Notes under the pieces: generated by a model
Told to the model about the DNA's origin: nothing
The model's database searches: none
Seen by the model: the letters and a program-made list of their open reading frames with translations, nothing else
Shown: in pieces, positions 1 through 44,356 of the stretch
Position numbering within the stretch: the first letter of the stretch is position 1
Layout: every line of letters starts with the position of its first letter
Sequence record: QB031381.1
Reading direction: 5' to 3' (one strand)
From: a phage
Length of the DNA: 44,356 bases
Program-made: the position numbers and the translations under genes

Positions 1-1062
1 CAACGCGCTCAAGCGGCCCTAAACAAGCTGATCGCCGACAATGAGCAGTTAATCGCTGCGAGCAAAGAAAGAGCGCTAACGGCAGCCGAAAAGCAGCAGA
101 TGGTGGAATTTGGACGCGTGAAGGAAGTGCGCGAGCAGATCGTCGAAGAAGCCAAATTGCTGGACGCGAAAGAGAGGCAGGTTAAGGCGCACGCGCAGAT
201 CGATGCCTTCGTTAAGAACCAGAACGCCGAACTAAAAGCCACCGCCGCGGGCTATGCGCTTTCCACTCGCGAAGCGGCAAACCTGCGCGAAGAATTGCAG
301 CTAATTGACCGCCTGAAGCGGGTTGGCGCTAACGATACCGATATTGACAAGGCGGTGTCTAAGCTGCGGGAAGTGCAGGAAGCACAGACCGGCGCTAACG
401 CCTCGTTATGGGATGGATTCAGTCGCGGGCTTAAGGATAGCGTGGATGAGATGGGTAACGGATATACGCAGATGGAGTCTCTCACGAAATTCACATTCAG
501 CGCTATGCAGGACACGATGAACGAGTTTTTCGAGACTGGCAAGCTGAACGCAAAGGATATGGTTAAGTCCATCCTGAGCGAATTAATCAAGCTGGCTACC
601 TCGCAGGCGTTCAAGTCCATCGTTAGCGCTTTCGGTGGTGACGGCGGCAAAAACGGATTGTTCGGCGCTATCTTCTCTGGCCTTACTAAGAATGCGGACG
701 GCGGAGCGTACGCAGGAGGCAATCTCGCGGCCTATTCGGGGAAAGTGGTAAGCCAGCCTACCTTTTTCAGTTATGGCGTCCAGGCGTTCGCTAAGGGCGC
801 TGGGTTGATGGGGGAGGCTGGACCCGAGGCCATCATGCCACTGAAGCGCGGGCCGGACGGGAAACTGGGCGTTGCCGCGTCTGGCGCAGGCGGTGGTATG
901 GTCGTGACGACTAACGTTTACACGGGGACCGGTAAGACGGATACCAGTGTTGGCGGGCCGGACCCACGTACCGCGCAGGCGTTCGGCAAGCAAATCACCG
1001 AGGCGGTGAAGGCCGAGATCGTGAAGGCGACGAAACCGGGTGGTGTACTTTACAAACGATGA
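1..1062 (+). CDS. Tail tape measure protein, C-terminal portion (5' partial; reading frame open from base 1)
   Basis: The frame of ORF 100..1062 has no stop back to position 1. It follows the G/G-T chaperone genes and precedes M/L/K/I/J-like genes. It is in phase with the 3'-truncated ORF 42776..44356. Confidence 0.75.
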   Translation, partial: QRAQAALNKLIADNEQLIAASKERALTAAEKQQMVEFGRVKEVREQIVEEAKLLDAKERQVKAHAQIDAFVKNQNAELKATAAGYALSTREAANLREELQLIDRLKRVGANDTDIDKAVSKLREVQEAQTGANASLWDGFSRGLKDSVDEMGNGYTQMESLTKFTFSAMQDTMNEFFETGKLNAKDMVKSILSELIKLATSQAFKSIVSAFGGDGGKNGLFGAIFSGLTKNADGGAYAGGNLAAYSGKVVSQPTFFSYGVQAFAKGAGLMGEAGPEAIMPLKRGPDGKLGVAASGAGGGMVVTTNVYTGTGKTDTSVGGPDPRTAQAFGKQITEAVKAEIVKATKPGGVLYKR

Positions 1063-1098
1063 TAAAATGGCCCCCACATCCATCGTGGGGGATTTTCT

Positions 1099-1698
1099 AT
1101 GGCACAAGGTACAATCACACTAACGAACGGAAGTAAGACCGTCACGGGCGCGGGAACGGCGTTCTTGAGCGAGGTCGGGAAGGTACGCGTATTCGCCCGC
1201 ATCGACGGCAACGACTACACCGGAAAAATTGCGGCATTCAACTCTAACACCGTCATCACTCTGGTGGATAACTGGGCCGGTCCAACGAAATCCGGTGCGG
1301 TATATGAGCTAATCGAAGCACACGACCCGCGATCAAACGAATGGCCCTATTACTGGCACATGCAATTGCAAGGCGGCGGAGACGTGCAGTTGGCTTTCCG
1401 GTCCGAGGAATTGCAATTCGGTAACGGTTACGGACAGAACATTGCGGACGGCCCGAACGCCGAAACGAAACAGTTCCCCGTGCAATTCATAGGACTGACT
1501 ACCGACAAGTGGTGCGACCCTAAACTGGTTTACAACTTCCTTCGCGGGCACTTCGTAAAACCATTCATCGTCACCGCGCCGGATGGCGAAACAGGTTTAT
1601 TCGTGGTCGAGCGCTCGAGCTTGTCGTACACTGACAACGGACACTACACGGCAACGGTATCCGCCACCCTTAAGACTGCTATCGGGTTTGTAAGATGA
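1099..1698 (+). CDS. Minor tail protein (gpM position)
   Basis: 199-aa ORF directly after the tape measure gene. Its N-terminus (MAQGTITLTNGSKTVTGAGTAF) resembles the tail fibre N-terminus at 8516. Confidence 0.55.
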   Translation: MAQGTITLTNGSKTVTGAGTAFLSEVGKVRVFARIDGNDYTGKIAAFNSNTVITLVDNWAGPTKSGAVYELIEAHDPRSNEWPYYWHMQLQGGGDVQLAFRSEELQFGNGYGQNIADGPNAETKQFPVQFIGLTTDKWCDPKLVYNFLRGHFVKPFIVTAPDGETGLFVVERSSLSYTDNGHYTATVSATLKTAIGFVR

Positions 1699-2483
1699 AT
1701 AAATTATATCGTGAGGCGACGCGCTTTGACCCATCGGGCCGCGTTCGCCTGATTCACATTGACGCGCAGGACGTGGAACCAGGAGACGGTGCGATCGGCG
1801 CGGGCCACCACTATTTTCATTACTGCTTTATCCCACACACTGCCGAGGATATTGCTGCCGCTGGGGGTGACGAGGACAAGCTGAAGCCTAAATCCATCTT
1901 CTTCGGCGGGCAGGAGTTCGAATTTTGGCCCTTTGATTTGTCCGGCCTCAACTTCTCCACGTCAACGGCAGCGGAACCGCAGCTGACCATTGTCGATATT
2001 GGCGGCATAATCACCAGGCTGTCGCTGAACCACGACCAGCTACTGGGGGCGAAGGTTGAGATCATTGATACGTTCGCGAAGTTCCTGGACAACGGGACAG
2101 ACCCAGACCCGACGCAGAAACGAGTCCAGGAGTATTACATCGACTCGCAGGTCGGGCGCAATCCGGGCAAGCAAATCACCTTCGCACTATCCTCACCCGC
2201 GGATATGGAAGGGCAGGTCGTTCCCCGTCGCCAAATCATGAATATGTGCGAATGGGCGCTCAACGGGAAGTACGCCAGCGGGGACGGGTGCACATGGAAC
2301 CTTGCGAAGCCTGGGATCAAGTATTACGACGAGCGGGGTAATGAAGTAATTGCGATGAATATGGACCGATGCGGAGGCTGTCTATCCGACTGCTATCTTC
2401 GTTTCGGGCAAGGGCTTGCAGACCCTAAAGCTGCGGTGCTGGACTTCGGTGGTTTTCCAGGGTCCAAATTAATCAAGGGGTAG
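1695..2483 (+). CDS. Minor tail protein L-like
   Basis: 262 aa in the gpL position, start overlapping the upstream stop. C-terminal Cys cluster (CGGCLSDC) as in Fe-S-containing gpL-type proteins. Confidence 0.6.
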   Translation: MNKLYREATRFDPSGRVRLIHIDAQDVEPGDGAIGAGHHYFHYCFIPHTAEDIAAAGGDEDKLKPKSIFFGGQEFEFWPFDLSGLNFSTSTAAEPQLTIVDIGGIITRLSLNHDQLLGAKVEIIDTFAKFLDNGTDPDPTQKRVQEYYIDSQVGRNPGKQITFALSSPADMEGQVVPRRQIMNMCEWALNGKYASGDGCTWNLAKPGIKYYDERGNEVIAMNMDRCGGCLSDCYLRFGQGLADPKAAVLDFGGFPGSKLIKG

Positions 2484-2485
2484 CC

Positions 2486-3226
2486 ATGTTAACGAAAAAG
2501 GTTAAAAGCGATATCGCCGCGCACGTTGCGGCATGTCTGCCGGAAGAAGCCTGTGGGCTGGTTGTCATGGTGGGCCGCAAACAAGTATTTGTCCCGTGCC
2601 CGAACGTATTCGAAGACCCTACCGGCGTGCGCTCACGCAAAGACGCGTTCACGATTAGTGATATGGCCTGGATGGATGCGGAGGATATGGGCGACGTCGT
2701 GCGCGTAGTCCACTCGCATCCAGGCCAGCGAGAGCTTACCCCATCACTGGGCGACGTTAACGGATGCAACGGCAGCGGCGTAGTCTGGGCCATCACTAAC
2801 GAATATGGCGACTTTATCGAGATCGACCCTGAAGATCCTCCGCTGGTGGGGCGTCGATTTGTTCTCGGAATTACGGATTGTTACGGCCTCGTCATGGACT
2901 GGCACAAAAAGCAGGGAGTAAGCCTGCCTGACTTCCGCGTGCCGTATAACTGGTGGGAGACAGGCGAGAATCTGTATATGGATAATTGGTACGGCGCGGG
3001 CTTCAGGGAGTGTGAGGAAAATACGCCGGGGGCGATGGTTATCATGCAGATCAGCGCGCCAGTACCTAACCATGCCGGGATATTCCTTCCGGGCAACCAA
3101 CTACTCCACCATATCTACGGCAGCCTGTCGAGCGTGATACCCTTCCGGTCGGGATTTTTCCGGGACAATGTGGTTAAATGGGTACGTCATAAAGACCTAC
3201 CGGGGAATATAACAGAATGGCAATGA
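2486..3226 (+). CDS. Tail assembly protein K-like (MPN/JAB plus NlpC/P60-type)
   Basis: HSHP metal-binding motif with an upstream Glu (EEACG...VVHSHPG), then a C-terminal Cys/His segment (ITDCYG...DWH). Sits in the gpK position. Confidence 0.65.
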   Translation: MLTKKVKSDIAAHVAACLPEEACGLVVMVGRKQVFVPCPNVFEDPTGVRSRKDAFTISDMAWMDAEDMGDVVRVVHSHPGQRELTPSLGDVNGCNGSGVVWAITNEYGDFIEIDPEDPPLVGRRFVLGITDCYGLVMDWHKKQGVSLPDFRVPYNWWETGENLYMDNWYGAGFRECEENTPGAMVIMQISAPVPNHAGIFLPGNQLLHHIYGSLSSVIPFRSGFFRDNVVKWVRHKDLPGNITEWQ

Positions 3227-3834
3227 CCACATTTAAATTATACGGCGTTTTAGGACGTCGATTCGGTAAAGTGCATAAGCTGGACTGCTTCACTCCGGGC
3301 GAGGGTATCACCGGCCTGTGCGTGAAGTTACCCGGCTTACAGGACTTTCTAATGTCGGCCCACCTTGACAATATGATGTTCAAGGTGCGCAAAGGCGACC
3401 ACACGATGACCGGCTATGATGAGCTGGGCGAGTTCCACGGCAACCGCGTCGTTACCATCGCGCCAGTTATGACTGGCGCAAAAAGGGGATTGGGACAATT
3501 GCTGGCTGGTGTCGCGATTGTGGTGGCGTCGTTCTATACGGGCGGACTTGCTACTGCCGCTTTCGGGGCTTCGGCGGCAACCGCTGCCGCAATCGGGACG
3601 GCGACGTTTTCGTTCGGCATGTCGCTTGCGCTGGGCGGTGCTATGCAATTGCTGTCCCCACAGCCAAAAGGATTGCAGACCCGGCAGGACGTGGATAACA
3701 AAGCGTCGTACGCGTTCGGCGGGCCAGTGAATACAACCGCGCAAGGCACGGCACTTGGTGTATTATGGGGAGAGCGTGAGATCGGCGGCGCTATTATTTC
3801 AGCCGGAATCGTAACCGAGGACTTGAACGAATGA
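3217..3834 (+). CDS. Tail assembly protein I-like
   Basis: 205 aa with a Gly/Ala-rich hydrophobic C-terminal half. Position between K-like and J-like genes. Confidence 0.55.
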   Translation: MAMTTFKLYGVLGRRFGKVHKLDCFTPGEGITGLCVKLPGLQDFLMSAHLDNMMFKVRKGDHTMTGYDELGEFHGNRVVTIAPVMTGAKRGLGQLLAGVAIVVASFYTGGLATAAFGASAATAAAIGTATFSFGMSLALGGAMQLLSPQPKGLQTRQDVDNKASYAFGGPVNTTAQGTALGVLWGEREIGGAIISAGIVTEDLNE

Positions 3835-6800
3835 CGATTGTATACGACGTCACAGGCCATAAAGGCGGCGGAGGCAAACAGCACACCCCACAGGAGACGC
3901 CAGATAGCCTGCATTCGCTGGCTAAAATCCGCATCTTGCTTGCGCTGGGGGAAGGGGAATTCGAAGGCATTACGAGCGCCAGCGAATTACGGCAGCGCGT
4001 ATATCTGGACGGAACACCGATCCAGAACGCAGACCTGTCCGAAAACTTCCCCGGAGCGCGCGTGGAGTTCCGCCCCGGCACACAGCACCAAGATGTGATC
4101 CACGGATTTTCAGCGGTGGAAAGTGAGCAATCCGTCGGTGTAAAACTGGAAAACGGTACGCCGTGGGTGCGCCAGATCAACGATACCAGTCTTGACGCCG
4201 TGCGCGTTCGCGTCGGCATTCCTGCCCTGTACACTAGCGAAGATAATGGCGACCTGGTGGGCGGGCGCATCGACTATAAGATCGTTGTGTATACGGATAA
4301 CGCCGACCCGCGTGAGTTTACCTTCGCTGCCGTTGGTAAAACAATGTCGTTATACGAGCGCGATCACCGCATCGAGCTACCGCCGAACGTTAACACCGGC
4401 TGGCGCGTGGAGGTGCACCGCATAACGGCAGACTCCACATCGGCAAAAGTGGTTAACGATATCCAGGTGCAATCTATTACTGAGATTATCGACGCCCGTC
4501 TTCGCTACCCGCTAACCGCGCTGTTGTTCGTGGAGTTCGACGCTAAAGCGTTCCAGAACATCCCGCGCGTGTCCATCAAGTGCAAAGGCCGCAAAGTTCT
4601 AATACCGAACAACTACGACCCGATCAATCATACCTATTCGGGGGACTGGGACGGCACATTCAAACGCGCATGGACGGATAACCCTGCGTGGCACTGGTAC
4701 GATATCTGTATTACTGAGCGCTTCGGCCTCGGTCGCCGGATCAAACCGCAAATGCTGAACCGGTACGCGCTCTACCAGATCGCGCAGCGCTGCGATCAGT
4801 TGGTCAGCGACGGCAACGGCGGACGGGAAATCCGATTTAAGAATGATATGTACATCCAGTCGCAGACAGACGCCTGGACCGTGCTTAAGGATTTAGCTGC
4901 CATCTTCGCCGGGATGACCTGGTGGGGAAACCAAATGTTGAATATCGTCAGTGACCAACCGGTCGCAGCAGTGTCTCACACTATCACCAACGCCTCGGTT
5001 ATTGATGGTCGATTCGACTACGCATCTGGCAGCCAGAAAACGCGGTACTCCACTTTCGCGGTAGCATACGGCAACCCGAAAAACCACTATGATGACGCTA
5101 TCGCAACGGGCCAGCGCGTCGAACTGGTGCGCCGCCATAAGATTAACCGTCTTGATATAACGGCGATCGGCTGTACGCGCGAATCTGAAGCGCAACGCCG
5201 CGGACACTGGGCGCTAATCTCCAACCAGTTGGACCAGCAGGTCAGCTTTAAGGTTGGCATGGAGGGGCTATTCTTTATTCCTGGTAGCGTAGTCGCGATC
5301 GCGGATACTAATATTTCTGGCGGATTCGAGACTCGCGGCGGTCGCCTGTTGTCAGACCCTGGCACGCGTACCGTGCTTAATACAGACAGCGAAATCACAT
5401 TCCGCCCTGGTGATAAGTTCTTGGTGCGCACTGATAGCGGAAATGTGGAGACTCGCGAGATCGCCAGCGTCAACGGCAACAAGGTCACGCTAAAAACCGC
5501 ACTGGATGCCGACCCGATTCCAGACCAGCCGTTTTGCGTTGATGGCGACGATATCCAGTTGCAAAAATTCCGCATAACCGACCTGGAATATGACGACTCT
5601 ACCAGCACTTTCTCGGTGCGCGGGATTGAATACAACGATAGCAAGTATGATGCCGTTGATAATGGCGCTCGCCTTGATCCTGGTATCTTCACGCAAGTGC
5701 CAGACGGTGTAATGAAGGGGCCGGAATCCGTTACCATCACCCCGTCGCAGATCTCATCGCAAGGCCAGCTAATCACCAACGTGGATATTGTTTTCCCGCC
5801 GGTGAAGGATGCCGTGGTGTATGAAATCCAGTGGCGGCGTACAAGCCTGCAGAATATGGCGATCCAGTGGGGTAACGACTGGGTGAATATCCCGCGCACG
5901 GCGTCGAATGGGGCGCACATTCCTAACGTGTTCTCCGGAAACTATCAGGCGCGCGTCCGTGCGATAGGTATGGGCGAAATCTCGTCCCCGTGGGTGTCGT
6001 CCGCCATCACGCCGGTGGAAGGTCGCCTCGGTGGGCTTAACGCACCAATCATCACCAACGCGATTTCGGGTCTGCATCAAATTCTATGGAAGTGGAACCA
6101 CAACAACGCCGCGACGGATATCTCATACACCGAGCTTGAAGTGCGCAAGACTGGTGAGACGGAATGGAAATTCTTAACAAACGTACCATACCCCGGCGCG
6201 GAGTATGCGCAAACGTCGCTGGAGTTCGGAATTTACCAGCAGTTGCGCGCCCGTGTAGCGGATAAAATCGGCAACCTGTCGGACTGGTCGGCCCCGTTTG
6301 AAGGGCAGGTGAGTGACAAAGTTGACGAGTACATGAAGGGGCTTGATGACGAGTTCTTGACATCCGAGGATGGTAAACGCTTCCAGGAAGCAATCGACAC
6401 GATCCCGCAGGGTATTTACGAGGCGATGCTCACCGACGCGCAGCAATTGTTCAACGCCCGCGCCGAGTACAAGGGTATTTATGCGGAAATCAAGGTGGCG
6501 TATAACGTGGCGGCGGACGCCCACAAGGCGGTAGCTCAACTGGAAACGTTGATCGGCACGCGACTTGACGATGCGGAAGCGGCGATCCACACGTTGCAGA
6601 CAGCGCAAAGCACGCACGAGCAAGCCTTCGCCCAGTACCAGCAAACTGTTGCCGCTAAGTTCGGGGAACAGGAAGCTGCCATCCAGCAGGTACAAACGGC
6701 AACGGCAGACGTAGCGGGCGCGCTGGCGGAGTACAAGACCCAGGTCGCGGCACAGTTCGGTCAGCAGTCCGCCGCTATCGAGCAGAAGATGACGTCCACG

Positions 6801-7253
6801 TTTAACCATGCCGGTGGCAACGCCACATACAGCCTTAAGGCGGGCGTGACGTATAACGGGACTTACTACGATGCCGGTATGCAGCTTTCAGTTGTTGCGG
6901 AAGGTGGCGCGGTTAAATCCCGCATCGCGTTCAAGGCGGACCAGTTCTACATCATGCACCCATCTAACGGGTCGCTTTCGTCCGCGTTTATCGTAGACGG
7001 CGGCGCGGTGTATATTGACACGGCACGCATCAAAGACGCGACTATCAACTTCGCGCAGATCACGGACACGCTGCAATCGAATAACTATGACGGTTACTCG
7101 CGTGGTTGGCGCTTAGGGAAAGACGGAACGTTTATCAACCTGGGCACAGGTAGCGGTGGCGGGGCGATGAAAATGACGAATGATACAATCAGCGTCAAGG
7201 ATTCGAACGGAGTTTTGCGAGTTCAGCTTGGTAAAATCACTGGCAGTTGGTAG
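3831..7253 (+). CDS. Central tail fibre / host specificity protein (gpJ-like)
   Basis: 1140-aa ORF following M/L/K/I-like genes; size and position typical of lambda J-type tip proteins. Confidence 0.8.
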   Translation: MTIVYDVTGHKGGGGKQHTPQETPDSLHSLAKIRILLALGEGEFEGITSASELRQRVYLDGTPIQNADLSENFPGARVEFRPGTQHQDVIHGFSAVESEQSVGVKLENGTPWVRQINDTSLDAVRVRVGIPALYTSEDNGDLVGGRIDYKIVVYTDNADPREFTFAAVGKTMSLYERDHRIELPPNVNTGWRVEVHRITADSTSAKVVNDIQVQSITEIIDARLRYPLTALLFVEFDAKAFQNIPRVSIKCKGRKVLIPNNYDPINHTYSGDWDGTFKRAWTDNPAWHWYDICITERFGLGRRIKPQMLNRYALYQIAQRCDQLVSDGNGGREIRFKNDMYIQSQTDAWTVLKDLAAIFAGMTWWGNQMLNIVSDQPVAAVSHTITNASVIDGRFDYASGSQKTRYSTFAVAYGNPKNHYDDAIATGQRVELVRRHKINRLDITAIGCTRESEAQRRGHWALISNQLDQQVSFKVGMEGLFFIPGSVVAIADTNISGGFETRGGRLLSDPGTRTVLNTDSEITFRPGDKFLVRTDSGNVETREIASVNGNKVTLKTALDADPIPDQPFCVDGDDIQLQKFRITDLEYDDSTSTFSVRGIEYNDSKYDAVDNGARLDPGIFTQVPDGVMKGPESVTITPSQISSQGQLITNVDIVFPPVKDAVVYEIQWRRTSLQNMAIQWGNDWVNIPRTASNGAHIPNVFSGNYQARVRAIGMGEISSPWVSSAITPVEGRLGGLNAPIITNAISGLHQILWKWNHNNAATDISYTELEVRKTGETEWKFLTNVPYPGAEYAQTSLEFGIYQQLRARVADKIGNLSDWSAPFEGQVSDKVDEYMKGLDDEFLTSEDGKRFQEAIDTIPQGIYEAMLTDAQQLFNARAEYKGIYAEIKVAYNVAADAHKAVAQLETLIGTRLDDAEAAIHTLQTAQSTHEQAFAQYQQTVAAKFGEQEAAIQQVQTATADVAGALAEYKTQVAAQFGQQSAAIEQKMTSTFNHAGGNATYSLKAGVTYNGTYYDAGMQLSVVAEGGAVKSRIAFKADQFYIMHPSNGSLSSAFIVDGGAVYIDTARIKDATINFAQITDTLQSNNYDGYSRGWRLGKDGTFINLGTGSGGGAMKMTNDTISVKDSNGVLRVQLGKITGSW

Positions 7254-7278
7254 CACAGGGGTCCGTAAGGACCCCTCT
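7254..7278. terminator. GC-rich hairpin between convergent genes (putative bidirectional terminator)
   Basis: AGGGGTCC-GTAA-GGACCCCT stem-loop immediately after the J stop and before the stop of minus-strand ORF 7280..7945. No clear U-tract. Confidence 0.4.
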
Positions 7279-7279
7279 A

Positions 7280-7945
7280 TCAGTCATATTTAGTGGCATC
7301 TATCACAAGTATGGATGGCGAGTAATAAATGCCAAGCGGCCCCGGTGTGTGGGCTACTTGCTTAGATATCGAATAAATACTTGTCCCGGATGCGCCGGAT
7401 TGTGACTCGTAGATCGCGTGCCCGCCAATCTGAGGGGTGGGAACCGAGTTTATTGCCGTTTGTTGTGGTGATACAGCACATGTATACCCCAAATTAACAT
7501 CAAAAGACAGACCGTTTATCGGTATTTGGTGGGCCTCCAACGGCAACATTTTCCCGTGGTACACCATATCACCCGCAGAATTATAGAATGCGATCCCGTA
7601 GTCCCCCGGCGGTGTAACCATATCACTAAAAGCATAAACCTTAATCCATCCGGGGTTGTCGGTCTTGTCTAGCCGGAGAGCATGATAACCCCCGTTATTT
7701 ATGTGAGTGAATGCGGAGTACGCGCGCCCGCCCATCCTCACAAAGAAAAAGCACACGCGATCGAATGGTATTGGCGTTGTAAAAACAGAACCGCTATATA
7801 CACCCATATCACCGCGACTTATTAAATTAACAGGCGTAAATTCCGGGCTTAACCAAAGGGACCCATCTGGCTTTACAATCTGCATTCCGTACATGCTACC
7901 CCCAATACGTATATATAAATCTTGATACCCCAGCGTTAAAGCCAC
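7280..7945 (-). CDS. Hypothetical protein (GTG start; Gly/Tyr/Ser-rich)
   Basis: 221-aa ORF; the in-frame start at 7945 is GTG and overlaps the upstream ORF by 50 nt. Possibly the 3' part of a frameshifted gene. Confidence 0.4.
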   Translation of the reverse strand: MALTLGYQDLYIRIGGSMYGMQIVKPDGSLWLSPEFTPVNLISRGDMGVYSGSVFTTPIPFDRVCFFFVRMGGRAYSAFTHINNGGYHALRLDKTDNPGWIKVYAFSDMVTPPGDYGIAFYNSAGDMVYHGKMLPLEAHQIPINGLSFDVNLGYTCAVSPQQTAINSVPTPQIGGHAIYESQSGASGTSIYSISKQVAHTPGPLGIYYSPSILVIDATKYD

Positions 7946-8189
7946 TCCATGAAACAGTGTTATCGCTTACGGATATTGATGGCGCACCCCATGATGTGCC
8001 GCTCCATGTATGAGTCCCTACATATCCCGCCTTTAAACTTTTCCCCGGCGGCCGGTTGTAGTATGTCTTACTCCCGGATGGTTGCGTGAATTTGTCAAGG
8101 AAAAAAACCGGCGTTAGCAGGCCGGTAACATCTCGGCCTTGTCCGTCATAAATCGCGAACCCGTAGTTACTCACTTTTACACTCCACAA
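7896..8189 (-). CDS. Hypothetical protein
   Basis: 97-aa ORF overlapping the stop of the lipoprotein gene and the start of 7280..7945. Confidence 0.35.
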   Translation of the reverse strand: MWSVKVSNYGFAIYDGQGRDVTGLLTPVFFLDKFTQPSGSKTYYNRPPGKSLKAGYVGTHTWSGTSWGAPSISVSDNTVSWSGFNAGVSRFIYTYWG

Positions 8190-8436
8190 TTTTGAATTTA
8201 TCTTCGTTTTGCCATCTATGAACGAAAGTTACAAATTTCTGTGACGGGGATACCCGGTATTGTTTTTCTCCAAATCTATTTTCACGCACAGCGTTTAGTT
8301 TAACAGGATAGCTATCGTTTACAGGGAATGTTTTAACAACATATTGGCCTACGCAATCGACAGCCTTGTAGTTGCCGTCTTGTGACGCTGAGCAACCCGC
8401 CAAAAGAACCGCACAAATCATAATTAAGGTTTTCAT
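8167..8436 (-). CDS. Small lipoprotein (candidate Cor/Llp-like superinfection exclusion protein)
   Basis: N-terminal signal peptide with lipobox LLAGC (MKTLIMICAVLLAGCSAS), 89 aa. Encoded antisense between the J-like gene and the tail fibre gene. Confidence 0.55.
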   Translation of the reverse strand: MKTLIMICAVLLAGCSASQDGNYKAVDCVGQYVVKTFPVNDSYPVKLNAVRENRFGEKQYRVSPSQKFVTFVHRWQNEDKFKIVECKSE

Positions 8437-8515
8437 GGTATCATCTCCTATATTTGGTTGAGTTTAGTATTACACCGCTCGACCAGGATTGCAACCAATT
8501 TATGAGGATTCAGCT

Positions 8516-10339
8516 ATGGCAGCGGGTACACTATCCGTAACGAATAACAGCAAGGCGGTTGTCGGGGTGGGCACGACGTTTACCTCGTTTACAGCTGGCG
8601 ACTTCTTATCGCTGGTAGTGGGGCAAGTCCCATACACTGTTGCTATCGCGTCAGTCGAAAGCGACACCGCGCTTACGCTGGTGCTGCCGTTCGACGGCCC
8701 CACGGCAACGGGACTCGCGTGGGATGGCGTTAAGCGCGATACCATGTCGCTGGCAACGATGGGCGTAACAGTACAGGCGCAGAAAGCGTTGCGCTTGATG
8801 CTCGCGGACGAAAACAACTGGCGTGCGATCTTCGGAGACGAAGAAGAAATCACGGTAACGCTGCCGAACGGGCAAGTCATGCAGGGTATGTCGTGGGGCT
8901 ATCTGTCGCAATTGCTGAAGGAAGTTGACCCCGTTGAAATGCGCAACCTGCAACAACAAGCCGCGGCATCTGAAGCAGCAGCGCAAGGATTTCGCAATGA
9001 GGCCGAAGGCTTCAAGACTGAGACGGATGGCATTCGCGACGCCACCAATCAGATTAAGGCAGAAACGGCGGGCATTCGCGACGCCACTAATACCATCAAA
9101 ACGCAGACTGATCAGATTAAGGCTGATACGCAGGCGATCAAAGACCAGACTAACCAGATCAAGACTGACACCGGCGCTATTCGCGACGAGGCCAACGCCG
9201 CGAAGGCGGAAGCGCAAGCCGCCAGCACTGCCGCGCAGGGATTTCGCGATCAGGCCGAAGAATGGGCGCAAAGCGTAAACCCAGACAATCTGCTAACCAA
9301 ATCCGGCAACCTCGCCGGGCTTGCGGACAAAAGTGCGTCGTGGGCTAACCTTATGCCGTCAGGACCGCTTCGCGTAGGCGCGGACCCAGTCGACCCTCTT
9401 GACTCTGCGACTAAAGGGTGGGTGTGGCGCGGTCTTGATGACGTGGGGATTTGGGGTTTACGCAATAATTACGCTTCAGATCCGGCGAATGGCGCAGAAG
9501 TATACGGCGGTAGATTCGACTCATCTGTGACCGTTGCTGGGGCCGAAAAATACAGAACGTCGATTCAGCTTCAGGGGCGTAATAACGTAGACGCATGGAC
9601 CCGTTTGGCGACCGTTAACGTCCTCGACCCGGTGAACTCGCCGTCGTGGGACTTTAAATATGATGGTAGGCTTATTTTTTATAAAGCATTGTGGCCATCG
9701 TCCATTTCTGCGTCGCCTGTTAATACCTACGCGACCCTTCCTAATACCTGGATGGACAGCCAATACTCGGGCCATGTAGGTTTTGTCGGTGGCGGCGCTG
9801 GCACGGCGGGTGGTGGGTGGCGTAACTTCATTTCGTTCGGGGCGTTGATTCACCCCGTTGCGGGGTCATCACACCCTCACGCTATGATTTCGCAGGTCTT
9901 TGACTATGATCTGGCGACTGGAATGCAGCCTAACGCCGACATCGTTCGGAATACTACCTTTAACGCCGAGTCATACGATATTACCTTCGGCAACAACGCT
10001 GGGTCGGTTGGATATATTTTCGCAAAATCCCCGGTATCCGACAGGGCGCTGAAGCATGATATCGCCAGGATCGACACTCAAGTTGCGTTCGATAACGTTA
10101 TGGCAATGGAATACTCTTCCTTTGTTTATAACTACGACAAAAAGGAAACGGTCAGACGTGGTTTTATCGCGCAGCAGTTGGAAGAGATCGACCCGCAGTA
10201 TGTTCGTAAGTACACCAGCGCAACGGGTAAAGAGTTTCTGGCATTAGATGAAAACGTCCTTCTACTTGACCTTGTCGCGACTGTTCAGCATTTGGCGGCG
10301 AAGGTTGAGGCGTTAGAAAGTAAGTTAGCGGAGAAATAA
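8516..10339 (+). CDS. Tail fibre protein with C-terminal S74-type intramolecular chaperone/autoprotease domain
   Basis: The listed ORF starts at a TTG; the ATG at 8516 has a GAGGA RBS. Coiled-coil repeat region, then a C-terminal block beginning PVSDRALKHDIARID (Ser codon at 10037..10039) typical of self-cleaving fibre chaperone domains. Confidence 0.7.
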   Translation: MAAGTLSVTNNSKAVVGVGTTFTSFTAGDFLSLVVGQVPYTVAIASVESDTALTLVLPFDGPTATGLAWDGVKRDTMSLATMGVTVQAQKALRLMLADENNWRAIFGDEEEITVTLPNGQVMQGMSWGYLSQLLKEVDPVEMRNLQQQAAASEAAAQGFRNEAEGFKTETDGIRDATNQIKAETAGIRDATNTIKTQTDQIKADTQAIKDQTNQIKTDTGAIRDEANAAKAEAQAASTAAQGFRDQAEEWAQSVNPDNLLTKSGNLAGLADKSASWANLMPSGPLRVGADPVDPLDSATKGWVWRGLDDVGIWGLRNNYASDPANGAEVYGGRFDSSVTVAGAEKYRTSIQLQGRNNVDAWTRLATVNVLDPVNSPSWDFKYDGRLIFYKALWPSSISASPVNTYATLPNTWMDSQYSGHVGFVGGGAGTAGGGWRNFISFGALIHPVAGSSHPHAMISQVFDYDLATGMQPNADIVRNTTFNAESYDITFGNNAGSVGYIFAKSPVSDRALKHDIARIDTQVAFDNVMAMEYSSFVYNYDKKETVRRGFIAQQLEEIDPQYVRKYTSATGKEFLALDENVLLLDLVATVQHLAAKVEALESKLAEK

Positions 10340-10343
10340 GGAT

Positions 10344-10369
10344 AAGGGGCCATATGGCCCCTATTTTTA
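10344..10369 (+). terminator. Rho-independent terminator after tail fibre gene
   Basis: AAGGGGCC-ATAT-GGCCCCT hairpin followed by a TTTTT run. Confidence 0.6.
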
Positions 10370-10942
10370 GTTTGAGTTTTCCCAGTCCATTTTGCGCCGC
10401 ACAAGCGGGCTTTCGTAATATTCCTTACCGTCGACTTCCACCAGGGGCCAATCGTTCACTATCACGTATGGCTCCGCAATATCCTCAATCACGCCGCTGG
10501 CGCTATGCTGCCCGAACGATACCCCCACCAGAATAACACCGGCAACTCGACGAGTGAGATACTCGCGAGCGCAACGTGCCTCCACCAACCCACGACGGAT
10601 GCCGCTGGTGGCCTTAACCTCGTAGGTCCAGACGGCATCAATCATATGTTCGCGGAAGTCGGGACCGGATTTTACCTTGCGCTTGCCGACCATGATAATA
10701 TCGCCGCGGTCGATAGTGTTAGCGCTAAACAGGCCGGTACGCATTAGCAAACCTTGCGGGATACAGCTACGCCCACCCGCCTGCCCTTCGAGGTACATGC
10801 CTGCAAACATTTCGCCCAGCACACCGACGAGTCTGCTTTGCTTGCACGCGTCAGACTTGTATCGCCACTGTTCAAACTCGATGCTTGCAATCATTGCCGC
10901 CAGGTGGAATTGTTTACCGGTTATTTCATATTCGCCGTACAT
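10367..10942 (-). CDS. Hypothetical protein (possible PD-(D/E)xK-like nuclease fold)
   Basis: 191-aa ORF with GAGGGA RBS. Contains a D...EVK pattern (IDAVWTYEVKAT) compatible with restriction-endonuclease-like folds; weak. Confidence 0.45.
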   Translation of the reverse strand: MYGEYEITGKQFHLAAMIASIEFEQWRYKSDACKQSRLVGVLGEMFAGMYLEGQAGGRSCIPQGLLMRTGLFSANTIDRGDIIMVGKRKVKSGPDFREHMIDAVWTYEVKATSGIRRGLVEARCAREYLTRRVAGVILVGVSFGQHSASGVIEDIAEPYVIVNDWPLVEVDGKEYYESPLVRRKMDWENSN

Positions 10943-10983
10943 TGTGAATCCCTCATTGATGCGGGCCGAAGCCCGCGATTAAA

Positions 10984-11538
10984 TTATTTAAGTGCGCCAG
11001 TCACCAGTGTTTTTTCCATGTTACGGAAATCTTCCTGCGTCATGCAGATTTTCGATCCGTCTTCGCCGGTGAGCACGACCATAGGCTGGACGTCCTGGGC
11101 TACAACTCCAAAATTGGCGGCCCTAACAGTCTTGCCGAACGAGGCCACCGTATCCTCTGCAACGCGAATTGCGCTGTTATACGCATTAATCTCGCCGTCC
11201 AGGCGCACGGACAGGCCTTTGAGGCTGTCGAATTGTGCTGCCGTTGTGTCGATCTGAATCTCGTCATGCACGGTCATGTAAGACTCGCCCAGCAGGGCGG
11301 CATACGCCACCAGGTCCACGATGTTATCTTCCTGGTGCTTACGGGTCTGGCGTACCAGCTTCAGGCAGATCAGGAAGGTCCAGGCTTCTTGCTCGGTAAG
11401 GTCGCGCCCGGTAAGCGCGTTAAACACGGCAGCGATCTGTTTCGCGCTGCGTTCTTCTTTCGCTTTGTCATAGCCATTTTCTTTCCCGCGCTGTTCCATA
11501 GTGGTGGCGGCGTTTTTGCAGTATTCGTATGCTTTCAC
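10984..11538 (-). CDS. Hypothetical protein (GTG start)
   Basis: The listed ORF 10984..11616 begins at a TTG inside a palindrome. The in-frame GTG at 11538 with an AAGGT RBS is the more plausible start. No recognisable family. Confidence 0.4.
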   Translation of the reverse strand: MKAYEYCKNAATTMEQRGKENGYDKAKEERSAKQIAAVFNALTGRDLTEQEAWTFLICLKLVRQTRKHQEDNIVDLVAYAALLGESYMTVHDEIQIDTTAAQFDSLKGLSVRLDGEINAYNSAIRVAEDTVASFGKTVRAANFGVVAQDVQPMVVLTGEDGSKICMTQEDFRNMEKTLVTGALK

Positions 11539-11586
11539 AGTATTACCTTTTTTTTTAGCTAGGGGGCCGTATTGCCCCCGACGTCT

Positions 11587-11616
11587 ACTATAGTGCAACC
11601 AACCTATTGGTTGCAA
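11587..11616 (-). promoter_or_regulatory. Sigma70-like promoter overlapping a perfect inverted repeat
   Basis: Minus-strand reading: TTGCAA-N18-TATAGT. The spacer and -35 contain TGCAACCAA-CCTA-TTGGTTGCA (11594..11615). Confidence 0.45.
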
Positions 11617-12074
11617 GTGAATTTTGCAACGTTTATTGCGTAAATTTTCGGGACCAAATCACCACACGCCCGACGAATTGCCGCGATGTTCTTCTCGCAA
11701 TCTTCAATGATGACCAGTTCAGACACGTCCGCGTAACATACCATTTTGAACACGGCGCACGCTTTAAACTCAGGCGGCGGGGTGTCGTCCAACATGTGGC
11801 GCATAAACAACCGGCCTACCGGGAAGACCTCTAATTGCTCGGCGGTGGTGTCCCAACATTCTCGCTGCCGGTTGGTCAGATACGCGATCTCGAAGCCTTG
11901 CTCTTTATACATGCGCAGTAGCGGCAGCATATCCATGTTAAGGTCTTCGCGGACGTGCGCTTTGTGCCACTTCGCCCAAAAGGTGGATTTAGTTTTTATG
12001 CCAGGCACCAAGTCGGCACGCGCATCGCTTGAACCGTTAATAACGCCATCCAAATCGCAAATCAGTAATTTCAT
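11604..12074 (-). CDS. HAD-superfamily phosphatase (possible nucleotidase)
   Basis: N-terminal DxDGV motif (LICDLDGVIN) characteristic of HAD hydrolases; 156 aa. Confidence 0.6.
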   Translation of the reverse strand: MKLLICDLDGVINGSSDARADLVPGIKTKSTFWAKWHKAHVREDLNMDMLPLLRMYKEQGFEIAYLTNRQRECWDTTAEQLEVFPVGRLFMRHMLDDTPPPEFKACAVFKMVCYADVSELVIIEDCEKNIAAIRRACGDLVPKIYAINVAKFTCNQ

Positions 12075-12295
12075 TTTAAACTCTCAATAAGGGTGTAACG
12101 GGCGCTTCGCGCAGTAAAGGAGTTGCACACGAAATGGCAACGCTGAGTCATGACAAGCCAACCGGTGAGGTCAAGGCCCAGGATGTATTCGGGGCGAGAC
12201 GCGCGCACTACCCGATTGCGTCGCGGATCAATACAGTAGTCTCTTTGCATTTGGTCTACGACCGCGGGGTCGCGGTCAACGATTAAGATATTCAA
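12071..12295 (-). CDS. Hypothetical protein
   Basis: 74-aa ORF with start and stop overlapping flanking genes. Confidence 0.35.
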   Translation of the reverse strand: MNILIVDRDPAVVDQMQRDYCIDPRRNRVVRASRPEYILGLDLTGWLVMTQRCHFVCNSFTARSARYTLIESLK

Positions 12296-12761
12296 GGAGT
12301 TCTCCTTCGCTCATTATTTCAATTTGTGCGCTGCCGATGGGTGGCGCTTCGCCAAAGATTATCAATTGCTGGCACTTGTTATTGCTCGGCCCGACTTCAC
12401 CGGTGACGGCATGTATAAATCGGATCCGCCAGTCCAGAAGAATTATCAGGTTTGCAGTCTTCCGGGCCAACCGCGCCCACTTTGTCGACGTGTCCTGATT
12501 CAGTAGCATGACGGTCCGGCGTCCGTGCGCTGCGCACTTAACCCACGGCAGCGGATCGGAATACGGCGGGTTGCACCACTTCCACCCTTTCAACTCTGAC
12601 CAGTCCACATCGAGCGCGCTGTGCTCCGCCGTGAAGTAACGCGGTAGCAGGTGGTTGGCATCGCTCGCCGCCATGTCATAACGGAATCGGTACTTCCGGC
12701 GCAGCGGTTTAAATAAAGCTGGCGGCGTGCGCCAGCTATCTTTTTGCTCACTCTTCTTCAT
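12276..12761 (-). CDS. DNA N6-adenine methyltransferase (phage Dam-like)
   Basis: N-terminal WRTPP motif and NPPY catalytic motif (WCNPPYS) typical of small phage N6-adenine methyltransferases. Confidence 0.65.
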   Translation of the reverse strand: MKKSEQKDSWRTPPALFKPLRRKYRFRYDMAASDANHLLPRYFTAEHSALDVDWSELKGWKWCNPPYSDPLPWVKCAAHGRRTVMLLNQDTSTKWARLARKTANLIILLDWRIRFIHAVTGEVGPSNNKCQQLIIFGEAPPIGSAQIEIMSEGELLEYLNR

Positions 12762-13212
12762 GGTCGGTGTCTATCGCATACAGGGCGATTTTATTGCCGG
12801 TTTTGAGAATGCGTTGCACGCGCTTTGATTCCTCGGCACTAAGCGGGCGCGCGTCCGGGTAGATGCTGCCGTTTGTAGGGTTGCGCCACGCCATGAGCAC
12901 AAGGTCTTTCCTGGCGATCGAAGACTGGCGGCCCTTCGGACGCACGTACTCCTCGGCACGTTTGCAATGCTCACGCAGCCCGTCGGCAGTGATGCGGTTT
13001 AGTGCAACGCTGGTGGTGTATCCGGTGCGCTGCATAATCCCCATCAATTCGAAAAGCAGTACGAAGCGCTCCGCTAGCTCCTGGCGCACTTTCTTCTCTC
13101 CTTCATATAGCGCCTGGTTGGTGTCCGCCAACGCGTTCGCACGTTCGGCCTGTTCGCGGGCTTCGAGGCATTGCGCGGCCCAGTAATCTTTTTCTTCTTG
13201 TAAAATTTTCAT
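12748..13212 (-). CDS. Hypothetical protein (predicted coiled coil)
   Basis: 154-aa ORF, Glu/Arg/Ala-rich N-terminus; operon context. Confidence 0.4.
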   Translation of the reverse strand: MKILQEEKDYWAAQCLEAREQAERANALADTNQALYEGEKKVRQELAERFVLLFELMGIMQRTGYTTSVALNRITADGLREHCKRAEEYVRPKGRQSSIARKDLVLMAWRNPTNGSIYPDARPLSAEESKRVQRILKTGNKIALYAIDTDHEEE

Positions 13213-13455
13213 TTATTTAATCTCCGTAGTGCGAATCTCTTTGCGTGGGATAAATTTGCCGTCCATCTCCACCCAACAGACTCCGTATCGCCATTGGGTG
13301 TTACGACCTGTTTGCTCGGCGTACACGGTCTTGCATCCGTAGCGTTCCGTGTAGTAAATAGCTGCGGTAGGTACGCAAACACAAACGGCAATCATGAGGG
13401 TGAGTATCACCCAAAATCTAAGGTCGCCGTCGTAGTCGAAAAATAATGATGTCAT
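13213..13455 (-). CDS. Small membrane protein
   Basis: Internal ATG with GGAGA RBS. One strong TM helix (FWVILTLMIAVCVCVPTAAIYY). The longer listed ORF overlaps the upstream promoter. Confidence 0.45.
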   Translation of the reverse strand: MTSLFFDYDGDLRFWVILTLMIAVCVCVPTAAIYYTERYGCKTVYAEQTGRNTQWRYGVCWVEMDGKFIPRKEIRTTEIK

Positions 13456-13501
13456 CGTTATGTCTCCAGGTATTAAAAAGGGCGTCCAACCGGACACCCT
13501 C

Positions 13502-13530
13502 AATATAATGCAACCAATATGCTTATGCAA
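13502..13530 (-). promoter_or_regulatory. Sigma70-like promoter with tandem ATTGGTTGCAT motifs
   Basis: Minus-strand reading: TTGCAT-N17-TATATT; two GCAACCAA copies at 13510..13517 and 13527..13534. Confidence 0.5.
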
Positions 13531-13535
13531 CCAAT

Positions 13536-13859
13536 TTACGCATAAAAATTTGGGTCGCGCGCTACGTCTACCAGATACAGATTGCTGATCCGGTTGCCGT
13601 AGTGCCCTGGCGTGCGCTGGCGGCACACAACGGCGAAGCCTGGGGGGATTGTATTGCCCGTCTCAATAATCCACGCCACGCGTGCGCCAGACAGCGTCTT
13701 ACCGTTGTATTCGATACGTGTTCCGCCATCGGCAGTGTTAAGGTTGCCAATCTTGCAGCCTGTGGACTTCAGGCGAATGACGCCGGTCTTGCTGTCGTAG
13801 GAAAAAAGCTGATTGGTCATTGCCACTGAAAAGTCGATGGCGTCGAATGTAGTATTCAT
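13536..13859 (-). CDS. Hypothetical protein
   Basis: 107-aa ORF, compact operon spacing. Confidence 0.4.
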   Translation of the reverse strand: MNTTFDAIDFSVAMTNQLFSYDSKTGVIRLKSTGCKIGNLNTADGGTRIEYNGKTLSGARVAWIIETGNTIPPGFAVVCRQRTPGHYGNRISNLYLVDVARDPNFYA

Positions 13860-14551
13860 TTTAAATTTTCCTCGTTAACCGCTATCGCGAAGCCGCGCGG
13901 GGTGAGTGAGCGGATTAATTTTGTACGAGCGGATTTACCACCGAGGCGACTATACTGTTTCGAGTACCCTTTTTCAACGAAAACAGGTTTCTTCGCGGGC
14001 ATACGAAAGCCGTTGCCGGTCCATAAGCAGGTCAGCTTCGGATATGAATCGCGGGCGTTGATGTATTCAGGGAATAACGGGTGTACGTCATCCTCTGGCA
14101 AATAGCCGCCATACTCCCACGGGTCAAACGAGTGGTCCGGCTTACGCCATTGAGTGGAGAGCACGCTGCGCGGATTCTCAATCATATACGGCACTTCGAA
14201 GAAATCACCCAGGTAAGCGGCTATCTTCGCGGTGCGCACTGCCTTAAGCTGGAAGGCAGGGTCGCGGGCGCGTTTGCGCGGGAAAGCTGGCGCACCGCTA
14301 ACCGCCAGATCCGTACACGGCGGGAATGCGTAAATGATATCCGGCGTGCCGAAATCACCATTCATCGCGCGGTCCACGAAGTCCAGATCGATAAACTCAT
14401 TACGATATCGGATACCGCGCCCATAGATCCGGTAATCAAGGTAAGACCCGTGATCGGCTTCGGAGTAGTTGAAGCAATAACACTTATGCCCCATCTCGGC
14501 AGCACGCTCAATCATCAAGCCGCTGCCGTCAAATAATGACCATATAATCAC
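13856..14551 (-). CDS. DNA cytosine-C5 methyltransferase-like protein
   Basis: FxGxG-like motif (LFDGSG), PPC motif with catalytic-type Cys (FPPCTDLAVSG) and ENP motif (MIENP). Short at 231 aa for a full methyltransferase. Confidence 0.5.
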   Translation of the reverse strand: MIIWSLFDGSGLMIERAAEMGHKCYCFNYSEADHGSYLDYRIYGRGIRYRNEFIDLDFVDRAMNGDFGTPDIIYAFPPCTDLAVSGAPAFPRKRARDPAFQLKAVRTAKIAAYLGDFFEVPYMIENPRSVLSTQWRKPDHSFDPWEYGGYLPEDDVHPLFPEYINARDSYPKLTCLWTGNGFRMPAKKPVFVEKGYSKQYSRLGGKSARTKLIRSLTPRGFAIAVNEENLK

Positions 14552-15972
14552 TTGCGCGCCTTTTTAGCTTTCATGTATTCCATCAGGTCGTCCTGGATAT
14601 CTCGCTTACTGTCTCGACGCTCTGCGACCAGTTCATCCAGTGTGCCGCGCGCCTGGATAATGTAGACGAATACGGGACGAGGGTGTCCGGCTTGCATCTG
14701 GCGAACTGGCCCGATACGCTCCACGATCTGCGCAAAGTGCTCATAGTTCCAGGTGTCTGAGAAGATAGCAAGGTGGTGTCCGCCATCCTGCAAGTTAAGG
14801 CCGTGACCCGCCGATGCGGGGTGCGCAAACATGATGGGGATCTCGCCCCTGTTCCACGCTTCCATATCCTTATTGCCTTGCTTACCCTTACCCATCGCTA
14901 CGCCGTGCGGGAATTTCTTCCTGAGACGCGCCAGGTCATGCTTGTACTGGTATGCGACGAGCAACGGTGCGCCGTTCAACTCCTCCACGATACTTTCCAG
15001 CGCGTCCAGTTTAGCGTCGTGAATTTTCACCCATTCGTCGGTCCGTTCGCCGTCTTCGTCGACCTTATACACGGCCCCGGAAGCAAGCTGAAGGCACTTA
15101 ATGGTCTTCGAAGCAGCGTTCGCCGCCTCCACCGTTCCGCTTTCCAGTTCGGCAAATAGCTCCGCTTCGAACTGGTCATAAATCTTGCGGGCTTTCTTCG
15201 GCAGGTCCACAACAACCGGCGTATAGATTGGCTTGTCACATCCGAAGTATTCAGCCGCATCAACGGTGAGCGATACGTCAGACAGGCGTTGTTGTATTTC
15301 TTTCTCGGAGTTCTTAAGCGGGGCGTGCTGCATAGTGAAGCTGCCAGGCTTAACAGGCTTGCTAATAAACCAGCGATCCGTAAATGCCTTATAGCTACTG
15401 CCGAGGCGTTCGCCACCATCGACAAACCACGTCTGACCCCACAGGTCTTTCAGTCCGTTTGGCGCGGGTGTGCCGGTAAGGTTAATCCAGCGCTTGACGT
15501 GCTTATGGGCAATCGCCGCCAGTGCGCGGGCGCGCTTACTCCCCTGCTTGCTTCTATAGCCTTTCAGCTTAGTGGATTCATCGGCAACAACGACCGTAAA
15601 GGGCCACGCAGCGCCGTAATAGTCAACCAGCCACTCAACCACATCATAGTTAACACAAACCACGTTAGCGTCGCTCTCAAGCGCAGCAATGCGGTCCTTC
15701 TCTGGCCCTGTGCCGTCTACTACCAGCAGGGCGGGGAAGCGCCATTTCTCCTGCTCCGGGGGCCATGTACCGGACGCAACGCGCAGCGGGGCCAGCACCA
15801 GTACGCGGTCCTCCTGGTTGGACAGGATACCAGTCTGGAACATTTTATTCAGTGCCCACATGGTCGCGCCAGTTTTACCCGACCCCATTGTCGCCCAGAT
15901 ATTGCATCGCTTATGCTTGAGGATGAACGCGGTTATCAACTTCTGATATTCGCGACGTCGGAATCTTGCCAT
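14548..15972 (-). CDS. SNF2/DEAD-like superfamily II helicase
   Basis: Walker A GSGKTG, DExx box VVVADESTKL, LTGTPAPNGLKDLW and a C-terminal helicase domain. The listed ORF extends to 16062; ATG at 15972 (MARFRRR) avoids overlap with the upstream gene. Confidence 0.7.
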   Translation of the reverse strand: MARFRRREYQKLITAFILKHKRCNIWATMGSGKTGATMWALNKMFQTGILSNQEDRVLVLAPLRVASGTWPPEQEKWRFPALLVVDGTGPEKDRIAALESDANVVCVNYDVVEWLVDYYGAAWPFTVVVADESTKLKGYRSKQGSKRARALAAIAHKHVKRWINLTGTPAPNGLKDLWGQTWFVDGGERLGSSYKAFTDRWFISKPVKPGSFTMQHAPLKNSEKEIQQRLSDVSLTVDAAEYFGCDKPIYTPVVVDLPKKARKIYDQFEAELFAELESGTVEAANAASKTIKCLQLASGAVYKVDEDGERTDEWVKIHDAKLDALESIVEELNGAPLLVAYQYKHDLARLRKKFPHGVAMGKGKQGNKDMEAWNRGEIPIMFAHPASAGHGLNLQDGGHHLAIFSDTWNYEHFAQIVERIGPVRQMQAGHPRPVFVYIIQARGTLDELVAERRDSKRDIQDDLMEYMKAKKARK

Positions 15973-15976
15973 ATCT

Positions 15977-16195
15977 TTATTCCGCCTTTTTCCAGACTTC
16001 TGTCTCACTGTTCCAGTTCCTTTTTGTGGCGTCATAGTTGGTGCGGTGACCGATGTGCACACCCGTCGCCCGGAAGCTCTTAAATTTTTGCCAGCACACC
16101 GTCAACGGCAGCGGGTAATTCATACCGGCGATAAACCATACGCGATCGCCTGGTTTGCATTCGCCCAGCGTGGTAAGTCGGTAGTGTTCTTTCAT
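15977..16195 (-). CDS. Hypothetical protein
   Basis: Small ORF; the listed ORF begins at a TTG, and the internal ATG at 16195 has a GGGAGA RBS. Confidence 0.35.
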   Translation of the reverse strand: MKEHYRLTTLGECKPGDRVWFIAGMNYPLPLTVCWQKFKSFRATGVHIGHRTNYDATKRNWNSETEVWKKAE

Positions 16196-16209
16196 CGTCA
16201 TGTCTCCCA

Positions 16210-16231
16210 AAAATGGCGGGACAAGCCCGCC
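16210..16231 (-). terminator. Intrinsic terminator-like hairpin
   Basis: Minus-strand GGCGGGC-TTGT-CCCGCC followed by ATTTTT, downstream of gene 16239..16412. Confidence 0.4.
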
Positions 16232-16238
16232 GTATTAA

Positions 16239-16412
16239 TTATTTTTGCTCTGCGCGGTAGCGGCGCTGCCGTTCGCGCTCTTTTTTATTGCGGCACGATT
16301 TGCACTCTGCCCGATACCCATCCGGGCTTCGCGCAGTCTTCCCGGTGTATTTATGGAACTGGGATATCGGTTTAACGCAGCCGCAATTACTGCAGCGTTT
16401 TTCTTCAATCAT
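16239..16412 (-). CDS. Zinc-ribbon protein
   Basis: CxxC...CxxC pattern (CSNCGC...CKSCR); internal ATG with GAGGA RBS. Confidence 0.4.
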   Translation of the reverse strand: MIEEKRCSNCGCVKPISQFHKYTGKTARSPDGYRAECKSCRNKKERERQRRYRAEQK

Positions 16413-16443
16413 TTCTAAAATCCTCGATAGTGCTAACCGGCCC

Positions 16444-16472
16444 ACTATACCGCTACGCGACCAATTCAGCAA
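16444..16472 (-). promoter_or_regulatory. Sigma70-like promoter (TTGCTG-N17-TATAGT) carrying the ATTGGTTGC motif
   Basis: Minus-strand reading ATTGGTTGCTG...TATAGT; lies within the 3' end of the VRR-NUC gene. Confidence 0.4.
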
Positions 16473-16731
16473 CCAATAAATCACAGTCGGCTATGTTGTC
16501 GATGACGCGAACGTCCGCACCGCGGCGGGCCATTCGCTCATGTTCTCGTACCTGGTGCGGCTTCGGTTTGCCACCGGGGCGCTTCACTTCGACGAAAACT
16601 ATCTTGCCGTTGATGATGATAATCAGATCGGGCGCACCTGCGCGCCCCTCCCAAGCCACTTTGCGGCAGAATCCGCCGACGGCTTTCACCAGCTTCATAA
16701 GGTGACTTTGAATCTTGCCTTCTGGTGTCAT
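16453..16731 (-). CDS. VRR-NUC domain nuclease
   Basis: GAPDLIII...VEVK pattern (PD-(D/E)xK core) in a 92-aa protein; start overlaps the polymerase stop. Confidence 0.6.
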   Translation of the reverse strand: MTPEGKIQSHLMKLVKAVGGFCRKVAWEGRAGAPDLIIIINGKIVFVEVKRPGGKPKPHQVREHERMARRGADVRVIDNIADCDLLVAELVA

Positions 16732-19022
16732 TATTTTCTGTACCTATACATAATGTCGCCTTCCGCGGCAAGCGGGAAGCCTTTCGCCCAAACCGGCAGG
16801 TCGCACATCAGCGCGCACAACTCCTCGGTTGTGTAGTCGGCAGTATCCGGCACTTCGGTTATCAGTTCATCGTGTACGGACAGTACGATCTCATATCCAG
16901 CAGCTTCAACGCCCGGCATGGACCATGCGAGGATATCGCGACACAGCGCCTGCACGATGTTTTCCGTGAGTTTGCCGCCGTAGGTGTACTGGGATCCCCA
17001 CTGGCGCGTCGTCTGATTCTCACCCTGATATTTAATGCGGGTGCTGGTGCGTTTCTTGCCGGTATCTTCGTCGATCTCGGTCGTCACTGACAGCGCAATG
17101 CCTGGATAACTCATAATACGCCCCGACGGCAACTCAATTTTCAACCACCACCCCGCGGCGTTCGGGTCGTCGCGTTCCTCGTCGAAGGTTGGGTCATGCT
17201 TCGCCTTCGTGCGGACTATCTTGAGCGCTTTCTTTCCATCCGGGCGAACGTTCGCGCCCGCCCAGTACGCTTTGCCCGGATTGCGGATTGCACACAACAC
17301 CGCATCTTCCAGTTCGGCCCAAAAGGCTACCGTCTTCGGGTGAGCCTCGCGCCACATGCGTTTGATCGCGTCACACGTCAGCCATACGTTTTTCGGCAGT
17401 ATGTAAGTCGGGCGCTCGTCCTTCTTGCCCGGCTTCGGCGGTCGCTTCGCTTCGTTAATGCGGGCGTACTCATAACCACGTTTCGCCGCCGCCCAAATGT
17501 GATCGGGGAATGTGCCCTTCATCACGTCAGCCATCGCATAAAGGTCGAGGCCCAGGTTTTTAGCGAACTGCAAGAACGCAGCCACGCCACCACCATAGCC
17601 AAGGCCCAATTCGCACGCCTTACCGATCTGGCGTAAGTCTTTGCGGTTGGCTTTAATGTATTCCGGGTCGAGGCCGAACATTTTACCGGCAGTCTCACAA
17701 TAAATATCGCGACCGGCCCTAAACACCATTAGCGCGGTTTTCTCTCCAGCGATCCAGGCGAGGCCACGCCCTTCCACGTTGGAGTAGTCAGCCACGACAA
17801 ACTTCTTGCCCTTCGCCGGAATAATGCACCCGCGAACAGTCGAGGCCGTTAGCTTCGATATGTCATACGCCCAGTGCGCTGTCCCGCGTAACAGGGAGTT
17901 GATGCCGTTGGTGAGCATGTGCGACCGAACCCAAAAAGAAACGTCGCTCTCGCCATCCCGGCGCTTAATCTTCCCTTCGTGGTCGTCACTATACTCGCCG
18001 CGTGCCAGGTTTTGCGGCTGGAAGCCTTTACCAGCCCAGCGCAGCGTGCGCTTTGCCCCACCATACTGAAGACAACCACGGCGGCGACCATCGGAAGACA
18101 GGCCATTTACGAGCGGATTGTACTTAGTCGATGCCGTTGATGATGCCCCGAGGCGCATCTCGATAAGCACTTTGCCTTCGTCTGGGAAGTCCGGGTCTTC
18201 CAGCAGGTCGTTAAGTGTGGACTTCTGCGCGTTGTGGATCGTGAACGCAGGCGCGAGGTCGCGCAGCGCGGGCAAGAAGTCATTGCCGGTCAGCTTACCG
18301 CCGAAGCGCTCCCATGCTTCTTCCTTCAATTCTTCCTTATGCGCCTGTACCGCTTTGATCGCAGCGCGCGCCAGGTCGACGTCCACATAGAAGCCGCGGT
18401 CATTGATCAACTGGTCAATAAGCAGGATTTCGTCTTCCTTCGGCGTGTTGCCCCAGTCCGGTATGCGCCAATAGACTTCCCTCATAGCGATGATATCCAA
18501 CGCGGCATAGCGCAGGAATTTGGCCCATTCTTCTGGGTGAGTCTTGCGGGTGTAACGGCGGATTTTGTAGGTCTTAGGGGTAGGCTTACAGAATCGTTTG
18601 ATCAGCGCCTTGCCCGCCTTATCCTTCGCGTGCTCTGCGTCAACGCCCAACACCTGACACTGCATATCGAGGCTACCAGGCAACGCGTGCCGAAAGGCCA
18701 TAATCATGGTGTCTTCGATCTGGCACACTGGCAGGTCAATGCCCCACTTCTCGCGAATAACCAGGCGGTCAAACAGGAGGCCGTTAGCCATCACGATTTT
18801 TGCTTTCTTGCGGGATACCCGGCGGAGCGCCTTGCGCAGTTCACGCGGCATTGTGGGGGACTCGGTGCAATCCCACGTTTGCACGCGGCCCTCGTCGATG
18901 GCGTATGTGCAAATCATAATCTCGGTAGTTGGGTGTTCCGCGTAGGCGTACGCACCAACTTTCTTCAGGTCTACCCCGCTAAATGTCTCGGTGTCGAGAA
19001 ACAGGCGTTCGAAGTCTTTCAT
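16731..19022 (-). CDS. Family A DNA polymerase (PolI-like) with 3'-5' exonuclease domain
   Basis: Exo motif FLDTETF; polymerase motifs DYSNVEGR, KxxxLGLGYGGG and VHDEL; 763 aa. Confidence 0.85.
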   Translation of the reverse strand: MKDFERLFLDTETFSGVDLKKVGAYAYAEHPTTEIMICTYAIDEGRVQTWDCTESPTMPRELRKALRRVSRKKAKIVMANGLLFDRLVIREKWGIDLPVCQIEDTMIMAFRHALPGSLDMQCQVLGVDAEHAKDKAGKALIKRFCKPTPKTYKIRRYTRKTHPEEWAKFLRYAALDIIAMREVYWRIPDWGNTPKEDEILLIDQLINDRGFYVDVDLARAAIKAVQAHKEELKEEAWERFGGKLTGNDFLPALRDLAPAFTIHNAQKSTLNDLLEDPDFPDEGKVLIEMRLGASSTASTKYNPLVNGLSSDGRRRGCLQYGGAKRTLRWAGKGFQPQNLARGEYSDDHEGKIKRRDGESDVSFWVRSHMLTNGINSLLRGTAHWAYDISKLTASTVRGCIIPAKGKKFVVADYSNVEGRGLAWIAGEKTALMVFRAGRDIYCETAGKMFGLDPEYIKANRKDLRQIGKACELGLGYGGGVAAFLQFAKNLGLDLYAMADVMKGTFPDHIWAAAKRGYEYARINEAKRPPKPGKKDERPTYILPKNVWLTCDAIKRMWREAHPKTVAFWAELEDAVLCAIRNPGKAYWAGANVRPDGKKALKIVRTKAKHDPTFDEERDDPNAAGWWLKIELPSGRIMSYPGIALSVTTEIDEDTGKKRTSTRIKYQGENQTTRQWGSQYTYGGKLTENIVQALCRDILAWSMPGVEAAGYEIVLSVHDELITEVPDTADYTTEELCALMCDLPVWAKGFPLAAEGDIMYRYRK

Positions 19023-19195
19023 TGCTTAACCCTCACTACGGCGTCAGCGCTGCCGATCATGGAGAAGACGCCATCGGAAAGGGTAATCTCCTCGCCGTTG
19101 TTGCGAATCTCGGCAACTGTGAAATATTCTCCCAGCATTTTGGACCATACCTGCATTCCGACTTTTACTTTGCTGGCTTTAATACGCATTTTCAT
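19020..19195 (-). CDS. Small hypothetical protein, translationally coupled to the polymerase gene
   Basis: 58-aa ORF (MKMRIKASKVKVGMQVW...) below the 60-aa ORF-track cut-off; AGGA RBS; its stop overlaps the polymerase ATG. Confidence 0.35.
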
Positions 19196-19246
19196 TGTCC
19201 TATTAAAAAGCCCGCATTAAGCGGGCTTGAATAGTGGGCTTCGCCC

Positions 19247-20026
19247 TTAACGGCGGCGACGTTTACGTGGTGCTTCGTCTTCGTCGTCTTCGTCCTCATC
19301 TTCATCGTCGCGCGGCTTACGACGTTTACGAGGTTTTTCATCTTCGTCGTCGTCATCGCGGCGCTTGGACTTTTTGGACTTGCGCGGCTTGTCGTCTTCG
19401 TCATCGTCATCACGACGTTTTGACTTTTTGGACTTGCGTGGGCTTTCATCTTCGTCATCGTTGTCCAGGTCTTCGTCGGAGCAAGAAGACCCGCCACCGC
19501 CGAAGGCTTCGCCGTCATCACGGAAGCGCAGACCCAAAAGACCAGCACCGAGTCCCTTGCCGTTGGTATTGTTCCACGCCCAAATATCCAGGGACACATT
19601 GCAATAACAACCGGAGTAGATCTCCTGGCCTTCGATCTCGTCGCCTTCTACGGTCAGACCTTGTTCCGTCTGCTTCTCGCCGAGTGACGTTTGAATGATC
19701 GGCTGTTTGAACGATTTGGCGTTGATGTACAACATGCCTTCGAATTCTTCGGTTACTTCGTCGCGCTCGTCACCGTCGCGAACTGCGCATTCCTTAGAAT
19801 CCTGGGCGTAGTGGCGGTCCATCCACTTATCAGCATTCTTCTCGGATTTCAGCTTGTCGGTGAGCACTGCGCGCGCTGCCGCTTCCACTTTGTCCACCTG
19901 CGGATCTTCTTTATCAAGAATAATCACTGCACGGTATGCCGGTTTTTGACCATCCTGTTTAGGGGTATCGCGTTCCCAAATTTTAAGGAAACATACGCGC
20001 ACATTTTTCAGGTTGACTTTAGCCAT
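19247..20026 (-). CDS. Putative ssDNA-binding protein with a long charged repeat C-terminal extension
   Basis: Start MAKVNLKNVRV with GAGGAA RBS. Sits between the Cas4-like nuclease and the polymerase. Gly-rich linker then an acidic/basic repeat tail. Confidence 0.5.
   Translation of the reverse strand: MAKVNLKNVRVCFLKIWERDTPKQDGQKPAYRAVIILDKEDPQVDKVEAAARAVLTDKLKSEKNADKWMDRHYAQDSKECAVRDGDERDEVTEEFEGMLYINAKSFKQPIIQTSLGEKQTEQGLTVEGDEIEGQEIYSGCYCNVSLDIWAWNNTNGKGLGAGLLGLRFRDDGEAFGGGGSSCSDEDLDNDDEDESPRKSKKSKRRDDDDEDDKPRKSKKSKRRDDDDEDEKPRKRRKPRDDEDEDEDDEDEAPRKRRRR
19250..19460 (-). repeat. In-frame tandem repeat (about 51-nt period) encoding KPRKSKKSKRRDDDDED-type units
   Basis: Near-identical nucleotide units visible at 19362..19440; about 3.5 units at protein level. 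Confidence 0.7.
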
Positions 20027-20091
20027 TTTCCAATTCCTCATTCTCGCATGTATCGGGGTTATTATGAGCCACCCCGTTCGGCTTGGTTGCT

Positions 20092-20121
20092 AATCTACTT
20101 GGTTGCGCCTGGGTGGTCAAG
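20092..20121 (-). promoter_or_regulatory. Candidate promoter (TTGACC-N18-TAGATT) with two TTGGTTGC copies
   Basis: Motif copies at 20083..20090 and 20099..20106 upstream of the SSB-like gene. Confidence 0.3.
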
Positions 20122-20359
20122 CATTTTCATTAAAAAGATTTCGGGTCACGTAGTTGGTGGCGTTCTCGACCCAGCTTAGCGGCGGGCGTTCGATGTTCTT
20201 TTCCACCCAATAGACGGCAGCTTCGCTATAGCCGTCGTCCAGCCAGCGGGTCGGATGGCGAATCATCCAGGCCACCATTAACACGCCTTGCACACAATGC
20301 AGGATAAAGCCCAGTGCGCCGAGCAAAAACATCAATAAGATTGCGAATACTTTATTCAT
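20117..20359 (-). CDS. Small membrane protein
   Basis: N-terminal TM segment (FAILLMFLLGALGFILHCV); 80 aa. Confidence 0.4.
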   Translation of the reverse strand: MNKVFAILLMFLLGALGFILHCVQGVLMVAWMIRHPTRWLDDGYSEAAVYWVEKNIERPPLSWVENATNYVTRNLFNENA

Positions 20360-21782
20360 TGCTTAAGTCCTCGTCAGTAGCTTCCGACCACGCGGGGCGC
20401 GGGTCGTCGATGGGCGCTAATACCGGTTTAGCCGGTGCGCGGGTGATTTTATCACACAGCTTCGCCCACACTTTCGGTTTTTCGTCCTTCAGCACCTTCT
20501 CGGCATCTGTCGGGCTGAGCAATGTTTCTTTGTACATCACATCGCGCTTGATCCGGGCCTTCGTGAAGATTTCAATCACTTCGCTCTCGTCTGCCCACTT
20601 ACGGATCCCTTCCTTACCGGCAACCATCTTAAGGCCCAACGATTTGCCATCGCCCGCCATGACCGCCTTGAATACCGCGGATTCGATAGCTTTGATGTGC
20701 TGGCGCATTGCGTCAAGTCCTTCATAAGCCTTGCGCAGTTCCGCCGCGCTCATAGCGCCTGGGGTGGATTCCTTCTTGCCCCGTTTAGCACGTCGGGCAG
20801 CCTTCCGGGCTTCGCGGGCCATATTGCGGTCGTGGTTGGCGCACTCTTCCTCGGTTGCCACGCTCACGTCGTCGCCCAGGTCTTCGTCGGTTGCCGTTGG
20901 TGGCGTCATTGTGTCGATTGCGGCCTTCGCCCGGACGCTGCACTGGTCCGCAAATCTGCACCACTGGCACGCATCGACGCTGGGCCGGAAGTCGGCGCGG
21001 GTCAGTCCCTTCTTGCCACGGGCGTATGTATCGAGCGCGGCGATAGCACGCTTGGACGCAAACTTCGCGGATATCTCCAGCGCTTCCACTGAGATATCCC
21101 ACTCTGACGCCCCGCCGCAATACGGCTGGAAGATGACCAGGCGCACGGTCGTAATGTCATACATGGTTTGCAGCTTGCGCAGCAGGCCGAGCGCGTACAA
21201 CATAAGCTGTTTGTTTTCTTTCGCCTCGACCTTATGTCGCCCGGTCTTCAAGTCGCCAACAATCAGCATGTACGTGCCATCGGTCTTCTTCATGACCATG
21301 ACCATATCGGCAGTGCCGAACGTCTTAACCTTGTTACCGTCGATCTCGACTCCTGGGTGGAGGACGCGGGTGAGATCGGCGCGCATCTCAAGCTGGACAA
21401 ACTCCGCCACTTCGAGGAGCGGTCGCCAGTGGTCGATGTACGCGTCGCACTGTTTCACCATATCGTCGTTGACCAGTACGCCGCCTTTCGGTGCTTTCGG
21501 GTGCGCCTTTACTGGCCCCTTGCCTTCATTCTCGACGTAACATCCTTTATACGTCTTTGCTGTTATCAGCTTTTCACCGGCGATAATGCGGTTTAGCACC
21601 ACTTCAGATACGGTGTGCATACTCGTACCGTTAATCGCGGCTTGCCCGGATTCGTTCGGGATATCTTTTTCTACCACCAGGGCGGCGGGACACCCCATCC
21701 ATTTTTTAGCACCGGATGGGCCAAGTAATGAGTGTTCCGTATTGCTGCCGGATTGCGTTTTACGTTTTGGTTTAATCGCCAT
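20352..21782 (-). CDS. PD-(D/E)xK exonuclease, Cas4-like, with four-Cys cluster
   Basis: N-terminal SGAKKWMGCPA plus C-terminal CQWCRFADQC (C-x2-C-x5-C) gives a four-Cys arrangement like Cas4/AddB-type Fe-S nucleases; 476 aa. Confidence 0.6.
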   Translation of the reverse strand: MAIKPKRKTQSGSNTEHSLLGPSGAKKWMGCPAALVVEKDIPNESGQAAINGTSMHTVSEVVLNRIIAGEKLITAKTYKGCYVENEGKGPVKAHPKAPKGGVLVNDDMVKQCDAYIDHWRPLLEVAEFVQLEMRADLTRVLHPGVEIDGNKVKTFGTADMVMVMKKTDGTYMLIVGDLKTGRHKVEAKENKQLMLYALGLLRKLQTMYDITTVRLVIFQPYCGGASEWDISVEALEISAKFASKRAIAALDTYARGKKGLTRADFRPSVDACQWCRFADQCSVRAKAAIDTMTPPTATDEDLGDDVSVATEEECANHDRNMAREARKAARRAKRGKKESTPGAMSAAELRKAYEGLDAMRQHIKAIESAVFKAVMAGDGKSLGLKMVAGKEGIRKWADESEVIEIFTKARIKRDVMYKETLLSPTDAEKVLKDEKPKVWAKLCDKITRAPAKPVLAPIDDPRPAWSEATDEDLSNE

Positions 21783-21970
21783 TATTCCACCCTTGAAAAC
21801 TGAGCAATGTAATATTCATGTTTAACACCGGCCCGCTTCGCGGCTTCGTTCATGGTAGCCGCCAAACCTCTGGCTTGAGTCCAGCAGCAATTCCAGTTCT
21901 GATTCATAACGATTTCTGGTTGCTCATCGCCGGTAATACGGCAGCGAAATAAAACGAAAAATATAGCCAT
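21782..21970 (-). CDS. Hypothetical protein
   Basis: 62-aa ORF; start uncertain. Confidence 0.3.
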   Translation of the reverse strand: MAIFFVLFRCRITGDEQPEIVMNQNWNCCWTQARGLAATMNEAAKRAGVKHEYYIAQFSRVE

Positions 21971-22222
21971 TTATTTTGTCTCCCAGCGGTCAATTGTTTT
22001 TGCTTCGGATGCAACTGCGAAGCGAACATATTCCAGATTGGAATCCGCCCAAATATAAAAGTCGGGGTTAGTAAAAGTGGTGCGCTTAATTTGCGCGGGG
22101 GTGTTGCGGCGTTTATCAATTACAGCAACGCGTGACTGAAAGCTGCCGATGCGTTCGAATAACCAATAGTACGGGCGCTGGTCGCGGGAATCCACCGCCT
22201 CGATTAGCGTGAAGCGTGCCAT
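21971..22222 (-). CDS. Hypothetical protein
   Basis: 83-aa ORF immediately downstream of a terminator hairpin. Confidence 0.4.
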   Translation of the reverse strand: MARFTLIEAVDSRDQRPYYWLFERIGSFQSRVAVIDKRRNTPAQIKRTTFTNPDFYIWADSNLEYVRFAVASEAKTIDRWETK

Positions 22223-22232
22223 TGTCTCGTCC

Positions 22233-22262
22233 TCTAAAAAGAGGCCCGCAGATTAGCGGGCC
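22233..22262 (-). terminator. Rho-independent terminator
   Basis: Minus strand GGCCCGC-TAATCT-GCGGGCC followed by TCTTTTT. Confidence 0.5.
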
Positions 22263-22270
22263 GGATAATA

Positions 22271-22786
22271 TTAGTCTTCCAGTTCGAAATACGTTTCTAC
22301 GATTTCTTTAAGTTCTGTGTGGAAGTCTGCCACGTCGTCGTCTTCCAGTTTAGCGATTGATTTGATCTCGAACGATTCCAGCAGGTCGTCAAATTCGTCG
22401 TTCGCATCATCATCATCACCGCCAGCGATAATCGCGGCATACTGTTTGATCTCGTCGCGCATCTCTGCCAGCGGATCGGCATCTTTCTTACCTTTGCCTT
22501 TCGCTGGTGCTTTTTTACCCTTCGCCGGTTTTTCGTCTTCGGCGTCATCCTCGTCGTCATCATCCTCTACGACTTCTTTTTTGGCCTTACCTTTCGCCGG
22601 GGCTTTTTTGGTTTTCGCGGGTGCTTCGTCTTCAGCGTCGTCATCTTCTACGACTTCTTTTTTGGCCTTAGACGGCTTTTTATCTTCCTGCTTACCAACG
22701 GCAGCGCCAACGGTTTCATAATGTTTAGCGATGATTTCCAGTGCTACTACGCCGCGAGTGATCAGGTTTACGATTTGCTCAAACAT
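22271..22786 (-). CDS. Acidic protein with lysine-rich and Asp/Glu-rich tandem repeats; first gene of the leftward operon
   Basis: Internal ATG (MFEQIVNL) with GGAG RBS. Alternating KKAPAKGK and EVVEDDDAEDE blocks and an acidic C-terminus. Confidence 0.5.
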   Translation of the reverse strand: MFEQIVNLITRGVVALEIIAKHYETVGAAVGKQEDKKPSKAKKEVVEDDDAEDEAPAKTKKAPAKGKAKKEVVEDDDDEDDAEDEKPAKGKKAPAKGKGKKDADPLAEMRDEIKQYAAIIAGGDDDDANDEFDDLLESFEIKSIAKLEDDDVADFHTELKEIVETYFELED

Positions 22787-22982
22787 GGTATATCTCCGAT
22801 TGGTTAAGTTTAGGTGTCGACAGTTAACTTCGTCGGTGGCCTTAACATAGTGCCTGGTTGCGCGTTCTCCCTTTCGGGTAGTGGACCAGGTTATATAATC
22901 ACGGTTGGGAATCCTGACACTTCGATCCGGCCCCTGCGTTGCCCCTCTCCAGTTTGCGTCCTGCATCCTGTCGACGGGGTGA

Positions 22983-23012
22983 ATAATAGATTGGTTGCAG
23001 GATAGGTGTCAA
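22983..23012 (-). promoter_or_regulatory. Candidate leftward promoter (TTGACA-N18-TATTAT)
   Basis: Minus-strand reading; the spacer contains a TTGGTTGC copy (22991..22998). Confidence 0.4.
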
Positions 23013-23022
23013 CAACTAATTT

Positions 23023-23057
23023 AAAAAAAAAGCGCCGAGGCAAAATGCAACGGCGCT
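23023..23057 (-). terminator. Orphan intrinsic-terminator-like hairpin in the divergent control region
   Basis: Minus-strand AGCGCCG-loop-CGGCGCT followed by nine U; lies between the leftward and rightward promoters. Confidence 0.4.
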
Positions 23058-23127
23058 AACCAATAAGAGACAATGAGACGGGAGTATTATTACACGCGTG
23101 CGCGCCCGTTTCAATATTCCAAAGGAG

Positions 23128-23156
23128 TTGACACCCCGCGGTTTTAGGTGTAGTTT
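23128..23156 (+). promoter_or_regulatory. Candidate rightward promoter (TTGACA-N17-TAGTTT)
   Basis: Consensus -35 hexamer 55 nt upstream of the ATG at 23188. Confidence 0.45.
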
Positions 23157-23187
23157 CGTTGGTCATTAACCAACCGGAGACAGAACA

Positions 23188-23517
23188 ATGAATATCGACG
23201 ACGCAATCGAAATGTTAACTAAGACTGTTTGCAGTGAGACAAGCCGGTCCTGGGCATATACCGATGCCGTGGGTGCGGTGCTATTTGAAATCGAACGTCT
23301 GCGACTTACCGAAAAAGAATTGCGCGCGAAGCTGGAATTACTCAACGGTACGGCAGCAAGCAAGCTGCAAAAGCACAATGAGGAAATGGAAGAATACAAA
23401 AAACAGGTTATCCGTTTGCGCGATGAGGGGAAGTCATGGGCAATGATCGCTGAGTTGACAGGAATTAACCAAAGCACCGTGCGCTCCTGGGTACGCAATA
23501 ACAAAACTTCTAAGTAA
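23188..23517 (+). CDS. Small DNA-binding protein with C-terminal HTH
   Basis: C-terminal helix-turn-helix-like segment (KSWAMIAELTGINQSTVRSWV); first gene of the rightward operon. Confidence 0.5.
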   Translation: MNIDDAIEMLTKTVCSETSRSWAYTDAVGAVLFEIERLRLTEKELRAKLELLNGTAASKLQKHNEEMEEYKKQVIRLRDEGKSWAMIAELTGINQSTVRSWVRNNKTSK

Positions 23518-23527
23518 GGCCACGGCA

Positions 23528-25792
23528 ATGAGCTTAATTAAATTCGCTGTAACACGACCCGCTAAAAAAGGCGAAAAAGCCAGGGCGGAAAACTTCCAGA
23601 TGACAACTGATGAATTTTTCGAATTTATCAATGACGCGAAAGAAATCTCATCGGTGCACATCAACAAGACCGAGGATAAAGCCGAGTATGCGCGCCGCAA
23701 GCGCAAGGCCGATGGCATCGTGGCATATACCAGTGACGGCCTACGCCGTAAGACCAGCGCGGTGGACCGCTCGATCCTGTTCTTTGATATTGACCGCACC
23801 GATACTCGCACCTTGCGCCGCTGCCGTAAGGCTTTCATCGACGCGGGTCTGGAACACGTATTCCACACCACAACCGGCGACCGTCACCCACTGAAAGGCG
23901 GCACGCGTTGCGCCCGTTTCCTGGTGTTGACGGACAAGCCTGTCCCGGCGGAAGACCTGGGCCGTGTCCAGTATGCGCTATTACACCAACTTGGTCTGTC
24001 AGATGTGGACTTCGACGATTGCACGAAAGACACAAACCGCCTGATGTACCTGCCGCACCAGCAATCGGTTATTAAGTGCCGCTACGGCAAACGTGCCAAT
24101 GTGCGGCGTCTGCTCCGCCTGGCGGACAAGCTGGGGGTGGAGAAAGAGGAAGTACGCCGCGAACTAACCCAGGGCGACGACGAAGTGGCTGACGGCATTC
24201 TTGATTGGTGCTTCCAGGCTGGATTCGAGCCACTATCGTCCGGGCGTGGCTATGAAGTGCCGTGTCCGAACGAACATCTGCACAGCGGCGAAGGGTCGAC
24301 GGCTATCATGGTCAAGGATGGCGAGATCCGTTTCAAGTGTATGCACACCGGAAACGAGTGTTGCTCGGAACTGAACCGACACCAGCACCTGGCGCTTCGT
24401 CTTATCGGGATCCCGGACCACCTGAACGTCGAGCCACACAATATGTCCCGTAAGCAAATCGCCGCCATCCTGCCAGGTCTGGACGACGAGGAAGTCGAAT
24501 CCTTATATGATCACATTGTTGATGCGGTTGGCGACGGCGAAGAATATGGCGTGTGCACCGATGCGGATCTGGATAACGAGCCGGTTGCGCTGTTCAGTAA
24601 GCACGACCCGATCATCGAAGGTCTGATTAACTTCAAATCGACCTGGTATATGGCGGGCGAGTCGAACATCGGCAAGTCCTTCTATGTGCTGGGGCAGATG
24701 GGCGCGGTTGCCGCGGGTATCCCGTTTGGCGGTGCGAAGGTCGTCCAGTCTCATTGCTTCTATTTCGACGCGGAAGGCGGCGAAGCCTCCAACCAGCGCA
24801 AAGAAGCATTGCAGATTAAATACGAGCACGACCTGGATAAGCTGCACATTATCGATCTGCAATCACGCGGCTGGGATATCACCAGCAAATCAGGCTTGCG
24901 CGAAGTTATCAGCTATATCAACCGCACCGCTAACGGCGAGCCGGTCGGCCTGGTGGCGTTCGACTCACTCAACCAGACTGTTGCGTTGCGGTCCGCCGAT
25001 GCTAAACCGTTCGACGAGAACAACGCCAGCGATATGGGTGAAGTGGTCAAAGCGCTGAAAGCCATCGCGGAAAATACAGGCGGCAGTGCGGGCGTCATCC
25101 ACCACCCGGCGAAAGGGGCAAACGGCAGCAGAACGCCACGCGGGTCCGGCGCGCTGCATGGTGCTGTCGATTCTGCTTTCTTCCTGGAACAGCCGGACGA
25201 CAACCAGCCCGGACAATTGAACCTGTACCACGAAAAATCACGTAACGGCATCAAGCAAGCGCCGCGTGGCTTCGTCCTGCTCAAGTGCAAAGTTAAGGTT
25301 GATCTCCGCAAGTCTGAGGCATTCGCGTCGCACCAGTCCACCAGCACCGGGCCAGACTTCGGGGATGTGGTTGCCGGTTGGGACGTCAAGCCAATTGCAT
25401 CCACGCCACGCGACGAGACTCTCTACCTCGTACCGGTCGCCCTGGCACCGTTCGCTATAGAACAAGCGAAGGCCGCAGGAAAAGCCGCAGTTAAGGAAGA
25501 AAACGCCGCCGGTCCGCGCACCGAAAAAGAGAAAGTGCTTTATGCGGCCCTGGAAAAACTGATGGAAGATAACCCGGACCATACTGGTTTCAGTAAATCG
25601 GCAATCGTCCGCCAGGCGGGACTCGCTAAGGGTGGCACTTCGACGAAGGCAATCGACGATATGGTCGAGCGCGGCGTGATTGGTTTCTATACAGATCCGC
25701 ACACCGGGGCCATATATGGGTCGTCGAATTTAGTCATCAAATCGGATATCCCCATCACGCTTTCGGCGACCGATGATGACCTGAAAGATTAA
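23528..25792 (+). CDS. Primase-helicase (AEP-type primase/polymerase N-terminal domain plus P-loop NTPase domain)
   Basis: DxD motif (ILFFDIDRTD), Cys/His zinc-binding region (CPNEHLH...CMHTGNECC), Walker A (GESNIGKS) and a RecA-like segment; 754 aa. Confidence 0.7.
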   Translation: MSLIKFAVTRPAKKGEKARAENFQMTTDEFFEFINDAKEISSVHINKTEDKAEYARRKRKADGIVAYTSDGLRRKTSAVDRSILFFDIDRTDTRTLRRCRKAFIDAGLEHVFHTTTGDRHPLKGGTRCARFLVLTDKPVPAEDLGRVQYALLHQLGLSDVDFDDCTKDTNRLMYLPHQQSVIKCRYGKRANVRRLLRLADKLGVEKEEVRRELTQGDDEVADGILDWCFQAGFEPLSSGRGYEVPCPNEHLHSGEGSTAIMVKDGEIRFKCMHTGNECCSELNRHQHLALRLIGIPDHLNVEPHNMSRKQIAAILPGLDDEEVESLYDHIVDAVGDGEEYGVCTDADLDNEPVALFSKHDPIIEGLINFKSTWYMAGESNIGKSFYVLGQMGAVAAGIPFGGAKVVQSHCFYFDAEGGEASNQRKEALQIKYEHDLDKLHIIDLQSRGWDITSKSGLREVISYINRTANGEPVGLVAFDSLNQTVALRSADAKPFDENNASDMGEVVKALKAIAENTGGSAGVIHHPAKGANGSRTPRGSGALHGAVDSAFFLEQPDDNQPGQLNLYHEKSRNGIKQAPRGFVLLKCKVKVDLRKSEAFASHQSTSTGPDFGDVVAGWDVKPIASTPRDETLYLVPVALAPFAIEQAKAAGKAAVKEENAAGPRTEKEKVLYAALEKLMEDNPDHTGFSKSAIVRQAGLAKGGTSTKAIDDMVERGVIGFYTDPHTGAIYGSSNLVIKSDIPITLSATDDDLKD

Positions 25793-25897
25793 TTTTTGCG
25801 CGCATTGGTTGCCATTTTGAGTGTTTTTAGCTGGTAGCATTGGTTGCCGTGTAGTGTGAATATAGTGCATAGTTATGCAATAAAACTGCATAAAGTA

Positions 25898-26000
25898 AGC
25901 GGGACAAAAAGCGGGACAGACCAGGGGCGGGACAAAGCGGGACAGCACCCCGTCCCACCCCCGGATGACGCGGCCTGGAGGGGAGCGGGACAGGCGGGAC
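25898..26000 (+). repeat. Iteron array: six direct GCGGGACA repeats
   Basis: Copies at 25898, 25910, 25926, 25936, 25984 and 25993 (start positions), plus an imperfect GGGACAG-cacccc-GTCCC dyad. Confidence 0.8.
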
Positions 26001-26005
26001 AAACC

Positions 26006-26054
26006 CCAGTCTTTCAGACTAGACGGGGGTCAACGGCCCCCCTCGTCTGAGACT
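26006..26054. repeat. 49-bp GC-rich imperfect palindrome (copy A)
   Basis: cagtctttcagactagacgggggtcaacggcccccctcgtctgagactg; also present at 42659..42707 with one substitution. Confidence 0.8.
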
Positions 26055-26214
26055 GCATAAAATCCTGGATTGCAAAATACACGGCAGCATGTTGCGGATT
26101 GCGGTCGTCACTGAACTAGGCAACCAATGCGAGTTGCTGAATGGTGGGCGGAAAATGCAGTTTGCAGTCACAGCAGATAGCGATCAACTTTTTCATGCGC
26201 GTGATTAATATTGG

Positions 26215-26243
26215 TTGCATCCACCCCAGCACCCTGCTATATT
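26215..26243 (+). promoter_or_regulatory. Sigma70-like promoter (TTGCAT-N17-TATATT) flanked by two ATTGGTTGCA copies
   Basis: The -35 lies inside ATTGGTTGCAT (26209..26220); a second copy starts right after the -10 (TATATTGGTTGCACACCAA); 28 nt upstream of the ATG at 26271. Confidence 0.5.
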
Positions 26244-26270
26244 GGTTGCACACCAATAGGAGGGCGGAAC

Positions 26271-26450
26271 ATGAAAACCGAAATGGTTGATAAGCACGAA
26301 ATCAAGATCGGCGATACGGTAGTCCACAACGGGGAGCTTCGCACTGTGTGCAATCGAGCGTTTAGCATCGATGAATTTATGGGCCTGCTACTTTGGGGCG
26401 ACAGCTATCGTTTAGGGCATAAACTGGTTGAGAGGGTTACGGAACTATGA
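26271..26450 (+). CDS. Hypothetical protein
   Basis: 59 aa; ATG with GGAGGG RBS. The longer listed ORF starts at a TTG inside the promoter. Confidence 0.45.
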   Translation: MKTEMVDKHEIKIGDTVVHNGELRTVCNRAFSIDEFMGLLLWGDSYRLGHKLVERVTEL

Positions 26451-26752
26451 AAGCGATTATCTGGAATTACTCCCTGGCCGTGGCAAAGCTGGACGAAGCG
26501 AAGGCACTAAACGGCAACGTAGACTCGGCGCTTCAGGTCGCGATACTGGCGCATCAATCACTTCGCAACGCGCTTTACGGTATGGGCGCCAGCATGGACG
26601 AACTGAGGCCGTTGCGTAAGGCCATCCATGCATACGCGCAGGCATTCTCCCGCGAGCGCCTGGCGTATCGCTTCGGGATCGGTGAGACGGCAGTGACAAA
26701 CGTCGCCCGGATTAAAGCACAGCGCGAACTATTTGCCCAGCTTGCGAAATAA
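26447..26752 (+). CDS. Hypothetical protein with possible HTH (candidate regulator)
   Basis: HTH-like segment (RLAYRFGIGETAVTNVARI); start overlaps the upstream stop. Confidence 0.4.
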   Translation: MKAIIWNYSLAVAKLDEAKALNGNVDSALQVAILAHQSLRNALYGMGASMDELRPLRKAIHAYAQAFSRERLAYRFGIGETAVTNVARIKAQRELFAQLAK

Positions 26753-26761
26753 GGGGCCAAA

Positions 26762-27031
26762 ATGGTCCGCAGACGAGCTAAACAGCTTTCGTGGCATATT
26801 CCGCTGCATTGCATACGCATATGGGCTAAGAATGCGACTGAGGGCGATTCTGTGTTCTGGAGCTATCGCGACGATGTGAAGCCGTTGACGCAGACACGCT
26901 ACTTGCACCAGTTCGCAGCAAAACACGATTTCAGGGTGCGGACTTCCTTGCAACCAATGGGAATCCGTATTACATTACGCCGGAAGCCCGCCGTTGAGCG
27001 GGTAGGCAAACACTGGAGACTGAGCAAATGA
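26762..27031 (+). CDS. Hypothetical basic protein
   Basis: 89-aa ORF, Arg/Lys-rich. Confidence 0.35.
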   Translation: MVRRRAKQLSWHIPLHCIRIWAKNATEGDSVFWSYRDDVKPLTQTRYLHQFAAKHDFRVRTSLQPMGIRITLRRKPAVERVGKHWRLSK

Positions 27032-27624
27032 AATTACTATTCCGCCGCAAATCGGACGGCAAAATACTTAGACCAATACAGACCCTTTCCGCCTACGTGC
27101 GCCTACACCACGCCGCAAGCGATCGTGTCTGGTGGGCAACAAAAGCTAAACTTCCGGAGAAATACGATATTGTCACGCATGATATTGAGCGCGGCGATGT
27201 GCTGCGTGATATTCGCGACGGCAGTATGTGGATCGTCGAGTATGTCGGGCTTCATGGCCTGCGTATGCAAAACCGCAAGGATGGCGTCGCCGGTATGACT
27301 TACTTCGGCCTCGTAAATTACGAGCGAGTGGGTCGCAAATACTGCATTCGTGACCGCCAGCCGCATGAGCGGTCGAGCGCCATAGCGGACGCAGTTAACC
27401 GCGTAACGCATGACGTGGCGCAGAAGACGCGTGTAGATTTCACCCGCTACGACTCCCACCAGGTGCAGGCGAAGATGGGCAACGCAGTACGCCAAATCGT
27501 CAACCGCTTTGATGCCGTGACGAACGCACAGCGCCATGCGCAGGAGTATGGCGTTGGATTCATCCGGGTGGAACGAGACGGCAGCATGAAAGCCATCGAC
27601 CCGCGCTCGGTGATTCTGAAATGA
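27028..27624 (+). CDS. Hypothetical protein
   Basis: 198-aa ORF; start overlaps the upstream stop. Confidence 0.45.
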   Translation: MKLLFRRKSDGKILRPIQTLSAYVRLHHAASDRVWWATKAKLPEKYDIVTHDIERGDVLRDIRDGSMWIVEYVGLHGLRMQNRKDGVAGMTYFGLVNYERVGRKYCIRDRQPHERSSAIADAVNRVTHDVAQKTRVDFTRYDSHQVQAKMGNAVRQIVNRFDAVTNAQRHAQEYGVGFIRVERDGSMKAIDPRSVILK

Positions 27625-27761
27625 GTGCGACGATCCGTGATATGCTTCAGCATAACCGCTTCGAGATAGGCGGTCGGGTATTTCGCAATTACTTCGTGGC
27701 GCGTGCATGGGCGCGCCATATTGGCAAACCGGAAGGGGCAATTCGATGCTACACGACGTGA
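27621..27761 (+). CDS. Small hypothetical protein
   Basis: 46-aa ORF (MSATIRDMLQ...) with ATGA overlap to the upstream gene; below the ORF-track cut-off. Confidence 0.25.
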   Translation: MSATIRDMLQHNRFEIGGRVFRNYFVARAWARHIGKPEGAIRCYTT

Positions 27762-28033
27762 TTTATTGGTTTGGTTTGATCTGCGGGCTGTGCCTGCTTA
27801 CCGCGGTGCTGTTGGGTGTCCTGATGTTCGTAGTATGGCCTGCAGTGGAAGCCGCCAGCATTACCCGCATGACGTTCGAGGTCTACAAGCGCCGTGGAAT
27901 TACGGAGCACCCGACCAGGTTGCGCATGTGGTGGCTGTGGTATCGGGATATGATAGGCGGTCGAACATTCGAAGCCACCCGCTCATACGGGTGGGAGTGG
28001 AAAGGCGTCGGCAAGTGGTCCGTTTTCGATTAA
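27746..28033 (+). CDS. Small membrane protein
   Basis: Internal ATG with GGAAGGGG RBS; TM segment (VIYWFGLICGLCLLTAVLLGVLMFVVW). Confidence 0.4.
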   Translation: MLHDVIYWFGLICGLCLLTAVLLGVLMFVVWPAVEAASITRMTFEVYKRRGITEHPTRLRMWWLWYRDMIGGRTFEATRSYGWEWKGVGKWSVFD

Positions 28034-28050
28034 TTATGCAAGCGTGATAT

Positions 28051-28085
28051 AGTCCCAGTGAGATAAAACTTACTGGGACTTTTTT
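28051..28085 (+). terminator. Rho-independent terminator immediately upstream of the lysis cassette
   Basis: AGTCCCAGT-loop-ACTGGGACT hairpin followed by TTTTTT. Confidence 0.5.
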
Positions 28086-28376
28086 ATGGATAAGCTAAAC
28101 GAGTGGCTATTCGCCCTGGCATGTCTGGCGGGTGGCTTCGTAGGCGCACGCATTCATGGCGAGGCTACGAAGGGGCCGCTAAACTTCGTTTTGTATGTCG
28201 TAGTTGGCTTCCTGTGTGCCATATTTGGCGCACCGGCTATTGCCGAGTGGGCCGGTTTGTCGGGCGAGCGCACTGTCGCCGGTTTAGGCTTCGTAACCGC
28301 AATCTTCTGGATGCCAATCGCCGACCGGATCAGGGAGACTATTGCGTCGTTCCGACTTCCGGGGGGTGCAAAATGA
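28086..28376 (+). CDS. Holin (three predicted TM helices)
   Basis: 96 aa with three hydrophobic segments, directly upstream of the lysozyme gene. Confidence 0.55.
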   Translation: MDKLNEWLFALACLAGGFVGARIHGEATKGPLNFVLYVVVGFLCAIFGAPAIAEWAGLSGERTVAGLGFVTAIFWMPIADRIRETIASFRLPGGAK

Positions 28377-28618
28377 TTATCTCCGTCCTGTTGTTTGTTA
28401 TCATCGGGGCTTCGTCCCTGTTTAACGTGTATGCGCCGTCCGTCCGGGATGGCATTTTCGGCCTGGTGCTGTATCTGTTAACGGCAATGGTCTGTATTAT
28501 CGGATTGTTGCAAACAGGAGACGTATCGGATACCACCTGGACCGCGTTAATCTGGCTGTTTGCATTGCGCACACTGCGTAATGCTGTTTTGAATGGGGTA
28601 AAACATGCGATTCAGTGA
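28373..28618 (+). CDS. Second small membrane protein of the lysis cassette (holin or antiholin-like)
   Basis: 81 aa, ATGA overlap with the upstream gene, multiple TM segments. Confidence 0.4.
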   Translation: MIISVLLFVIIGASSLFNVYAPSVRDGIFGLVLYLLTAMVCIIGLLQTGDVSDTTWTALIWLFALRTLRNAVLNGVKHAIQ

Positions 28619-29096
28619 CAACGGTCTGAGATTTACGGCAGCATGGGAGGCTTTCAGCCCGGTGCCGTATTTCGCGACCAAGAAAGAGCAGGCCCGTGGC
28701 CTGTACACCTGGGGTTATGGGCATACCGGCACTAATCCGCCACGAAGCATTACCCGTGCAGAAGCGCTGGAGCTACTCAAGCGCGATGTGGCGTATGCCG
28801 AAGACTGGGTAAACAAATACGCGCATCCGAGCATTAATCAAGCGCAATTCGACGCGCTGGTGGATCTGGTAATCAATGCCGGTCCGGGTCCGATCGTACC
28901 GGATGACGTAGCGAATGATTTCGATGATGCGGTGCGACTGGGAGACTGGGCGAAGGTCCGTGCTACGCTGCCGCTGTTCCGCAAGCAAGGCGGGGAAGTG
29001 CTTAAGGGTCTGGTGCGCCGTGCAATCGGCAGACAGGCGTTATTTGATGGTAAGCAGTGGGACGTTGCCGAGCGAATCGGTCGTAACGCAGCATAA
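28605..29096 (+). CDS. Endolysin, T4-lysozyme-like (GH24-type)
   Basis: E-x8-Y...TWGYGHTG pattern characteristic of phage lysozymes; 163 aa. Confidence 0.7.
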   Translation: MRFSDNGLRFTAAWEAFSPVPYFATKKEQARGLYTWGYGHTGTNPPRSITRAEALELLKRDVAYAEDWVNKYAHPSINQAQFDALVDLVINAGPGPIVPDDVANDFDDAVRLGDWAKVRATLPLFRKQGGEVLKGLVRRAIGRQALFDGKQWDVAERIGRNAA

Positions 29097-29112
29097 TACG
29101 AGGGGACACGAT

Positions 29113-29280
29113 ATGTTGAAAAGTATTCTTGATCATAATGCGGACGCGCTTGCCGCACTGGCTAAAACCGAAGATCCGGGCGCACGCGCTATCATCGCGG
29201 ACACTATCAACCACGCTGGGGTCTTCGATGCGAAGCTGCCAAGCCCACCACCGCAGGAGGAATCTGGTCCCGCAGCGTAA
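29113..29280 (+). CDS. Small hypothetical protein
   Basis: 55-aa ORF with GAGGGGA RBS, ending just before a terminator. Confidence 0.3.
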   Translation: MLKSILDHNADALAALAKTEDPGARAIIADTINHAGVFDAKLPSPPPQEESGPAA

Positions 29281-29286
29281 ACAATC

Positions 29287-29313
29287 AAGCCCGGTATTAT
29301 CCGGGCTTTTTAT
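29287..29313 (+). terminator. Rho-independent terminator
   Basis: AAGCCCGG-TATTAT-CCGGGCTT hairpin followed by TTTTATT. Confidence 0.6.
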
Positions 29314-29372
29314 TGCCCGCCTCGATAAGTCCCGTGATATATTGTCCCCGGTCCCATAATCAGGAAGTAATT

Positions 29373-30515
29373 ATGCACCCGCAAACTAAAATCACAGACG
29401 AGCAATTGATTGCTGAATTACAATCCGGCGCTACATCGAAAGAGATTTCTAAGAAGTACGGTTTGTCCCTCCGAAACGTCTACATGCGGAAAGCCCGCCT
29501 ATCGAAAAAAGGAATTGGTCACGGCAACGACGCCGTAATCCGCCAGCGCGTTGCCGATGGCTTCGGCGTTAAGCGCGTATCGGCCCTGGTGCGCGGCAAT
29601 GGCGAAGAGGTCATGTCGTGGGTCATCACTGAGCAGGATAAGGAGCGCCAACTCGAAGCCATGCGCGCTGTTGTCGAGGGTATGAACAGCGAAATCACAC
29701 CGGCAGCGCCAGTAAACGCCCCATGCCAGTATACCCAGGCGCTTGACTTGCTCAACCTGTACACCGTGTCCGACTTCCACCTGGGCATGTTGGCGTGGGG
29801 CGAGGAGACTGGCGAAGACTGGGATATGGCGATCGCCGAAGACCTGTTCTACCGCTGGTTTGTCGAAGCCTTCGCACGCGCACCAGACGCAGGCACTGCC
29901 GTGATCAATATCCTCGGCGATATGGCGCACTTTGATAGCCTCGACGCCGTCACTCCCGCCAGCGGTCACGTACTGGACGCCGACACCCGATACCAGAAGT
30001 TGGTCCGCTATATGATTCGCATGGTGCGCAACGTCGTCGAACTGGCGCTGCAAAAACACCACAAAGTCAAACTGCTAATCGTCCAGGGGAATCATGATGA
30101 GTCGGGTATGATCTGGCTGGCTGAGATGTTCAATACTCTGTACGAGAACGAGCCGCGCGTCGATGTGGATACGTCCCCGGACGTTTACAAAATGGTGCAG
30201 CACGGAAAGACCACGCTATTCTTCCACCACGGGCACAAAGCGCGATTCGATGTTATCGAGCAGGTTATGATCGCTAAATTCAGACAGGCGTTCGGGGCGA
30301 GCGAATACAGCTACGCGCACGTAGGCCATTTGCACCACCAGAAGATTGTTGAATCCCGCAACATGATTGTTGAACAGCACAGGACGCTCGCAGCGAAAGA
30401 CGCCTACGCCAGTCGTGGCGGTTGGATGTCAGGTCGCAGCGCCAACGTCATTACCTACAGCGCCAACTACGGCGAAGTAGCGCGCTTAACCATTAGCCCG
30501 GAAATGTTGAAGTAA
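29373..30515 (+). CDS. Calcineurin-like metallophosphoesterase with N-terminal HTH
   Basis: ATG with AGGAAG RBS. HTH-like N-terminus (TSKEISKKYGLSLRNVYMRKARL), then DFHLG, GDMAHFD, GNHDE, HHGH and GHLHH motifs. Confidence 0.55.
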   Translation: MHPQTKITDEQLIAELQSGATSKEISKKYGLSLRNVYMRKARLSKKGIGHGNDAVIRQRVADGFGVKRVSALVRGNGEEVMSWVITEQDKERQLEAMRAVVEGMNSEITPAAPVNAPCQYTQALDLLNLYTVSDFHLGMLAWGEETGEDWDMAIAEDLFYRWFVEAFARAPDAGTAVINILGDMAHFDSLDAVTPASGHVLDADTRYQKLVRYMIRMVRNVVELALQKHHKVKLLIVQGNHDESGMIWLAEMFNTLYENEPRVDVDTSPDVYKMVQHGKTTLFFHHGHKARFDVIEQVMIAKFRQAFGASEYSYAHVGHLHHQKIVESRNMIVEQHRTLAAKDAYASRGGWMSGRSANVITYSANYGEVARLTISPEMLK

Positions 30516-30645
30516 CGGCAACCCGTACCCCTCCCAGCCTGCCGATTTGGTGGGCTTTTTTGTGCCTGTTATAATCCCCCTTAGATGGCAGGGCCGTCTC
30601 CTATGTTGCCGATGGTCGGCGCATATGAACAAAAGGGTTTATATC

Positions 30646-31197
30646 ATGGCAGAAATCAAAGTTAAGGGCCGACGCGCCAAACTGGACGGACGAGTAGCAG
30701 TAACCCCGCGCCGTAAACCCGGCGAGCAAACCGAGCATACCAATCTCGGACCTGAAATCGAGTACGGAAAGCGCCGTAAAGGCGGCAAATGTGGACGCCC
30801 TACTGACTACCGATCCGTTTACTGTGACCAGCTTCGCCGCTATTTTGCCGACGCCGACGCCTGGCAGGTCAACTACTCCGATAAAGGCGCTGCGCAAGTA
30901 ATCCCCCGCAACAAAATGCCAACCTTCGGTCGATTTGCCGCGGAAATCGGCGTGGGCGTAGCTTGCCTGTATCGCTGGGCGCGTGCGCATGAGGAGTTCG
31001 CTGAGGCGATGGCGGACGCAATGGAGTTACAAAAAACCTTCCTGATGGAAGCTGGCGGCGTGACCATCGCGGCAGGCTTCGCTACATTCCTGCTTAAAGC
31101 AAACCACGGCGTCCGCGACGATGTGCCGCTGGATGACGACGAAGATGATAACGGCGACGTCGTAGTGGAACCTTCCGGCAAAGGCCAGGGTGAATAA
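30646..31197 (+). CDS. Terminase small subunit
   Basis: 183 aa directly upstream of the large subunit with an overlapping stop/start; HTH-like RFAAEIGVGVACLYRWARAH; acidic C-terminus. Confidence 0.55.
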   Translation: MAEIKVKGRRAKLDGRVAVTPRRKPGEQTEHTNLGPEIEYGKRRKGGKCGRPTDYRSVYCDQLRRYFADADAWQVNYSDKGAAQVIPRNKMPTFGRFAAEIGVGVACLYRWARAHEEFAEAMADAMELQKTFLMEAGGVTIAAGFATFLLKANHGVRDDVPLDDDEDDNGDVVVEPSGKGQGE

Positions 31198-32582
31198 TGC
31201 GTAACTATGCGGCAGAACACCGCGCACTGGAACGCGCGATCGCAAAGCGCAACCGACCGCCACGCCCGACACGCGTTGCGCAGGCCGTCCGCCTTTACCA
31301 GCCTGATTGCTTGCCGCACCAGGTTGAACTACTGCGCGACACAAAGACTAAAATCCTCGGCCTGTGTTCCGGCTTCGGCGGTGGAAAGTCGTGGGTCGCT
31401 GCGCGTAAGGTCATCCAGCTTTTAACCCTGAACCCCGGTCATGACGGCATCGTTACAGAACCGACTATTCCCCTCCTGGTTAAAATCATGTATCCGGAAC
31501 TGGAGAAGGCATTCGACGAGGCTGGATTCCGGTGGAAATTCAATAAGCAGGATAAGATCTACAACGTGCTGGTAAAAGGCAAATGGACCCGCGTGATCTG
31601 TGAATCAATGGAGAACTATACCCGCCTGATCGGGGTCAACGCCGCGTGGATTGTTGCCGACGAGTTCGACACCACGAAACAAGACGTCGCGCTGGCGGCG
31701 TATCACAAATTGCTCGGTCGTCTGCGTGCTGGCTTCGTCCGCCAGTTCGTCATCGTATCGACGCCTGAAGGCTACCGGGCGATGTACCAAATTTTCGAGG
31801 TGGAGAAAGACAACCAGAAACGCCTGATCCGGGCGAAGACCACGGACAACCACCATTTACCGGCGGACTTTATCGACACGCTCCGCAGTCAGTACCCAGC
31901 TAACCTGATTGATGCGTACCTGAACGGCCTGTTTGTTAACCTTACGTCGGGCGCGGTGTACAAGATGTTTAATCGCGAGGAGAACGCCAGCACCGAAGAA
32001 GTGCAGCCGGACGACACGCTGATTATCGGTATGGACTTTAACGTCACGAAGATGGCGGCGGTTGTGTACGTCAGACGGCAGCGAGTCACCGAGAACAAGG
32101 AGTTCCGCGACGAGATTCACGCGGTGGATGAATTTGTGGACCTGTTTGACACCCCGGCTATGGTTGAGGCGATCGAGGAGCGCTACCCAGATCATTGTGC
32201 TGCCGGTCGTGTTGTCGTTTACCCGGATAGCAGCGGCAAATCCCGCAAGACGGTCAACGCGTCGTCGTCCGATATCGCACAACTGGAAGATGCGGGCTTC
32301 GAGGTGGAGTATGACAGCGTTAACCCACCTGTGAAAGATCGATTGATCGCGATGAATACGATGATGTGCAACTCGAAGGGCGTGCGCCAGTATTTTGTCA
32401 ACCTGGATAAATGCCCTACACTAGCGAAATGCCTGGAACAGCAGGTGTACGACCTGAAGAAAGGCGAGCCGGATAAAACTGCCGGTGTGGACCACATGAA
32501 TGACGCAGCGGGCTACCCTATTGCGCACTTGTTCCCTGTGATTCGTCCGATCGCCGTTGTTCCAACTGTAGACTTCTACTAA
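31197..32582 (+). CDS. Terminase large subunit
   Basis: Walker A-like (GLCSGFGGGKSW), Walker B-like (WIVADEFD), C-terminal nuclease-type acidic residues; 461 aa before the portal gene. Confidence 0.8.
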   Translation: MRNYAAEHRALERAIAKRNRPPRPTRVAQAVRLYQPDCLPHQVELLRDTKTKILGLCSGFGGGKSWVAARKVIQLLTLNPGHDGIVTEPTIPLLVKIMYPELEKAFDEAGFRWKFNKQDKIYNVLVKGKWTRVICESMENYTRLIGVNAAWIVADEFDTTKQDVALAAYHKLLGRLRAGFVRQFVIVSTPEGYRAMYQIFEVEKDNQKRLIRAKTTDNHHLPADFIDTLRSQYPANLIDAYLNGLFVNLTSGAVYKMFNREENASTEEVQPDDTLIIGMDFNVTKMAAVVYVRRQRVTENKEFRDEIHAVDEFVDLFDTPAMVEAIEERYPDHCAAGRVVVYPDSSGKSRKTVNASSSDIAQLEDAGFEVEYDSVNPPVKDRLIAMNTMMCNSKGVRQYFVNLDKCPTLAKCLEQQVYDLKKGEPDKTAGVDHMNDAAGYPIAHLFPVIRPIAVVPTVDFY

Positions 32583-32593
32583 GGAAACCGACC

Positions 32594-34114
32594 ATGACCG
32601 TTAACGTTGACAACCAACACCCGCTATATGCGCGCATCGCGCCTGAGTGGAAAATGATCCGTGACTGCGTAGCAGGGGAGCGCGCCGTAAAGGCGTGCGG
32701 GCCATTGTACCTGCCACACCCAGCCAGCGGCGACACCACCGACCCGAAATCGCGTGCGCGATATAAGGCATATAAGCAACGTGCTGTCTTCCTGAATGCC
32801 ACCGCCCGAACCCTTAACGCGCTGTTAGGCGTCGCCTTCGCCAAACCGGTGAGTATGGACCTTTCCGGGGCAATGGCGGACCTGATTGATGACGTAGACG
32901 GCAGCGGGATGCCGCTGGCGCAACTCCTGCGCGGCGCTATGTCGGAAGTGCTGCAATCGGGCCGCGCTGGCTTTATGGTGGACTACGACCGCCAGGCTAA
33001 CTTTGATGAACTGGGTAACGTAGTGCCGCAGACAGCCGCTGAAATGGCGACACATCGCCCGCTTATCCGCCTGTATACGGCTGAACAGATCATTAACTGG
33101 CGACAGACCCACGGGGTCGACACGCTAATCGTGCTGAAGGAGACGGACGAAATCAGCACCGTAGACCCGGACGACTTCGCAAACCACGAAGTAACGATCT
33201 GGACTGAGCTTCGCATGATTAACGGTGCGGCACACGCCCGCCGCTGGTTTTACAACGCGGACACGTCCGAGGTGCAAATGGACTTGCCGCGTGGATTCAC
33301 CCGCACCGACCTTGTACCACTGGTGGATGCTGCCGGTAACGCGCTTACGCAACTGCCATTTTGCTGGTGTGGCGCGGTGGACAACAACGCGACACCGGAC
33401 GCCGCACCGCTGGCGGATATTGCATCCATCAACATTAAGCACTACAACGCCGAAGCGGACGTCGCCGAGATTGCGCACATCGTGGGTCAACCTACCCTCG
33501 TTGCGACCGGCCTGACCCAGTCATGGGCGGACAAGAACCTGAAAGGGGGCATCGCGCTCGGGGCAACTAAGGGCGTTATCCTGGGTCAGAACATGGACGC
33601 CAAACTGCTTCAGGCCGAAGAACGAAACCTATCGGTCGCACTGTGTGAACGCCGAGAGCTGCAAATGGCTAAACTTGGCGCGGCCCTGGTCGAGAAGGGG
33701 ACCGCACCTAAGACGGCAACCGAAGCGGCCTACGATGCGCAGACAGATAACAGTATCCTGTCACTGATTGCCGGTAACGTTGAGAAGGCTTTCAACCGTG
33801 CGCTGCAAATCGTTAAGCTGTTCACTGGCGACACCGCAGATCAACGCGTAACGCTGAATAAGTTCTACACCGAGATCACGGTTGACGCACAGCTTATGAC
33901 CGCGATGATGGCGGGTGTGCAGACCGGTACGGTCCGGCTGGCGGACTTTATCAAGTGGATGATGGCCCAGGGCGTCATTGATGACTCGCAAACCGTCGAG
34001 CAGGTGGAAGACGAACTTCGAAATCAGAATCCATTGCCTCAAATGTCCCCGGATGCGGTAGAATCTACCGAAGAAGACCCGGACAAGGTAGCGGACAATG
34101 GCGAAGACAATTAA
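32594..34114 (+). CDS. Portal protein
   Basis: 506 aa directly after the terminase large subunit gene; acidic C-terminus. Confidence 0.7.
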   Translation: MTVNVDNQHPLYARIAPEWKMIRDCVAGERAVKACGPLYLPHPASGDTTDPKSRARYKAYKQRAVFLNATARTLNALLGVAFAKPVSMDLSGAMADLIDDVDGSGMPLAQLLRGAMSEVLQSGRAGFMVDYDRQANFDELGNVVPQTAAEMATHRPLIRLYTAEQIINWRQTHGVDTLIVLKETDEISTVDPDDFANHEVTIWTELRMINGAAHARRWFYNADTSEVQMDLPRGFTRTDLVPLVDAAGNALTQLPFCWCGAVDNNATPDAAPLADIASINIKHYNAEADVAEIAHIVGQPTLVATGLTQSWADKNLKGGIALGATKGVILGQNMDAKLLQAEERNLSVALCERRELQMAKLGAALVEKGTAPKTATEAAYDAQTDNSILSLIAGNVEKAFNRALQIVKLFTGDTADQRVTLNKFYTEITVDAQLMTAMMAGVQTGTVRLADFIKWMMAQGVIDDSQTVEQVEDELRNQNPLPQMSPDAVESTEEDPDKVADNGEDN

Positions 34115-35201
34115 TCAATATATGGCGGATCGAATGATCCGCCGACACATCTTCACCCAGCGCCTGAGTAATGACCAGGCGCGAAGGGTGTTGGCTATGT
34201 GGGAGAAGTTCCGGCCCACGTTACTGGGTAAGCTGACCGAGTTACTTGATGGCAAAAAGACCATGAGTAACAAGGCACTTACCACACTGTTGACGCAACT
34301 GGACAAGACCGTCAAAACGGAACTGCGCACCGAGTTTAAGGCGTTAGCTGAAAGCCTTCAGGAGTTTGCCGACACGGAGGCTGATTATCTCACCGACACA
34401 TTAACGGCAGCGATCCAGCCGGTGGTCGCTGTACCTGCGGTCGAGGTGGTTGGCGTAGTGACCGGTGCGCAGATCGCAGCGACGGCAATGAAAAACCCGT
34501 TTCAGGGCAATACCCTGATGCAATGGCCCGATTCACTTTCAGAATGGGCCAGAACGCAGATCGGCAATCAGGTGCGCGCCGGATTCATCCAGGGCAAGCC
34601 GACTATGGAAATTATAGCGGACGTGAGGCGCGCGCTCGGCGGTCGTAGTGCGCAAGCTATCTCAAGCGTTGTTAAGTCGGCAGTCAACCACTATGCGGCG
34701 ACCGCCCGCGAACTAATGGTAAAAGCAAATGACGATATTCTCGAAGGTCGCCAATGGTTATCTACATTGGACACGCATACTTCTCCCATGTGCCAGCTAC
34801 GCGATCGCCTGTTTTATCCGGTTGATGTTACTCCCGACACCAAAGGAAAGCGCGGCGGGAAAATGGTGGCTGGGTCACAATATGGCGCTGGTCCGGGAAA
34901 GTTGCATTATTGTTGCCGGTCGACGGAGACGTGGAAGGTTAAAGGCATGGAAGATTGGCCCAGTGGTAAGCGTCCGGCACTGAAGGCTGATGCGGGCCGA
35001 TTGCTGAGTGAGCAGGTCGACGCGCAGACTGATTTCTTCTCATGGGTGCAGCGCCAGCCGCGCCATATCCTGGAAGAATTATACGGGGTGCAACGCGCCG
35101 ACCAGATTATGCGCGGCGTGAAAGTCCCGAAGATGTTCACCGATTCAGGCGAACTAATGACTATTGCGCAGCTTAAAAACCGGGGGTTATGGCGTGATTA
35201 A
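34098..35201 (+). CDS. Head morphogenesis protein (Mu F / SPP1 gp7-like)
   Basis: Signature TLDTHTSPMCQLRDRLF; located after the portal gene. Confidence 0.65.
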   Translation: MAKTINQYMADRMIRRHIFTQRLSNDQARRVLAMWEKFRPTLLGKLTELLDGKKTMSNKALTTLLTQLDKTVKTELRTEFKALAESLQEFADTEADYLTDTLTAAIQPVVAVPAVEVVGVVTGAQIAATAMKNPFQGNTLMQWPDSLSEWARTQIGNQVRAGFIQGKPTMEIIADVRRALGGRSAQAISSVVKSAVNHYAATARELMVKANDDILEGRQWLSTLDTHTSPMCQLRDRLFYPVDVTPDTKGKRGGKMVAGSQYGAGPGKLHYCCRSTETWKVKGMEDWPSGKRPALKADAGRLLSEQVDAQTDFFSWVQRQPRHILEELYGVQRADQIMRGVKVPKMFTDSGELMTIAQLKNRGLWRD

Positions 35202-35523
35202 GTATGCGGCTATTGGACTGGTTATAGGTCTGGCGGTAGGATTCTGGCTTGGTGACTCCTATCGCGCTGGCGTAGTGGCTGAGGCGGCGCAAGAAGCGCA
35301 AGCCGAAGCCCAACGGCAGCAAACTAAAGTAATTGAGCGCTCCGTGCAGGCAGAACAAGCCCGCGACGTGGAATACCGGACTATCACAAAAGAGGTTGTA
35401 AAATATGTTACGCGCCCTAACCGCCCTGATTGTAGTTTTGACGCTGAGCGCGTGCGGATCAAGCAGCGTGCCGTTGATGCCGCTAACGGAGTCGGCACTG
35501 CGACCGCCGTGCAAGTTCGATAA
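35164..35523 (+). CDS. i-spanin (Rz-like)
   Basis: N-terminal TM (IKYAAIGLVIGLAVGFWLG) then a charged coiled-coil region. An o-spanin ORF overlaps it in another frame. Start may be the GTG at 35194. Confidence 0.5.
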   Translation: MRSLKTGGYGVIKYAAIGLVIGLAVGFWLGDSYRAGVVAEAAQEAQAEAQRQQTKVIERSVQAEQARDVEYRTITKEVVKYVTRPNRPDCSFDAERVRIKQRAVDAANGVGTATAVQVR

Positions 35524-35635
35524 CCCGTCTGCGGACCCCGACGAAGATTTGATGATTGACGTTAAAAATATGGAATGTGGGGCGAAGCTGAGGGCGCAGG
35601 TGTTGGAGTTGCAGCAAATAATTAAGGGGCCGTAA
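35405..35635 (+). CDS. o-spanin (Rz1-like outer-membrane lipoprotein)
   Basis: Signal peptide with lipobox LTLSAC, Pro-rich mature part; begins inside the i-spanin gene in a different frame. Confidence 0.55.
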   Translation: MLRALTALIVVLTLSACGSSSVPLMPLTESALRPPCKFDNPSADPDEDLMIDVKNMECGAKLRAQVLELQQIIKGP

Positions 35636-35645
35636 TGGCCCCTTT
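35618..35645. terminator. Terminator hairpin between convergent genes
   Basis: AAGGGGCC-GTAA-TGGCCCCTTTTCGTT between the o-spanin stop and the stop of minus-strand gene 35649..36413. Confidence 0.5.
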
Positions 35646-35648
35646 TCG

Positions 35649-36413
35649 TTAGCGCGGAATACCGCAAATCTCGTTGAGAGTTTTCACGTCCAGCGCCACC
35701 GCCGTGGATTTTTGCTTGTCCTGGTATGGTATGAATTGCTCAACTTCAGGCCATGCCTTAATCAGCTTCTTGTCAGTATTGTGCAGGTCCAGCACACCGG
35801 TAACGGTGAGTTTGAACGCGTCATACTTCGCACGCAACTCGCGACGTGCCTTGTCGTTGCGGTCCATGCGCTTACAGAAGTCATGGTCCGCCGGGTAGTC
35901 TACGCGACCGCGTGGGAGATATATCGGCAGCGCTTTCCCTTCCTCGTCCACTTCGCACACTGACGCGAGCATAACTGTCTCGAACCCCGGAACGATATCG
36001 CCGAGATCAGGCGAGAGCTTATTCATATATTTCTCTTCCCAGTATCCGCGATGTACGCGGTATTGGCGACCGTCGCCGCTCAAGGACAAGGTGCGAACAT
36101 TGCCGCCTGCGTTGATTTCAAAGGTGGCATCGTAAACGCTGCCGATACCCTTCGGGCGGTCGGTGTTATAACTATACGTCGCCTTGTTGGTGTATACGCT
36201 GACGCCGTACATCTGCGACTGGTCATCGCGGATTGCCTTGATATGCTCGCGGAGCGCTGCGAACGTGCGAATGCCTTCCGGCATACAGTCCAGCGTGATT
36301 GCGTACGCCAGATCGCGTGAGTCCATCATGATTTGTTTGGCTTCGGTAGCGATTTCGTGGTCGCGCAGGATGTTAGCTAGGATCTGATTTTTAATGTCTT
36401 TCGTCAGTCTCAT
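35649..36413 (-). CDS. Hypothetical protein (antisense moron gene 1)
   Basis: 254-aa ORF with GAGGA RBS, opposite in orientation to all flanking structural genes; no recognisable motifs. Confidence 0.5.
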   Translation of the reverse strand: MRLTKDIKNQILANILRDHEIATEAKQIMMDSRDLAYAITLDCMPEGIRTFAALREHIKAIRDDQSQMYGVSVYTNKATYSYNTDRPKGIGSVYDATFEINAGGNVRTLSLSGDGRQYRVHRGYWEEKYMNKLSPDLGDIVPGFETVMLASVCEVDEEGKALPIYLPRGRVDYPADHDFCKRMDRNDKARRELRAKYDAFKLTVTGVLDLHNTDKKLIKAWPEVEQFIPYQDKQKSTAVALDVKTLNEICGIPR

Positions 36414-36452
36414 TTTTATGTCCTCATTTTATGGGCTTTCGCCCCGATTGGT

Positions 36453-36767
36453 TTAGTTGAATTTGATGTTACCACCGGTGGAAGTTAAGCGGGCACATAC
36501 AGCTTCAACGGCATCGACGCACATGAAATCGTTAAAGGCTTCGACCAGGGCGTTTATGAAAGATGCCGGAACCAGGCCGCAAGCCGGATTATCGAATGTC
36601 GCGGAGTTGATCGCCGCTTTCGCCGCTTCAGAAGCATTCATGCTCTGGCACAGATTCAGCGCTTCCGCGTTACGCATTGCGTGAAAGGTAAAGGTATTCG
36701 CTACGGTAGCTTTATTGAAACGGGCCATTGCGGCGTCTACTGGAGTTGCTACGGTCATGTTAGTCAT
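36453..36767 (-). CDS. Hypothetical protein (antisense moron gene 2)
   Basis: Internal ATG (MTNMTVATPV) with GAAGGAAG RBS, downstream of a conserved promoter; 104 aa. Confidence 0.45.
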   Translation of the reverse strand: MTNMTVATPVDAAMARFNKATVANTFTFHAMRNAEALNLCQSMNASEAAKAAINSATFDNPACGLVPASFINALVEAFNDFMCVDAVEAVCARLTSTGGNIKFN

Positions 36768-36802
36768 TTTGTCTTCCTTCATATCTCTGTTGGTGTGCAA
36801 CC

Positions 36803-36832
36803 AATATAATGCGACCAACGTCTGCAATGCAA
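36803..36832 (-). promoter_or_regulatory. Sigma70-like promoter (TTGCAT-N18-TATATT) followed by GGTTGCACACCAA
   Basis: Minus-strand sequence TATATTGGTTGCACACCAA is identical to the 19-mer at promoter 26238..26256. Confidence 0.5.
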
Positions 36833-36921
36833 GCGAATTTTGCGATTATTTTTATCGCTGATAATATTAAGGCGTGAAGTCAAGCGGGTGGCCCGCTTTG
36901 CCACAATCCCAGGGGGATAGC

Positions 36922-37626
36922 ATGAAACTTACTAAAGCAGAATATGACGCGTTGCCGGAAGGTATGAAGGGGCTTTTTGTCGCCGATGGTGACGGGTACA
37001 AATCAACGTTCATGACCGCCGAAGAAGTACAGGCGGAGATCAAGGGTCTGAAAGACAACAACGCGAAGCTGGTTAGCGAGAAGAAAGCAGAAGCCGAACG
37101 TCGCGCCGAAGCTGAGCGCCTTGCGAAAGAGAAAGAGGAAGCCGCCGCGCGCAAAAACGGCGACCTCGAAGCGATCGATAAGTCCTGGAAAGATAAGTTT
37201 GCGAAACACGAAGCAGACACATCGGGAAAAATCGAAGCCTACCGCAAGCAGATCCACGACCTAACCATCGGCAGCGCTGCCAAAGATCTGGCGTCGAAGC
37301 TGTTCGGTAAGAATGCCGGAATCATGCAACGCCACGTTATGGACCGCCTCACGCTGGAAGACGGCGAAGACGGCAGCTTAAAAGTGCGTGTCTTGCAGGA
37401 TGGCAAACCGTCCGCGCTGACTATGGAAGAGCTTGAAAAAGAGTTCCGTAATAACCCCGATTTTGCATCTGTCCTGGCGGGCACGCCAGCCGGTGGTGCG
37501 CCTAGCAAACCTACGCAGGTTGTCGAAGATGTGAAGTCTAAAATCACTATGGGCCACAGCTTCGGCATCACTGACCTGACGAAACAGGCGGGTGAAATCA
37601 TCGCTAAGATGGGCGACGACGAGTAA
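36922..37626 (+). CDS. Putative scaffolding protein
   Basis: ATG with AGGGGGA RBS; 234 aa, highly charged coiled-coil; immediately upstream of the major capsid gene. Confidence 0.5.
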   Translation: MKLTKAEYDALPEGMKGLFVADGDGYKSTFMTAEEVQAEIKGLKDNNAKLVSEKKAEAERRAEAERLAKEKEEAAARKNGDLEAIDKSWKDKFAKHEADTSGKIEAYRKQIHDLTIGSAAKDLASKLFGKNAGIMQRHVMDRLTLEDGEDGSLKVRVLQDGKPSALTMEELEKEFRNNPDFASVLAGTPAGGAPSKPTQVVEDVKSKITMGHSFGITDLTKQAGEIIAKMGDDE

Positions 37627-37630
37627 GCAC

Positions 37631-37659
37631 ATTGCCCGCGAAAGCGGGCAATTTTGCGA
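37631..37659 (+). terminator. Intrinsic terminator/attenuator between scaffold and capsid genes
   Basis: TTGCCCGC-GAAA-GCGGGCAA hairpin followed by TTTT. Confidence 0.45.
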
Positions 37660-37723
37660 GCGCGTAAATCTAAGGTAACATTAACGGTACTGGGCGAATG
37701 CTCACAACTCAAAGGATTTCGAT

Positions 37724-38824
37724 ATGTCTTTAACAGTGTTCCAGCGTAAACTCGTCACCGCGGTTACGCAAATGATCCCTGATAACCTGAACGTGTTCAA
37801 CGCTGCCGCTAACGGTGCTGTTGTTCTCGGCACGGGTGAAGTGCTGAAGGACGTTGTAGAAAAAATGTCCGTAGGCTTGATCGCCAACCTCGTTACCGAC
37901 CGTAACGCCTACGCCCCTGTAGGTACTCCGGCGACCGCAAAAGTGCTGGCGCGTATGCTGACCAACTCCGTCAACCTGTCCGCGAAAGTGGGTCCGGTGG
38001 CGATCACTAAGGCCATGATGGCTAAGATCGAAACCAACGTTAACAGCGTTGCGGCTGAGATTGCGGCACAGGCTACTCAAGCGATTATGCTGCATTACCT
38101 CAAAGCTGGTATCGGTGCGGGCAAAGCAGCTATTGAAAGCAACACAGCGGCAAACTACACCCAACCGGCGCGCGTTGACGGCGTTGGCGGTCGTACCTTC
38201 CCAACCCTGGCAGACTTCCCGCTGGCGGCTTCTAAGTTCGGCGATCAGGCGTCTTTGATTAAATCCTGGTTTATGGACGGCGTTACCTGGGCAAACTTCA
38301 TTGCTTACCAGGCGCTCCCTTCCGCCGAGCAGGTATTCGCGATCGGCGATCTGCAAGTGATGGGCGACGGCCTGGGCCGCCGTTTTATTATCTCCGATGC
38401 CGCTGCCGATGCTATGGGCGCTGGCAAAATGCTGGGCCTGGTCCCTGGCGCGGTTGCAGTTACCACCAACGGCCTCGATATGCTGGCGCAGGAAAAAGGC
38501 GGTAACGAGAACATTGAGCGCTGGTGGCAGGGCGAGTTCGACTTCAACGTGGCTGTTAAAGGCTATCGTCTGAAGGCGGACGCTCGTACCCCGATCGAAG
38601 GCGTTCGATCGTTCAAGCTGTCCGATATCACCACTTCCTCTAACTGGGAACTGGACCAGGGCCAGGTAGACAACGCACCGGCAACCGTGCAGGATGTCGG
38701 CGCCGTTGGTGATGGCGATACTAAAGGCCGTCGTAAGACCCAGGCCGCACAGGCAGTGCCTACCCGTCACATCAAGGAAACGGCGGGCGTACTGGTTACG
38801 CTGACTGCGACCACAGCGTCCTAA
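37724..38824 (+). CDS. Major capsid protein
   Basis: 366 aa after the scaffold-like gene and followed by a strong terminator. Confidence 0.75.
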   Translation: MSLTVFQRKLVTAVTQMIPDNLNVFNAAANGAVVLGTGEVLKDVVEKMSVGLIANLVTDRNAYAPVGTPATAKVLARMLTNSVNLSAKVGPVAITKAMMAKIETNVNSVAAEIAAQATQAIMLHYLKAGIGAGKAAIESNTAANYTQPARVDGVGGRTFPTLADFPLAASKFGDQASLIKSWFMDGVTWANFIAYQALPSAEQVFAIGDLQVMGDGLGRRFIISDAAADAMGAGKMLGLVPGAVAVTTNGLDMLAQEKGGNENIERWWQGEFDFNVAVKGYRLKADARTPIEGVRSFKLSDITTSSNWELDQGQVDNAPATVQDVGAVGDGDTKGRRKTQAAQAVPTRHIKETAGVLVTLTATTAS

Positions 38825-38840
38825 CAGGCGCACATCCCAA

Positions 38841-38868
38841 AGGGGCGGGCTTATGCCCGCCTTTTTTA
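38841..38868 (+). terminator. Rho-independent terminator after major capsid gene
   Basis: GGGGCGGGC-TTAT-GCCCGCC hairpin followed by TTTTTT. Confidence 0.6.
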
Positions 38869-38882
38869 TAGGAGTGAATGAA

Positions 38883-39383
38883 ATGTATGGCGACCCACAA
38901 ACCTTTATTGATTATGCCGCCGCGCGAGGCGTTGAAGTCACGCGGATCGATGCAACGCGCCACCTTACCGTCGTTAATGACTTCCTTAACGGCATCAACT
39001 GGATCGGAGATCCAGCGGACCAGACAGGCATCGACGCATGGCCCCGCATCAATTACCCGTCAGACGGTAAGCCGGTGCAAAACACGCTTACTGAAGATTT
39101 GGCAGTAGTTCCAGCGGGGCAAATCGTAGACTTCGCATCAATCCCCGTTGCCGTTGAGCAAGCCGTTTACCGGTTGGCGATGTTGGTGGCGGACGAGGTT
39201 GATATTTCTCCTGTGGGCAGCGGTAAGGAGACTATCCGCGAAACTGTTGGCCCGATCACGATGGAATATGACCCTGCGACGATTGGTAGCGGTGTCTCGT
39301 TCCCGTGGTGGGATGGCTTGCTGGGCCACTGGATTGACCCAGACGGCAACGCAGCGGGTAATTTTGATGTATTCCGGGGGTAA
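38883..39383 (+). CDS. Head-tail adaptor/neck protein (putative)
   Basis: ATG with AGGAG RBS; 166 aa; position after the capsid gene. Confidence 0.4.
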   Translation: MYGDPQTFIDYAAARGVEVTRIDATRHLTVVNDFLNGINWIGDPADQTGIDAWPRINYPSDGKPVQNTLTEDLAVVPAGQIVDFASIPVAVEQAVYRLAMLVADEVDISPVGSGKETIRETVGPITMEYDPATIGSGVSFPWWDGLLGHWIDPDGNAAGNFDVFRG

Positions 39384-39385
39384 TA

Positions 39386-39501
39386 TGAATCCTGCATTAC
39401 TGGCGGCTATTATCGCCGCAAATACTAAACGCCAACCAGAACCGGAACCAGCGCCAGAACCGGAACCACCGGTACAGGGGGATGATAATGGCGGGCTTTA
39501 A
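39386..39501 (+). CDS. Small Pro/Glu-repeat protein
   Basis: 38 aa (MNPALLAAIIAANTKRQPEPEPAPEPEPP...) with GGGGG RBS; below the ORF-track cut-off. Confidence 0.25.
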
Positions 39502-39841
39502 TTACGCGGGGTTAAAGCGGAAAGTCAATCCGCTGATTAAAAAGTTCGGCATGACGGCTACGGTGACGCGTCCAGGCACCGTAGCCCGCGTAGACGGTGA
39601 CGAAGTGGTCATCCCTGCGACCTCGTTTGACGTCATCGGTCTTCGCGAGGAGTACAAGCCTAGCGAGATCGACGGAACGCGTATCGTTGCCGGTGATGTG
39701 AAGTTTTTGTGCCAGGCCGTCAAGCCGGTGAAGGTAGGGGATTTGGTTAGCCTGAACAATACAGACTACAGGGTCATCAATCCAAACCCCCTGCAACCGG
39801 CAGGCACAACCATGCTGTTTCAACTACAGCTAAGGGGCTAA
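39482..39841 (+). CDS. Putative head-tail joining protein
   Basis: 119-aa ORF in the neck gene block. Confidence 0.4.
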   Translation: MIMAGFNYAGLKRKVNPLIKKFGMTATVTRPGTVARVDGDEVVIPATSFDVIGLREEYKPSEIDGTRIVAGDVKFLCQAVKPVKVGDLVSLNNTDYRVINPNPLQPAGTTMLFQLQLRG

Positions 39842-39842
39842 C

Positions 39843-40436
39843 GTGGCTGAAGTCTACTCGTTCGCCGCCACGATTGCTACGTGGGTAGATAAGACGAAGG
39901 AGAACAACGACAAGGCTGTGCGGGCGTATGGGATGCAAATACTCGGACGCCTTATTGAGATCTCCCCGGTGGGCGACCCTCGCCGGTGGAAGATTAACAA
40001 GGCTTATGTAATGGCCCGCCAGCACGCGAACAAGGTGAACGCCGCACAGCGTCGCAAGAATGGTGGCAAACTGAAGCGCGGTCAGAAGAAGCACGCCAGT
40101 GTGCTCGTTTCATTCAAGACTAAAAACGGCAATGTAACATTCCGGCAGCGTGGCTGGGCCGCGAAGAATTACACCGGCGGGCGCTTCCGTGGTAACTGGC
40201 AGGTGACGTTTGATCGCCCGGCTGTCGGCGCTATTGATCGCGTTGACAAGGCCGGAACGGCAACATTAGCCGCGGGGCGTGAAGTGCTGGCGCATTACGA
40301 TTCGAGTGAATACGGGTCGATCTGGTTTACTAACAATGTGCCATACGCGCAGCGACTTGAGTATGGCTGGAGTAAACAAGCGCCCGCGGGGATTGTTCGC
40401 GTCGTAGCGGCAGAAATTAATTCGAAGGTGAAATAA
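39843..40436 (+). CDS. Putative neck/tail completion protein (GTG start)
   Basis: 197-aa ORF starting at GTG, stop overlapping the next start; neck gene position. Confidence 0.45.
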   Translation: MAEVYSFAATIATWVDKTKENNDKAVRAYGMQILGRLIEISPVGDPRRWKINKAYVMARQHANKVNAAQRRKNGGKLKRGQKKHASVLVSFKTKNGNVTFRQRGWAAKNYTGGRFRGNWQVTFDRPAVGAIDRVDKAGTATLAAGREVLAHYDSSEYGSIWFTNNVPYAQRLEYGWSKQAPAGIVRVVAAEINSKVK

Positions 40437-40858
40437 TGAGCAATACCGCAATCCGCAAAGCGCTTAACCGCGTGGTAGAAGAGTTATCGGTAAGCCTGAG
40501 CACTAGCCAGCGCCCGATCCAGGTTAACTGGGAGAACGTGAGCGGCGACCATGCAAACGGCAGCGGTGTCTACCTGGAGCCGTACCTGCTACCGGCCCCG
40601 ACCCAGTTTGTTGGCTTCCAGCAGAAGGGCCGGATCTATGCTGGCGTATATCAGGTTGCCGTAGTGTTTCCCGCGGGCACTGGTACACAGTATGCGAGCG
40701 AACTGGCGGACGCCATCGCGACGTCGGATAAATGGCAGGCCGTAAGGATTTCCGGAGCGGCCTTCCAGCTTCAGGACTCGCCTTATACCAGTTCGGTGGT
40801 CGAGGACGTTGATCGCGCCCGCATCGTGGTTACAGTCCCCTACACCTGTTGCGCCTGA
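40436..40858 (+). CDS. Putative tail terminator/completion protein
   Basis: 140-aa ORF immediately upstream of the major tail gene. Confidence 0.45.
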   Translation: MSNTAIRKALNRVVEELSVSLSTSQRPIQVNWENVSGDHANGSGVYLEPYLLPAPTQFVGFQQKGRIYAGVYQVAVVFPAGTGTQYASELADAIATSDKWQAVRISGAAFQLQDSPYTSSVVEDVDRARIVVTVPYTCCA

Positions 40859-40919
40859 TTTGGCGCAATTCTGCGCGTGCTGTATCATTAAACCGTATAT
40901 CTAAACAGGAGCGTTCATT

Positions 40920-41645
40920 ATGGGTTATCAACTTCCTAACGGGTCCAGCGTGCAGATTGGGTCCGTATTGGGTGCAGGCATCGCAGTTACGGCAGCGACC
41001 AACGCCGCTGCGTCGATCTCCGACCTTACGCAAGGTTGCGTAATTACCTGCGCGGAGTCTCACGGTCTGGTTGTTGGCGACGTTGTTATGTTCACTAAAA
41101 CCCCGTGGGTCCGTGCGCTGAACCGAGCGTTCATCGTTGGTAAAGTATCCGGGAACGACGTGACGCTGGCGCGCTTCGATACTCAAGACGCCACCAAATA
41201 CCCGACCGGTGCTTTCGGCGTAGGCACACCAGGCGAGGTGGTGAAGGTGTCGAACTTTATCGATTTCCCGTTTATCACTAACGTCGCCGTGTCTGGTGGC
41301 GACCAGCAGACCACCACTTTCCAGCCGTTGCAGGTGAATACCGCGATCAGTCTGAACACCACGAAAAACCCGTTGGTCCAGACCTACACTTTCACCCACG
41401 ACGAAGAAGACCCGATCCGCCCGATTCTGGAAGACCTGGACGACACACAGAAAACCACTGTGATTAAGTTCACCAACCCGGCAGCGGCAAGCGGCAAAGG
41501 TGAGATCCGCATTTACCCGGCTAAGGTGTCTTTCCGGAAGATTCCATCTGCTGAAGTAAACAACGTGGAGACGGTGGAGTCCACCCTCACTATGCAGTCC
41601 GATATGGTTATTTACCGTAAGGACTTGGTCGAGGCGCTGTCGTGA
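40920..41645 (+). CDS. Major tail protein
   Basis: 241 aa, upstream of the G/G-T chaperone pair and followed by a terminator hairpin. Confidence 0.6.
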   Translation: MGYQLPNGSSVQIGSVLGAGIAVTAATNAAASISDLTQGCVITCAESHGLVVGDVVMFTKTPWVRALNRAFIVGKVSGNDVTLARFDTQDATKYPTGAFGVGTPGEVVKVSNFIDFPFITNVAVSGGDQQTTTFQPLQVNTAISLNTTKNPLVQTYTFTHDEEDPIRPILEDLDDTQKTTVIKFTNPAAASGKGEIRIYPAKVSFRKIPSAEVNNVETVESTLTMQSDMVIYRKDLVEALS

Positions 41646-41675
41646 TTTGGTCGCTTAAATAGCGGGTGTTAATAT

Positions 41676-41698
41676 GGGGCCAGTACGGCCCCTTTTTT
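41676..41698 (+). terminator. Intrinsic terminator/attenuator after major tail gene
   Basis: GGGGCC-AGTA-CGGCCCC hairpin followed by TTTTTT. Confidence 0.5.
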
Positions 41699-41699
41699 A

Positions 41700-42077
41700 T
41701 TGGAGAATTACATAATGGCTAAATCACCACTCTTCACACTTGACCCTAAACCGACCTTTAAGCTGCCGATTGAGATCCCGCGCCCTGGTGAGAACGAACC
41801 GGGCAAAATGACGTTTACCGTGCGCCACCGCCCTATCGACGAATTTTCGCAGACCATGCAGGACACTGAGCGCAAATTGTCGGAGTATGACGACAATGAC
41901 CCGGAAGGATTTAACGTTATGGTCGAGGCCATCATGCACGTCGCTGAAGGCTGGAATTTGCCGGACGAATTTAATGCTGCCAACGTCCGCCGCCTGGTAG
42001 TCAACTACCCGCGCGCGTTCGGCGTGTTCCATACGTCGTACTACCTCGAATTGATGGGGTTGCGTGAAAAAAACTAA
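41700..42077 (+). CDS. Tail assembly chaperone G
   Basis: 125 aa ending at a slippery A AAA AAC heptamer immediately before the stop. Confidence 0.6.
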   Translation: MENYIMAKSPLFTLDPKPTFKLPIEIPRPGENEPGKMTFTVRHRPIDEFSQTMQDTERKLSEYDDNDPEGFNVMVEAIMHVAEGWNLPDEFNAANVRRLVVNYPRAFGVFHTSYYLELMGLREKN

Positions 42078-42391
42078 TTGAGGCGGCGCGGCGCTTTTAT
42101 GGCCCGCCGCCACCCTCCGAAGATTTAGCCGCGAGTTTATGGGGTGCGACACCTGAAGACGTGTGTCCACCTGTTGCGCTGTGGCCCGACAACGCTAAGG
42201 TAGTCGCAGTCTTCACAGATTGCTCCACGCAATGGCGTACCGGATTTGGCGGGGCATACGGCATAGACTACGGCGTACTGGAATGGTTATTTAAGATGCA
42301 CGGCATCGAAAACGCGCAACGTGCGTTTAAAGATATCAAGCTAATGGAACGCGTTGCGCTGGATGAAATGGCGCGGCAGAACCCCGCATAA
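41700..42391 (+). CDS. Tail assembly chaperone G-T fusion via programmed -1 ribosomal frameshift
   Basis: Slippery heptamer A_AAA_AAC at 42068..42074. The -1 frame is open from 42068 through 42391 with no stop and contains ORF 42161..42391. Confidence 0.55.
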
Positions 42392-42395
42392 CGAA

Positions 42396-42653
42396 GCGGG
42401 ACAGGCGGGACGTCCCGTTTTGTCCCGCCACCATTAAACCGCATATATACTCACTTTCATTGCATAAACTAAAAGCGGGACAGGGGTGCTGTCCCAATCT
42501 GTCCCGCCCCTTAAAAGTGAATAGCTATTCTGTTTTCCTGCATAAAACAAACGGGACAGAAAGCGGGACAGAATGAGGCGGGACAAAGCGGGACAGCACC
42601 CCTGTCCCCGTCAGTGCTGCCGCGGGTTTTAGCCGATCGGGACAGGCGGGACA
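42396..42653. repeat. Iteron array: about 12 (G)CGGGACA repeats in both orientations, with GGGACAG-N6-CTGTCCC dyads
   Basis: Copies at 42396, 42405, 42421 (rc), 42475, 42500 (rc), 42552, 42563, 42578, 42588, 42638 and 42646; dyads at 42477..42495 and 42589..42607. Confidence 0.8.
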
Positions 42654-42658
42654 AATCC

Positions 42659-42707
42659 CAGTCTTTCAGACTAGACGGGGGTCAATGGCCCCCCTCGTCT
42701 GAGACTG
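42659..42707. repeat. 49-bp GC-rich imperfect palindrome (copy B)
   Basis: cagtctttcagactagacgggggtcaatggcccccctcgtctgagactg; one substitution relative to copy A. Confidence 0.8.
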
Positions 42708-42775
42708 AATAAGGTTTGTTTTAAATTCGCTGATACAATGATCGACGGCAACTGCATAAAAAGGGGGACTGCATA

Positions 42776-44356
42776 ATGGCAGATCAGGCTGCGGGCATCA
42801 CGCTCAAGGCGGACGTCGCGCAAATTAAAACGGCCAATACTGTGCTGGACACATTTGCGCAGAAATCCGAGAACACAGAACAGAAAGTAAAGAAATTAAA
42901 CGACACACTCGGCAAGTCGAAAAAGGTCACTGGTGACGCCGCGGGCGGAATGGAAAAGTTAGCGACTGAATCGCAGCGCGCCGCCGACGGCATGACGAAA
43001 CAGGAGCGACTCGCCAGCCGATTAGGCATGTCGACCAAAAACCTGGGATTCGCATCGCGGAACGCCGCATTCCAGTTACAGGATATCGCGGTGACGCTTG
43101 AAATGGGTATGCCGGTGCATCGAGTCATGCTTCAGCAGTTACCACAGCTTACTGGGGCGTTTGGCGGGTTGGGGAATACGCTGCGTTATGTCGTCGGCAC
43201 ACTCGGCCCGTTAGGGATCGGCATCGCGGCATTAACGGCAACGATGGGCGTTGGCGTGTCGATTATGTCCCGCGCGGAAAACCAAGTGGCGGCGCTTAAC
43301 AAGACGCTGGCGCTGTCCGGTAATATCTCTGGCCTCACCGCTAACCAGATCCTGGTGCTATCCGAGAACGCCGAGCGGATGGGCGGATCATTCCGCAAGA
43401 CGCGTGACACAATTCAGTCACTGGCGGCGGCTGGTGTGAAAGCGGGTGCGGACTTCGGCGCACTGGCGAAAGTGGTGAATGACTTCTCTAAGGTGTCCAG
43501 CCAGCCGATCGAAGAAGTTGTCGCGGCGGTAGCGAAGCTGTCAACCGACCCGGTAGGCGGCTTGCGCGCACTGGCGGATAAGTATCACGTCGTAAACGAA
43601 GCGCAGATCCAGCAGGTGCAGTCTCTTGTTGATATGGGTCGCGAGACAGACGCAGTTGCGTTGGCTAACAAAACCGCCGCCGCGTCGTTTACCACTATGA
43701 CCAACGATATCAAGGCGAACATGGGCACGCTTGAGCGGTCTATGAACGTCGTCACATCGGCAGCTAAATCTATGTGGGACGCTATCCTGGATGTGGGCCG
43801 CGCGCAGTCCTCCAATGAGTCGGAGATGAAAGCGCGCGAATCACTCCAGCGCATGACAACGGCTTACTATGCCGAGATGAAAGCGGTAAACGCTGCCGGT
43901 GGGGTGATGACCGAAGCGCAGAAAGCTCGTATTAACATGCTTTACAGCGAACTGGTCGCCCAGGAGAAAGTAGTGGCGTCGCTTACCCTTCGTAACCGTG
44001 CGGAGCGAGACAACGCCCGCGCCGCAGACGAATCCGCAAAGGCGAACGAGGAGGCCAACCTCACAGCCCGCGACCGCGCTGCGTTCGAGAAGGAGTACGC
44101 AACCAATGCGAAGAAGCGCGCAGACGAGATCGCCCGCCTCAATTTGCTGAATAAGCGCGGCGTTATTGACGAGAAAGAGCTTGCTGAGGCGGTTAAGCAG
44201 GTAAACGAGCGTTACAAAGACCCGGCCCCGAAGAAGGCCGCGGCTGTTCGCGTGGATGCCGGTATGAAAATGCTGGAAGTCGCACGGAGCGAACTGGCCC
44301 AGCTTCGAGAATCCGGCAAGCAGATCGAAGCCAACGCATCGACGCAGACCCGCACG
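42776..44356 (+). CDS. Tail tape measure protein, N-terminal portion (3' partial; runs off the window end)
   Basis: ATG with AGGGGGA RBS; 527 codons without a stop to the window end; hydrophobic segment and long coiled-coil typical of tape measure proteins; absent from the ORF track because it has no stop. Confidence 0.75.
   Translation, partial: MADQAAGITLKADVAQIKTANTVLDTFAQKSENTEQKVKKLNDTLGKSKKVTGDAAGGMEKLATESQRAADGMTKQERLASRLGMSTKNLGFASRNAAFQLQDIAVTLEMGMPVHRVMLQQLPQLTGAFGGLGNTLRYVVGTLGPLGIGIAALTATMGVGVSIMSRAENQVAALNKTLALSGNISGLTANQILVLSENAERMGGSFRKTRDTIQSLAAAGVKAGADFGALAKVVNDFSKVSSQPIEEVVAAVAKLSTDPVGGLRALADKYHVVNEAQIQQVQSLVDMGRETDAVALANKTAAASFTTMTNDIKANMGTLERSMNVVTSAAKSMWDAILDVGRAQSSNESEMKARESLQRMTTAYYAEMKAVNAAGGVMTEAQKARINMLYSELVAQEKVVASLTLRNRAERDNARAADESAKANEEANLTARDRAAFEKEYATNAKKRADEIARLNLLNKRGVIDEKELAEAVKQVNERYKDPAPKKAAAVRVDAGMKMLEVARSELAQLRESGKQIEANASTQTRT

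Follow-up and report, generated by a model that had tools for sequence, protein, structure and literature searches.

The locus downstream of gpJ encodes receptor-binding proteins (RBPs) and exclusion lipoproteins, and the receptor can be predicted from the allele (PMC8594841; 2026 preprint, bioRxiv 10.64898/2026.04.02.716166). FritzSarasin (Bas04) and KarlJaspers (Bas06) are btuB-dependent (PMC8594841, supplement; RB-TnSeq table of bioRxiv 10.64898/2026.04.02.716166), and JK16 and the Dhillonvirus K25 are BtuB phages in the same RB-TnSeq table. PTXU06 is shown in a comparison of Dhillonvirus RBP loci (PMC11990801). The lipoprotein Llp of T5, whose termini are constrained by a Cys11-Cys58 disulphide, binds the periplasmic face of FhuA (PMC9586334), and Rtp45 binds the periplasmic side of LptDE. 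Recognition of FhuA and of BtuB arose in the T5-like phages separately from its origin in the T1-like phages (2026 preprint).

We analysed a stretch of 44,356 nucleotides of phage DNA (record QB031381.1), below called the window. The source phage is a Dhillonvirus. The antisense block at 7280-8436 is an ordinary, already described three-gene host-recognition cassette, which very probably consists of a BtuB-type RBP, its small partner and a superinfection-exclusion lipoprotein, the BtuB specificity being assigned by homology to phages with genetically determined receptors. Literature and databases already contain loci of this type, with their link to BtuB, and nearly identical copies of the cassette (PTXU06, BEK2-2, K25-like phages). 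The following features were identified.

8466..8494, minus strand: promoter-like site, TTGCAA (8494..8489), 17-nt spacer, TGT-AATACT (8474..8466, extended -10 type)
8167..8436, minus strand: lipoprotein gene, 89 aa, with an ORF, a lipobox and a Shine-Dalgarno box
7896..8174, minus strand: 92-aa gene, GTG start overlapping the lipoprotein stop codon (GTGAGTAA)
7899..7903, minus strand: GGGGG, Shine-Dalgarno box of the 204-aa gene, within the final codons (Trp-Gly) of the 92-aa gene
7280..7894, minus strand: 204-aa gene, ATG start, probable terminal RBP of BtuB type
7257..7276, unstranded: GC-rich hairpin AGGGGTCC-TTAC-GGACCCCT between the convergent J gene and the cassette
7161..7253, plus strand: tip of the J-like gene, last 30 or so codons, travelling with the cassette
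7161..8397, unstranded: exchanged module (J tip, terminator, 204-aa gene, 92-aa gene and mature part of the lipoprotein)

The three genes are intact and abutting. They are flanked by the J-like gene (3831..7253, plus strand), which matches the Pfam families FNIII-A_GpJ and Phage_Tail_Tip and whose stop codon lies 27 nt before the cassette, and by the lateral tail fibre gene (8516..10339, plus strand), whose real start is the ATG at 8516. A small lipoprotein with an LLAGC lipobox, encoded antisense between these two genes, had been noted originally, and it is indeed present as the 89-aa ORF 8436..8167. Pfam contains no family for the lipoprotein, the 92-aa or the 204-aa protein. KarlJaspers and FritzSarasin carry these three genes in identical order and likewise convergent with J, and the gene order is also the same in JK16, PTXU06 and BEK2-2. 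Identity to KarlJaspers is 78% for the lipoprotein (52% to the FritzSarasin homologue, both phages being BtuB-dependent), 78% for the 92-aa protein and 81% for the 204-aa protein. The proteins are 52-70% identical to those of Bas04, and the PTXU06 cassette has 90.7% DNA identity to that of the window.

According to the original prediction, two ORFs downstream of the lipoprotein gene overlap by 50 nt, the second has only a GTG start, and the two might be one gene interrupted by a frameshift or joined at a recoding site. The overlap does exist between the mechanically called ORFs (7896..8189 and 7280..7945), but there is no 50-nt coding overlap between the real genes: it is a product of longest-ORF calling. 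The second gene has an ATG at 7894..7892, 2 nt past the TAG that ends the upstream gene, with GGGGG (7903..7899) before it. All nine relatives that were examined have this ATG (protein MYGM...). By contrast, GCG stands in place of the GTG at 7945 in BEK2-2 and PTXU06, and in the other relatives alternative starts upstream of the ATG are shifted in position or missing. The 92-aa gene most likely starts at GTG 8174 rather than at TTG 8189; the BEK2-2 and PTXU06 annotations also place its start at the GTG overlapping the lipoprotein stop codon.

A single gene of about 296 aa, whether broken by a sequencing error or mutation or read by programmed frameshifting, is extremely improbable. The 204-aa frame is open for 24 codons upstream of its ATG, which creates the 50-nt overlap, a run of five G stands immediately 5' of the stop codon, and the combined length is close to that of the single 321-aa RBP at the same position in Oekolampad. 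However, the junction TGGGGGTAR, followed after 1-2 nt by ATG, is kept in 9/9 relatives. The distance from stop codon to ATG is 1 nt in the window, BEK2-2, PTXU06, KarlJaspers and phiE31-2, where a +1 shift would be needed, and 2 nt in FritzSarasin, NBSal001, JenP2 and SaltyDalty, where it would have to be +2; thus no single recoding mechanism fits both groups. The frame relation expected of programmed frameshifting is therefore not conserved, and the downstream part has an independent, invariant ATG. The upstream GTG is lost in BEK2-2 and PTXU06, and the stretch open upstream of the ATG is only 9-11 codons long in NBSal001 and FritzSarasin. Eight of the nine substitutions that distinguish the overlap from BEK2-2 are silent in the 92-aa frame. 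Purifying selection acts on all three cassette genes (dN/dS 0.05-0.17) and is strong on both genes in question (0.05 for the 92-aa gene). No fused homologue occurs among 282 phage records or 10 metagenome clusters, all matches being about 204 aa long, and the 92-aa gene is separate in eight relatives, where it always ends with ...YWG-stop. Conservation of starts and stops, frame offset, substitution pattern and dN/dS in nine relatives led us to reject frameshifting and recoding. The comparison with relatives, suggested originally as a search for a fusion, instead revealed two clearly separate genes; stop and start are conserved for each of them, the start of the 204-aa gene being ATG. This outcome had been named beforehand as one that would count against the prediction.

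The promoter-like site scores 8/12, which is under the cut-off of the consensus scan, and thus was not listed by it. An almost identical stretch is found upstream of the lipoprotein genes of SSL-2009a and Oekolampad, and the sequence suggests promoter function. The three genes would then form one transcription unit, starting from this site, in the short interval that separates the cassette from the lateral tail fibre gene, and ending at the hairpin shared with the convergent J gene. Their translation may be coupled, as the first pair overlaps at GTGAGTAA, and in the second pair the stop codon is followed by ATG with the GGGGG ribosome-binding site inside the upstream gene. The hairpin (-17.5 kcal/mol, z -2.65 compared with shuffled sequences) lies 3 nt past the J stop codon and directly after the double stop TGATAG of the 204-aa gene. 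It is probably a bidirectional terminator, lacking a clear U-tract. Another hairpin, with a run of seven T, within the 92-aa gene (8126..8107) was considered as a candidate attenuator and is treated as a chance occurrence. Only the window and BEK2-2 have it intact; PTXU06 has a weakened form, the other relatives lack it, and terminator-like sites of this kind are just as numerous as expected from shuffled sequences. With exclusion and virion proteins in one coupled operon, a question of timing arises that is beyond the reach of sequence.

The cassette, downstream of J, opens with the lipoprotein gene, which has a Shine-Dalgarno box AGGAG at 8450..8445 and is followed directly by the 92-aa and 204-aa genes. 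The signal peptide MKTLIMICAVLLAGC (8436..8392) ends in the lipobox L-L-A-G-C with Cys15 (codon 8394..8392), followed by serine at +2. The mature domain has 74 aa, and dN/dS is 0.11-0.14. Cysteines C15 (lipobox), C28 and C86 are invariant in 28 family members; in the mature domain the latter two are residues 13 and 71, each close to one end, and mature Cor of SSL-2009a has cysteines at positions 8 and 56. A type II signal peptide with lipobox, a small mature domain (about 55-75 aa in this class) and an outer-membrane sorting signal are all present, as in lipoproteins of the Cor/Llp type.

The full-length lipoprotein matches the Cor family phrog_1119 (E 7.4e-7). However, this match disappears with the mature domain alone, which matches only phrog_27799 (E 1.9e-4), and membership in Cor by this route was rejected as a signal-peptide artefact: the signal peptide is common to cor-bearing relatives through recombination. 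On the other hand, the mature domains of five of the 28 family members do match phrog_1119 (best E 1.3e-7), and hhalign aligns the mature domain with mature Cor of SSL-2009a from the first cysteine to the last one (E 1.2e-4, probability only 55%). A PDB sequence search with the lipoprotein yielded nothing meaningful. Its AF2 model (pLDDT 48.6) was too poor and was left out of the fold search; in published work free Llp was mispredicted by AF2 (PMC9586334) and Rtp45 by AF3. The original proposal of a cor/llp-like lipoprotein is supported by the same position, the lipobox, two invariant cysteines placed as in Llp and similarity to Cor at the profile level.

It is probably an outer-membrane superinfection-exclusion protein aimed at BtuB, sequence comparison making BtuB a likely target rather than FhuA. 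The protein would be exported, lipidated on Cys15 and sorted, given serine at +2, to the inner leaflet of the outer membrane, where a Cys28-Cys86 disulphide probably closes it. Most likely it would sit on the periplasmic face of BtuB, the TonB-dependent vitamin B12 transporter, with the result that the outer loops refuse the phage, by analogy with the action of T5 Llp on FhuA. This would both exclude superinfecting phages and protect the progeny against adsorption to cell debris.

The 92-aa and 204-aa proteins match PHROGs 557 (phrog_557, E 2.4e-19) and 425 (E 6.4e-48), respectively, in both cases over the full length. [quoted passage not shown] The model resembles a solved RBP, PDB 9rpt chain C (Oekolampad-type fold), by a weak Foldseek match (E 0.017, TM 0.33). 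At the sequence level a profile search of PDB with the 204-aa protein for this chain was empty, and pairwise BLASTP produced only short chance-level matches; no meaningful PDB hits were obtained with the profiles of either protein. The 92-aa protein is 28% identical to orf25 of the FhuA-type phage SSL-2009a. By sequence comparison the FhuA- and BtuB-type receptor binders are detectably homologous, and on the evidence of predicted models the FhuA-, BtuB- and LptD-type binders, hitherto classed as unrelated families, seem to have one fold in common. Homologues with about 45% identity occur in JenP2 and Stx phages, and thus the family as a whole need not be BtuB-specific.

The J-like and tail fibre genes had been taken as the two receptor-binding genes; the 92-aa/204-aa pair is the likelier candidate for the terminal receptor-binding genes. 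The 204-aa protein is probably the terminal RBP of BtuB type. It would most likely be held non-covalently at the C-terminal tip of the J trimer, from where it would bind the outer face of BtuB. The 92-aa protein is probably its conserved small partner, possibly an adaptor, a second subunit or an assembly factor. It is very unlikely that the two are instead membrane-associated helpers of the exclusion lipoprotein and not virion proteins. The PHROG names imply such a role, the KanT1 paper also assumes it, and in PMC13164509 the FhuA-type pair is linked with cor and proposed to take part in exclusion; in the window the pair does share an operon with the lipoprotein. The literature yielded no virion proteomics for the pair, and in T1 cryo-EM the J C-terminus is unresolved, no small protein having yet been seen at a T1-type tip (PMC11945409). 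However, helpers in the membrane are hard to reconcile with the lack of signal peptides and hydrophobic segments and with the resemblance of the 204-aa model to a phage RBP. Moreover, no lipoprotein gene accompanies the pair in JenP2, in SSL-2009a it shares a transcript with J and not with cor, and in a Stx podophage it lies directly 3' of a tail fibre gene with a J-like tip. The J tip also co-varies with the pair, and AlphaFold3 models in the 2026 preprint predict that RBPs encoded in this locus bind BtuB (ipTM 0.79-0.82 for K25 and Bas06).

A hairpin motif (Y/F/W)G-x-x-I-x-(D/N)-x-x-G occurs in three copies across the pair, one at the N-terminus of the 92-aa protein; the other two coincide exactly with the two segments of the 204-aa protein that were modelled with low confidence. 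A similar motif, ISVKDSNGVLRV, ends J. One tentative and rather doubtful idea is that the terminal binder of FhuA- and BtuB-type T1-like phages is a two-protein cap formed by the 92-aa and 204-aa proteins and not a single protein. The three motif hairpins would dock on the three C-terminal hairpins of the J trimer and convert its three-fold symmetry into one asymmetric receptor-binding head. If so, the pair may be an overlooked host-recognition module in short-tailed Stx-converting phages, where it follows the tail fibre with the J-like tip. The 92-aa protein was also considered as a full-length paralogue of a domain of the 204-aa protein; this is not established, since hhalign aligned only a 14-residue motif (E 0.0095, probability 4%).

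Returning to the probable BtuB-type RBP, we consider it unlikely that this allele of the same cassette type uses another receptor. Receptor-contact loops can change quickly, the 204-aa protein differs by 19% from that of Bas06 and by 37% from that of Bas04, and more distant family members, with about 45% identity, sit in phages whose receptors may differ. However, the 204-aa proteins of Bas04 and Bas06 are themselves only about 60% identical, and yet both phages use BtuB; the window falls within this range. The receptor-specific families of the preprint hold together above 30% identity, it includes a BtuB-dependent Dhillonvirus, K25, and the lipoprotein co-varies likewise. In those parts of the preprint supplements that were available to us, no predicted receptor was found for PTXU06, BEK2-2 or Zar3M.

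The cassette and the J tip travel together. By blastn, region 7161-8397 has 76% DNA identity to KarlJaspers, the similarity starting at 7161, whereas the flanks (6501-7261 and 8393-9261) are 87-90% identical to SSL-2009a, a Dhillonvirus of the FhuA/cor type. The right-hand junction of the module is the lipobox cysteine codon. The final block of 60 residues scored in J (1071-1130) shows a drop in identity to SSL-2009a from 92-100% to 83% and a rise in identity to KarlJaspers to 62%. The C-terminal motif of J, AMKMTN(D/E)TISV, is common to BtuB-type phages, and the J tip co-varies with the cassette type. The module, together with about 30 last codons of J, was probably acquired by recombination into a Dhillonvirus backbone. 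Cassette swaps in Dhillonvirus have one junction in the last J codons and the other exactly at the lipobox cysteine, so that one promoter and one signal peptide serve three different exclusion domains. This pair of junctions offers a natural design rule for engineered receptor swaps. The locus sets which outer-membrane protein is used, and its sequence allows a prediction of the receptor: most likely BtuB here, as opposed to FhuA or LptD in most of the genus. Such predictions help in composing phage cocktails and in foreseeing resistance.

The closest described systems are the BtuB-type RBP loci of small siphophages (Maffei et al. 2021), situated directly downstream of gpJ (Bas06, Bas04, JK16, K25, PTXU06, BEK2-2, Zar3M), with genes for 89, 91-92 and 204 aa in the same order and convergent with J. 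Across Drexlerviridae and Dhillonvirus these have 52-96% protein identity and the same stop/GGGGG/ATG junction and J tip motif. The cassette of the window does not differ from them in substance. The Dhillonvirus copies have the Cor-type signal peptide of the genus and a 92-aa gene whose GTG overlaps the lipoprotein stop codon, whereas the Drexlerviridae copies have a signal peptide of their own and an ATG.

The FhuA-type cor cassette (T1, phi80, N15, HK022 and most Dhillonviruses) has the same position after J, and its lipoprotein is also small, with a cysteine near each end of the mature domain. In SSL-2009a, orf25 and orf26 are distant co-linear homologues of the 92-aa and 204-aa proteins (28% and 22%, respectively) from the same PHROGs, 557 and 425. 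However, in the FhuA type the pair is on the J strand and only cor is antisense, whereas here the pair is inverted and belongs to the transcription unit of the lipoprotein. The mature lipoprotein domains can barely be aligned, and the receptor is FhuA in the cor type and probably BtuB here.

The LptD-type locus (Oekolampad/Bas18, Rtp; PDB 9rpt) likewise combines an RBP (RBP_Oeko) with an exclusion lipoprotein (SE_Oeko, Rtp45). In Oekolampad one 321-aa RBP, with no detectable sequence similarity, replaces the 92-aa/204-aa pair, the J C-terminus differs, and the receptor is LptDE and not a TonB-dependent transporter.

Finally, in T5 (pb5, gene oad, and Llp) and the BtuB-binding T5-like phages BF23 and DT57C, an RBP gene stands beside a small exclusion lipoprotein gene. 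Llp, a lipidated periplasmic protein whose ends are joined by a disulphide, acts from inside to block a TonB-dependent transporter (PMC9586334). However, pb5 of T5 is a large (about 640 aa), unrelated protein and is encoded elsewhere in the genome.

The window is the genome of an E. coli siphophage of the Dhillonvirus type; many phages of that genus share its backbone at 92-95% identity. A cassette of three minus-strand genes, named here by product length, lies between the J-like gene and the lateral tail fibre gene:

3831..7253, plus strand: J-like tail-tip gene (Pfam FNIII-A_GpJ, Phage-tail_3, Phage_Tail_Tip)
7276..7257: GC-rich hairpin downstream of the cassette, common to the convergent J gene (-17.5 kcal/mol; z -2.65)
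7894..7280, minus strand: 204-aa gene, ORF with ATG start
8174..7896, minus strand: 92-aa gene, ORF with GTG start
8436..8167, minus strand: lipoprotein gene, ORF of 89 aa with signal peptide MKTLIMICAVLLAGC
8494..8466, minus strand: promoter-like site of the cassette (TTGCAA, 17 nt, TGT-AATACT), upstream of the lipoprotein gene
8516 (likely real ATG, after GAGGA), plus strand: lateral tail fibre gene, its product ending in an S74 chaperone domain

The lipoprotein ATG is preceded by AGGAG at a distance of 8 nt, and residue +2 of the lipoprotein is Ser. The GTG at 8174, most likely the start of the 92-aa gene, overlaps the lipoprotein stop codon (GTGAGTAA), whereas Drexlerviridae relatives have ATG at this position. 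The fibre ORF as listed begins with a TTG at 8489 that shares bases with the -35 hexamer of the divergent promoter-like site; the Peptidase_S74 intramolecular chaperone domain occupies residues 517-572 of this ORF.

A 'bona fide RBP locus downstream of gpJ', containing receptor-binding proteins (RBPs) and cognate exclusion proteins, horizontally exchanged and predictive of the receptor, was already defined by Maffei et al. (PMC8594841). The PTXU06 locus was shown among Dhillonviruses in a follow-up paper, which used a BtuB colour class (PMC11990801). Thus the type of the cassette is known, and public records include near-identical copies. KarlJaspers (Bas06) and FritzSarasin (Bas04) contain these three genes too, with their order unchanged and convergent with J. 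Both phages are BtuB-dependent according to the BASEL supplement (PMC8594841), and btuB is the top RB-TnSeq hit for both (bioRxiv 10.64898/2026.04.02.716166). The RB-TnSeq table of the same preprint includes JK16, and K25, a BtuB-dependent Dhillonvirus. JK16 likewise carries the cassette.

In that preprint the Drexlerviridae carriers Bas04 and Bas06 also need sdaC and dcrB, and the rows shown for K25 contain btuB only. If so, the cassette would set the outer-membrane receptor, not the inner-membrane or periplasmic requirements. The cassette also occurs, at 74-80% protein identity, in six records with T1-like or Dhillonvirus coliphage sequence labelled 'Campylobacter phage' (E6, A143, C4, A113: MG065643, MG065649, MG065657, MG065680; A144: MG065648) or 'Acinetobacter phage NJ01' (OQ221563). 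These are probably contaminant coliphages or mislabelled hosts.

The whole stretch 7200-8500 is common to only five phage records: BEK2-2 (93.5% identity), and PTXU06 and Zar3M (about 90.5%, two records each). About 55 other Dhillonviruses match only its last ~110 nt, where their annotated gene is 'Cor superinfection exclusion protein'. By local blastn, 6501-7261 and 8393-9261 match the cor-bearing Dhillonvirus SSL-2009a, and 7161-8397 matches the Drexlerviridae phage KarlJaspers (76%). On the right, the switch occurs precisely at the codon of the lipobox cysteine: promoter and signal peptide belong to the Dhillonvirus type, the mature lipoprotein domain to the KarlJaspers type. The left junction falls within the last ~30 codons of J. 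Compared with SSL-2009a, J is 92-100% identical along its length and just 83% identical in residues 1071-1130, the last 60-residue block scored, where identity to KarlJaspers jumps to 62%.

In Dhillonviruses, three mature exclusion domains that look unrelated follow a nearly identical promoter region and a single lipoprotein signal peptide, MKTLIMICAVLL(A/S)GC (window 8392-8494; SSL-2009a about 6000-6130; Oekolampad 9800-9930). These domains are Cor (FhuA type), SE_Oeko (LptD type) and, in the window, the BtuB type; the codon of the lipobox cysteine serves as the recombination junction.

The original prediction of a cor/llp-like exclusion lipoprotein was essentially right except for the receptor, which is probably BtuB. 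The full-length lipoprotein matches the Cor PHROG at 7e-7, but this match disappears with the mature domain alone. It stemmed from the Cor signal peptide, which came in by recombination; Cor membership on this ground was therefore rejected. The mature domain alone matched only phrog_27799 (2e-4). Of the 29 cluster representatives recovered by an exhaustive profile search, 27 are small lipoproteins (79-108 aa). Across these and the window's protein (28 sequences) the lipobox Cys, C28 and C86 never vary, and a DRFG motif recurs often. Mature domains match the Cor PHROG in 5/28 cases (best E 1.3e-7). Hhalign of the family against mature Cor of SSL-2009a gave E 1.2e-4 and probability 55% over 51 columns, running from the first Cys to the last. 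T5 Llp is built alike: a Cys11-Cys58 disulphide constrains its termini, and it attaches to FhuA from the periplasmic side (PMC9586334). Rtp45 acts equivalently on LptDE. Given the invariant cysteines, the Cor matches, the hhalign result and these parallels, the lipoprotein is best read as a distant exclusion protein of the Cor/Llp superfamily aimed at BtuB. The AF2 model of the lipoprotein was too poor to use.

The other two genes had been suggested to be one gene broken by a frameshift, or a recoding site, with the second ORF having only a GTG start. The 50-nt overlap is mechanically correct but is a product of the longest-ORF rule: the 204-aa gene has an ATG at 7894, 2 nt past the TAG of the 92-aa gene. 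The junction reads TGGGGGTAGCATG, and thus the final Trp-Gly codons of the 92-aa gene would double as the Shine-Dalgarno box of the 204-aa gene. All eight relatives compared (BEK2-2, PTXU06, KarlJaspers, FritzSarasin, phiE31-2, NBSal001, SaltyDalty, JenP2) have a separate stop, the 92-aa homologue ending ...YWG-stop in 8/8, followed after 1-2 nt by ATG; the 204-aa homologue opens with MYGM (MSYGM in SaltyDalty). BEK2-2 and PTXU06 have GCG in place of the GTG at 7945, and alternative start codons further upstream are lacking or lie at varying positions. A 1-nt spacer separates stop and ATG in the window, BEK2-2, PTXU06, KarlJaspers and phiE31-2, and a 2-nt spacer in FritzSarasin, NBSal001, JenP2 and SaltyDalty; the frame relation therefore varies, whereas a recoding site would need it to be conserved. 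Of the nine differences between the window and BEK2-2 in the 'overlap', eight are synonymous for the 92-aa gene if the TAG-to-TAA stop change is counted. Against BEK2-2 and PTXU06, dN/dS is 0.11-0.14 for the lipoprotein gene, 0.05 for the 92-aa gene and 0.07-0.17 for the 204-aa gene. No fused homologue was found among 282 phage records or metagenome clusters. Given the invariant ATG, the varying spacer, the silent substitutions, the low dN/dS and the lack of fused homologues in these sets, the frameshift reading is wrong, and the comparison indicates that each ORF is a functional gene of its own, with translational coupling between the two.

A terminator-like hairpin, ACCGGC...GCCGGT followed by T7, was observed at 8107-8126 (minus strand) inside the 92-aa gene, in the codons for the conserved VTGLLTPVFF. 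One possibility in principle is an attenuator between the lipoprotein gene and the RBP genes. However, of the relatives only BEK2-2 shares the hairpin with the window; PTXU06 has a weakened form and the others have none, so it is probably a by-product of codon choice.

The 204-aa protein matches phrog_425 (6e-48) and aligns co-linearly, as a distant homologue with 22% identity, to orf26 of the FhuA-type cassette. Neither a signal peptide nor a hydrophobic segment was found in it, so the name 'membrane associated protein' that it inherited has no basis. Its AF2 model (11 sequences; pLDDT 78.9, pTM 0.74) is all-beta. The top Foldseek match, a weak one, is 9rpt chain C, the solved Oekolampad RBP (E 0.017, probability 0.97, TM 0.33); a PDB profile search and pairwise BLASTP found no sequence-level similarity between the two. 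BFVD matches are uncharacterised 200-320-aa proteins of many siphophages. The 204-aa protein is probably the terminal RBP, which agrees with the AlphaFold3 BtuB-RBP models of the preprint (ipTM 0.82 for Bas06, 0.79 for K25; bioRxiv 10.64898/2026.04.02.716166).

The 92-aa protein matches phrog_557 (2e-19), is 28% identical to orf25 of SSL-2009a, and contains no detectable export signal. Conservation is high in its N-terminal half, and the C-terminal half varies. The gene always accompanies the 204-aa gene (FhuA-type phages, JenP2, SaltyDalty, TL-2011c), and its product may be an adaptor, a second subunit or an assembly factor. The names of PHROG 557 ('outer membrane protein') and PHROG 425 ('membrane associated protein'), which concern, e.g., SSL-2009a orf25/orf26 and JenP2 gp22/gp21, are probably annotation errors passed on between records. 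The 92-aa protein has a short hairpin-like motif, (Y/F/W)G-x-x-I-x-(D/N)-x-x-G, at its N-terminus; the 204-aa protein has it at the N-terminus and at residues 102-113, precisely the two segments modelled with low confidence. The end of J resembles this motif. This suggests, speculatively, docking by strand exchange.

The short-tailed Stx-converting phage TL-2011c (NC_019442.1) contains an unannotated 92-aa homologue (3717-3995, ending YIYTFWG) between the tail fibre gene gp61 and gp62 (4001-4618), the latter a 204-aa homologue (43-44% identity). Over its C-terminal ~190 residues gp61 shows homology to the J tip (E 1e-7), and both end in the same I-x-V-x-D-x-N-G-x-L motif. The pair is present in about 100 Stx phage records and may be an overlooked host-recognition module there.

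Oekolampad shares the locus layout: J is followed by antisense genes for a 321-aa RBP and a 73-aa exclusion lipoprotein and then by the lateral fibre gene, with a near-identical promoter region and a lipoprotein signal peptide differing by one residue. However, the LptD type has one protein where the BtuB-type cassette has two. FhuA-type phages have the 92-aa/204-aa pair on the J strand; compared with this commoner type, the two non-lipoprotein genes of the window are inverted, within the operon of the lipoprotein. JenP2 (NC_028997.1, Nonagvirus; 2564-3615) has a 93-aa and 204-aa pair antisense to J, preceded by just about 150 nt and no lipoprotein gene. In SaltyDalty (PP925825.1; 2460-3612), a temperate-looking phage, the lipoprotein, 90-aa and 205-aa genes are all co-directional with J. 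Since these two layouts differ, module orientation and presence of the exclusion gene can be regarded as free to vary. In locus type, gene content and position, and in its probable receptor and mechanism, the cassette matches what was known. The additions are modest: the precise recombination junctions, the pair in Stx podophages, and an apparent fold link between receptor-binder families described as unrelated (bioRxiv 10.64898/2026.04.02.716166).

What the first reader, a model, noticed from the sequence alone, without database searches (positions are those of the whole stretch)
19247..20026. SSB-like protein carries a long tandem-repeat tail alternating basic and poly-acidic segments
Phage SSBs usually end in a short acidic tip. 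Here the C-terminal third is about 3.5 tandem copies of a 17-aa unit (KPRKSKKSKRR followed by DDDDEDE), encoded by near-perfect 51-nt DNA repeats at 19250..19460. Such repeats are prone to expansion and contraction and may tune protein-protein interactions or phase behaviour. The identification as an SSB rests on gene context and N-terminal pattern only.
Basis: partly seen in the sequence, partly recalled or inferred. Interest (0 to 1): 0.5.

Follow-up and report, generated by a model that had tools for sequence, protein, structure and literature searches.

The report
Phage SSB with acid/base repeat tail

Summary
Window 19247-20026 (-) encodes a 259-aa SSB of the T7 gp2.5/Enc34 type (Pfam PF10991, E 3e-31; confident AF2 core matching Enc34 SSB and T7 gp2.5). 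Near-identical SECphi4/SECphi18 orthologues are published triggers of Retron-Eco8.

The last 84 residues are predicted disordered: four acidic blocks alternate with four Pro-initiated basic blocks, ending in APRKRRRR. The unit is 18 aa/54 nt, not 17/51. Only two copies are clearly homologous, at 81% nucleotide identity, so "near-perfect" is wrong.

The tail is selected. Copies differ mostly synonymously, pN/pS is 0.13 against 0.075 for the fold, and charge segregation (kappa 0.54) exceeds all 2000 shuffles. Close relatives carry 2, 3 or 4 basic blocks through in-frame indels.

About 10% of PF10991 proteins have such tails; the rest have a short acidic tail with a hydrophobic tip. A gp32-fold SSB family of jumbo phages has the same tail in 118 of 120 members. 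No paper found describes it.

The mechanism is inferred: an electrostatic, multivalent extension of the SSB tail that tunes self-association and partner or DNA contacts. It is a new variant of a known kind, of moderate interest.

The parts
19247..20026 (-). SSB gene (259 codons plus TAA stop at 19247-19249), T7 gp2.5/Enc34 type
   Evidence: ORF and RBS; PF10991 E 3.2e-31; PHROG 112 E 2.5e-51; 95% nt identity to Dhillonvirus genomes where it is annotated as SSB / Gp2.5-like protein
19502..20026 (-). Folded OB-type ssDNA-binding core (residues 1-175)
   Evidence: AF2 pLDDT 94-98 over residues 1-170. Foldseek: 4klk 2.9e-13, Enc34 SSB 5odl 2.6e-12, T7 gp2.5 1je5 2.6e-6. W149 and N153 align with Enc34 DNA-contact residues Trp150 and Asn154 (the numbering offset is my inference). 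Y137 and G139 are invariant in 68 homologues
19478..19501 (-). Gly/Ser-rich hinge GGGGSSCS (residues 176-183)
   Evidence: Sequence; pLDDT falls to about 70-75 here
19445..19477 (-). Proximal acidic motif DEDLDNDDEDE (residues 184-194), counterpart of the conserved D-[DE]-F-[DE]-D-L start of canonical tails
   Evidence: Coordinates. Present in all 15 Dhillonvirus orthologues. Canonical relatives show DDFEDL / DEFEDL at the same place
19412..19444 (-). Basic block 1, SPRKSKKSKRR
   Evidence: retained in every Dhillonvirus variant, including the 2-block ones
19391..19411 (-). Acidic block DDDDEDD
   Evidence: with block 1 it forms repeat copy 1 (54 nt)
19358..19390 (-). Basic block 2, KPRKSKKSKRR
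   Evidence: absent from HK578-, EP23-, Envy- and EK99P-1-like relatives
19337..19357 (-). Acidic block DDDDEDE
   Evidence: with block 2 it forms repeat copy 2, 81% nt identity to copy 1, 7 synonymous vs 2 non-synonymous codon differences
19310..19336 (-). Basic block 3, KPRKRRKPR
   Evidence: absent in L010 (EP23-like)
19274..19309 (-). Long acidic block DDEDEDEDDEDE
   Evidence: its length varies by whole codons among relatives
19250..19273 (-). Conserved basic C-terminal tip APRKRRRR, in place of the usual acidic/hydrophobic SSB tip
   Evidence: Unchanged in 14 of the 15 compared Dhillonvirus orthologues; the most divergent, L016, ends KPRSRRNRR. RPRRRRR / QPRRRRR tips occur in relatives down to about 45% identity
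19205..19228 (-). GC-rich hairpin plus T-run (AAGCCCGC-TTAAT-GCGGGCTT-TTT) just after the stop: a likely intrinsic terminator or attenuator before the 58-aa gene and the polymerase gene
   Evidence: Read directly; not flagged by the consensus scan, so weak

Best explanation
Shown. The gene encodes the phage's ssDNA-binding (and probably strand-annealing) protein of the T7 gp2.5/Enc34 family. It sits in the conserved module exonuclease - SSB - DNA polymerase - helicase, with a divergently transcribed primase-helicase.

Its C-terminal third is predicted to be intrinsically disordered and is a strongly charge-segregated polyampholyte. It was built by tandem duplication of a module: an acidic block followed by a basic block that starts x-Pro-(Arg/Lys). 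The array follows the ancestral proximal acidic motif. In this lineage a conserved basic tip (APRKRRRR) stands where most family members have an acidic/hydrophobic tip.

Unit number changes by in-frame gain and loss. The end points fall in the GAY/GAR-coding acidic tracts, as expected for slippage or unequal recombination.

Inferred mechanism. The acidic blocks keep the known role of SSB tails: they mimic ssDNA, occupy the DNA-binding cleft and dock on basic patches of replisome partners. The basic blocks resemble the Lys-Arg-Lys-Ser-Thr 'LAST' cooperativity motif of T4 gp32 and SPKK/protamine-type motifs. They would pair with acidic blocks of neighbouring SSB molecules and/or with the DNA backbone.

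The tail would then act as a multivalent electrostatic zipper. It would be self-neutralised in the free protein and released on ssDNA binding, promoting cooperative clustering (possibly condensation) of SSB at replication and recombination intermediates. Unit number would set the valency. The reversed-polarity tip implies a partner contact unlike the classical acidic-tip/basic-pocket contact.
For: Identity. A near-identical SECphi4/SECphi18 protein triggers Retron-Eco8, with escape mutation T56P in the folded core.

Context: DNA polymerase 16731-19022, exonuclease 20352-21782, helicase 14548-16062 and helicase-primase 23528-25792. The same DUF2800 - SSB - polymerase - SNF2 order appears in distant phages with alternating tails.

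Disorder: tail pLDDT 50-62.

Charge patterning: fraction of charged residues 0.75, net charge per residue -0.08, kappa 0.54 against 0.11 +/- 0.04 in shuffles.

Selection on the protein, not the DNA:
- Copy 1 vs copy 2 differ at 7 synonymous and 2 non-synonymous codons.
- pN/pS is 0.128 in the tail and 0.075 in the core across 15 orthologues.
- Pro is at position +2 of 275 of 329 acid-to-basic boundaries in 105 distinct tails; Arg is at -1 in 232 of 274 basic-to-acid boundaries and Ser at -2 in 155 of 274.

Copy-number change: 2, 3 or 4 basic blocks in relatives whose core is about 99% identical. GenBank spans for a 601-nt query range from 497 to 616 nt. Fresh duplications appear elsewhere.

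Recurrence: alternating tails occur in several separate clades of the family tree. A gp32-fold SSB family of jumbo phages has them in 118 of 120 members, with the same x-P-K-K boundary.

Precedents:
- Removing the acidic tail of Enc34 SSB lets it bind dsDNA (PMC5686142).
- The T7 gp2.5 tail modulates DNA binding and is implicated in binding T7 polymerase and helicase-primase (PMC10359462; PMC13402713).
- The gp32 LAST motif and an acidic region control cooperativity (PMC12893549).
Against: No experiment or computation here addresses what the basic blocks bind. No complex modelling was possible.

Copy number varies among otherwise near-identical, viable phages, so valency is not tightly constrained.

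The pN/pS values are simple pairwise proportions against one reference, not tree-corrected.

The boundary-motif statistics come largely from a search seeded with the tail itself, so they are biased towards similar tails.

The resemblance to LAST, SPKK and protamine motifs is by composition and short motif only.

The net tail charge is still negative (-7). A simpler reading, 'a long acidic tail with spacers', is therefore not excluded.
Confidence: 0.5

Rival explanations
1. DNA-binding arms. The basic blocks act mainly as non-specific nucleic-acid clamps of the SPKK/histone H1/protamine type, giving the SSB a second DNA-contact mode. That mode would help strand annealing, dsDNA/ssDNA junction binding or DNA compaction. 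The acidic blocks would only mask them until the protein is on DNA.
For: Basic blocks read xPRKSKKSKRR / xPRRRRSR, with a near-universal Pro at +2 and a frequent Ser. By my own recall this resembles SPKK and protamine motifs. PHROG 112 is annotated as an ssDNA binding and annealing protein. Removing the acidic tail of Enc34 SSB unmasks dsDNA binding (PMC5686142).
Against: Every basic block is flanked by an equal or larger acidic block and the tail is net negative, which would oppose DNA binding in cis.
Confidence: 0.2
2. Spacer plus docking tip. Only the proximal acidic motif and the last residues (APRKRRRR) are functional, as docking peptides for the polymerase, helicase-primase or a host factor. 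The internal units are an adjustable, self-neutralising linker whose length matters little.
For: The proximal acidic motif, basic block 1 and the tip are retained in all 15 Dhillonvirus variants (the tip altered only in the most divergent, L016), while the internal units come and go. Related clades keep RPRRRRR tips.
Against: Where present, the internal units are also under purifying selection (pN/pS 0.13 over the whole tail). They keep a defined x-P-basic...S-R motif across distant lineages and in a second SSB fold, which a mere spacer would not need.
Confidence: 0.18
3. Tolerated low-complexity expansion. The repeats are slippage products of GA-rich codons with no function of their own beyond being harmless.
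For: Copy number varies among very close relatives. Perfect recent duplications exist. The GAY/GAR tracts are slippage-prone.
Against: Differences between copies are mostly synonymous. Tail pN/pS is 0.13. The Pro and Ser/Arg boundary residues are conserved. The alternation is kept in orthologues down to about 30% core identity and arose on a gp32-type fold as well. Slippage of acidic codons alone would not create regularly spaced basic blocks.
Confidence: 0.07
4. Arms-race surface. Tail variation is driven by bacterial defences that sense phage SSB (Retron-Eco8, Hachiman, ShosTA, AbpAB), or the acidic blocks act as DNA-mimic decoys against host nucleases.
For: Dhillonvirus SSB is a defence trigger. 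SSBs are frequent targets of sensing.
Against: The Eco8 escape mutation T56P lies in the folded core, and other escapers lie in the promoter. Deleting the T7 tail does not affect Eco8 activation (PMC13402713). The tail shows purifying, not diversifying, selection.
Confidence: 0.04
5. DNA-level element. The 54-nt repeats are iterons or another cis-acting site (origin, packaging or regulatory) embedded in the coding sequence.
For: Direct repeats at regular 54-nt spacing inside a replication module.
Against: The copies have diverged mainly at synonymous sites, so the DNA sequence itself is not conserved. There are no inverted repeats. Distant relatives keep the protein pattern with different unit lengths (12-44 aa, mostly 13-21) and different codons.
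Confidence: 0.01

Closest known systems
Enterobacter phage Enc34 ORF6 SSB and the DUF2815/PF10991 family (PDB 5odj/5odl, 4klk, 4jg2)
   Same: Same family by sequence profile and predicted fold. Same gene neighbourhood (DUF2800 nuclease - SSB - polymerase). Same layout of an OB-type core followed by a disordered tail that begins with an acidic motif.
   Different: Enc34 and about 88% of representatives have a 15-76 aa (median 26) purely acidic tail, and 118 of those 128 canonical tails end acidic plus hydrophobic. Here the tail is 84 aa, alternates four acidic with four basic blocks, and ends in a basic tip.
T7 gp2.5
   Same: Same fold class (Foldseek E 2.6e-6). Same general role. The tail is known to regulate DNA binding and to contact polymerase and helicase-primase. 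Both T7 and Dhillonvirus SSBs trigger Retron-Eco8.
   Different: About 11-13% identity. The gp2.5 tail is short and acidic and ends in Phe (sequence). It has no basic blocks and no repeats.
T4 gp32 with its LAST motif (Lys-Arg-Lys-Ser-Thr) and acidic C-domain
   Same: A phage SSB in which a short K/R/S/T basic motif and acidic regions interact electrostatically to gate DNA binding and give cooperativity (PMC12893549). This is the nearest mechanistic precedent for basic blocks such as PRKSKKSKRR.
   Different: A different fold. In gp32 the basic motif is N-terminal and single, and the acidic domain is C-terminal; they are not interleaved tandem repeats.
PaBG-type jumbo-phage SSBs (phrog_15004, gp32-like core)
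   Same: The same tail architecture: [D/E]n followed by x-P-K-K-K-K blocks, 3-8 times, in 118 of 120 members.
   Different: An unrelated or only very remotely related core. There is no PF10991 hit, hhalign matches only 25 columns, and Foldseek matches RB69/T4 gp32. The tails are Lys-rich rather than Arg-rich, and most keep an acidic or DDIPF-type tip.
E. coli-type SSB intrinsically disordered linker plus acidic tip (own knowledge, not tested here)
   Same: A disordered linker between the OB fold and a terminal docking peptide, reported to tune cooperativity and phase separation.
   Different: The bacterial linker is Gly/Gln/Pro-rich and nearly uncharged. Here the linker is 75% charged residues in segregated blocks, and the tip is basic.
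Eukaryotic nucleolar/chromatin disordered regions with alternating acidic tracts and Lys blocks (nucleolin, Nopp140, histone H1 with prothymosin-alpha; own knowledge)
   Same: Blocky alternation of D/E tracts and (S/T/K)P(K/R)K-type basic blocks, associated with nucleic-acid binding and condensates.
   Different: No homology and a different cellular setting. This is a compositional analogy only.

Membership tests
T7 gp2.5 / Enc34-type SSB (Pfam PF10991, PHROG 112) | Sequence-profile match above the curated threshold | tested here: met
   PF10991: 108.8 bits against a cutoff of 26, E 3.2e-31, residues 3-193 on profile positions 2-173 of 176. PHROG 112: E 2.5e-51.
T7 gp2.5 / Enc34-type SSB (Pfam PF10991, PHROG 112) | Modified OB fold as in the Enc34 ORF6 and gp2.5 crystal structures | tested here: met
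   AF2 core pLDDT 94-98. Foldseek probability 1.00 to 4klk, 5odl, 5odj, 4jg2 and 1je5.
T7 gp2.5 / Enc34-type SSB (Pfam PF10991, PHROG 112) | Conserved ssDNA-contact residues (Enc34 Trp150 stack, Asn154, Tyr156) | tested here: inconclusive
   By the phmmer alignment to 5odj, W149 aligns with Trp150 and N153 with Asn154, but Tyr156 aligns with N155 (W151 is nearby). The 2-residue numbering offset is my inference.
T7 gp2.5 / Enc34-type SSB (Pfam PF10991, PHROG 112) | Preferential binding of ssDNA | not testable with these tools
   Indirect only. The SECphi4 orthologue is reported to bind Retron-Eco8 msDNA and trigger the system.
T7 gp2.5 / Enc34-type SSB (Pfam PF10991, PHROG 112) | Unstructured acidic C-terminal tail ending in an acidic/hydrophobic tip | tested here: not met
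   The tail is disordered and starts with the acidic motif. It is interrupted by four basic blocks and ends APRKRRRR. This departs from the usual tail of the family, not from the fold or profile that define membership.
T7 gp2.5 / Enc34-type SSB (Pfam PF10991, PHROG 112) | Location in a phage replication/recombination module | tested here: met
   Flanked by an exonuclease (phrog_69) and a DNA polymerase (phrog_17), with a helicase and a helicase-primase nearby. The same order occurs in L021 and L022.
Genus Dhillonvirus (HK578-like E. coli siphophages) as source of the window | Genome-scale nucleotide similarity to named members | tested here: met
   95-96% identity over 1301 nt to phages SD276, PEC9, Sponge and SSL-2009a. 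154 records cover at least 80% of the query. Only this region was compared, not the whole genome.
T4 gp32 LAST-motif cooperativity mechanism (works-like comparison only) | A (Lys/Arg)3(Ser/Thr)2 motif that binds an acidic surface of the neighbouring SSB | not testable with these tools
   Motif-like strings (RKSKKSKRR) are present. No interaction test was possible. The precedent comes from PMC12893549.

The most novel reading that the evidence does not exclude
Alternating acidic / Pro-initiated basic repeat tails are a distinct class of SSB tail, not described in the papers I could search, that phages evolved at least twice (on gp2.5/Enc34-type and on gp32-type cores). They would work as multivalent electrostatic zippers that drive cooperative SSB assembly or condensate-like replication/recombination foci, with copy number as an evolvable valency dial. 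In Dhillonvirus-like phages the tip polarity is inverted, implying a partner-recognition mode unlike the classical acidic SSB-tip interaction.
Probability: 0.3. Interest if true: 0.7.

Novelty: new variant of a known kind. Interest (0 to 1): 0.5.

Why it matters
The acidic C-terminal tail with its terminal docking peptide is often treated as a universal feature of bacterial and phage SSBs; the Enc34 paper says so explicitly. This protein, and the related SSBs of other enterobacterial siphophages examined here, break that rule in a regular, selected way. An unrelated SSB fold in jumbo phages does the same.

If the tails control SSB cooperativity, condensation or partner choice, three things follow. 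They offer a simple natural system for studying how charge patterning and repeat number tune a disordered region, because natural 2-, 3- and 4-unit alleles exist on nearly identical cores in easily grown E. coli phages. They bear on how small phages organise replication. They are also relevant to recombineering tools and to work on defence systems that sense these SSBs.

Tried and rejected
1. Searching the 5.8-billion-protein collection with the tail alone, to see which other protein families carry it: no hit passed, probably because of HMMER's composition correction.
3. Erwinia jumbo-phage blastn hits to the tail DNA: these are a plain poly-D/E protein without basic blocks, so irrelevant.
4. 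DNA-level function (iterons, hairpins): no inverted repeats, and the copies diverge at synonymous sites. Rejected.
5. An overlapping gene in the open alternative frame 19192-19599: the frame is open as a by-product of GAY/GAR codons, and the only 'products' are frameshifted database entries P0005 and P0008. Not pursued.
6. Defence-escape mutations in the tail: the Eco8 escaper entries read (part 6 of 21 of the supplementary file) map to T56P or the promoter, none to the tail. Hachiman and ShosTA escaper positions were not read.
7. Literature searches for a description of alternating tails found none. The two Mol Cell 2025 Eco8 papers are not held, so they could not be checked.
8. hhalign between the two SSB families gave only a 25-column N-terminal match. 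This is too little to claim homology.
Full report
**1. What is there**

The minus strand between 19247 and 20026 carries a 259-codon ORF. Its ATG at 20026 is preceded by GAGGAA, and a second in-frame ATG lies at 20041. All orthologues begin MAKVNL.

The window is a Dhillonvirus, the HK578-like group of E. coli siphophages. The region is 95-96% identical to phages SD276, PEC9, Sponge and SSL-2009a, and 154 GenBank records cover at least 80% of a 1.3-kb query.

The neighbours on the same strand are an exonuclease (20352-21782), a small 80-aa ORF, this gene, a 58-aa ORF, DNA polymerase I (16731-19022) and a helicase (14548-16062). A helicase-primase is transcribed divergently (23528-25792).

**2. 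Identity of the protein**

- Pfam PF10991 (Enc34_ssDNA-bd) matches at E 3.2e-31 over residues 3-193.
- PHROG 112, 'Gp2.5-like ssDNA binding and annealing protein', matches at E 2.5e-51.
- Sequence search of the PDB finds 4klk, 4jg2 and the Enc34 SSB 5odj/5odk.
- An AlphaFold2 model built on 68 homologues has pLDDT 94-98 for residues 1-170. It matches 4klk (E 2.9e-13), the Enc34 SSB-ssDNA complex 5odl (2.6e-12) and T7 gp2.5 1je5 (2.6e-6).
- In the alignment to Enc34, W149 and N153 fall on the DNA-contact residues Trp150 and Asn154. Tyr156 is not conserved (the numbering offset is my inference).

There is also experimental anchoring. The nearly identical proteins of SECphi4 and SECphi18 are the 'predicted SSB (Gp2.5 family)' whose mutation T56P, or promoter mutations, let those phages escape Retron-Eco8. 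Expression of the SECphi4 protein triggers that system, and it is reported to bind the retron msDNA.

**3. The tail**

Residues 176-259 read: GGGGSSCS, DEDLDNDDEDE, SPRKSKKSKRR, DDDDEDD, KPRKSKKSKRR, DDDDEDE, KPRKRRKPR, DDEDEDEDDEDE, APRKRRRR, stop.

The unit is 18 aa / 54 nt, not 17 / 51. TRF gives period 54, 2.3 copies and 85% matches. The acidic tracts recur at 54-nt spacing four times. The two good copies are only 81% identical in DNA, so 'near-perfect' is wrong.

The tail has 28 K/R and 35 D/E in 84 residues. That is a charged fraction of 0.75 and a net charge per residue of -0.08. Its charge-segregation parameter kappa is 0.54. Shuffles of the same residues give 0.106 +/- 0.042, and none of 2000 exceeds 0.275. 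AF2 gives pLDDT 50-62 throughout the tail, so it is predicted disordered.

**4. Is the tail selected?**

The two good copies differ at nine codons, seven of them synonymously. Against 15 Dhillonvirus orthologues, summed pN/pS is 0.128 in the tail and 0.075 in the folded core. These are simple pairwise proportions and are not tree-corrected. The amino-acid sequence of the tail is therefore almost as constrained as the fold, while the DNA drifts. That argues against both a neutral low-complexity expansion and a DNA-level element.

**5. Copy-number variation**

The core is about 99% identical across these relatives, yet the tail varies:

- Four basic blocks in most relatives (256-261 aa).
- Three in the HK578-, Envy- and EK99P-1-like loci (236-241 aa) and in SECphi4.
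- Two in the EP23-like locus (224 aa).

All indels are in frame. Their end points lie in the acidic tracts, as expected for slippage or unequal recombination between GAY/GAR runs.

A sample of 41 GenBank Dhillonvirus records gives spans of 497-616 nt for a 601-nt query. In all 15 orthologues compared, the proximal acidic motif and basic block 1 are retained. The APRKRRRR tip is unchanged in 14 of them; the most divergent, L016, ends KPRSRRNRR.

Other lineages show ongoing duplication. Salmonella phage GRNsp27 has a 48-nt unit at 100% identity (2.3 copies). A metagenomic relative has about six 39-42-nt units.

**6. How unusual is it in the family?**

A search of 1.84 billion representatives with the folded domain only, so unbiased with respect to the tail, found 1969 relatives. 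I classified 145 of the best 150:

- 128 have a plain acidic tail (median 26 aa). Of these, 118 end acidic plus hydrophobic, for example DDDDLI, DDIPF or EDDFLD.
- 15-17 have basic blocks in the tail.

On a neighbour-joining tree of the core, alternating tails fall in several separate clades. One clade comprises enterobacterial siphophages: Dhillonvirus, Guernseyvirinae such as GRNsp27 and VSiP, phiEap-2, Klebsiella VLCpiS11a, and Serratia and Edwardsiella phages. Other clades have 4-11 units and keep the canonical acidic/hydrophobic tip, such as DDDVA or DDDDI.

The usual architecture is therefore core, acidic motif, then (basic + acidic) repeated n times, then tip. The Dhillonvirus group ends instead on a basic block.

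Across 105 distinct tails and 329 acid-to-basic boundaries, Pro occupies position +2 in 275 cases (84%). At the 274 basic-to-acid boundaries, Arg is at -1 in 232 and Ser at -2 in 155. The unit is thus a real motif, [D/E]n-x-P-[R/K/S]-[R/K]...S-R, and not only a charge pattern. One caveat applies: many of these sequences came from a search seeded with the tail.

**7. Recurrence on another fold**

A weak blastn hit of the tail DNA led to the SSB of jumbo phage PaBG. This 403-aa protein sits next to a UvsX-like recombinase. Its tail is DDDDDEDD / KPKKKKKSKPAFS repeated about five times. It has no PF10991 match and belongs to phrog_15004.

Its family was retrieved with the N-terminal 257 residues only, 120 proteins listed. 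It shows at least one basic block in 118 of 120 and three to eight in most. Pro is at +1 or +2 of most boundaries. Tips include WDDDDE, DDIPF and KKKK.

An AF2 model of the core (pLDDT above 90 for residues 21-250) matches RB69 and T4 gp32 (E 1e-5 to 1e-4) and not gp2.5. hhalign between the two families aligns only 25 columns.

The same tail design therefore sits on two different SSB folds. Independent origin is the simplest reading. Ancient transfer of a tail module cannot be excluded. Either way it has been retained by selection twice.

**8. Mechanism: shown versus inferred**

Shown:
- SSB identity.
- A predicted-disordered, charge-blocky tail.
- Purifying selection.
- Unit gain and loss.
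- A conserved boundary motif.
- A conserved basic tip in this lineage.
- Recurrence on a second fold.

From the literature:
- The acidic tails of gp2.5-type SSBs modulate DNA binding (PMC10359462).
- They are implicated in contacts with polymerase and helicase-primase (PMC13402713).
- In Enc34 the tail enforces ssDNA over dsDNA specificity and lies in a neighbour's groove in the crystal (PMC5686142).
- In T4 gp32 a short Lys-Arg-Lys-Ser-Thr 'LAST' motif and acidic regions interact to gate DNA binding and create cooperativity (PMC12893549).

Inferred: in this protein the acidic blocks keep the DNA-mimic and docking role. The LAST/SPKK-like basic blocks pair with acidic blocks of neighbouring molecules and/or the DNA backbone. 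The tail is then a multivalent electrostatic zipper that promotes cooperative clustering of SSB on ssDNA, with unit number setting valency. The basic tip implies a partner contact of inverted polarity.

I put about 0.9 on the descriptive part and about 0.3 on this specific mechanism. The rivals are listed separately: DNA-binding arms; spacer plus docking tip; neutral expansion; arms-race surface; DNA element.

**9. Comparison with what is known, and novelty**

The protein is a member of the PF10991/gp2.5-like family by profile, fold and context. It departs from the family's usual tail.

I found no description of alternating tails in the Enc34 structure paper, the Retron-Eco8 papers I could read, or several full-text searches. 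In the escaper study the flexible C-terminal residues were simply not displayed. Two Mol Cell 2025 papers on Eco8 and phage SSB are not held, so this is absence of evidence within a limited library.

I rate it a new variant of a known kind. The gene and its function are ordinary. The tail architecture, its convergence and its inverted tip are not.

**10. Verdict**

Interest is moderate at 0.5. This is a clear, widespread, selected and seemingly undescribed feature of a central replication protein, in an experimentally easy system, but without a demonstrated mechanism.

Noticed in passing
L017:2874-4085 (-) (Pseudomonas phage PaBG) and proteins P0250-P0369: A gp32-fold SSB family of jumbo phages carries the same alternating [D/E]n / x-P-K-K-K-K tail in 118 of 120 members (3-8 basic blocks in most). 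Tips are WDDDDE, DDIPF or poly-K.
   Followed up: yes
window 19019-19195 (-): The 58-aa ORF between the SSB and the polymerase gene (phrog_10102, unknown function) is the orthologue of a 56-aa protein. That protein was hit by a frameshift (SECphi18), and its upstream intergenic region was hit by other mutations, in defence-escaper phages. These entries sit beside the DNA-polymerase escapers in the supplementary table of bioRxiv 10.1101/2022.08.27.505566. I did not verify which defence system was involved.
   Followed up: partly
window 19192-19599 (-), alternative frame; proteins P0005 and P0008: The frame shifted by one base stays open through the whole tail and past the stop. Two database proteins, including the one from Escherichia phage vB_EcoS-22664B1, are frameshifted into it (tails such as ...MTKMKHRARLRSPNVVMT...). 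These are probably sequencing or assembly errors in the repeat, but real frameshift variants were not excluded.
   Followed up: no
L013:3001-3658 (IMG/VR contig end): The SSB tail of this contig runs into ...AVSYTHLRAHET at the contig end. This is the translation of a Nextera transposase adaptor, that is, untrimmed adaptor in a public viral contig.
   Followed up: no
L019:2460-3203 (-) (Salmonella phage GRNsp27, RefSeq NC_069147): The SSB orthologue is annotated as 'cell envelope-associated transcriptional attenuator LytR-CpsA-Psr', a misannotation. Its tail holds a 48-nt unit repeated 2.3 times at 100% identity, so the duplication is very recent.
   Followed up: partly
GenBank OQ221563.1 and MG065648.1 (hits H5/H71 and H59/H91): 'Acinetobacter phage NJ01' and 'Campylobacter phage A144' are 91-97% identical to E. 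coli Dhillonviruses over this region. The host labels look doubtful (contaminant or mislabelled isolates).
   Followed up: no
L021:5721-5984 (+) compared with window 20117-20359 (-): In a distant phage with the same module, a Tad2-like gene (PF11195, an anti-Thoeris family) sits between the DUF2800 nuclease and the SSB. The window has an 80-aa hydrophobic ORF of unknown function (phrog_11211) at that position. This may be a variable accessory slot.
   Followed up: no
window 19205-19228 (-): A GC-rich hairpin with a T-run lies directly after the SSB stop codon and before the 58-aa ORF and the polymerase gene. It suggests partial termination that would let SSB be made in excess over the polymerase. 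The consensus scan did not call it.
   Followed up: no

What the first reader, a model, noticed from the sequence alone, without database searches (positions are those of the whole stretch)
22271..22786. First gene of the leftward early operon encodes an acidic protein with alternating lysine-rich and Asp/Glu-rich repeats
The protein alternates KKAPAKGK-like basic blocks with EVVEDDDAEDE acidic blocks (about 84-nt tandem repeats at 22470..22690) and ends with a strongly acidic tail. First-expressed, highly acidic phage proteins are often DNA mimics that block restriction or other nucleic-acid-targeting defences, as T7 Ocr does. The lysine-rich AKKAPAK repeats instead resemble histone-H1-like DNA-binding tails. 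Either reading suggests an early host or defence-interference role.
Basis: inference. Interest (0 to 1): 0.55.

Follow-up and report, generated by a model that had tools for sequence, protein, structure and literature searches.

The report
Conserved partner of phage exonuclease module
The acidic repeat protein is real, but its repeats are a floppy, fast-changing linker in an uncharacterised phage protein that always sits just before the exonuclease, DNA-binding protein and polymerase genes, so it most likely assists DNA replication or recombination and is unlikely to be a T7 Ocr-style anti-restriction decoy.

Summary
Window 22271..22786 (-) encodes a 171-aa protein with pI 4.4 and net charge -23. 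It has two tandem 27/31-aa units of acidic plus lysine-rich blocks.

The window is a Dhillonvirus (HK578-like E. coli siphovirus). The protein has three parts: a conserved N-terminal amphipathic helix, a disordered linker, and a very conserved acidic three-helix C-terminal domain. The linker carries all the repeats and ranges from about 15 to 80 aa among natural variants.

No Pfam family matched the protein or its relatives. The PHROGs it matches are all 'unknown function'. A profile of the C-domain finds 637 clusters among 1.84 billion proteins.

In all nine lineages examined, from E. coli to Bacillus and Streptococcus phages, the gene lies just upstream of the DUF2800 exonuclease, Gp2.5-like SSB and PolA genes. 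The reverse test found it clearly in 8 of 12 diverse DUF2800 loci.

I read it as a non-enzymatic accessory or adaptor of this replication-recombination module. Its function is inferred, not shown. The Ocr reading is not supported: published plating data show Dhillonviruses are restricted by type I, II and III systems.

In passing, the gene's 5' leader holds a ~160-nt structured RNA with strong covariation and no Rfam match.

The parts
22983..23012 (-). sigma-70-type promoter TTGACA-18-TATTAT that drives the gene
   Evidence: 11 of 12 consensus matches. Conserved in all 22 distinct Dhillonvirus upstream regions aligned.
22813..22976 (-). Structured RNA element in the 5' leader, about 160 nt in 8 helices including a GNRA-capped hairpin
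   Evidence: Covariance model R1 scores 176.7 bits here. 92.4% of cells pair, against 29-43% when partners are slid. 19 pairs show compensatory changes, reached by 0 of 500 shuffles. No Rfam match at E<=1. Present in 16 of 22 Dhillonvirus leaders and cleanly absent in 6.
22794..22797 (-). Shine-Dalgarno GGAG, 7 nt before the ATG
   Evidence: Read from the sequence. Conserved in the alignment.
22271..22786 (-). CDS of the 171-aa acidic protein (PHROG 3127), stop codon included
   Evidence: All 103 homologues carry the MFEQ-type N-terminus at the true start or after an upstream extension.
22706..22783 (-). N-terminal amphipathic helix, aa 2-27
   Evidence: AF2 helix 2-27 with pLDDT about 72. Nearly invariant in the genus. 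A hydrophobic 3-4 spacing recurs in distant relatives (MSLEQKIEELTxAVxxLTEAM).
22475..22705 (-). Disordered polyampholyte linker, aa 28-104, holding the K-rich and D/E-rich blocks
   Evidence: pLDDT <50. Indel-rich, about 15 to 80 aa among homologues. Net -5 over aa 34-111.
22493..22666 (-). The two tandem repeat units, aa 41-67 and aa 68-98
   Evidence: Direct DNA repeats D1 and D3. Protein units are identical at 25 of 27 aligned positions (sequence).
22274..22474 (-). Acidic three-helix C-terminal domain, aa 105-171; the defining domain of the family
   Evidence: pLDDT >90 in the full-length model and mean 88 for the domain alone. At least 86.6% identical in the 40 records listed, spread across the ranking of 155 phage records that match. 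Its profile finds 637 clusters at E<=1e-3. No Pfam family matches it.
22243..22262 (-). Intrinsic terminator hairpin GGCCCGC-N6-GCGGGCC plus T-run, directly after the stop codon
   Evidence: Stem conserved in 20 of 23 Dhillonvirus loci while the loop varies (TAATCT / AGATTA / TATTCT / AGAATA).
20352..21782 (-). DUF2800 / PD-(D/E)XK exonuclease, the invariant downstream neighbour of the family
   Evidence: Pfam PF10926 E 7e-65. Synteny.
19247..20041 (-). Enc34 / Gp2.5-like SSB with its own alternating acidic/basic C-terminal tail ending in RKRRRR
   Evidence: Pfam PF10991 E 3.4e-31. Tail sequence. 54-nt tandem repeat at 19336-19461.
16731..19022 (-). Family A DNA polymerase of the same module
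   Evidence: Pfam PF00476.

Best explanation
The gene encodes the Dhillonvirus member of a large, uncharacterised phage protein family. That family is a conserved extra component of the 'duf2800-gp2.5-polA' replication/recombination module.

The protein is not an enzyme. It has three parts:
- an N-terminal amphipathic helix, probably for self-association or partner binding;
- a disordered linker of free length and composition, which in this phage is made of alternating lysine-rich and Asp/Glu-rich blocks that expand and contract by repeat slippage;
- a small, acidic three-helix C-terminal domain that defines the family.

I propose that it works as a flexible adaptor or regulator. It would bind basic, DNA-binding surfaces of its module partners. 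The most likely partners are the DUF2800 exonuclease encoded right after it, or the Gp2.5-like single-strand-binding/annealing protein. It would tether or control them at DNA ends or forks.

The strong promoter, together with the terminator right after the gene, suggests it is made in greater amounts than the downstream enzymes.

Shown here: the architecture, the conservation pattern, the breadth of the family and the synteny. Inferred: the binding partners and the mechanism.
For: **Architecture.**
- AF2 gives a helix at 2-27, disorder at 28-104 and a three-helix bundle at 105-167 with pLDDT >90.
- The N-helix and C-domain are nearly invariant, while the linker is full of indels.

**Core gene.** The C-domain is at least 86.6% identical in the 40 listed records, spread across the ranking of 155 phage records that match.

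**Breadth.**
- The C-domain profile finds 637 clusters at 50% identity with E<=1e-3.
- Most are proteins of 100-250 aa with the domain at the C-terminus, and 30 of 154 have two copies.

**Synteny.**
- The order target, DUF2800 exonuclease, Gp2.5-like SSB, PolA holds in all nine lineages examined. These include Bacillus Carmen17, Salmonella PVP-SE2, Streptococcus Javan320 and metagenomic phages.
- The target's stop overlaps the exonuclease start in L033, L034, Staphylococcus SH-St15644, Xylella Xfas53 and an Oscillospiraceae phage.

**Converse test.** Among 12 diverse DUF2800 loci, an upstream same-strand ORF carries the domain in 8, with weak hits in 2 more.

**Literature.** The duf2800-gp2.5-polA module is already described, without this gene (PMC8093625).

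**Family-wide chemistry.** Median pI is 4.7, median C-domain net charge is -7, and the linker is about 22% K/R and 21% D/E with net 0.

**Possible SSB link (three cases only).** SSBs of the Dhillonvirus, L029 and Jerseyvirus groups end in basic tips (RKRRRR). Most of the other modules listed end in an acidic tip with an aromatic residue near the end. The Dhillonvirus and Jerseyvirus targets have hyper-acidic C-domains.

**One fusion.** P0181 joins an SNF2 helicase to this protein.
Against: - No experiment exists for any member of the family.
- No physical interaction has been shown or modelled.
- Synteny shows functional linkage, not mechanism.
- The domain went undetected in 2 of 12 DUF2800 loci and was weak in 2 others.
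- The single SNF2 fusion may be a gene-calling read-through.
- A BFVD structural match is named a 'late protein' of Salmonella phage MB78. That sits uneasily with an early role, and I did not verify it.
Confidence: 0.5

Rival explanations
1. It is a decoy for host end-processing nucleases (RecBCD, AddAB), working as lambda Gam or T7 gp5.9 do. An acidic, probably oligomeric protein would occupy the nuclease's DNA-binding channel and protect linear phage DNA and recombination intermediates.
For: - The protein is acidic (pI 4.4), and its C-domain carries net -18 over aa 112-171.
- 94% of 147 relatives have pI <6, and 77% of C-domains are at -3 or lower.
- The gene sits just before the phage exonuclease. 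T7 gene 5.9 likewise precedes gene 6, and lambda gam precedes bet and exo (lambda gene order; the T7 order is from my own knowledge).
- No other candidate RecBCD inhibitor turned up among the neighbouring genes scanned against Pfam.
- A strong promoter and a terminator right after the gene would suit an abundant, stoichiometric inhibitor.
Against: - 13% of C-domains have net charge 0 or higher. What is conserved is a hydrophobic core and a helix-loop motif, not a pattern of charges.
- No sequence or fold match to Gam, gp5.9, Ocr or ArdA.
- The same domain is kept in phages whose hosts use different end nucleases.
- Some relatives carry two or three tandem copies of the domain.
- A lysine-rich segment is always kept next to the domain within the genus.
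Confidence: 0.2
2. It is a DNA-binding architectural protein, in the manner of phi29 p6 or H-NS. Under this reading the N-terminal helix oligomerises, the lysine-rich linker binds the DNA minor groove, and the protein organises the origin or the replicating genome.
For: - The K-rich stretch next to the C-domain (consensus PAKxKKAPAKGKGKK) is largely conserved, and its last part (KGK-KK, aa 96-101) is nearly invariant in the genus, even in the shortest variants.
- Distant relatives carry AT-hook-like KRGRKP or PKKRGRKPK motifs.
- 60% of relatives have linkers with at least 20% K/R.
- The family profile weakly matches the helix plus K/P-rich N-terminus of alphavirus capsid proteins (E 0.007).
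- One relative matches Pfam HC2, a histone-H1-like protein (E 3.1e-5).
- The gene lies next to the divergent promoter region.
Against: - The linker is net -5 and the whole protein net -23.
- Linkers in Xylella, Oscillospiraceae and Staphylococcus phage relatives are not lysine-rich.
- The window protein matches no DNA-binding family in Pfam.
- The conserved folded domain is acidic, which is the wrong charge for binding DNA.
Confidence: 0.12
3. It is an Ocr-type DNA mimic that blocks type I restriction or BREX.
For: It is the first gene after a strong promoter, highly acidic, and has no enzymatic domain.
Against: - Published efficiency-of-plating data (PMC8594841 S1 Data and S5 Table) show Dhillonvirus Bas15, with one EcoCFT_I site, plating at 0.006-0.014 on that type I system.
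- Bas14, Bas15 and Bas16 plate at 10^-2 to below 10^-13 on EcoRI, EcoRV and the type III systems.
- BASEL Dhillonviruses have only 0-2 type I sites each. This looks like site avoidance.
- The acidic blocks are predicted to be disordered and are absent in natural variants.
- No fold or sequence match to Ocr or ArdA.
- The gene is a syntenic core gene, not an accessory one.
Confidence: 0.04

Closest known systems
The duf2800-gp2.5-polA module of phages (PD-(D/E)XK exonuclease DUF2800, Gp2.5/Enc34-type SSB-annealase PF10991, family A polymerase), as described in PMC8093625
   Same: The gene is physically part of this module in every lineage examined. It lies upstream of the exonuclease on the same strand, and its stop overlaps the exonuclease start in several phages.
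   Different: The published description lists three genes and does not mention this one. The protein has no Pfam family and no named function.
C-terminal domain of lambda Red-beta (PDB 6m9k) and lambda Orf/NinB (1pc6)
   Same: - Each is a small helical bundle in a recombination protein encoded beside a PD-(D/E)XK exonuclease.
- The Red-beta domain binds lambda Exo, as stated in the title of entry 6m9k.
   Different: - Profile-profile comparison finds no homology: hhalign probability 0.2%. An HMM search of Bet homologues also finds nothing.
- De novo designed bundles score higher, so the fold match is generic.
- Here the domain is a separate protein with its own helix and linker, not the tail of an annealase.
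T7 gp5.9 and lambda Gam (acidic DNA-mimic inhibitors of RecBCD)
   Same: Small, acidic, non-enzymatic phage proteins encoded just upstream of the phage exonuclease gene (lambda gene order; the T7 order is from my own knowledge).
   Different: No sequence or fold similarity. The family also includes members that are not acidic, and members with repeated domains.
T7 Ocr (gp0.3)
   Same: An acidic product of a promoter-proximal gene.
   Different: - Ocr is a rigid folded dimer whose surface charges copy bent B-DNA (my own knowledge).
- Here the acidic blocks are in a disordered, dispensable linker.
- Phages carrying the gene are restricted by a type I system.
Blocky acidic/basic disordered regions of eukaryotic nucleolar proteins (nucleolin, Nopp140, BUD22, NSA1)
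   Same: Alternating K/P/A-rich and D/E-rich blocks. These produce the only, sub-threshold, database matches: BUD22 at E 0.012 and NSA1 at E about 5.
   Different: The similarity is one of composition only, well below the curated cut-offs. It does not indicate homology.

Membership tests
PHROG 3127 (phage protein family, function unknown) | Full-length match to the family profile | tested here: met
   E 1.7e-53, covering residues 1-171 against profile positions 1-178.
duf2800-gp2.5-polA module (as an added component) | Encoded on the same strand directly upstream of DUF2800 exonuclease, Gp2.5-like SSB and PolA | tested here: met
   True in the window and in all nine lineages examined. In the converse test, 8 of 12 diverse DUF2800 loci were clear and 2 weak.
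Ocr / ArdA-type DNA-mimic anti-restriction proteins | Sequence or fold similarity to Ocr or ArdA | tested here: not met
Ocr / ArdA-type DNA-mimic anti-restriction proteins | Acidic residues displayed on a rigid folded surface that copies the DNA backbone | tested here: not met
   The repeated acidic blocks lie in aa 28-104, where pLDDT is <50. They are missing in natural variants P0097, P0082 and P0092. The folded C-domain is acidic but is only a compact bundle of about 60 aa.
Ocr / ArdA-type DNA-mimic anti-restriction proteins | Phage carrying the gene escapes type I restriction | tested here: not met
   This rests on published data, not a test of the gene itself. Bas15, with one EcoCFT_I site, plates at 0.006-0.014 on that system (PMC8594841 S1 Data and S5 Table).
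Histone H1-like / HC2-type lysine-rich DNA-binding tails | Net basic K/A/P-rich region and a match to PF07382 or similar | tested here: not met
   The linker is net -5 and the protein net -23. The window protein has no Pfam HC2 hit. One distant relative does hit it, at E 3.1e-5.
Red-beta C-terminal domain / lambda Orf (NinB) fold | Structural similarity | tested here: inconclusive
Red-beta C-terminal domain / lambda Orf (NinB) fold | Detectable sequence-profile homology | tested here: not met
   hhalign of 137 family C-domains against lambda-type Bet C-domains gives probability 0.2% and E 0.28. An HMM search of Bet homologues finds nothing with E below 0.9.
Red-beta C-terminal domain / lambda Orf (NinB) fold | Binds the cognate exonuclease or SSB | not testable with these tools
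   This needs co-purification or complex modelling.
Lambda Gam / T7 gp5.9 RecBCD inhibitors | Sequence or fold similarity; inhibition of RecBCD | tested here: not met
   No similarity was found. Inhibition cannot be tested here. Only the gene's position resembles theirs.
Rfam families (for the leader RNA) | Match to any of the 4227 covariance models | tested here: not met
   A search at E<=1 over 22100-23300 gave no hit that covers the 22813-22976 element. The listed weak hits lie elsewhere (one, STnc480 at 23021-23082 on the other strand, E 0.32, is upstream of the element).

The most novel reading that the evidence does not exclude
The family is a multivalent, oligomeric scaffold with three features:
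- a coiled-coil head;
- a polyampholyte linker;
- one to three acidic binding domains.

Under this reading it gathers the exonuclease, the Gp2.5-like SSB and the replisome into a hub or condensate on phage DNA.

In Dhillonviruses this would work through charge-block pairing with the SSB. The SSB's own tail carries the same alternating acidic/basic repeats and ends in RKRRRR instead of the usual acidic-aromatic tip. This would be a previously unrecognised organising principle for one of the most widespread phage replication modules.
Probability: 0.12. Interest if true: 0.8.

Novelty: new variant of a known kind. Interest (0 to 1): 0.5.

Why it matters
The DUF2800 exonuclease module is very widespread. 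A tblastn search with one such exonuclease matched 1,634 of 50,697 phage records, from phages of Gram-positive, Gram-negative, Bacteroidota and actinobacterial hosts. The module is described in the literature as three genes.

This work shows that a fourth, uncharacterised protein travels with it almost everywhere. That gives a concrete candidate for how the exonuclease and annealing protein are loaded, coupled or protected. It also defines a domain that no Pfam family matched, and it gives annotators grounds to stop labelling the gene 'prohead core protein' or extending it to 231 aa.

It is also a caution against over-reading. Striking charge repeats in a phage protein can be a neutral, slippage-prone linker and need not be the functional surface.

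The structured RNA in the leader sits right after early promoters in several unrelated coliphage groups and has strong covariation. It is a separate, testable lead on early transcript control.

Tried and rejected
1. **Direct homology.**
   - Pfam gave only a sub-threshold BUD22 hit.
   - PDB sequence searches with the protein and with two profiles found nothing significant.
2. **Fold searches.**
   - Foldseek against the PDB found nothing with E below 0.5.
3. **Red-beta C-domain homology.**
   - The fold hits suggested this.
   - I fetched lambda bet, collected 120 homologues and ran an HMM search and hhalign.
   - Both were negative.
4. **'Prohead core protein' annotation** (phage UDS3lw). 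Rejected as a low-complexity artefact, given the gene's replication-module context.
5. **'DNA recombination nuclease inhibitor gamma' and 'transposase' labels.**
   - These belong to the neighbouring 109-aa HTH protein at 23188..23517, not to this gene.
6. **The 231-aa ORF from ATG 22966.** Rejected as non-coding.
7. **Related-locus searches.**
   - Narrower ones returned mostly close relatives.
8. **tblastn with P0104 against phages.** No match.
9. **Terminator after the gene in distant relatives.** The simple scan showed no conserved terminator there.
10. **Antitermination reading of the leader RNA.**
    - Terminator scans downstream of the element in two other phages were uninformative.
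    - Single-sequence folding energy was no better than shuffles, z -0.17.

Full report
**What is there**

The window is a Dhillonvirus, an HK578-like E. coli siphovirus. The 4-kb stretch around the finding is 97.5% identical to Escherichia phage HH3 and matches 179 phage records.

The ORF at 22271..22786 (-) starts at an ATG preceded by GGAG. It encodes 171 aa, with pI 4.42, 51 D/E against 28 K/R, and net charge -23.

- Two DNA copies of 79 nt (75% identical) and two of 48 nt (85%) lie 81-93 nt apart.
- They encode units AKKEVVEDDD..AEDE(A/K)PAK(T/G)KKAPAKGK at aa 41-67 and 68-98.

An 11/12 sigma-70 promoter lies at 23012..22983. An intrinsic terminator hairpin follows the stop codon at 22262..22243. 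Its stem is kept in 20 of 23 Dhillonvirus loci while the loop varies.

**Anatomy**

A homology search returned 103 proteins with E<=0.001, nearly all Dhillonvirus homologues. They share three features:
- a nearly invariant N-terminus (MFEQIVNLITRGVVALE.IAKHYETVGAAV);
- a nearly invariant C-terminal ~68 aa;
- a middle segment that varies from about 15 to about 80 aa through gain and loss of blocks.

Natural variants of 115-124 aa (P0097, P0082, P0092) have no acidic block at all. They keep a short lysine-rich stretch next to the C-terminal part.

AlphaFold2 on this alignment gives three regions:
- a helix at 2-27 (pLDDT about 72);
- no structure at 28-104 (pLDDT <50);
- a three-helix bundle at 105-167 (pLDDT >90).

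The C-terminal domain modelled alone has mean pLDDT 88. So the repeats are a disordered, slippage-prone linker, and the 'acidic tail' is a folded domain.

**Family**

No curated family matches the protein or its relatives:
- Pfam gives only a sub-threshold BUD22 hit.
- PHROG 3127 matches at E 1.7e-53 but is annotated 'unknown function'.

One distant homologue, P0103 (32% identity), and its relatives show the same three-part plan. Some also carry AT-hook-like KRGRKP motifs and acidic tails ending in a hydrophobic residue.

A profile of the C-terminal domain alone was searched against 1.84 billion representative proteins:
- It found 637 clusters at E<=1e-3.
- Most are proteins of 100-250 aa with the domain at the C-terminus.
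- 30 of the 154 relatives analysed have two copies of the domain.
- One is fused behind an SNF2 helicase.

Among the 145 newly found relatives scanned, the only significant Pfam domains are those of that helicase. Fourteen of the PHROGs they match are hit by more than one member, and all of those are 'unknown function'.

Across these relatives:
- Median pI is 4.7.
- Median C-domain net charge is -7, with a range of -16 to +4.
- The linker has a median length of 47 aa, about 22% K/R and 21% D/E, and net charge 0.

**Context**

This is the strongest evidence. In every lineage I could examine, the gene lies on the same strand just upstream of the DUF2800 PD-(D/E)XK exonuclease. The Gp2.5/Enc34-type SSB and a family A polymerase follow. 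The gene is often divergent from a primase-helicase.

The lineages are:
- two metagenomic phages;
- Bacillus phage Carmen17, Salmonella Jerseyvirus PVP-SE2 and Streptococcus prophage Javan320;
- further viral contigs.

In several of them the stop codon overlaps the exonuclease start.

For the converse test I took 12 diverse phages that carry a DUF2800 exonuclease, drawn from 1,634 matching records. I scanned the upstream ORFs with the domain HMM:
- Eight have a clear hit: Staphylococcus, Bacteroides, Brevibacterium, Xylella, a Chi-like Salmonella phage, Pseudomonas, Oscillospiraceae and Xanthomonas.
- Two have weak hits.
- Two have none, although by eye their upstream ORFs end in a similar motif.

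The literature describes a 'duf2800-gp2.5-polA module' but not this gene (PMC8093625).

**What it most likely does**

The protein has no catalytic domain. It is conserved at both ends, free in the middle, acidic, and tied to an exonuclease and an SSB-annealase. It is most simply read as an adaptor or regulator of those proteins.

The acidic C-domain would dock on a basic DNA-binding surface. The N-helix would provide self-association or a second contact. The linker would act as a tether.

Two local observations fit a link to the SSB, but both are anecdotal:
- This phage's SSB has a C-terminal tail of the same alternating acidic/basic style, with a 54-nt tandem repeat.
- The SSBs of the Dhillonvirus, L029 and Jerseyvirus groups end in a basic tip (RKRRRR). 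Most of the other modules listed end in an acidic tip with an aromatic residue near the end. The Dhillonvirus and Jerseyvirus proteins have the most acidic C-domains.

All of this is inference. I give the module-accessory reading 0.5.

**Rivals**

*Gam- or gp5.9-like decoy for RecBCD/AddAB (0.2).*
- It fits the acidity and the position before the exonuclease.
- It has no fold or sequence support.
- It fits poorly with family members that are not acidic or that carry repeated domains.

*Architectural DNA-binding role (0.12).*
- It fits the conserved lysine-rich stretch and the AT-hook-like motifs.
- It does not fit the net negative charge or the non-basic linkers of distant members.

*Ocr-type anti-restriction (0.04).* This is contradicted by published BASEL data (PMC8594841):
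- Dhillonviruses are described there as comparatively sensitive to type I and II systems.
- Bas15, with a single EcoCFT_I site, plates at 0.006-0.014 on that system.
- Bas14, Bas15 and Bas16 plate at 10^-2 to below 10^-13 on EcoRI, EcoRV and the type III systems.
- The genomes carry only 0-2 type I sites each.

**A lead that failed**

Fold searches listed the exonuclease-binding C-terminal domain of lambda Red-beta (6m9k) and lambda NinB.

I tested this by building a lambda-type Bet C-domain alignment and comparing profiles. hhalign gave probability 0.2%.

**Beyond the finding: a structured RNA in the leader**

Between the promoter and the ribosome-binding site lies a ~160-nt block (22813..22976, -).
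- It is almost invariant in 16 of 22 distinct Dhillonvirus leaders and cleanly absent in the other 6.
- Frame-breaking indels show that the 231-aa ORF drawn across it is not coding.
- The same block occurs right after -10 boxes at the heads of unrelated gene sets in Warwickvirus, Changchunvirus, Murrayvirus and other contigs.

On 12 sequences, a structure of 43 pairs in 8 helices was tested:
- 92.4% of cells pair, against 29-43% when the partners are slid.
- 19 pairs show compensatory changes, reached by 0 of 500 shuffles.

A covariance model scores 153-177 bits on the copies and finds one copy in the window.

Rfam has no match. Only one of 185,579 species genomes holds the core motif.

Its function is unknown. 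A promoter-proximal role, such as transcript stability or read-through of the terminator that follows the gene, is a guess that my scans could not test.

**Verdict**

A DNA-related, non-enzymatic role is likely. The Ocr-like and histone-like readings are not supported.

The gene is a member of a large, undescribed family that belongs to a known replication-recombination module. I rate it as a new variant of a known kind (a phage recombination/replication accessory factor), with interest 0.5.

Noticed in passing
window 22813..22976 (-), in the 5' leader of the gene: A ~160-nt structured RNA sits directly after the promoter.
- It has 43 pairs in 8 helices and 92.4% of cells pair. 19 pairs show compensatory changes, reached by 0 of 500 shuffles.
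- The covariance model scores 176.7 bits here.
- There is no Rfam match.
- It is present in 16 of 22 Dhillonvirus leaders and absent in 6.
- It is also found after -10 boxes at the heads of unrelated early gene sets in Warwickvirus, Changchunvirus and Murrayvirus phages.
- Only 1 hit turned up in 185,579 species genomes.
   Followed up: yes
window 19247..20041 (-), tail encoded around 19250..19470: The Enc34/Gp2.5-like SSB has a ~75-aa C-terminal tail of alternating acidic and K/R blocks, encoded by a 54-nt tandem repeat at 19336-19461. It ends in RKRRRR, whereas most of the other modules listed end in an acidic tip with an aromatic residue near the end. Basic-tipped SSBs were seen only in the Dhillonvirus, L029 and Jerseyvirus groups. 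The Dhillonvirus and Jerseyvirus partner proteins are the most acidic.
   Followed up: partly
window about 23022..23114 (-): A promoter-like site (TTGAAA-17-AATAAT with an upstream TG, 23114..23086) is followed about 25 nt later by the hairpin GCGCCG-N13-CGGCGC and a run of nine T. This could be a small RNA of about 60 nt, or a terminator placed just upstream of the main promoter. It is the most conserved part of the intergenic region in all 22 Dhillonvirus sequences. Only weak Rfam hits of the terminator type fall here.
   Followed up: no
window 22243..22262 (-): In the terminator after the gene, the stem is conserved but the loop occurs in two reverse-complement versions among Dhillonviruses, TAATCT and AGATTA. 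This suggests the hairpin tip has inverted. Three loci carry an extra small ORF here in place of the hairpin.
   Followed up: partly
window 23188..23517 (+): This 109-aa protein has a C-terminal helix-turn-helix (HTH_23, E 4.6e-7). Public records label it either 'transposase' or 'DNA recombination nuclease inhibitor gamma'. Neither label fits a small HTH protein sitting before the primase-helicase; it is probably a regulator.
   Followed up: no
locus L009 874..1365 (Bas85_0051); window 22317..22721 (+): In phage RuthEpting_Bas85, the annotation calls the serine-rich antisense ORF on the opposite strand and leaves the real gene unannotated. Other records extend the gene to 203-239 aa through the non-coding leader.
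   Followed up: partly
protein P0181 (649 aa, from the representative search): An SNF2-family helicase is fused in frame to a complete copy of this family: N-helix, K-rich linker and two C-domains. It is either a genuine fusion that links the family to the module's helicase, or a read-through of adjacent genes.
   Followed up: no
BFVD entry Q9T1Z8 (Salmonella phage MB78): A structural match (Foldseek E 9.4e-4, 25% identity) carries the old name '13.88 kDa late protein'. This would conflict with early expression if the name reflects measured timing.
   Followed up: no

What the first reader, a model, noticed from the sequence alone, without database searches (positions are those of the whole stretch)
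25885..26060. Duplicated iteron array with conserved 49-bp palindrome, copy A (downstream of the primase-helicase gene)
Six direct GCGGGACA repeats within about 100 bp sit immediately after the primase-helicase stop, followed by a 49-bp GC-rich imperfect palindrome. About 75 bp (25981..26058) is near-identical to a second locus at 42635..42711. Clustered short iterons next to a replication initiator gene are the hallmark of phage and plasmid origins; satellite phage P4 has two such clusters (ori and crr) bound by its primase-helicase. No coding potential explains the conservation. The block could be an origin or cis-replication region, or a binding array for a phage regulator or packaging protein.
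Basis: partly seen in the sequence, partly recalled or inferred. Interest (0 to 1): 0.8.

Follow-up and report, generated by a model that had tools for sequence, protein, structure and literature searches.

The report
Probable phage replication origin, duplicated
The repeat block after the primase-helicase gene of this HK578-like E. coli phage is most likely its replication origin, with a second copy inside the tail genes; this is an ordinary kind of element that has never been mapped in this phage group.

Summary
GCGGGACA occurs 18 times in the window against 2 expected. Six direct copies lie at 25899-26001, followed by a 49-nt imperfect hairpin (26007-26055). The whole ~200-bp module is repeated at 42512-42713 (81% identity; the last 78 bp are 91% identical).

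The window is a Dhillonvirus (HK578-like). Both copies are present in nearly all of 159 related genomes, and the repeats and hairpin are better conserved than the spacers.

Three results point to an origin:
- Primase-helicase lineages at 43-68% identity keep the same layout (palindromic box, AT-rich stretch, repeats, GC-rich hairpin) but change the repeat (GGGACA, GGGAGA, GGGATA, TGCGAG). The change tracks the start of helix 3 in a predicted C-terminal winged helix.
- In IMG/VR, 38 of 40 unrelated AAA_25 helicase genes near a GGGACA array have it at their 3' end, and 22 more arrays lie inside DnaD/O-like initiator genes. A permuted control motif gave none.
- Plasmid-recorded AAA_25 replicons have the same layout with other motifs.

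No binding or initiation data exist. Sodalis phage SO-1's GenBank record already flags both regions as repeat regions. Verdict: a new member of a known kind, of moderate interest. The closest analogues are SPP1 oriL/oriR, P4 ori/crr, RSF1010 oriV and pRN1.

The parts
23188..23517 (+). Small HTH protein gene (109 aa), first gene of the rightward early operon (HK578 gp45 equivalent).
   Evidence: Pfam HTH_23 4.6e-07 and Sigma70_r4_2 2.1e-06. A small HTH gene precedes the primase-helicase gene in all lineages looked at.
23528..25792 (+). Primase-helicase (754 aa): N-terminal primase-like part, AAA_25/RepA-type helicase core (residues 357-531) and a C-terminal region.
   Evidence: Pfam AAA_25 1.3e-19. 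PHROG 3228 'replicative helicase-primase', E = 0. Only PDB sequence hit is RSF1010 RepA 1g8y, E = 0.54.
25517..25744 (+). Region coding for the predicted C-terminal winged helix (about residues 664-739), the candidate iteron reader.
   Evidence: AlphaFold model pLDDT 82-90 over fragment residues 130-200, with H-H-H-strand-wing-strand order. Foldseek top hits are MarR/ArsR/Rio2/H1/ORC winged helices, prob 0.96-0.99 but E >= 0.03. The start of helix 3 varies with the iteron core across lineages.
25804..25847 (+). Two ATTGGTTGC boxes upstream of the module. They belong to a genome-wide motif, not to the iteron set.
   Evidence: TTGGTTGC occurs 18 times against 2 expected. Copies at 25805, 25840, 26120(-), 26211 and 26242 bracket the module.
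25865..25878 (.). Near-palindromic box GTGCATAGTTATGC at the start of module A.
   Evidence: Pattern GTGMATAGYTATKC is found only at 25865 and 42517 in the window. It is also present in HK578, twice in VSiA and twice in L279, where the iterons differ.
25855..25898 (.). AT-rich stretch with TGCATAAA (25887-25894); candidate DNA-unwinding element.
   Evidence: GC 0.27 against 0.55 for the genome. Six of the 12 TGCATAA copies in the window lie inside or next to the two modules.
25899..25944 (+). Iterons 1-4 of copy A (GCGGGACA at 25899, 25911, 25927, 25937).
   Evidence: In 14 distinct Dhillonvirus copies, motif columns are 92.7% conserved against 82.7% for the other module columns.
25939..25956 (.). 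Small dyad GGGAC-N8-GTCCC formed by iteron 4 and a partial inverted copy.
   Evidence: -8.7 kcal/mol, z -2.4. The equivalent in B is 42590-42608.
25945..25984 (.). GC-rich spacer specific to copy A.
   Evidence: GC 0.78. It differs from the B spacer but is conserved among A copies.
25985..26001 (+). Iterons 5-6 of copy A (GCGGGACA-G-GCGGGACA).
   Evidence: Near-identical in A and B.
26007..26055 (.). 49-nt imperfect GC-rich hairpin or cruciform.
   Evidence: Folding. 94-97.5% column conservation in 14 A and 14 B copies. Other lineages carry a GC-rich dyad of different sequence at the same place, but the folding z-scores are mixed (-1.1 to -3.7).
26054..26088 (+). Second TGCATAAA followed by ACGGCAGC (26081-26088).
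   Evidence: ACGGCARC follows the hairpin in every lineage examined.
42396..42428 (.). Copy B, dyad B1: GCGGGACA-G-GCGGGAC / GTCCCG-TTT-TGTCCCGC.
   Evidence: -24.8 kcal/mol, z -4.2.
42429..42474 (.). AT-rich spacer with TGCATAA (42461).
   Evidence: GC 0.30.
42475..42507 (.). Copy B, dyad B2: GCGGGACAG...CTGTCCC...TGTCCCGC.
   Evidence: -21.8 kcal/mol, z -4.1.
42508..42551 (.). AT-rich stretch with the perfect palindrome GAATAGCTATTC (42519-42530, within the box match 42517-42530) and TGCATAAA (42539).
   Evidence: GC 0.32.
42552..42653 (+). Copy B3 iterons: four direct copies (42552, 42563, 42578, 42588), the dyad 42590-42608, a B-specific spacer, then two direct copies (42638, 42646).
   Evidence: Aligns with copy A throughout.
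42659..42707 (.). Copy B hairpin. It differs from the A hairpin by a single base, in the loop-proximal part (TCAAC in A, TCAAT in B).
42745..42752 (+). ACGGCAAC, 38 bp after the B hairpin.

Best explanation
Copy A (about 25855-26090) is the phage's replication origin, or at least the main site where its initiator assembles.

Proposed steps (all inferred, none shown):
1. The early operon makes the small HTH protein and the primase-helicase.
2. The C-terminal winged helix of the primase-helicase reads the GCGGGACA iterons (4 + 2 direct copies and a partial inverted copy).
3. Bound monomers assemble the RepA-type ring next to the AT-rich stretches (27-32% GC), which melt.
4. The conserved 49-nt GC-rich dyad extrudes, or folds once the DNA is single-stranded. 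It serves as the loading or priming structure, like ssiA/ssiB of RSF1010 or the stem-loop 3' of pRN1 orf904.
5. The enzyme's own primase domain starts synthesis nearby.

Copy B (42392-42715) is a paralogous module bound by the same protein. It would act either as a second origin or, as proposed for SPP1 oriR, as an initiator-bound fork barrier that helps the switch to concatemer synthesis.

Shown here: the sequence anatomy, its conservation, and its statistical link to initiator genes.
For: 1. The motif is enriched and confined to two loci.
2. The module is conserved in 159 Dhillonvirus records, nearly all with at least 2 copies. Iterons and hairpin are better conserved than spacers.
3. The module architecture is kept across primase-helicase lineages while the iteron changes:
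   - GCGGGACA in the window and in L274 (68% identity)
   - GGGGGAGA in VSiA
   - AGGGATAA in L279
   - GGGGATC in L276
   - TTGCGAGT in L275
   - TTGCGA(A/T)T in L278
   - TTCCGCACA in Otaku

4. The residues at the start of helix 3 of the C-terminal winged helix follow the same grouping: T/S-x-T-K/T; DRYK; xRRP; xYxK/D. The fold is supported.
5. Among non-Dhillonvirus IMG/VR loci with CGGGACA x3, 38 of the 40 that have an AAA_25-like helicase within 3.5 kb have the array -300 to +200 bp from that gene's 3' end. 22 more have it inside DnaD/O-like initiator genes, just after their wHTH.
6. The permuted control CAGGGCA x3 gave 120 loci, with one AAA_25 hit 3.4 kb away and no O-like hit.
7. Circular plasmid records with AAA_25 helicases have the same 3' layout with other motifs.
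8. AT-rich flanks are present.
9. Literature precedents:
   - SPP1 has two repeat-plus-DUE origins, and oriR interrupts the late genes (PMC6316719, PMC3485210).
   - In pRN1 the origin stem-loop lies 3' of the primase-helicase-wH gene, which follows a small repressor gene (PMC4234260).
   - RSF1010 has ssiA/ssiB hairpins (PMC8567376).
10. HK578 escapers of the OLD defence map to gp46 and to the gp45-46 promoter. The authors link this to origin-associated DNA structures (bioRxiv 10.64898/2026.07.10.737580).
Against: - No experiment shows binding, melting or initiation here.
- The iteron/helix-3 correlation is confounded by phylogeny: only about seven lineages, and everything co-varies with lineage.
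- Foldseek hits to winged helices are not significant by E-value (best 0.034).
- Iteron spacings (12, 16, 10 ... 9 bp) are not helically phased, unlike many plasmid iterons.
- In Dhillonvirus and its nearest relatives the array also marks the early/late operon boundary, so position alone does not exclude a transcriptional role.
- The more distant RP180 (32% identity) has no array after its primase-helicase gene.
- GC skew follows transcription and gives no origin signal.
- The stems of the hairpin are invariant within Dhillonvirus, so there is no covariation to prove a structure.
Confidence: 0.7

Rival explanations
1. The block is a transcriptional control region for the early-to-late switch. 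The repeats would be binding sites for a phage regulator, for example the 109-aa HTH protein. The hairpin would act as an insulator or terminator at the end of the early operon, and copy B would be a booster or antitermination site within the long late operon.
For: - A lies exactly between the last early gene and the first late gene.
- B lies after an intrinsic terminator (41676-41692) and before the tape-measure gene.
- TGCATAAA resembles a -10 element and clusters in both modules.
- TTGGTTGC regulator-like boxes flank the module.
- The palindromic box sits in a promoter spacer in RP180.
Against: - No sigma-70-like promoter or + strand terminator is called in either module, and no U-tract follows the hairpin.
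- In unrelated phages the same motif arrays lie inside initiator genes or at helicase 3' ends, whatever follows.
- Plasmid-recorded replicons share the layout.
- The flanking regulatory motifs (TTGGTTGC, the palindromic box) stay constant across lineages whose iterons change, so they behave as a separate system.
Confidence: 0.12
2. It is an RNA-level element. The transcribed repeats and hairpins would form a structured RNA: an RNase III-type processing or stability site, a cis-acting antitermination RNA like HK022 put, or a protein sponge.
For: - Both copies are transcribed in the sense direction of the flanking genes.
- The hairpin is a roughly 20-bp imperfect stem, and region B folds far better than shuffles (z -9).
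- The two copies recall putL/putR (from memory).
Against: - No Rfam family matches.
- Motif orientation relative to transcription is mixed in other lineages and in B, as expected for duplex recognition.
- The hairpin shows no compensatory changes.
- The fold signal of B is a direct consequence of motif and inverted-motif pairs.
- The link to initiator genes is not explained.
Confidence: 0.05
3. It is a packaging recognition site (pac), with the repeats bound by the small terminase subunit.
For: - Pac regions of some phages contain short repeated boxes (from memory: SPP1, P1).
- In L011, L018 and L028 the array lies upstream of the terminase genes.
Against: - In the window the array lies 4.5 kb upstream of the terminase genes (30547-32582), with about 15 genes between.
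- A second copy sits in the tail operon.
- The iteron changes track the primase-helicase C-terminus, and arrays occur inside initiator genes in 22 loci.
Confidence: 0.03
4. It is a selfish or neutral duplicated repeat element, such as a MITE-like insertion, with no function for the phage.
For: - A ~200-bp module is present twice, bounded by similar short motifs (TGCATAAA).
- A second module sits at a different late-operon position in Otaku.
Against: - Both copies are kept at fixed positions in nearly all of the 159 genomes (at least 2 places per record apart from one incomplete record), with better conservation than their spacers.
- No further copies exist in the window.
- Copy-specific spacers are conserved within each copy type.
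Confidence: 0.03

Closest known systems
Bacillus phage SPP1 oriL / oriR with origin-binding protein gp38
   Same: - A lytic siphovirus of about 44 kb with two loci built from the same direct repeats plus AT-rich DNA. One locus is at the initiator gene. The other lies in an intergenic segment that interrupts the conserved late-gene order.
- The loci are about 13 kb apart in SPP1 and 16.6 kb apart here.
- The second site is proposed to stall forks and trigger the theta-to-concatemer switch (PMC6316719, PMC3485210).
   Different: - SPP1 oriL lies inside gene 38; here the array is 107 bp downstream of the gene.
- SPP1 uses a DnaD-like organiser plus a separate loader and a DnaB-type helicase and host primase. 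Here a single primase-helicase with a C-terminal winged helix is the candidate.
- The repeats are unrelated in sequence.
Satellite phage P4 ori and crr bound by the alpha primase-helicase
   Same: - One polypeptide combines primase, helicase and a C-terminal winged-helix origin-binding domain.
- Short octamer iterons occur in two separate clusters, one next to the gene (from memory; summarised in PMC4234260).
   Different: - P4 alpha has a Toprim primase (PMC4234260) and, from memory, an SF3 helicase. Here the core is AAA_25/RepA-type.
- The P4 iteron TGTTCACC (from memory) is not the repeat seen here.
- crr is a pair of 120-bp direct repeats (from memory), whereas B here is a paralogue of the whole module plus two dyads.
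RSF1010 (IncQ) oriV with RepC, RepA and RepB'
   Same: - RepA is the archetype of the helicase family found here.
- oriV combines iterons, an AT-rich region and about 40-nt hairpins (ssiA, ssiB) that are exposed after unwinding and recognised by the plasmid's own primase (PMC8567376, PMC4234260).
   Different: - The three functions sit on three proteins in RSF1010 and would be fused here.
- RSF1010 has 20-bp iterons (from memory) and two ssi hairpins on opposite strands. Here the iterons are 8 bp and there is a single palindrome per module.
pRN1 (Sulfolobus) replicon: orf56-orf904 plus 3' stem-loop origin
   Same: - An operon of a small DNA-binding protein gene followed by a primase-helicase-winged-helix gene.
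- The essential cis element is a stem-loop just 3' of that gene. Its structure is conserved while its sequence turns over.
- The authors note similar arrangements in bacteriophages (PMC4234260).
   Different: - pRN1 has no iterons and uses an SF3 helicase with an archaeo-eukaryotic primase.
- Its stem-loop is about 100 nt.
Lambda ori inside gene O (and DnaD/O-like phage initiators)
   Same: Arrays of the same (C)GGGACA core lie inside 22 DnaD/O-like initiator genes, just after the wHTH-coding part. From memory, this matches the placement of the lambda iterons inside O.
   Different: - In the window the array is outside the gene, and the initiator is a helicase rather than a helicase-recruiting organiser.
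- The lambda iterons are 19-bp palindromes (from memory).

Membership tests
Iteron-type replication origin next to its initiator gene | A cluster of at least 3 copies of one short motif, enriched over chance. | tested here: met
   6 copies in 103 bp at A and 8 exact (13 core) copies at B; 18 against 2 expected genome-wide.
Iteron-type replication origin next to its initiator gene | Physical linkage to the initiator gene, recurring in independent lineages. | tested here: met
   107 bp after the primase-helicase stop. Among IMG/VR loci, 38 of 40 AAA_25 cases and 22 O-like cases show the linkage, against 0 adjacent in a permuted-motif control. Plasmid records show the same layout.
Iteron-type replication origin next to its initiator gene | An adjacent AT-rich DNA-unwinding element. 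| tested here: met
   Flanking stretches have GC 0.27-0.37 against 0.55 for the genome. Melting itself was not tested.
Iteron-type replication origin next to its initiator gene | The initiator has a sequence-specific DNA-binding domain whose specificity matches the iterons. | tested here: inconclusive
   A confident winged-helix model (pLDDT 82-90), but only generic fold hits with E >= 0.03. Helix-3 residues co-vary with the iteron core in about 7 lineages, without phylogenetic correction.
Iteron-type replication origin next to its initiator gene | Regular, helically phased iteron spacing (about 11 or 22 bp). | tested here: not met
   Start-to-start spacings are 12, 16, 10 and 9 bp in A, and 11, 15, 10 and 8 bp in B.
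Iteron-type replication origin next to its initiator gene | Initiator binding and replication start mapped to the site; the site supports autonomous replication. | not testable with these tools
   Needs EMSA or ChIP, marker-frequency sequencing and a plasmid ori assay.
P4 ori/crr system | Alpha-type protein: Toprim primase + SF3 helicase + C-terminal winged helix. | tested here: not met
   Only AAA_25 (RecA/RepA-type) is found. No SF3/D5 or Toprim family is detected. A winged helix is predicted at the C-terminus.
P4 ori/crr system | Type I iterons TGTTCACC in ori and crr (recalled from memory). | tested here: not met
   The repeated motif is GCGGGACA.
SPP1-type dual origin (oriL/oriR) | Two loci with the same repeats plus AT-rich DNA, the second interrupting the late-gene order. 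| tested here: met
   A and B share an 81%-identical module. B fills a 380-bp gap between the tail chaperone and tape-measure genes. Otaku also has a second module inside its late operon.
SPP1-type dual origin (oriL/oriR) | A DnaD-like origin-binding organiser with a separate loader and DnaB-type helicase. | tested here: not met
   A single primase-helicase, and no DnaD/O-like gene among the annotated genes of HK578.
RSF1010-type oriV | RepA-family helicase. | tested here: met
   Pfam AAA_25 1.3e-19. The only PDB sequence hit is RepA 1g8y, which is weak (E = 0.54).
RSF1010-type oriV | Two ssi hairpins on opposite strands recognised by a dedicated primase. | tested here: inconclusive
   There is one palindrome per module, and it can fold on either strand. 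Primase recognition was not testable.
Intrinsic (Rho-independent) terminator | A GC-rich stem-loop followed directly by a T/U run. | tested here: not met
   No + strand terminator is called in 22900-26500, nor at the B hairpin. The hairpin is followed by CATAAAATCC in A and AATAAGG in B.
Any curated RNA family (Rfam 15) | A match at the gathering threshold. | tested here: not met
   0 matches in the whole window.

The most novel reading that the evidence does not exclude
The module would be a self-contained, portable origin cassette: palindromic box, AT-rich DNA, iterons, an ssi-like hairpin and an ACGGCARC start signal. One fused primase-helicase would serve it, doing the jobs that RSF1010 splits among RepC, RepA and RepB'.

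Phages of this group would deliberately carry a second cassette inside the late operon. It is found at different places in Dhillonvirus and in Otaku, so it was probably acquired independently. It would set fork direction or trigger the switch to concatemers.

The genome-wide polar octamer ACGGCARC (54 copies, 41:13) would be the primase's, or a Chi-like, fork-oriented signal that diverges from these cassettes.
Probability: 0.15. Interest if true: 0.75.

Novelty: new member of a known kind. Interest (0 to 1): 0.45.

Why it matters
Dhillonviruses (HK578, the BASEL phages and several therapy candidates) and the related Guernseyvirinae are widely used, yet none of the papers I searched maps or describes an origin for them.

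A defined origin would:
- allow minimal replicons and engineering vectors;
- help explain why defence systems such as OLD select escape mutations in the primase-helicase and its promoter;
- give a simple system, one protein and a 200-bp site, for studying how a fused primase-helicase-winged-helix enzyme opens DNA.

The lineage series GGGACA / GGGAGA / GGGATA, paired with changes in helix 3, is a ready-made natural experiment in how initiator specificity is rewired.

The second copy offers a Gram-negative counterpart to the SPP1 oriR model for the theta-to-sigma switch.

Tried and rejected
- Rfam scan of the whole window: no match.
- Promoter and terminator scans of both regions: no + strand site in either module. 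Only minus-strand terminator-like hits, made by the B1 and B2 dyads.
- GC skew: it follows transcription, with its minimum at the divergent early promoters near 23 kb, and says nothing about A or B.
- Full-text search for GCGGGACA: 892 papers; none of the 10 listed concerns phage. Searches on Dhillonvirus, HK578 and SO-1 found no description of the repeats.
- Protein search with the C-terminal domain alone: no hits. The full-length query worked.
- Looking for a shared DNA-binding domain among the initiators that use GGGACA gave no evidence of a common reader:
  - BLAST between C-termini found nothing.
  - An O-like wHTH profile hit only O-like proteins.
  - hhalign of the Dhillonvirus C-terminal domain against the conserved IMG/VR C-terminal domain gave probability 3%.
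- Pfam on the array-containing ORFs: almost nothing. PHROGs was informative.
Only the genomic context differs.
- Fold search gave only generic winged-helix matches and no specific origin-binding domain.
- RP180 (32% identity primase-helicase): a terminator and a reverse-strand HTH gene follow the gene, with no array.
- CsrA-type sponge, RfaH ops, G-quadruplex, Chi and T7-primase-site readings were considered from memory. I dropped them because the motif does not fit, or because relatives with other iterons lack the feature.
Full report
**What is there.** The window is a nearly complete genome of an HK578-like Escherichia siphophage (genus Dhillonvirus). The region 25700-26300 matches 159 phage records at up to 95-97% identity. 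The gene order matches HK578.

GCGGGACA occurs 18 times against 2 expected. Fourteen of these copies fall in two places. Locus A has six direct copies at 25899-26001. They start 107 bp after the stop of the 754-aa primase-helicase (23528-25792), and locus A ends about 210 bp before the first late gene (ATG at 26271). Locus B (42396-42653) lies in a 380-bp gap between the tail assembly chaperone and the tape-measure gene.

The 49-nt imperfect palindrome (26007-26055 in A, 42659-42707 in B) folds well as RNA or DNA on either strand, with z-scores of -3.7 to -4.9.

**Anatomy.** A is homologous to the last third of B over its whole length: 81% over 201 bp, and 91% over the last 78 bp. The shared module, in order, is:
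- a near-palindromic box, GTG(C/A)ATAG(T/C)TAT(G/T)C;
- an AT-rich stretch with TGCATAAA (GC 0.27-0.32 against 0.55 for the genome);
- four direct iterons, the fourth forming a small dyad with a partial inverted copy;
- a copy-specific GC-rich spacer;
- two abutting iterons;
- the hairpin;
- TGCATAAA (TGAATAAG in B);
- ACGGCA(G/A)C, 25-38 bp further on.

B has in addition two dyads made of the motif and its inverse, separated by AT-rich DNA.

**Conservation.** All 159 related records hold the module, and all but one incomplete record hold at least two places. In 14 distinct A and 14 distinct B copies, iteron columns are 93-95% conserved and hairpin columns 94-97.5%, against 83% for the rest of the module. 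The hairpin stems do not vary, so they give no covariation evidence for or against a structure.

**Relatives with a diverged primase-helicase.** A homologue series and its genomic contexts show that the layout is kept: a small HTH gene, the primase-helicase gene, a 290-650-bp non-coding gap, then the late genes. In most of these lineages the gap holds iterons followed by a GC-rich dyad, and two of them (VSiA, L279) also keep the palindromic box; one lineage (L277) showed no clear iteron. The iteron itself changes:

| Lineage | Iteron |
|---|---|
| Window, and L274 (68% identity) | GCGGGACA |
| VSiA | GGGGGAGA |
| L279 | AGGGATAA |
| L276 | GGGGATC, in inverted pairs |
| L275 | TTGCGAGT |
| L278 | TTGCGA(A/T)T |
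| Otaku | TTCCGCACA, in inverted pairs |

The flanking motifs (TTGGTTGC-like boxes, the palindromic box, ACGGCARC) do not change in step with the iterons. They behave as separate systems.

**Candidate reader.** The last ~90 residues of the primase-helicase are modelled with pLDDT 82-90 as helix-helix-helix-strand-wing-strand. The best Foldseek matches are winged-helix proteins (MarR, ArsR-like, Rio2 N-domain, histone H1, ORC). Probabilities reach 0.99, but no E-value is below 0.03.

In the alignment, the residues that follow a conserved GG at the start of helix 3 sort as the iterons do:
- T/S-x-T-K/T with GGGACA
- DRYK with GGGAGA
- (K/N)RRP with GGGAT
- (N/H/R)Y-x-(K/D) with TGCG(A/G)

This is suggestive, but it rests on about seven lineages and is not corrected for phylogeny.

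**The same motif elsewhere.** Among the 108 non-Dhillonvirus loci analysed (these plus three arrays from an earlier scan):
- 40 have an AAA_25-like helicase gene within 3.5 kb. In 38 of these the array starts between -300 and +200 bp of that gene's 3' end.
- 22 more have the array inside a gene matching PHROG 'DnaD-like helicase loader / replication initiation O-like' families, directly after its wHTH-coding part. From memory, this is the lambda ori-in-O layout.
- One locus has it after a primase-like gene of another family.

A composition-matched control motif (CAGGGCA x3) also filled 120 rows. Only one of those loci had an AAA_25-like ORF, 3.4 kb away, and none had an O-like gene.

Two circular plasmid records with AAA_25 helicases show the same 3' arrangement with other motifs. 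One of them reproduces the '3 direct + 1 inverted, spacer, 2 direct + hairpin' pattern.

**Interpretation.** The most economical reading is an iteron-type origin served by the adjacent initiator.

The mechanism proposed in the Best explanation section is inferred from established systems:
- P4 alpha binds its iterons through a C-terminal winged helix.
- In RSF1010, RepC binds the iterons, RepA unwinds, and RepB' primes on the ssiA/ssiB hairpins.
- In pRN1 the essential cis element is a stem-loop 3' of the primase-helicase-wH gene, which follows a small repressor gene (PMC4234260, PMC8567376).

For copy B the best precedent is SPP1. There oriL sits at the initiator gene, and oriR lies in an intergenic segment that interrupts the late genes. 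Both share repeats and an AT-rich element, and gp38 bound at oriR is proposed to stall forks and trigger concatemer synthesis (PMC6316719, PMC3485210).

Otaku also carries a second module inside its late operon, at a different position. It has an inverted iteron pair, a GC-rich dyad bounded by TATGCT...AGCATACCATT, and ACGGCAGC. Having two modules therefore seems to be selected rather than accidental.

**Rivals.**
- A transcriptional switch region remains possible (0.12), because A marks the early/late boundary. But no promoter or terminator is called in the modules, and the cross-lineage contexts are not operon boundaries.
- RNA-level readings lack Rfam support. They also fit poorly with the mixed motif orientation.
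- A pac site and a selfish repeat are unlikely, given the position and the conservation.

**What is already known.** The GenBank record of Sodalis phage SO-1 (GQ502199) annotates both loci as repeat_regions: 'region A' and 'region B', described as 'direct, inverted and palindromic repeat sequences ... possible ...'. The repeats are therefore not a new sighting.

I found no paper that describes or tests them. A 2026 preprint on the OLD defence reports HK578 escape mutations in gp46 and in the gp45-46 promoter, and argues for origin-associated hairpins as triggers, but it does not map the HK578 origin.

**Limits.**
- Everything here is comparative.
- The survey was seeded with this motif, so it cannot say how common GGGACA is among all iterons. 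Why several unrelated initiators use it is unexplained.
- The iteron spacings are not helically phased.

Noticed in passing
window, genome-wide; e.g. 26081-26088 and 42745-42752; also L002 and L003: ACGGCARC is the most abundant 8-mer in the window. There are 54 copies (41 on the + strand, 13 on the - strand), about 1-1.8 per kb, in all codon phases and in non-coding DNA. ACGGCAGC alone occurs 30 times against 2.4 expected. One copy follows each module hairpin, and this holds in every related lineage examined. The motif is also enriched in VSiA (27 against 3.8) and Otaku (32 against 4.9). In Otaku its strand flips from - to + at 15.33-15.86 kb, bracketing the second iteron pair, although all genes there are on one strand. 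There may be a second flip near the main array. The window shows no flip at B. It could be a fork-oriented signal (primase start or Chi-like). The flip analysis is post hoc.
   Followed up: partly
window 25805, 25840, 26120(-), 26211, 26242, 22991, 11595/11607, 13510/13527, 20083/20099 and others: TTGGTTGC occurs 18 times against 2 expected, often in pairs. It overlaps promoter-like sequences, such as the leftward early promoter at 23012-22983 and TTGCAT-N17-TATATT at 26214-26242. Related lineages have TTGGCAGC, TTGGCCGC or TGTTGGCTG at the same places. It is probably the operator of a phage regulator, separate from the iterons.
   Followed up: partly
window 25865-25878 and 42517-42530; L003 37039 and 37060; L279 3823 and 3844; L280 about 1790: The palindromic box GTGMATAGYTATKC opens each module. 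It is conserved in lineages whose iterons differ. In RP180 a TGAATAGTT sequence lies in the spacer of a strong TTGACA-N17-TATTAT promoter. The protein that binds it is unknown.
   Followed up: partly
L002 (Serratia phage Otaku) 15310-15530: There is a second origin-like module inside the late operon, between gp20 and gp21. It has an inverted TTCCGCACA pair, AT-rich DNA, a GC-rich dyad bounded by TATGCT...AGCATACCATT, and ACGGCAGC, paralleling the main module after the primase-helicase (26150-26560). It sits at a different place from Dhillonvirus copy B.
   Followed up: partly
IMG/VR loci L040, L042, L056, L067, L085, L088, L090, L093, L118-L121, L131, L134, L135, L137, L138, L145, L152, L153 and others: This is a coherent family of DnaD/O-like initiators with no Pfam match. 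The GGGACA array is translated as the low-complexity linker after the N-terminal wHTH, for example '...GMITKRTAEGTKQTIITVCNFDKYN...GQLAGQNRDNVGTTSGQRRD'. The iterons therefore double as coding sequence.
   Followed up: partly
IMG/VR loci L045-L150 (33 sequences): AAA_25 helicases linked to GGGACA arrays share a conserved C-terminal domain, 'A.L..L...G...vP...WR..FY...d.kKKAF.RA...L...g.i...vW.v'. It is not detectably related to the Dhillonvirus C-terminus (hhalign probability 3%).
   Followed up: partly
window 41676-41692: A canonical intrinsic terminator (GGGGCCAGTACGGCCCC followed by TTTTTTATTG) sits right after the major tail protein gene (40920-41645). That is upstream of the chaperone genes and of copy B.
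   Followed up: no
window 25887, 26054, 42461, 42539, 42753, 42770: TGCATAA(A) clusters in and around the two modules: 6 of the 12 copies in the window, all on the + strand. The last copy overlaps the tape-measure start codon. Genome-wide enrichment is only marginal (12 against 5.5 expected; 1 of 100 shuffles reaches 12).
   Followed up: no
plasmid record CP088689.1 (E. coli, 44,086 bp): This record is listed as a plasmid but encodes a full-length primase-helicase homologue (34% identity, 97% coverage). It has the size of a phage genome of this group, so it may be a phage or a phage-plasmid.
   Followed up: no

What the first reader, a model, noticed from the sequence alone, without database searches (positions are those of the whole stretch)
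26206..26256. Phage-specific ATTGGTTGCA motif recurring at promoters across the genome
The core 8-mer TTGGTTGC (or its complement GCAACCAA) occurs at least 16 times: 8491, 11595, 11607, 13510, 13527, 16469, 20083, 20099, 22991, 25805, 25840, 26120, 26211, 26243, 26950 and 36797. About 1.4 copies are expected by chance on both strands. Almost all are intergenic and overlap sigma70-like promoter elements. Two promoters share the identical 19-mer TATATTGGTTGCACACCAA (26238..26256 and 36803..36821 on the minus strand). At 11594..11615 two copies form a perfect 9-bp-arm inverted repeat. This looks like an operator or specialised promoter element for a phage-encoded or co-opted regulator.
Basis: seen in the sequence. 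Interest (0 to 1): 0.7.

Follow-up and report, generated by a model that had tools for sequence, protein, structure and literature searches.

The report
Conserved 8-mer built into phage promoters
An exact 8-base word, TTGGTTGC, sits inside the core of nearly every early and middle promoter of this E. coli phage and of three other phage lineages, so it is almost certainly a docking site for an unidentified regulator.

Summary
TTGGTTGC occurs 18 times where about 2 are expected. Thirteen copies lie in the 6.5% of the window that is intergenic, and 15 lie in σ70-type promoter regions.

The window is a Dhillonvirus, a virulent siphophage of the HK578/SO-1 type. Copies occupy a few set positions in the promoter core:
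- forward at −39..−32, where TTGCAt serves as the −35 hexamer;
- in either orientation at about −22..−15, next to the −10;
- over the −10 and start site.

Most copies come in pairs. Across up to 19 related genomes the motif columns are 93% invariant, against 68% for the flanks.

The same word, in the same promoter layouts, is enriched in Edwardsiella phage eiAU, Serratia phage Otaku and Klebsiella phage VLCpiS11a. It is absent from three other relatives.

I read it as a protein-binding operator embedded in promoter cores, most likely repressive. The window's only recognisable HTH protein (23188-23517) is the obvious candidate, but the other motif-bearing phages lack it, so a conserved host factor or an unrecognised phage protein is more likely. 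I found no prior description in the literature I could search.

The parts
8466..8500 (-). Promoter of the lipoprotein (superinfection-exclusion-like) gene at 8436..8167. The motif is at 8498..8491, the -35 TTGCAA at 8494..8489, then a 17-bp spacer with TG, and the -10 AATACT at 8471..8466.
   Evidence: Read from the sequence. In 7 genomes the motif and the -10 are invariant while the spacer varies.
11587..11616 (-). Promoter of gp27: -35 TTGCAA at 11616..11611, 18-bp spacer, -10 TATAGT at 11592..11587. It contains the inverted motif pair 11594-11615. The reverse copy is at -34..-27 and the forward copy at -22..-15. The stop codon of gp28 lies in the centre of the palindrome.
   Evidence: The whole palindrome is invariant in 7 genomes.
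13502..13534 (-). Promoter of the 80-aa gene at 13455..13213. Copy 1 (13534..13527) supplies the -35 TTGCAT, followed by a 17-bp spacer. Copy 2 (13517..13510) abuts the -10 TATATT at 13507..13502. A terminator-like hairpin plus T5 follows at 13499..13475.
   Evidence: Both copies are invariant in 10 genomes while the 7 bp between them vary.
16444..16476 (-). Promoter of gp35, a zinc-ribbon protein. The motif is at 16476..16469, the -35 TTGCTG is followed by 17 bp and the -10 TATAGT at 16449..16444. A degenerate second copy, TTGGTCGC, is at 16464..16457. The promoter lies inside the 3' end of gp36.
   Evidence: Conserved in 13 distinct sequences, including the divergent L019.
20083..20120 (-). 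Promoter of the Gp2.5-like SSB/annealing gene: TTGACC at 20120..20115, 17-bp spacer, TAGATT at 20097..20092. Two motif copies lie in reverse orientation, at -21..-14 (20106..20099) and at -5..+3 (20090..20083).
   Evidence: Both copies are invariant in 17 distinct sequences while the other spacer bases vary.
22983..23012 (-). Leftward promoter PL for the gp46 operon: TTGACA-18-TATTAT, 11 of 12 consensus matches. One reverse-orientation motif (22991-22998 on the + strand) lies in the spacer at -22..-15.
   Evidence: The motif is invariant and the rest of the spacer variable in 16 distinct sequences.
23128..23173 (+). Rightward promoter PR for the HTH gene: TTGACA at 23128-23133, 17-bp spacer, TAGTTT at 23151-23156. 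It is followed by the palindrome TTGGTCATTAACCAA at 23159-23173, which looks like two degenerate half-motifs.
   Evidence: Invariant in genomes with the standard HTH gene. Absent in HK578, which has a divergent HTH gene. L019 has a perfect reverse motif at the same place.
23188..23517 (+). A 109-aa protein (SO-1 gp47 homologue) with a long central helix and a C-terminal HTH of the σ region 4 / HTH_23 type. It is the only recognisable DNA-binding protein found in the early region. It is a candidate reader of the motif, but a weakened one.
   Evidence: Pfam and NCBIfam, family alignment, AlphaFold model, fold search. Absent from the other motif-bearing phages.
25802..25873 (+). Left part of region B. 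Two forward copies in an extended repeat GCATTGGTTGCC (25805-25812 and 25840-25847). A possible promoter, TTGCCG-18-CATAGT (25844-25873), points into the GCGGGACA iterons.
   Evidence: Some genomes carry a third copy on a 54-bp insertion.
26120..26127 (-). A lone motif copy in region B with no recognisable -10 element nearby.
   Evidence: A conserved island, GGCAACCAATGC, between variable flanks in 16 distinct sequences.
26211..26256 (+). Promoter of gp49, the first gene after region B. Copy 1 (26211-26218) supplies the -35 TTGCAT, followed by a 17-bp spacer and the -10 TATATT at 26238-26243. Copy 2 (26242-26249) spans -8..-1. The start codon is at 26271.
   Evidence: Both copies are conserved and the spacer is variable in 16 distinct sequences.
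36790..36832 (-). Promoter of the moron cluster (104-aa gene at 36767..36453, then Nmad5): TTGCAT at 36832..36827, 18-bp spacer, TATATT at 36808..36803. A degenerate copy, TTGGTCGC (36818..36811), abuts the -10. A perfect copy (36804..36797) spans -8..-1.
   Evidence: The degenerate copy is a perfect TTGGTTGC in HK578, jat, Kente and CHD5UKE2.
3093..3100 (-). A copy deep inside the tail assembly gene. Probably coincidental or kept by coding constraint.
   Evidence: Present at the orthologous place in HK578 and CHD5UKE2.
26950..26957 (-). A copy inside gp51, antisense to the gene, with no -10 downstream.
   Evidence: Conserved in HK578, CHD5UKE2, L016 and L018.
44099..44106 (-). A copy inside the tape-measure gene. 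Probably chance.
   Evidence: Not seen at the orthologous place in HK578.

Best explanation
(a/g)TTGGTTGC(a) is a cis-regulatory protein-binding site, that is an operator. It is built into the core (about -40 to +5) of the host-σ70-type promoters that drive the early and middle transcription units: replication, recombination, the first genes after the origin-like region, and morons.

Shown:
- The word is about 9-fold over-represented and confined to promoter-bearing gaps.
- It sits at a few preferred registers.
- It usually comes in pairs 12-35 bp apart.
- It is invariant while neighbouring promoter bases drift.

Inferred:
- A sequence-specific factor binds each asymmetric unit of about 10 bp. 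Because the sites cover the -35, the spacer next to the -10, or the -10 and start site, in either orientation, binding would exclude RNA polymerase. That would switch these units off, or gate them, together.
- Where the element is forward at -39..-32, its TTGCAt part also serves as the -35 hexamer.

The factor is not identified. The window's own HTH protein (23188-23517) is the only recognisable candidate. However, the motif is shared with phages that carry an unrelated Cro-type protein in that slot.
For: - Enrichment: 18 copies against about 2 expected. Thirteen of 18 lie in 6.5% intergenic DNA.
- All motif-bearing gaps lie at 8.4-26.3 kb, plus one at 36.8 kb. None is in the structural module.
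- Registers, read from the sequence and scored: forward at -39..-32 in 4 promoters; -22..-14 in 5 promoters in both orientations; -8..-1 in 2; -5..+3 once.
- Twelve of the 15 promoter-associated copies are in pairs.
- Footprint: 112 of 120 motif columns are invariant, against 765 of 1124 flanking columns, in alignments of 5-19 distinct sequences (Fisher P about 2e-10).
- A lone conserved copy has no promoter (26120).
- The same layouts occur in distant phages whose proteins are only about 25-70% identical: eiAU TTGCAT-17-TATAGT with a second copy TATAGTTGGTTGCA; VLCpiS11a TTGCAA-17-TATAGT twice, and a reverse copy in the spacer of the SSB promoter; Otaku TTGACA-17-TATAGT-cat-GCAACCAA.
- RP180, which lacks the motif, has a different conserved palindrome in the same spacer position of its promoters. 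This suggests that promoter-embedded operators are a general habit of this phage group.
Against: - There are no binding, footprinting or transcription-start data.
- No candidate reader fits all the data.
- gp47 is absent from eiAU, Otaku and VLCpiS11a. It is only 48% identical in HK578, which has the same motif set.
- The Cro-type proteins do not track the motif.
- I know of no E. coli factor with this consensus. This rests on memory and was not tested.
- The sign of regulation is inferred from position alone. Sites at -39..-32 could equally activate.
- In 4-6 promoters the element can be explained simply as the -35 region.
Confidence: 0.55

Rival explanations
1. The reader is the phage's own 109-aa coiled-coil/HTH protein (23188-23517). 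It is made first from PR and works as a Cro-like early regulator. Its dimer would place two HTH domains on the paired units, shut down PL and the internal promoters, and autoregulate through the element just downstream of PR.
For: - It is the only HTH found among about 40 early and small proteins scanned.
- The C-terminal 60 aa, which include the HTH, are nearly invariant in 25 family members while the N-terminus is swapped. This matches an invariant multi-copy target.
- The model shows a 55-residue helix followed by an HTH.
- An HTH of the σ4/resolvase/IS630 type fits an asymmetric 10-bp unit.
- PR carries TTGGTCATTAACCAA at about +2 to +16, and a perfect reverse motif in L019.
- In related phages the same slot holds a Cro/CI-type HTH.
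Against: - eiAU, Otaku and VLCpiS11a have the motif in the same promoter layouts but no homologue of this protein.
- HK578 and CHD5UKE2 have a variant only 48% identical, with changes at recognition-helix positions 1, 6 and 9, yet the same sites.
- The HK578 PR lacks the downstream palindrome.
Confidence: 0.15
2. No extra factor is involved. The word is simply the conserved -35 region of these phages' strong host-RNA-polymerase promoters (TTGCAt, as in the TTGCT-type -35 of T5 promoters, recalled from memory). The other copies are relics of promoter duplication.
For: - Four to six copies sit exactly 17±1 bp upstream of TATAnT. Among the motif copies, 17% score as good promoters, against 0.4% of other TTGC sites.
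- Identity of the word across phages of different hosts would follow from a conserved σ70.
- The identical 19-mer at two promoters suggests duplication.
Against: - More than half of the promoter copies are not at -35. They lie in the spacer, over the -10 and start site, or in reverse orientation inside TTGACA-type promoters. These are just as invariant, and the same layouts recur in eiAU, VLCpiS11a, Otaku and L019.
- The invariant TTGG lies upstream of the hexamer that σ70 reads.
- A conserved copy at 26120 has no -10.
- Four copies in Otaku lie in two reading frames inside a gene.
Confidence: 0.15
3. The element is tied to DNA methylation. The phage's Dam-family adenine methyltransferase (12276-12761) would either target adenines on the GCAACCAA strand or set a methylation state that controls these promoters.
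For: It is the only window protein found in all three other motif-bearing lineages (eiAU 45%, Otaku 68%, VLCpiS11a 51% identity) and in none of the three motif-less relatives. Its Pfam family is PF05869.
Against: - The co-occurrence may reflect a single shared ancestry of the early region. Helicase-primase identity is 46-48% to the motif-bearing phages and 43%, 32% and 29% to the motif-less ones.
- Characterised members of this family methylate GATC (from memory), and the motif has no GATC.
- The invariant 8-mer has adenines on one strand only, which is unusual for an orphan methyltransferase.
Confidence: 0.07
4. The word serves DNA transactions rather than transcription. It could be an accessory site of the replication origin, or a short homology that lets promoter-plus-hairpin cassettes recombine and shuffle genes, as proposed for PeSL cassettes of T4-type phages (from memory).
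For: - Clusters lie next to the helicase-primase gene and lineage-specific iterons in Dhillonvirus (5 copies), eiAU (7-9) and Otaku (4, inside the gene).
- Hairpins follow three of the promoters.
- Motif promoters flank variable moron genes, and two of them share a 19-mer.
Against: - The second iteron locus, region A, has no copy.
- Most copies are far from the origin-like region and sit at fixed registers relative to the -10 elements.
- Strand orientation shows no replication-like polarity in the window or in eiAU.
Confidence: 0.06

Closest known systems
Operators of small phage repressors that overlap early promoters (λ Cro/CI at OR and OL; LexA-type boxes)
   Same: Short conserved sites cover the -35, the spacer or the -10 and start site of σ70 promoters. 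There are several sites per promoter. A small HTH gene is the first gene of one early operon.
   Different: The unit is asymmetric, not a dyad. It is used in either orientation with variable spacing. It is spread over about 9 promoters along 28 kb of a virulent phage. The word is identical across lineages whose Cro-slot proteins differ.
T4 MotA box and σ appropriation (AsiA/MotA)
   Same: A phage-specific word replaces a consensus -35 at promoters that have a good -10. A protein related to σ region 4 is encoded nearby.
   Different: MotA boxes have one register (centred at -30) and one orientation. Here there are at least four registers and both orientations. No MotA or AsiA homologue was detected.
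B. subtilis GerE and phage φ29 p4 (small regulators that repress some promoters and activate others according to site position)
   Same: Asymmetric or loosely symmetric sites lie either over the -35 or near the start site, in either orientation, giving position-dependent outcomes.
   Different: No homology was shown.
λ CII sites (TTGC-N6-TTGC straddling the -35)
   Same: A TTGC-containing repeat overlaps the -35 of promoters with a non-consensus -35.
   Different: Here TTGG and TTGC are 4 bp apart within a single 8-mer. Sites also lie in the spacer and at the start site. No CII homologue was found.
Phage-specific conserved promoter words found by repeat mining (PHIRE-type analyses), and the SO-1 GenBank annotation of 'region A/B' repeats
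   Same: The same kind of finding: a lineage-specific word recurring in intergenic regions. The SO-1 record already flags region B as repeat-rich.
   Different: The SO-1 and HK578 records annotate only generic repeats and three σ70 promoters. Neither names this word, its genome-wide spread or its occurrence in other genera.

Membership tests
σ70-type promoter | A -35-like hexamer and a -10 hexamer (A at position 2, T at position 6) separated by 16-18 bp, upstream of a gene on the same strand | tested here: met
   Nine promoter regions meet this. Examples: TTGCAT-17-TATATT at 13530..13502 and 26215-26243; TTGACA-18-TATTAT at 23012..22983.
σ70-type promoter | A mapped transcription start | not testable with these tools
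   No transcript data are available, and no Dhillonvirus transcriptome was found in the library.
Dyad-symmetric repressor operator (Cro/CI, LexA type) | Two-fold symmetric site bound by a dimer | tested here: not met
   The unit aTTGGTTGCa has no internal dyad. Only one of about 9 promoters has an inverted pair (11594-11615). The other pairs are direct, at spacings of 14, 16, 17, 31 and 35 bp.
Dyad-symmetric repressor operator (Cro/CI, LexA type) | The site co-varies with, or co-occurs with, the cognate regulator gene | tested here: not met
   The motif is present with gp47 (Dhillonvirus) and with Cro-type proteins (eiAU, Otaku, VLCpiS11a). It is absent from VSiA and SE-W109, which have homologous Cro-type proteins.
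T4 MotA-box middle promoter | A single register (centred near -30) and a single orientation relative to the -10 | tested here: not met
   The registers are -39..-32, -34..-27, -22..-14, -8..-1 and -5..+3, in both orientations.
Replication-origin iteron | Tandem array confined to the origin region(s) and shared by the paired iteron loci | tested here: not met
   Thirteen of the 18 copies lie outside region B and none lies in region A. GCGGGACA fills that role: 6 copies in region B and 8 in region A.
GntR/FadR-type operator (PdhR-like TTGGT-N3-ACCAA, recalled from memory) | Inverted TTGGT/ACCAA arms separated by 3 bp | tested here: not met
   Only three sites have a second arm, and there the gap is 5 bp: 26242 and 36797 (both TTGGTTGCACACCAA) and 23159 (TTGGTCATTAACCAA). 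The rest have no second arm.
σ54 promoter (-24 GG / -12 TTGCA, recalled from memory) | GG and GC 12 bp apart | tested here: not met
   Within the word, GG and GC are 4 bp apart. Between paired copies the offsets are 13-16 bp or more (sequence).
Q-type antiterminator binding element | A site at a single late promoter, followed by a σ-dependent pause element and a terminator | tested here: inconclusive
   Sites occur at about 9 promoters, not one. No -10-like pause element follows them. However, terminators lie just after one promoter (13499..13475) and inside the late operon with no room for a promoter (28051-28080).
Mobile promoter/stem-loop cassette (PeSL-like) | A conserved promoter plus hairpin flanking variable genes | tested here: inconclusive
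   Hairpins follow 3 promoters. Motif promoters head the variable lipoprotein and moron genes. Recombination junctions were not analysed.

The most novel reading that the evidence does not exclude
The word is read by a factor conserved across Enterobacterales hosts, or its readout depends on the phage's Dam-family methyltransferase. In that case four lineages of virulent siphophages (Dhillonvirus, Eiauvirus, and the Otaku-like and VLCpiS11a-like Guernseyvirinae) would share one host-coupled switch that gates all their early and middle promoters and the sites flanking the origin-like region. This switch would be independent of the lineage-specific Cro-slot regulators.
Probability: 0.2. Interest if true: 0.7.

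Novelty: new member of a known kind. Interest (0 to 1): 0.5.

Why it matters
Dhillonviruses are widely used. They appear in the BASEL collection, as SECphi18 in defence studies, and as therapy candidates, yet their transcription programme is uncharted. This word marks, at single-base resolution, about nine promoters and the units they drive. It predicts that one factor controls them together.

Because the word is shared by phages of E. coli, Edwardsiella, Serratia and Klebsiella that differ in their own early regulators, finding its reader would reveal one of two things. It would be either a host protein that these phages depend on, or a hidden, conserved phage regulator. The sites are also practical handles for engineering, either as promoters to keep or as operators to remove.

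Tried and rejected
This was my leading idea until. I built the family alignment, a model and a fold search. I demoted it when eiAU, Otaku and VLCpiS11a proved to carry the motif without the protein.
- **Cro-type proteins of the other phages.** They are homologous between motif-bearing and motif-less phages, and their recognition helices differ.
- **Helicase-primase C-terminal domain.** It looks like a winged helix, but it is no closer between the window and Otaku than between the window and the motif-less VSiA (26-28% against 26-34%).
- **The 380-aa 'transcriptional regulator' of some records.** It is a metallophosphatase.
- **Known host sites**, compared from memory only: DnaA box, IHF, OmpR, CytR, NtrC, PdhR/GntR, σ54. 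None fits the invariant positions.
- **Literature.** Searches for the word itself return only primers. Dhillonvirus papers do not mention it.
- **Collection scans for paired copies.** Scans of viral contigs and genome contigs returned noise from unrelated taxa and tandem repeats.
- **Rfam.** No match in the window.
- **Solved structures.** A sequence search found no homologue of gp47.
- **Antisense-promoter reading of the reverse copies.** No acceptable -10 follows them.

Full report
**1.

TTGGTTGC/GCAACCAA occurs 18 times in the 44,356-bp window. Dinucleotide-preserving shuffles give a mean of 1.99 and a maximum of 8. The second copy of the 19-mer TATATTGGTTGCACACCAA is at 36790-36808(-), not 36803-36821.

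I transferred a gene map from an annotated relative. On that map, 13 copies lie in the 6.5% of the window that is intergenic (P about 2e-12). Two more lie in the last codons of a gene, inside the next promoter.

One-mismatch variants are hardly enriched (39 against about 31). The consensus with flanks is a-TTGGTTGC-a. A 50-kb sample of E. coli K-12 has 2 copies, both in coding sequence.

**2. Context.**

The window is a Dhillonvirus, 90-95% identical in DNA to many E. coli phages of the HK578/SO-1/SSL-2009a type. Its layout is as follows:
- A leftward replication and recombination operon runs from 22966 down to 10367.
- A rightward operon runs from 23188: a small HTH protein, helicase-primase, the repeat-rich 'region B' (25793-26270), small genes, lysis genes, a metallophosphatase, terminase, and head and tail genes.
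- There are two small leftward islands of accessory genes (7280-8436 and 35649-36767).

All motif-bearing gaps lie at 8.4-26.3 kb, plus one at 36.8 kb. None of the gaps in the structural module has a copy.

**3. Anatomy.**

I read each site on its transcribed strand. Every intergenic copy except 26120 lies in a σ70-type promoter. I number positions from the -10 hexamer, taking its first base as -12.
- The element lies forward at -39..-32 in four promoters: 8498, 13534, 16476 and 26211. There its TTGC(A/T)N is the -35 hexamer, 17 bp from TATATT, TATAGT or TGnAATACT.
- It lies at -22..-14, directly against the -10, in five promoters. It is forward at 11602, 13517 and 36818 (the last degenerate in the window but perfect in HK578). 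It is reverse at 20106 and 22998.
- It lies at -8..-1 in two promoters (26242 and 36804, as TATATTGGTTGCA).
- It lies at -5..+3 once (20090, reverse).

The two promoters with a canonical -35, TTGACA-18-TATTAT (PL) and TTGACC-17-TAGATT (SSB gene), carry only reverse copies. Twelve of the 15 promoter-associated copies are in pairs 12-35 bp apart.

Scoring each copy as a would-be -35 shows that 17% have a good -10 at the right distance, against 0.4% of other TTGC sites. The remaining copies do not, so they are not antisense or tandem promoters.

**4. Selection.**

I aligned the nine regions from up to 19 distinct related sequences. These came from whole genomes (Kente, AV129, HK578, CHD5UKE2, jat, SO-1) and from IMG/VR loci. 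The motif columns are invariant in 112 of 120 cases, against 765 of 1124 for the flanks.

The pattern is a classical footprint. At 8491, 13510/13527, 20083/20099, 22991 and 26211/26242 the word is fixed while the spacer bases beside it change. The lone copy at 26120 is a conserved island between variable flanks with no -10. This argues for binding as such.

**5. Who reads it? First candidate: gp47.**

Pfam, PHROG and NCBIfam scans of about 40 early and small proteins find one DNA-binding fold. It is the 109-aa product of 23188-23517, with matches to HTH_23, Sigma70_r4_2, HTH_28 and ECF σ region 4.
- Its last 60 residues are nearly invariant in 25 family members while the first 45 are swapped.
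- The model is a 55-residue helix followed by an HTH (pLDDT 84).
- The fold matches (DeoR, LuxR/GerE, resolvase, IstA HTHs) are weak.
- Its promoter PR is followed by TTGGTCATTAACCAA, and by a perfect reverse copy in the divergent L019.

Taken alone, this makes a tidy Cro-like story.

**6. Comparative data undo that story.**

HK578 and CHD5UKE2 carry a variant only 48% identical in the HTH, yet have the same 19-20 sites.

More importantly, the word is enriched in three other lineages:
- Serratia phage Otaku: 12 copies, about 1.4 expected.
- Edwardsiella phage eiAU: 23 copies, about 2 expected.
- Klebsiella phage VLCpiS11a: 13 copies, about 1.4 expected.

It is absent (0-1 copies) from VSiA, RP180 and SE-W109.

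The promoter layouts recur:
- eiAU has TTGCAT-17-TATAGT with a second copy as TATAGTTGGTTGCA, and another promoter with copies 12 bp apart.
- VLCpiS11a has TTGCAA-17-TATAGT twice, and a reverse copy in the spacer of TTGACA-17-TAACGT before its SSB gene.
- Otaku has TTGACA-17-TATAGT-cat-GCAACCAA.

All three lineages examined for it cluster copies at the end of, or just after, the helicase-primase gene, beside lineage-specific iterons. Dhillonvirus has 5, eiAU has 7-9, and Otaku has 4 inside the gene in two reading frames.

None of these phages has a gp47 homologue. In its slot they have a Cro/CI-type HTH. That protein is homologous to those of the motif-less VSiA and SE-W109, and its recognition helices differ.

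The only window protein present in all motif-bearing lineages and absent from all motif-less ones is the Dam-family methyltransferase (12276-12761). That pattern may reflect a single shared ancestry of the early region.

**7. Mechanism.**

The best-supported reading is that the word is an operator embedded in promoter cores. A sequence-specific factor bound there would block RNA polymerase and gate the early and middle units together. Where the word is forward at -39..-32 it also provides the -35 hexamer.

What is shown is enrichment, register, pairing, conservation and recurrence across lineages.

An identical 8-mer kept across phages whose proteins are only about 25-70% identical, and whose own early regulators differ, points to a very conserved reader. 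That would be a host protein or a phage protein I cannot recognise.

The rivals are:
- gp47 after all (0.15);
- a plain σ70 promoter word (0.15), which cannot explain the reverse, spacer and start-site copies or the invariant TTGG;
- a link to methylation (0.07);
- origin or recombination functions (0.06), which fit poorly because the second iteron locus has no copy.

**8. Comparison with known systems, and novelty.**

It works most like repressor operators that overlap early promoters, or like position-dependent regulators such as GerE or φ29 p4. It fails the defining tests of several families:
- dyad operators, because the unit is asymmetric;
- MotA boxes, because there are many registers and both orientations;
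- CII sites, σ54 promoters and PdhR-type operators, because the spacing is wrong;
- iterons, because it is not in region A.

RP180 has a different conserved palindrome, GAATAGTnnnCTATTATAGT, in the spacer of its promoters. Promoter-embedded operators therefore seem to be a habit of this phage group.

GenBank records note only generic repeats and three promoters. I found no paper describing the word. I rate it a new member of a known kind, of moderate interest.

Noticed in passing
window 25899-26001 and 42396-42653 (hairpins at about 26008-26055 and 42659-42707): GCGGGACA occurs 18 times where about 2 are expected. Six copies lie in region B, just after the helicase-primase gene, and 8 lie in both orientations in region A, before the tape-measure gene. 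The two regions also share a hairpin of about 48 bp and ACTGCATAA repeats. They look like two iteron loci 16.5 kb apart, reminiscent of P4 ori/crr. The divergent C-terminal winged-helix-like part of the helicase-primase is a plausible reader.
   Followed up: partly
window 23015-23114 (- strand): Between PL and PR there is a promoter-like TTGAAA-17-AATAAT with TG (23114..23086) and a hairpin plus T9 terminator (23058..23015). Together they would give a leftward RNA of about 65 nt. The stretch is invariant in 16 distinct sequences. It contains TTATTGGTTAGC, which is the motif with one inserted base.
   Followed up: partly
window 13475-13507 (- strand): A GC-rich hairpin plus T5 starts 3 nt after the -10 of the promoter at 13534..13502. 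The expected start (about 13495) lies inside the 5' arm. Read-through from upstream would therefore terminate, while promoter-initiated RNA would lack the full stem. This would be a compact terminator-promoter insulator.
   Followed up: no
window 28051-28080, 29287-29308, 30536-30556, 41676-41692 (+ strand): Strong intrinsic terminators lie inside the rightward late operon. The first ends 6 nt before the holin start codon, leaving no room for a promoter. Late genes therefore seem to need read-through or antitermination. No consensus σ70 promoter was found in the late region.
   Followed up: no
window 29314-29372; L016 13606-13629, L018 10139, L019 13151, HK578 (L020) 42100, CHD5UKE2 (L021) 14254-14277: Other Dhillonviruses carry one or two reverse motif copies just after the gp57 terminator, ahead of the metallophosphatase gene. 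In L016 these form a promoter, TTGACT-18-CATACT. The window has a different sequence there, with no copy.
   Followed up: partly
L025 13091-13212 (Otaku); L151 26868-27633 (eiAU): Otaku has four motif copies in two reading frames within the last 200 bp of its helicase-primase gene, partly on an Otaku-specific insertion and next to CCGCACA iterons. eiAU has 7-9 copies in both orientations just after its helicase-primase gene.
   Followed up: partly
window 23188-23517 and alignment A1: The HTH protein has an invariant C-terminal 60 aa but at least three unrelated N-terminal cassettes across the genus. HK578 and CHD5UKE2 carry a 142-aa variant, and the sequence changes from just after the -35 of PR (the spacer, -10 and leader differ). 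This suggests cassette exchange.
   Followed up: partly
window 29373-30515: This gene is annotated in several records as a 'transcriptional regulator'. It matches calcineurin-like metallophosphatases (Metallophos and Metallophos_2) and has no DNA-binding domain.
   Followed up: yes
window 35649-36767 (- strand): The moron island here encodes an Nmad5 (nucleotide-modification-associated) protein and a 104-aa protein. SO-1 and AV129 carry a different moron at this place, annotated as β-clamp-like or RusA-like. The motif-bearing promoter is retained in both cases.
   Followed up: partly
L148 (RP180) 28481, 32079, 34778, 6050, 15995: Kagunavirus RP180 lacks TTGGTTGC. Its promoters share a different conserved element in the spacer, TTGACA-N-GAATAGTnnnCTATTATAGT. 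This looks like an analogous operator for a different reader.
   Followed up: no
window 25785-25800 compared with L003, L004, L005, L008, L010, L016, L017: Several Dhillonviruses have a 54-bp insertion in region B. It carries a third GCGCGCATTGGTTGCC copy and the palindrome ATATGGGAATTCCCATAT. The window lacks it.
   Followed up: no
whole window: The 8-mers ACGGCAGC/GCTGCCGT (30 copies), CGCTGCCG (33) and ACGGCAAC (24) are about 10-fold over a second-order expectation. Similar words are frequent in the Guernseyvirinae genomes. The cause, whether codon usage or something else, was not examined.
   Followed up: no
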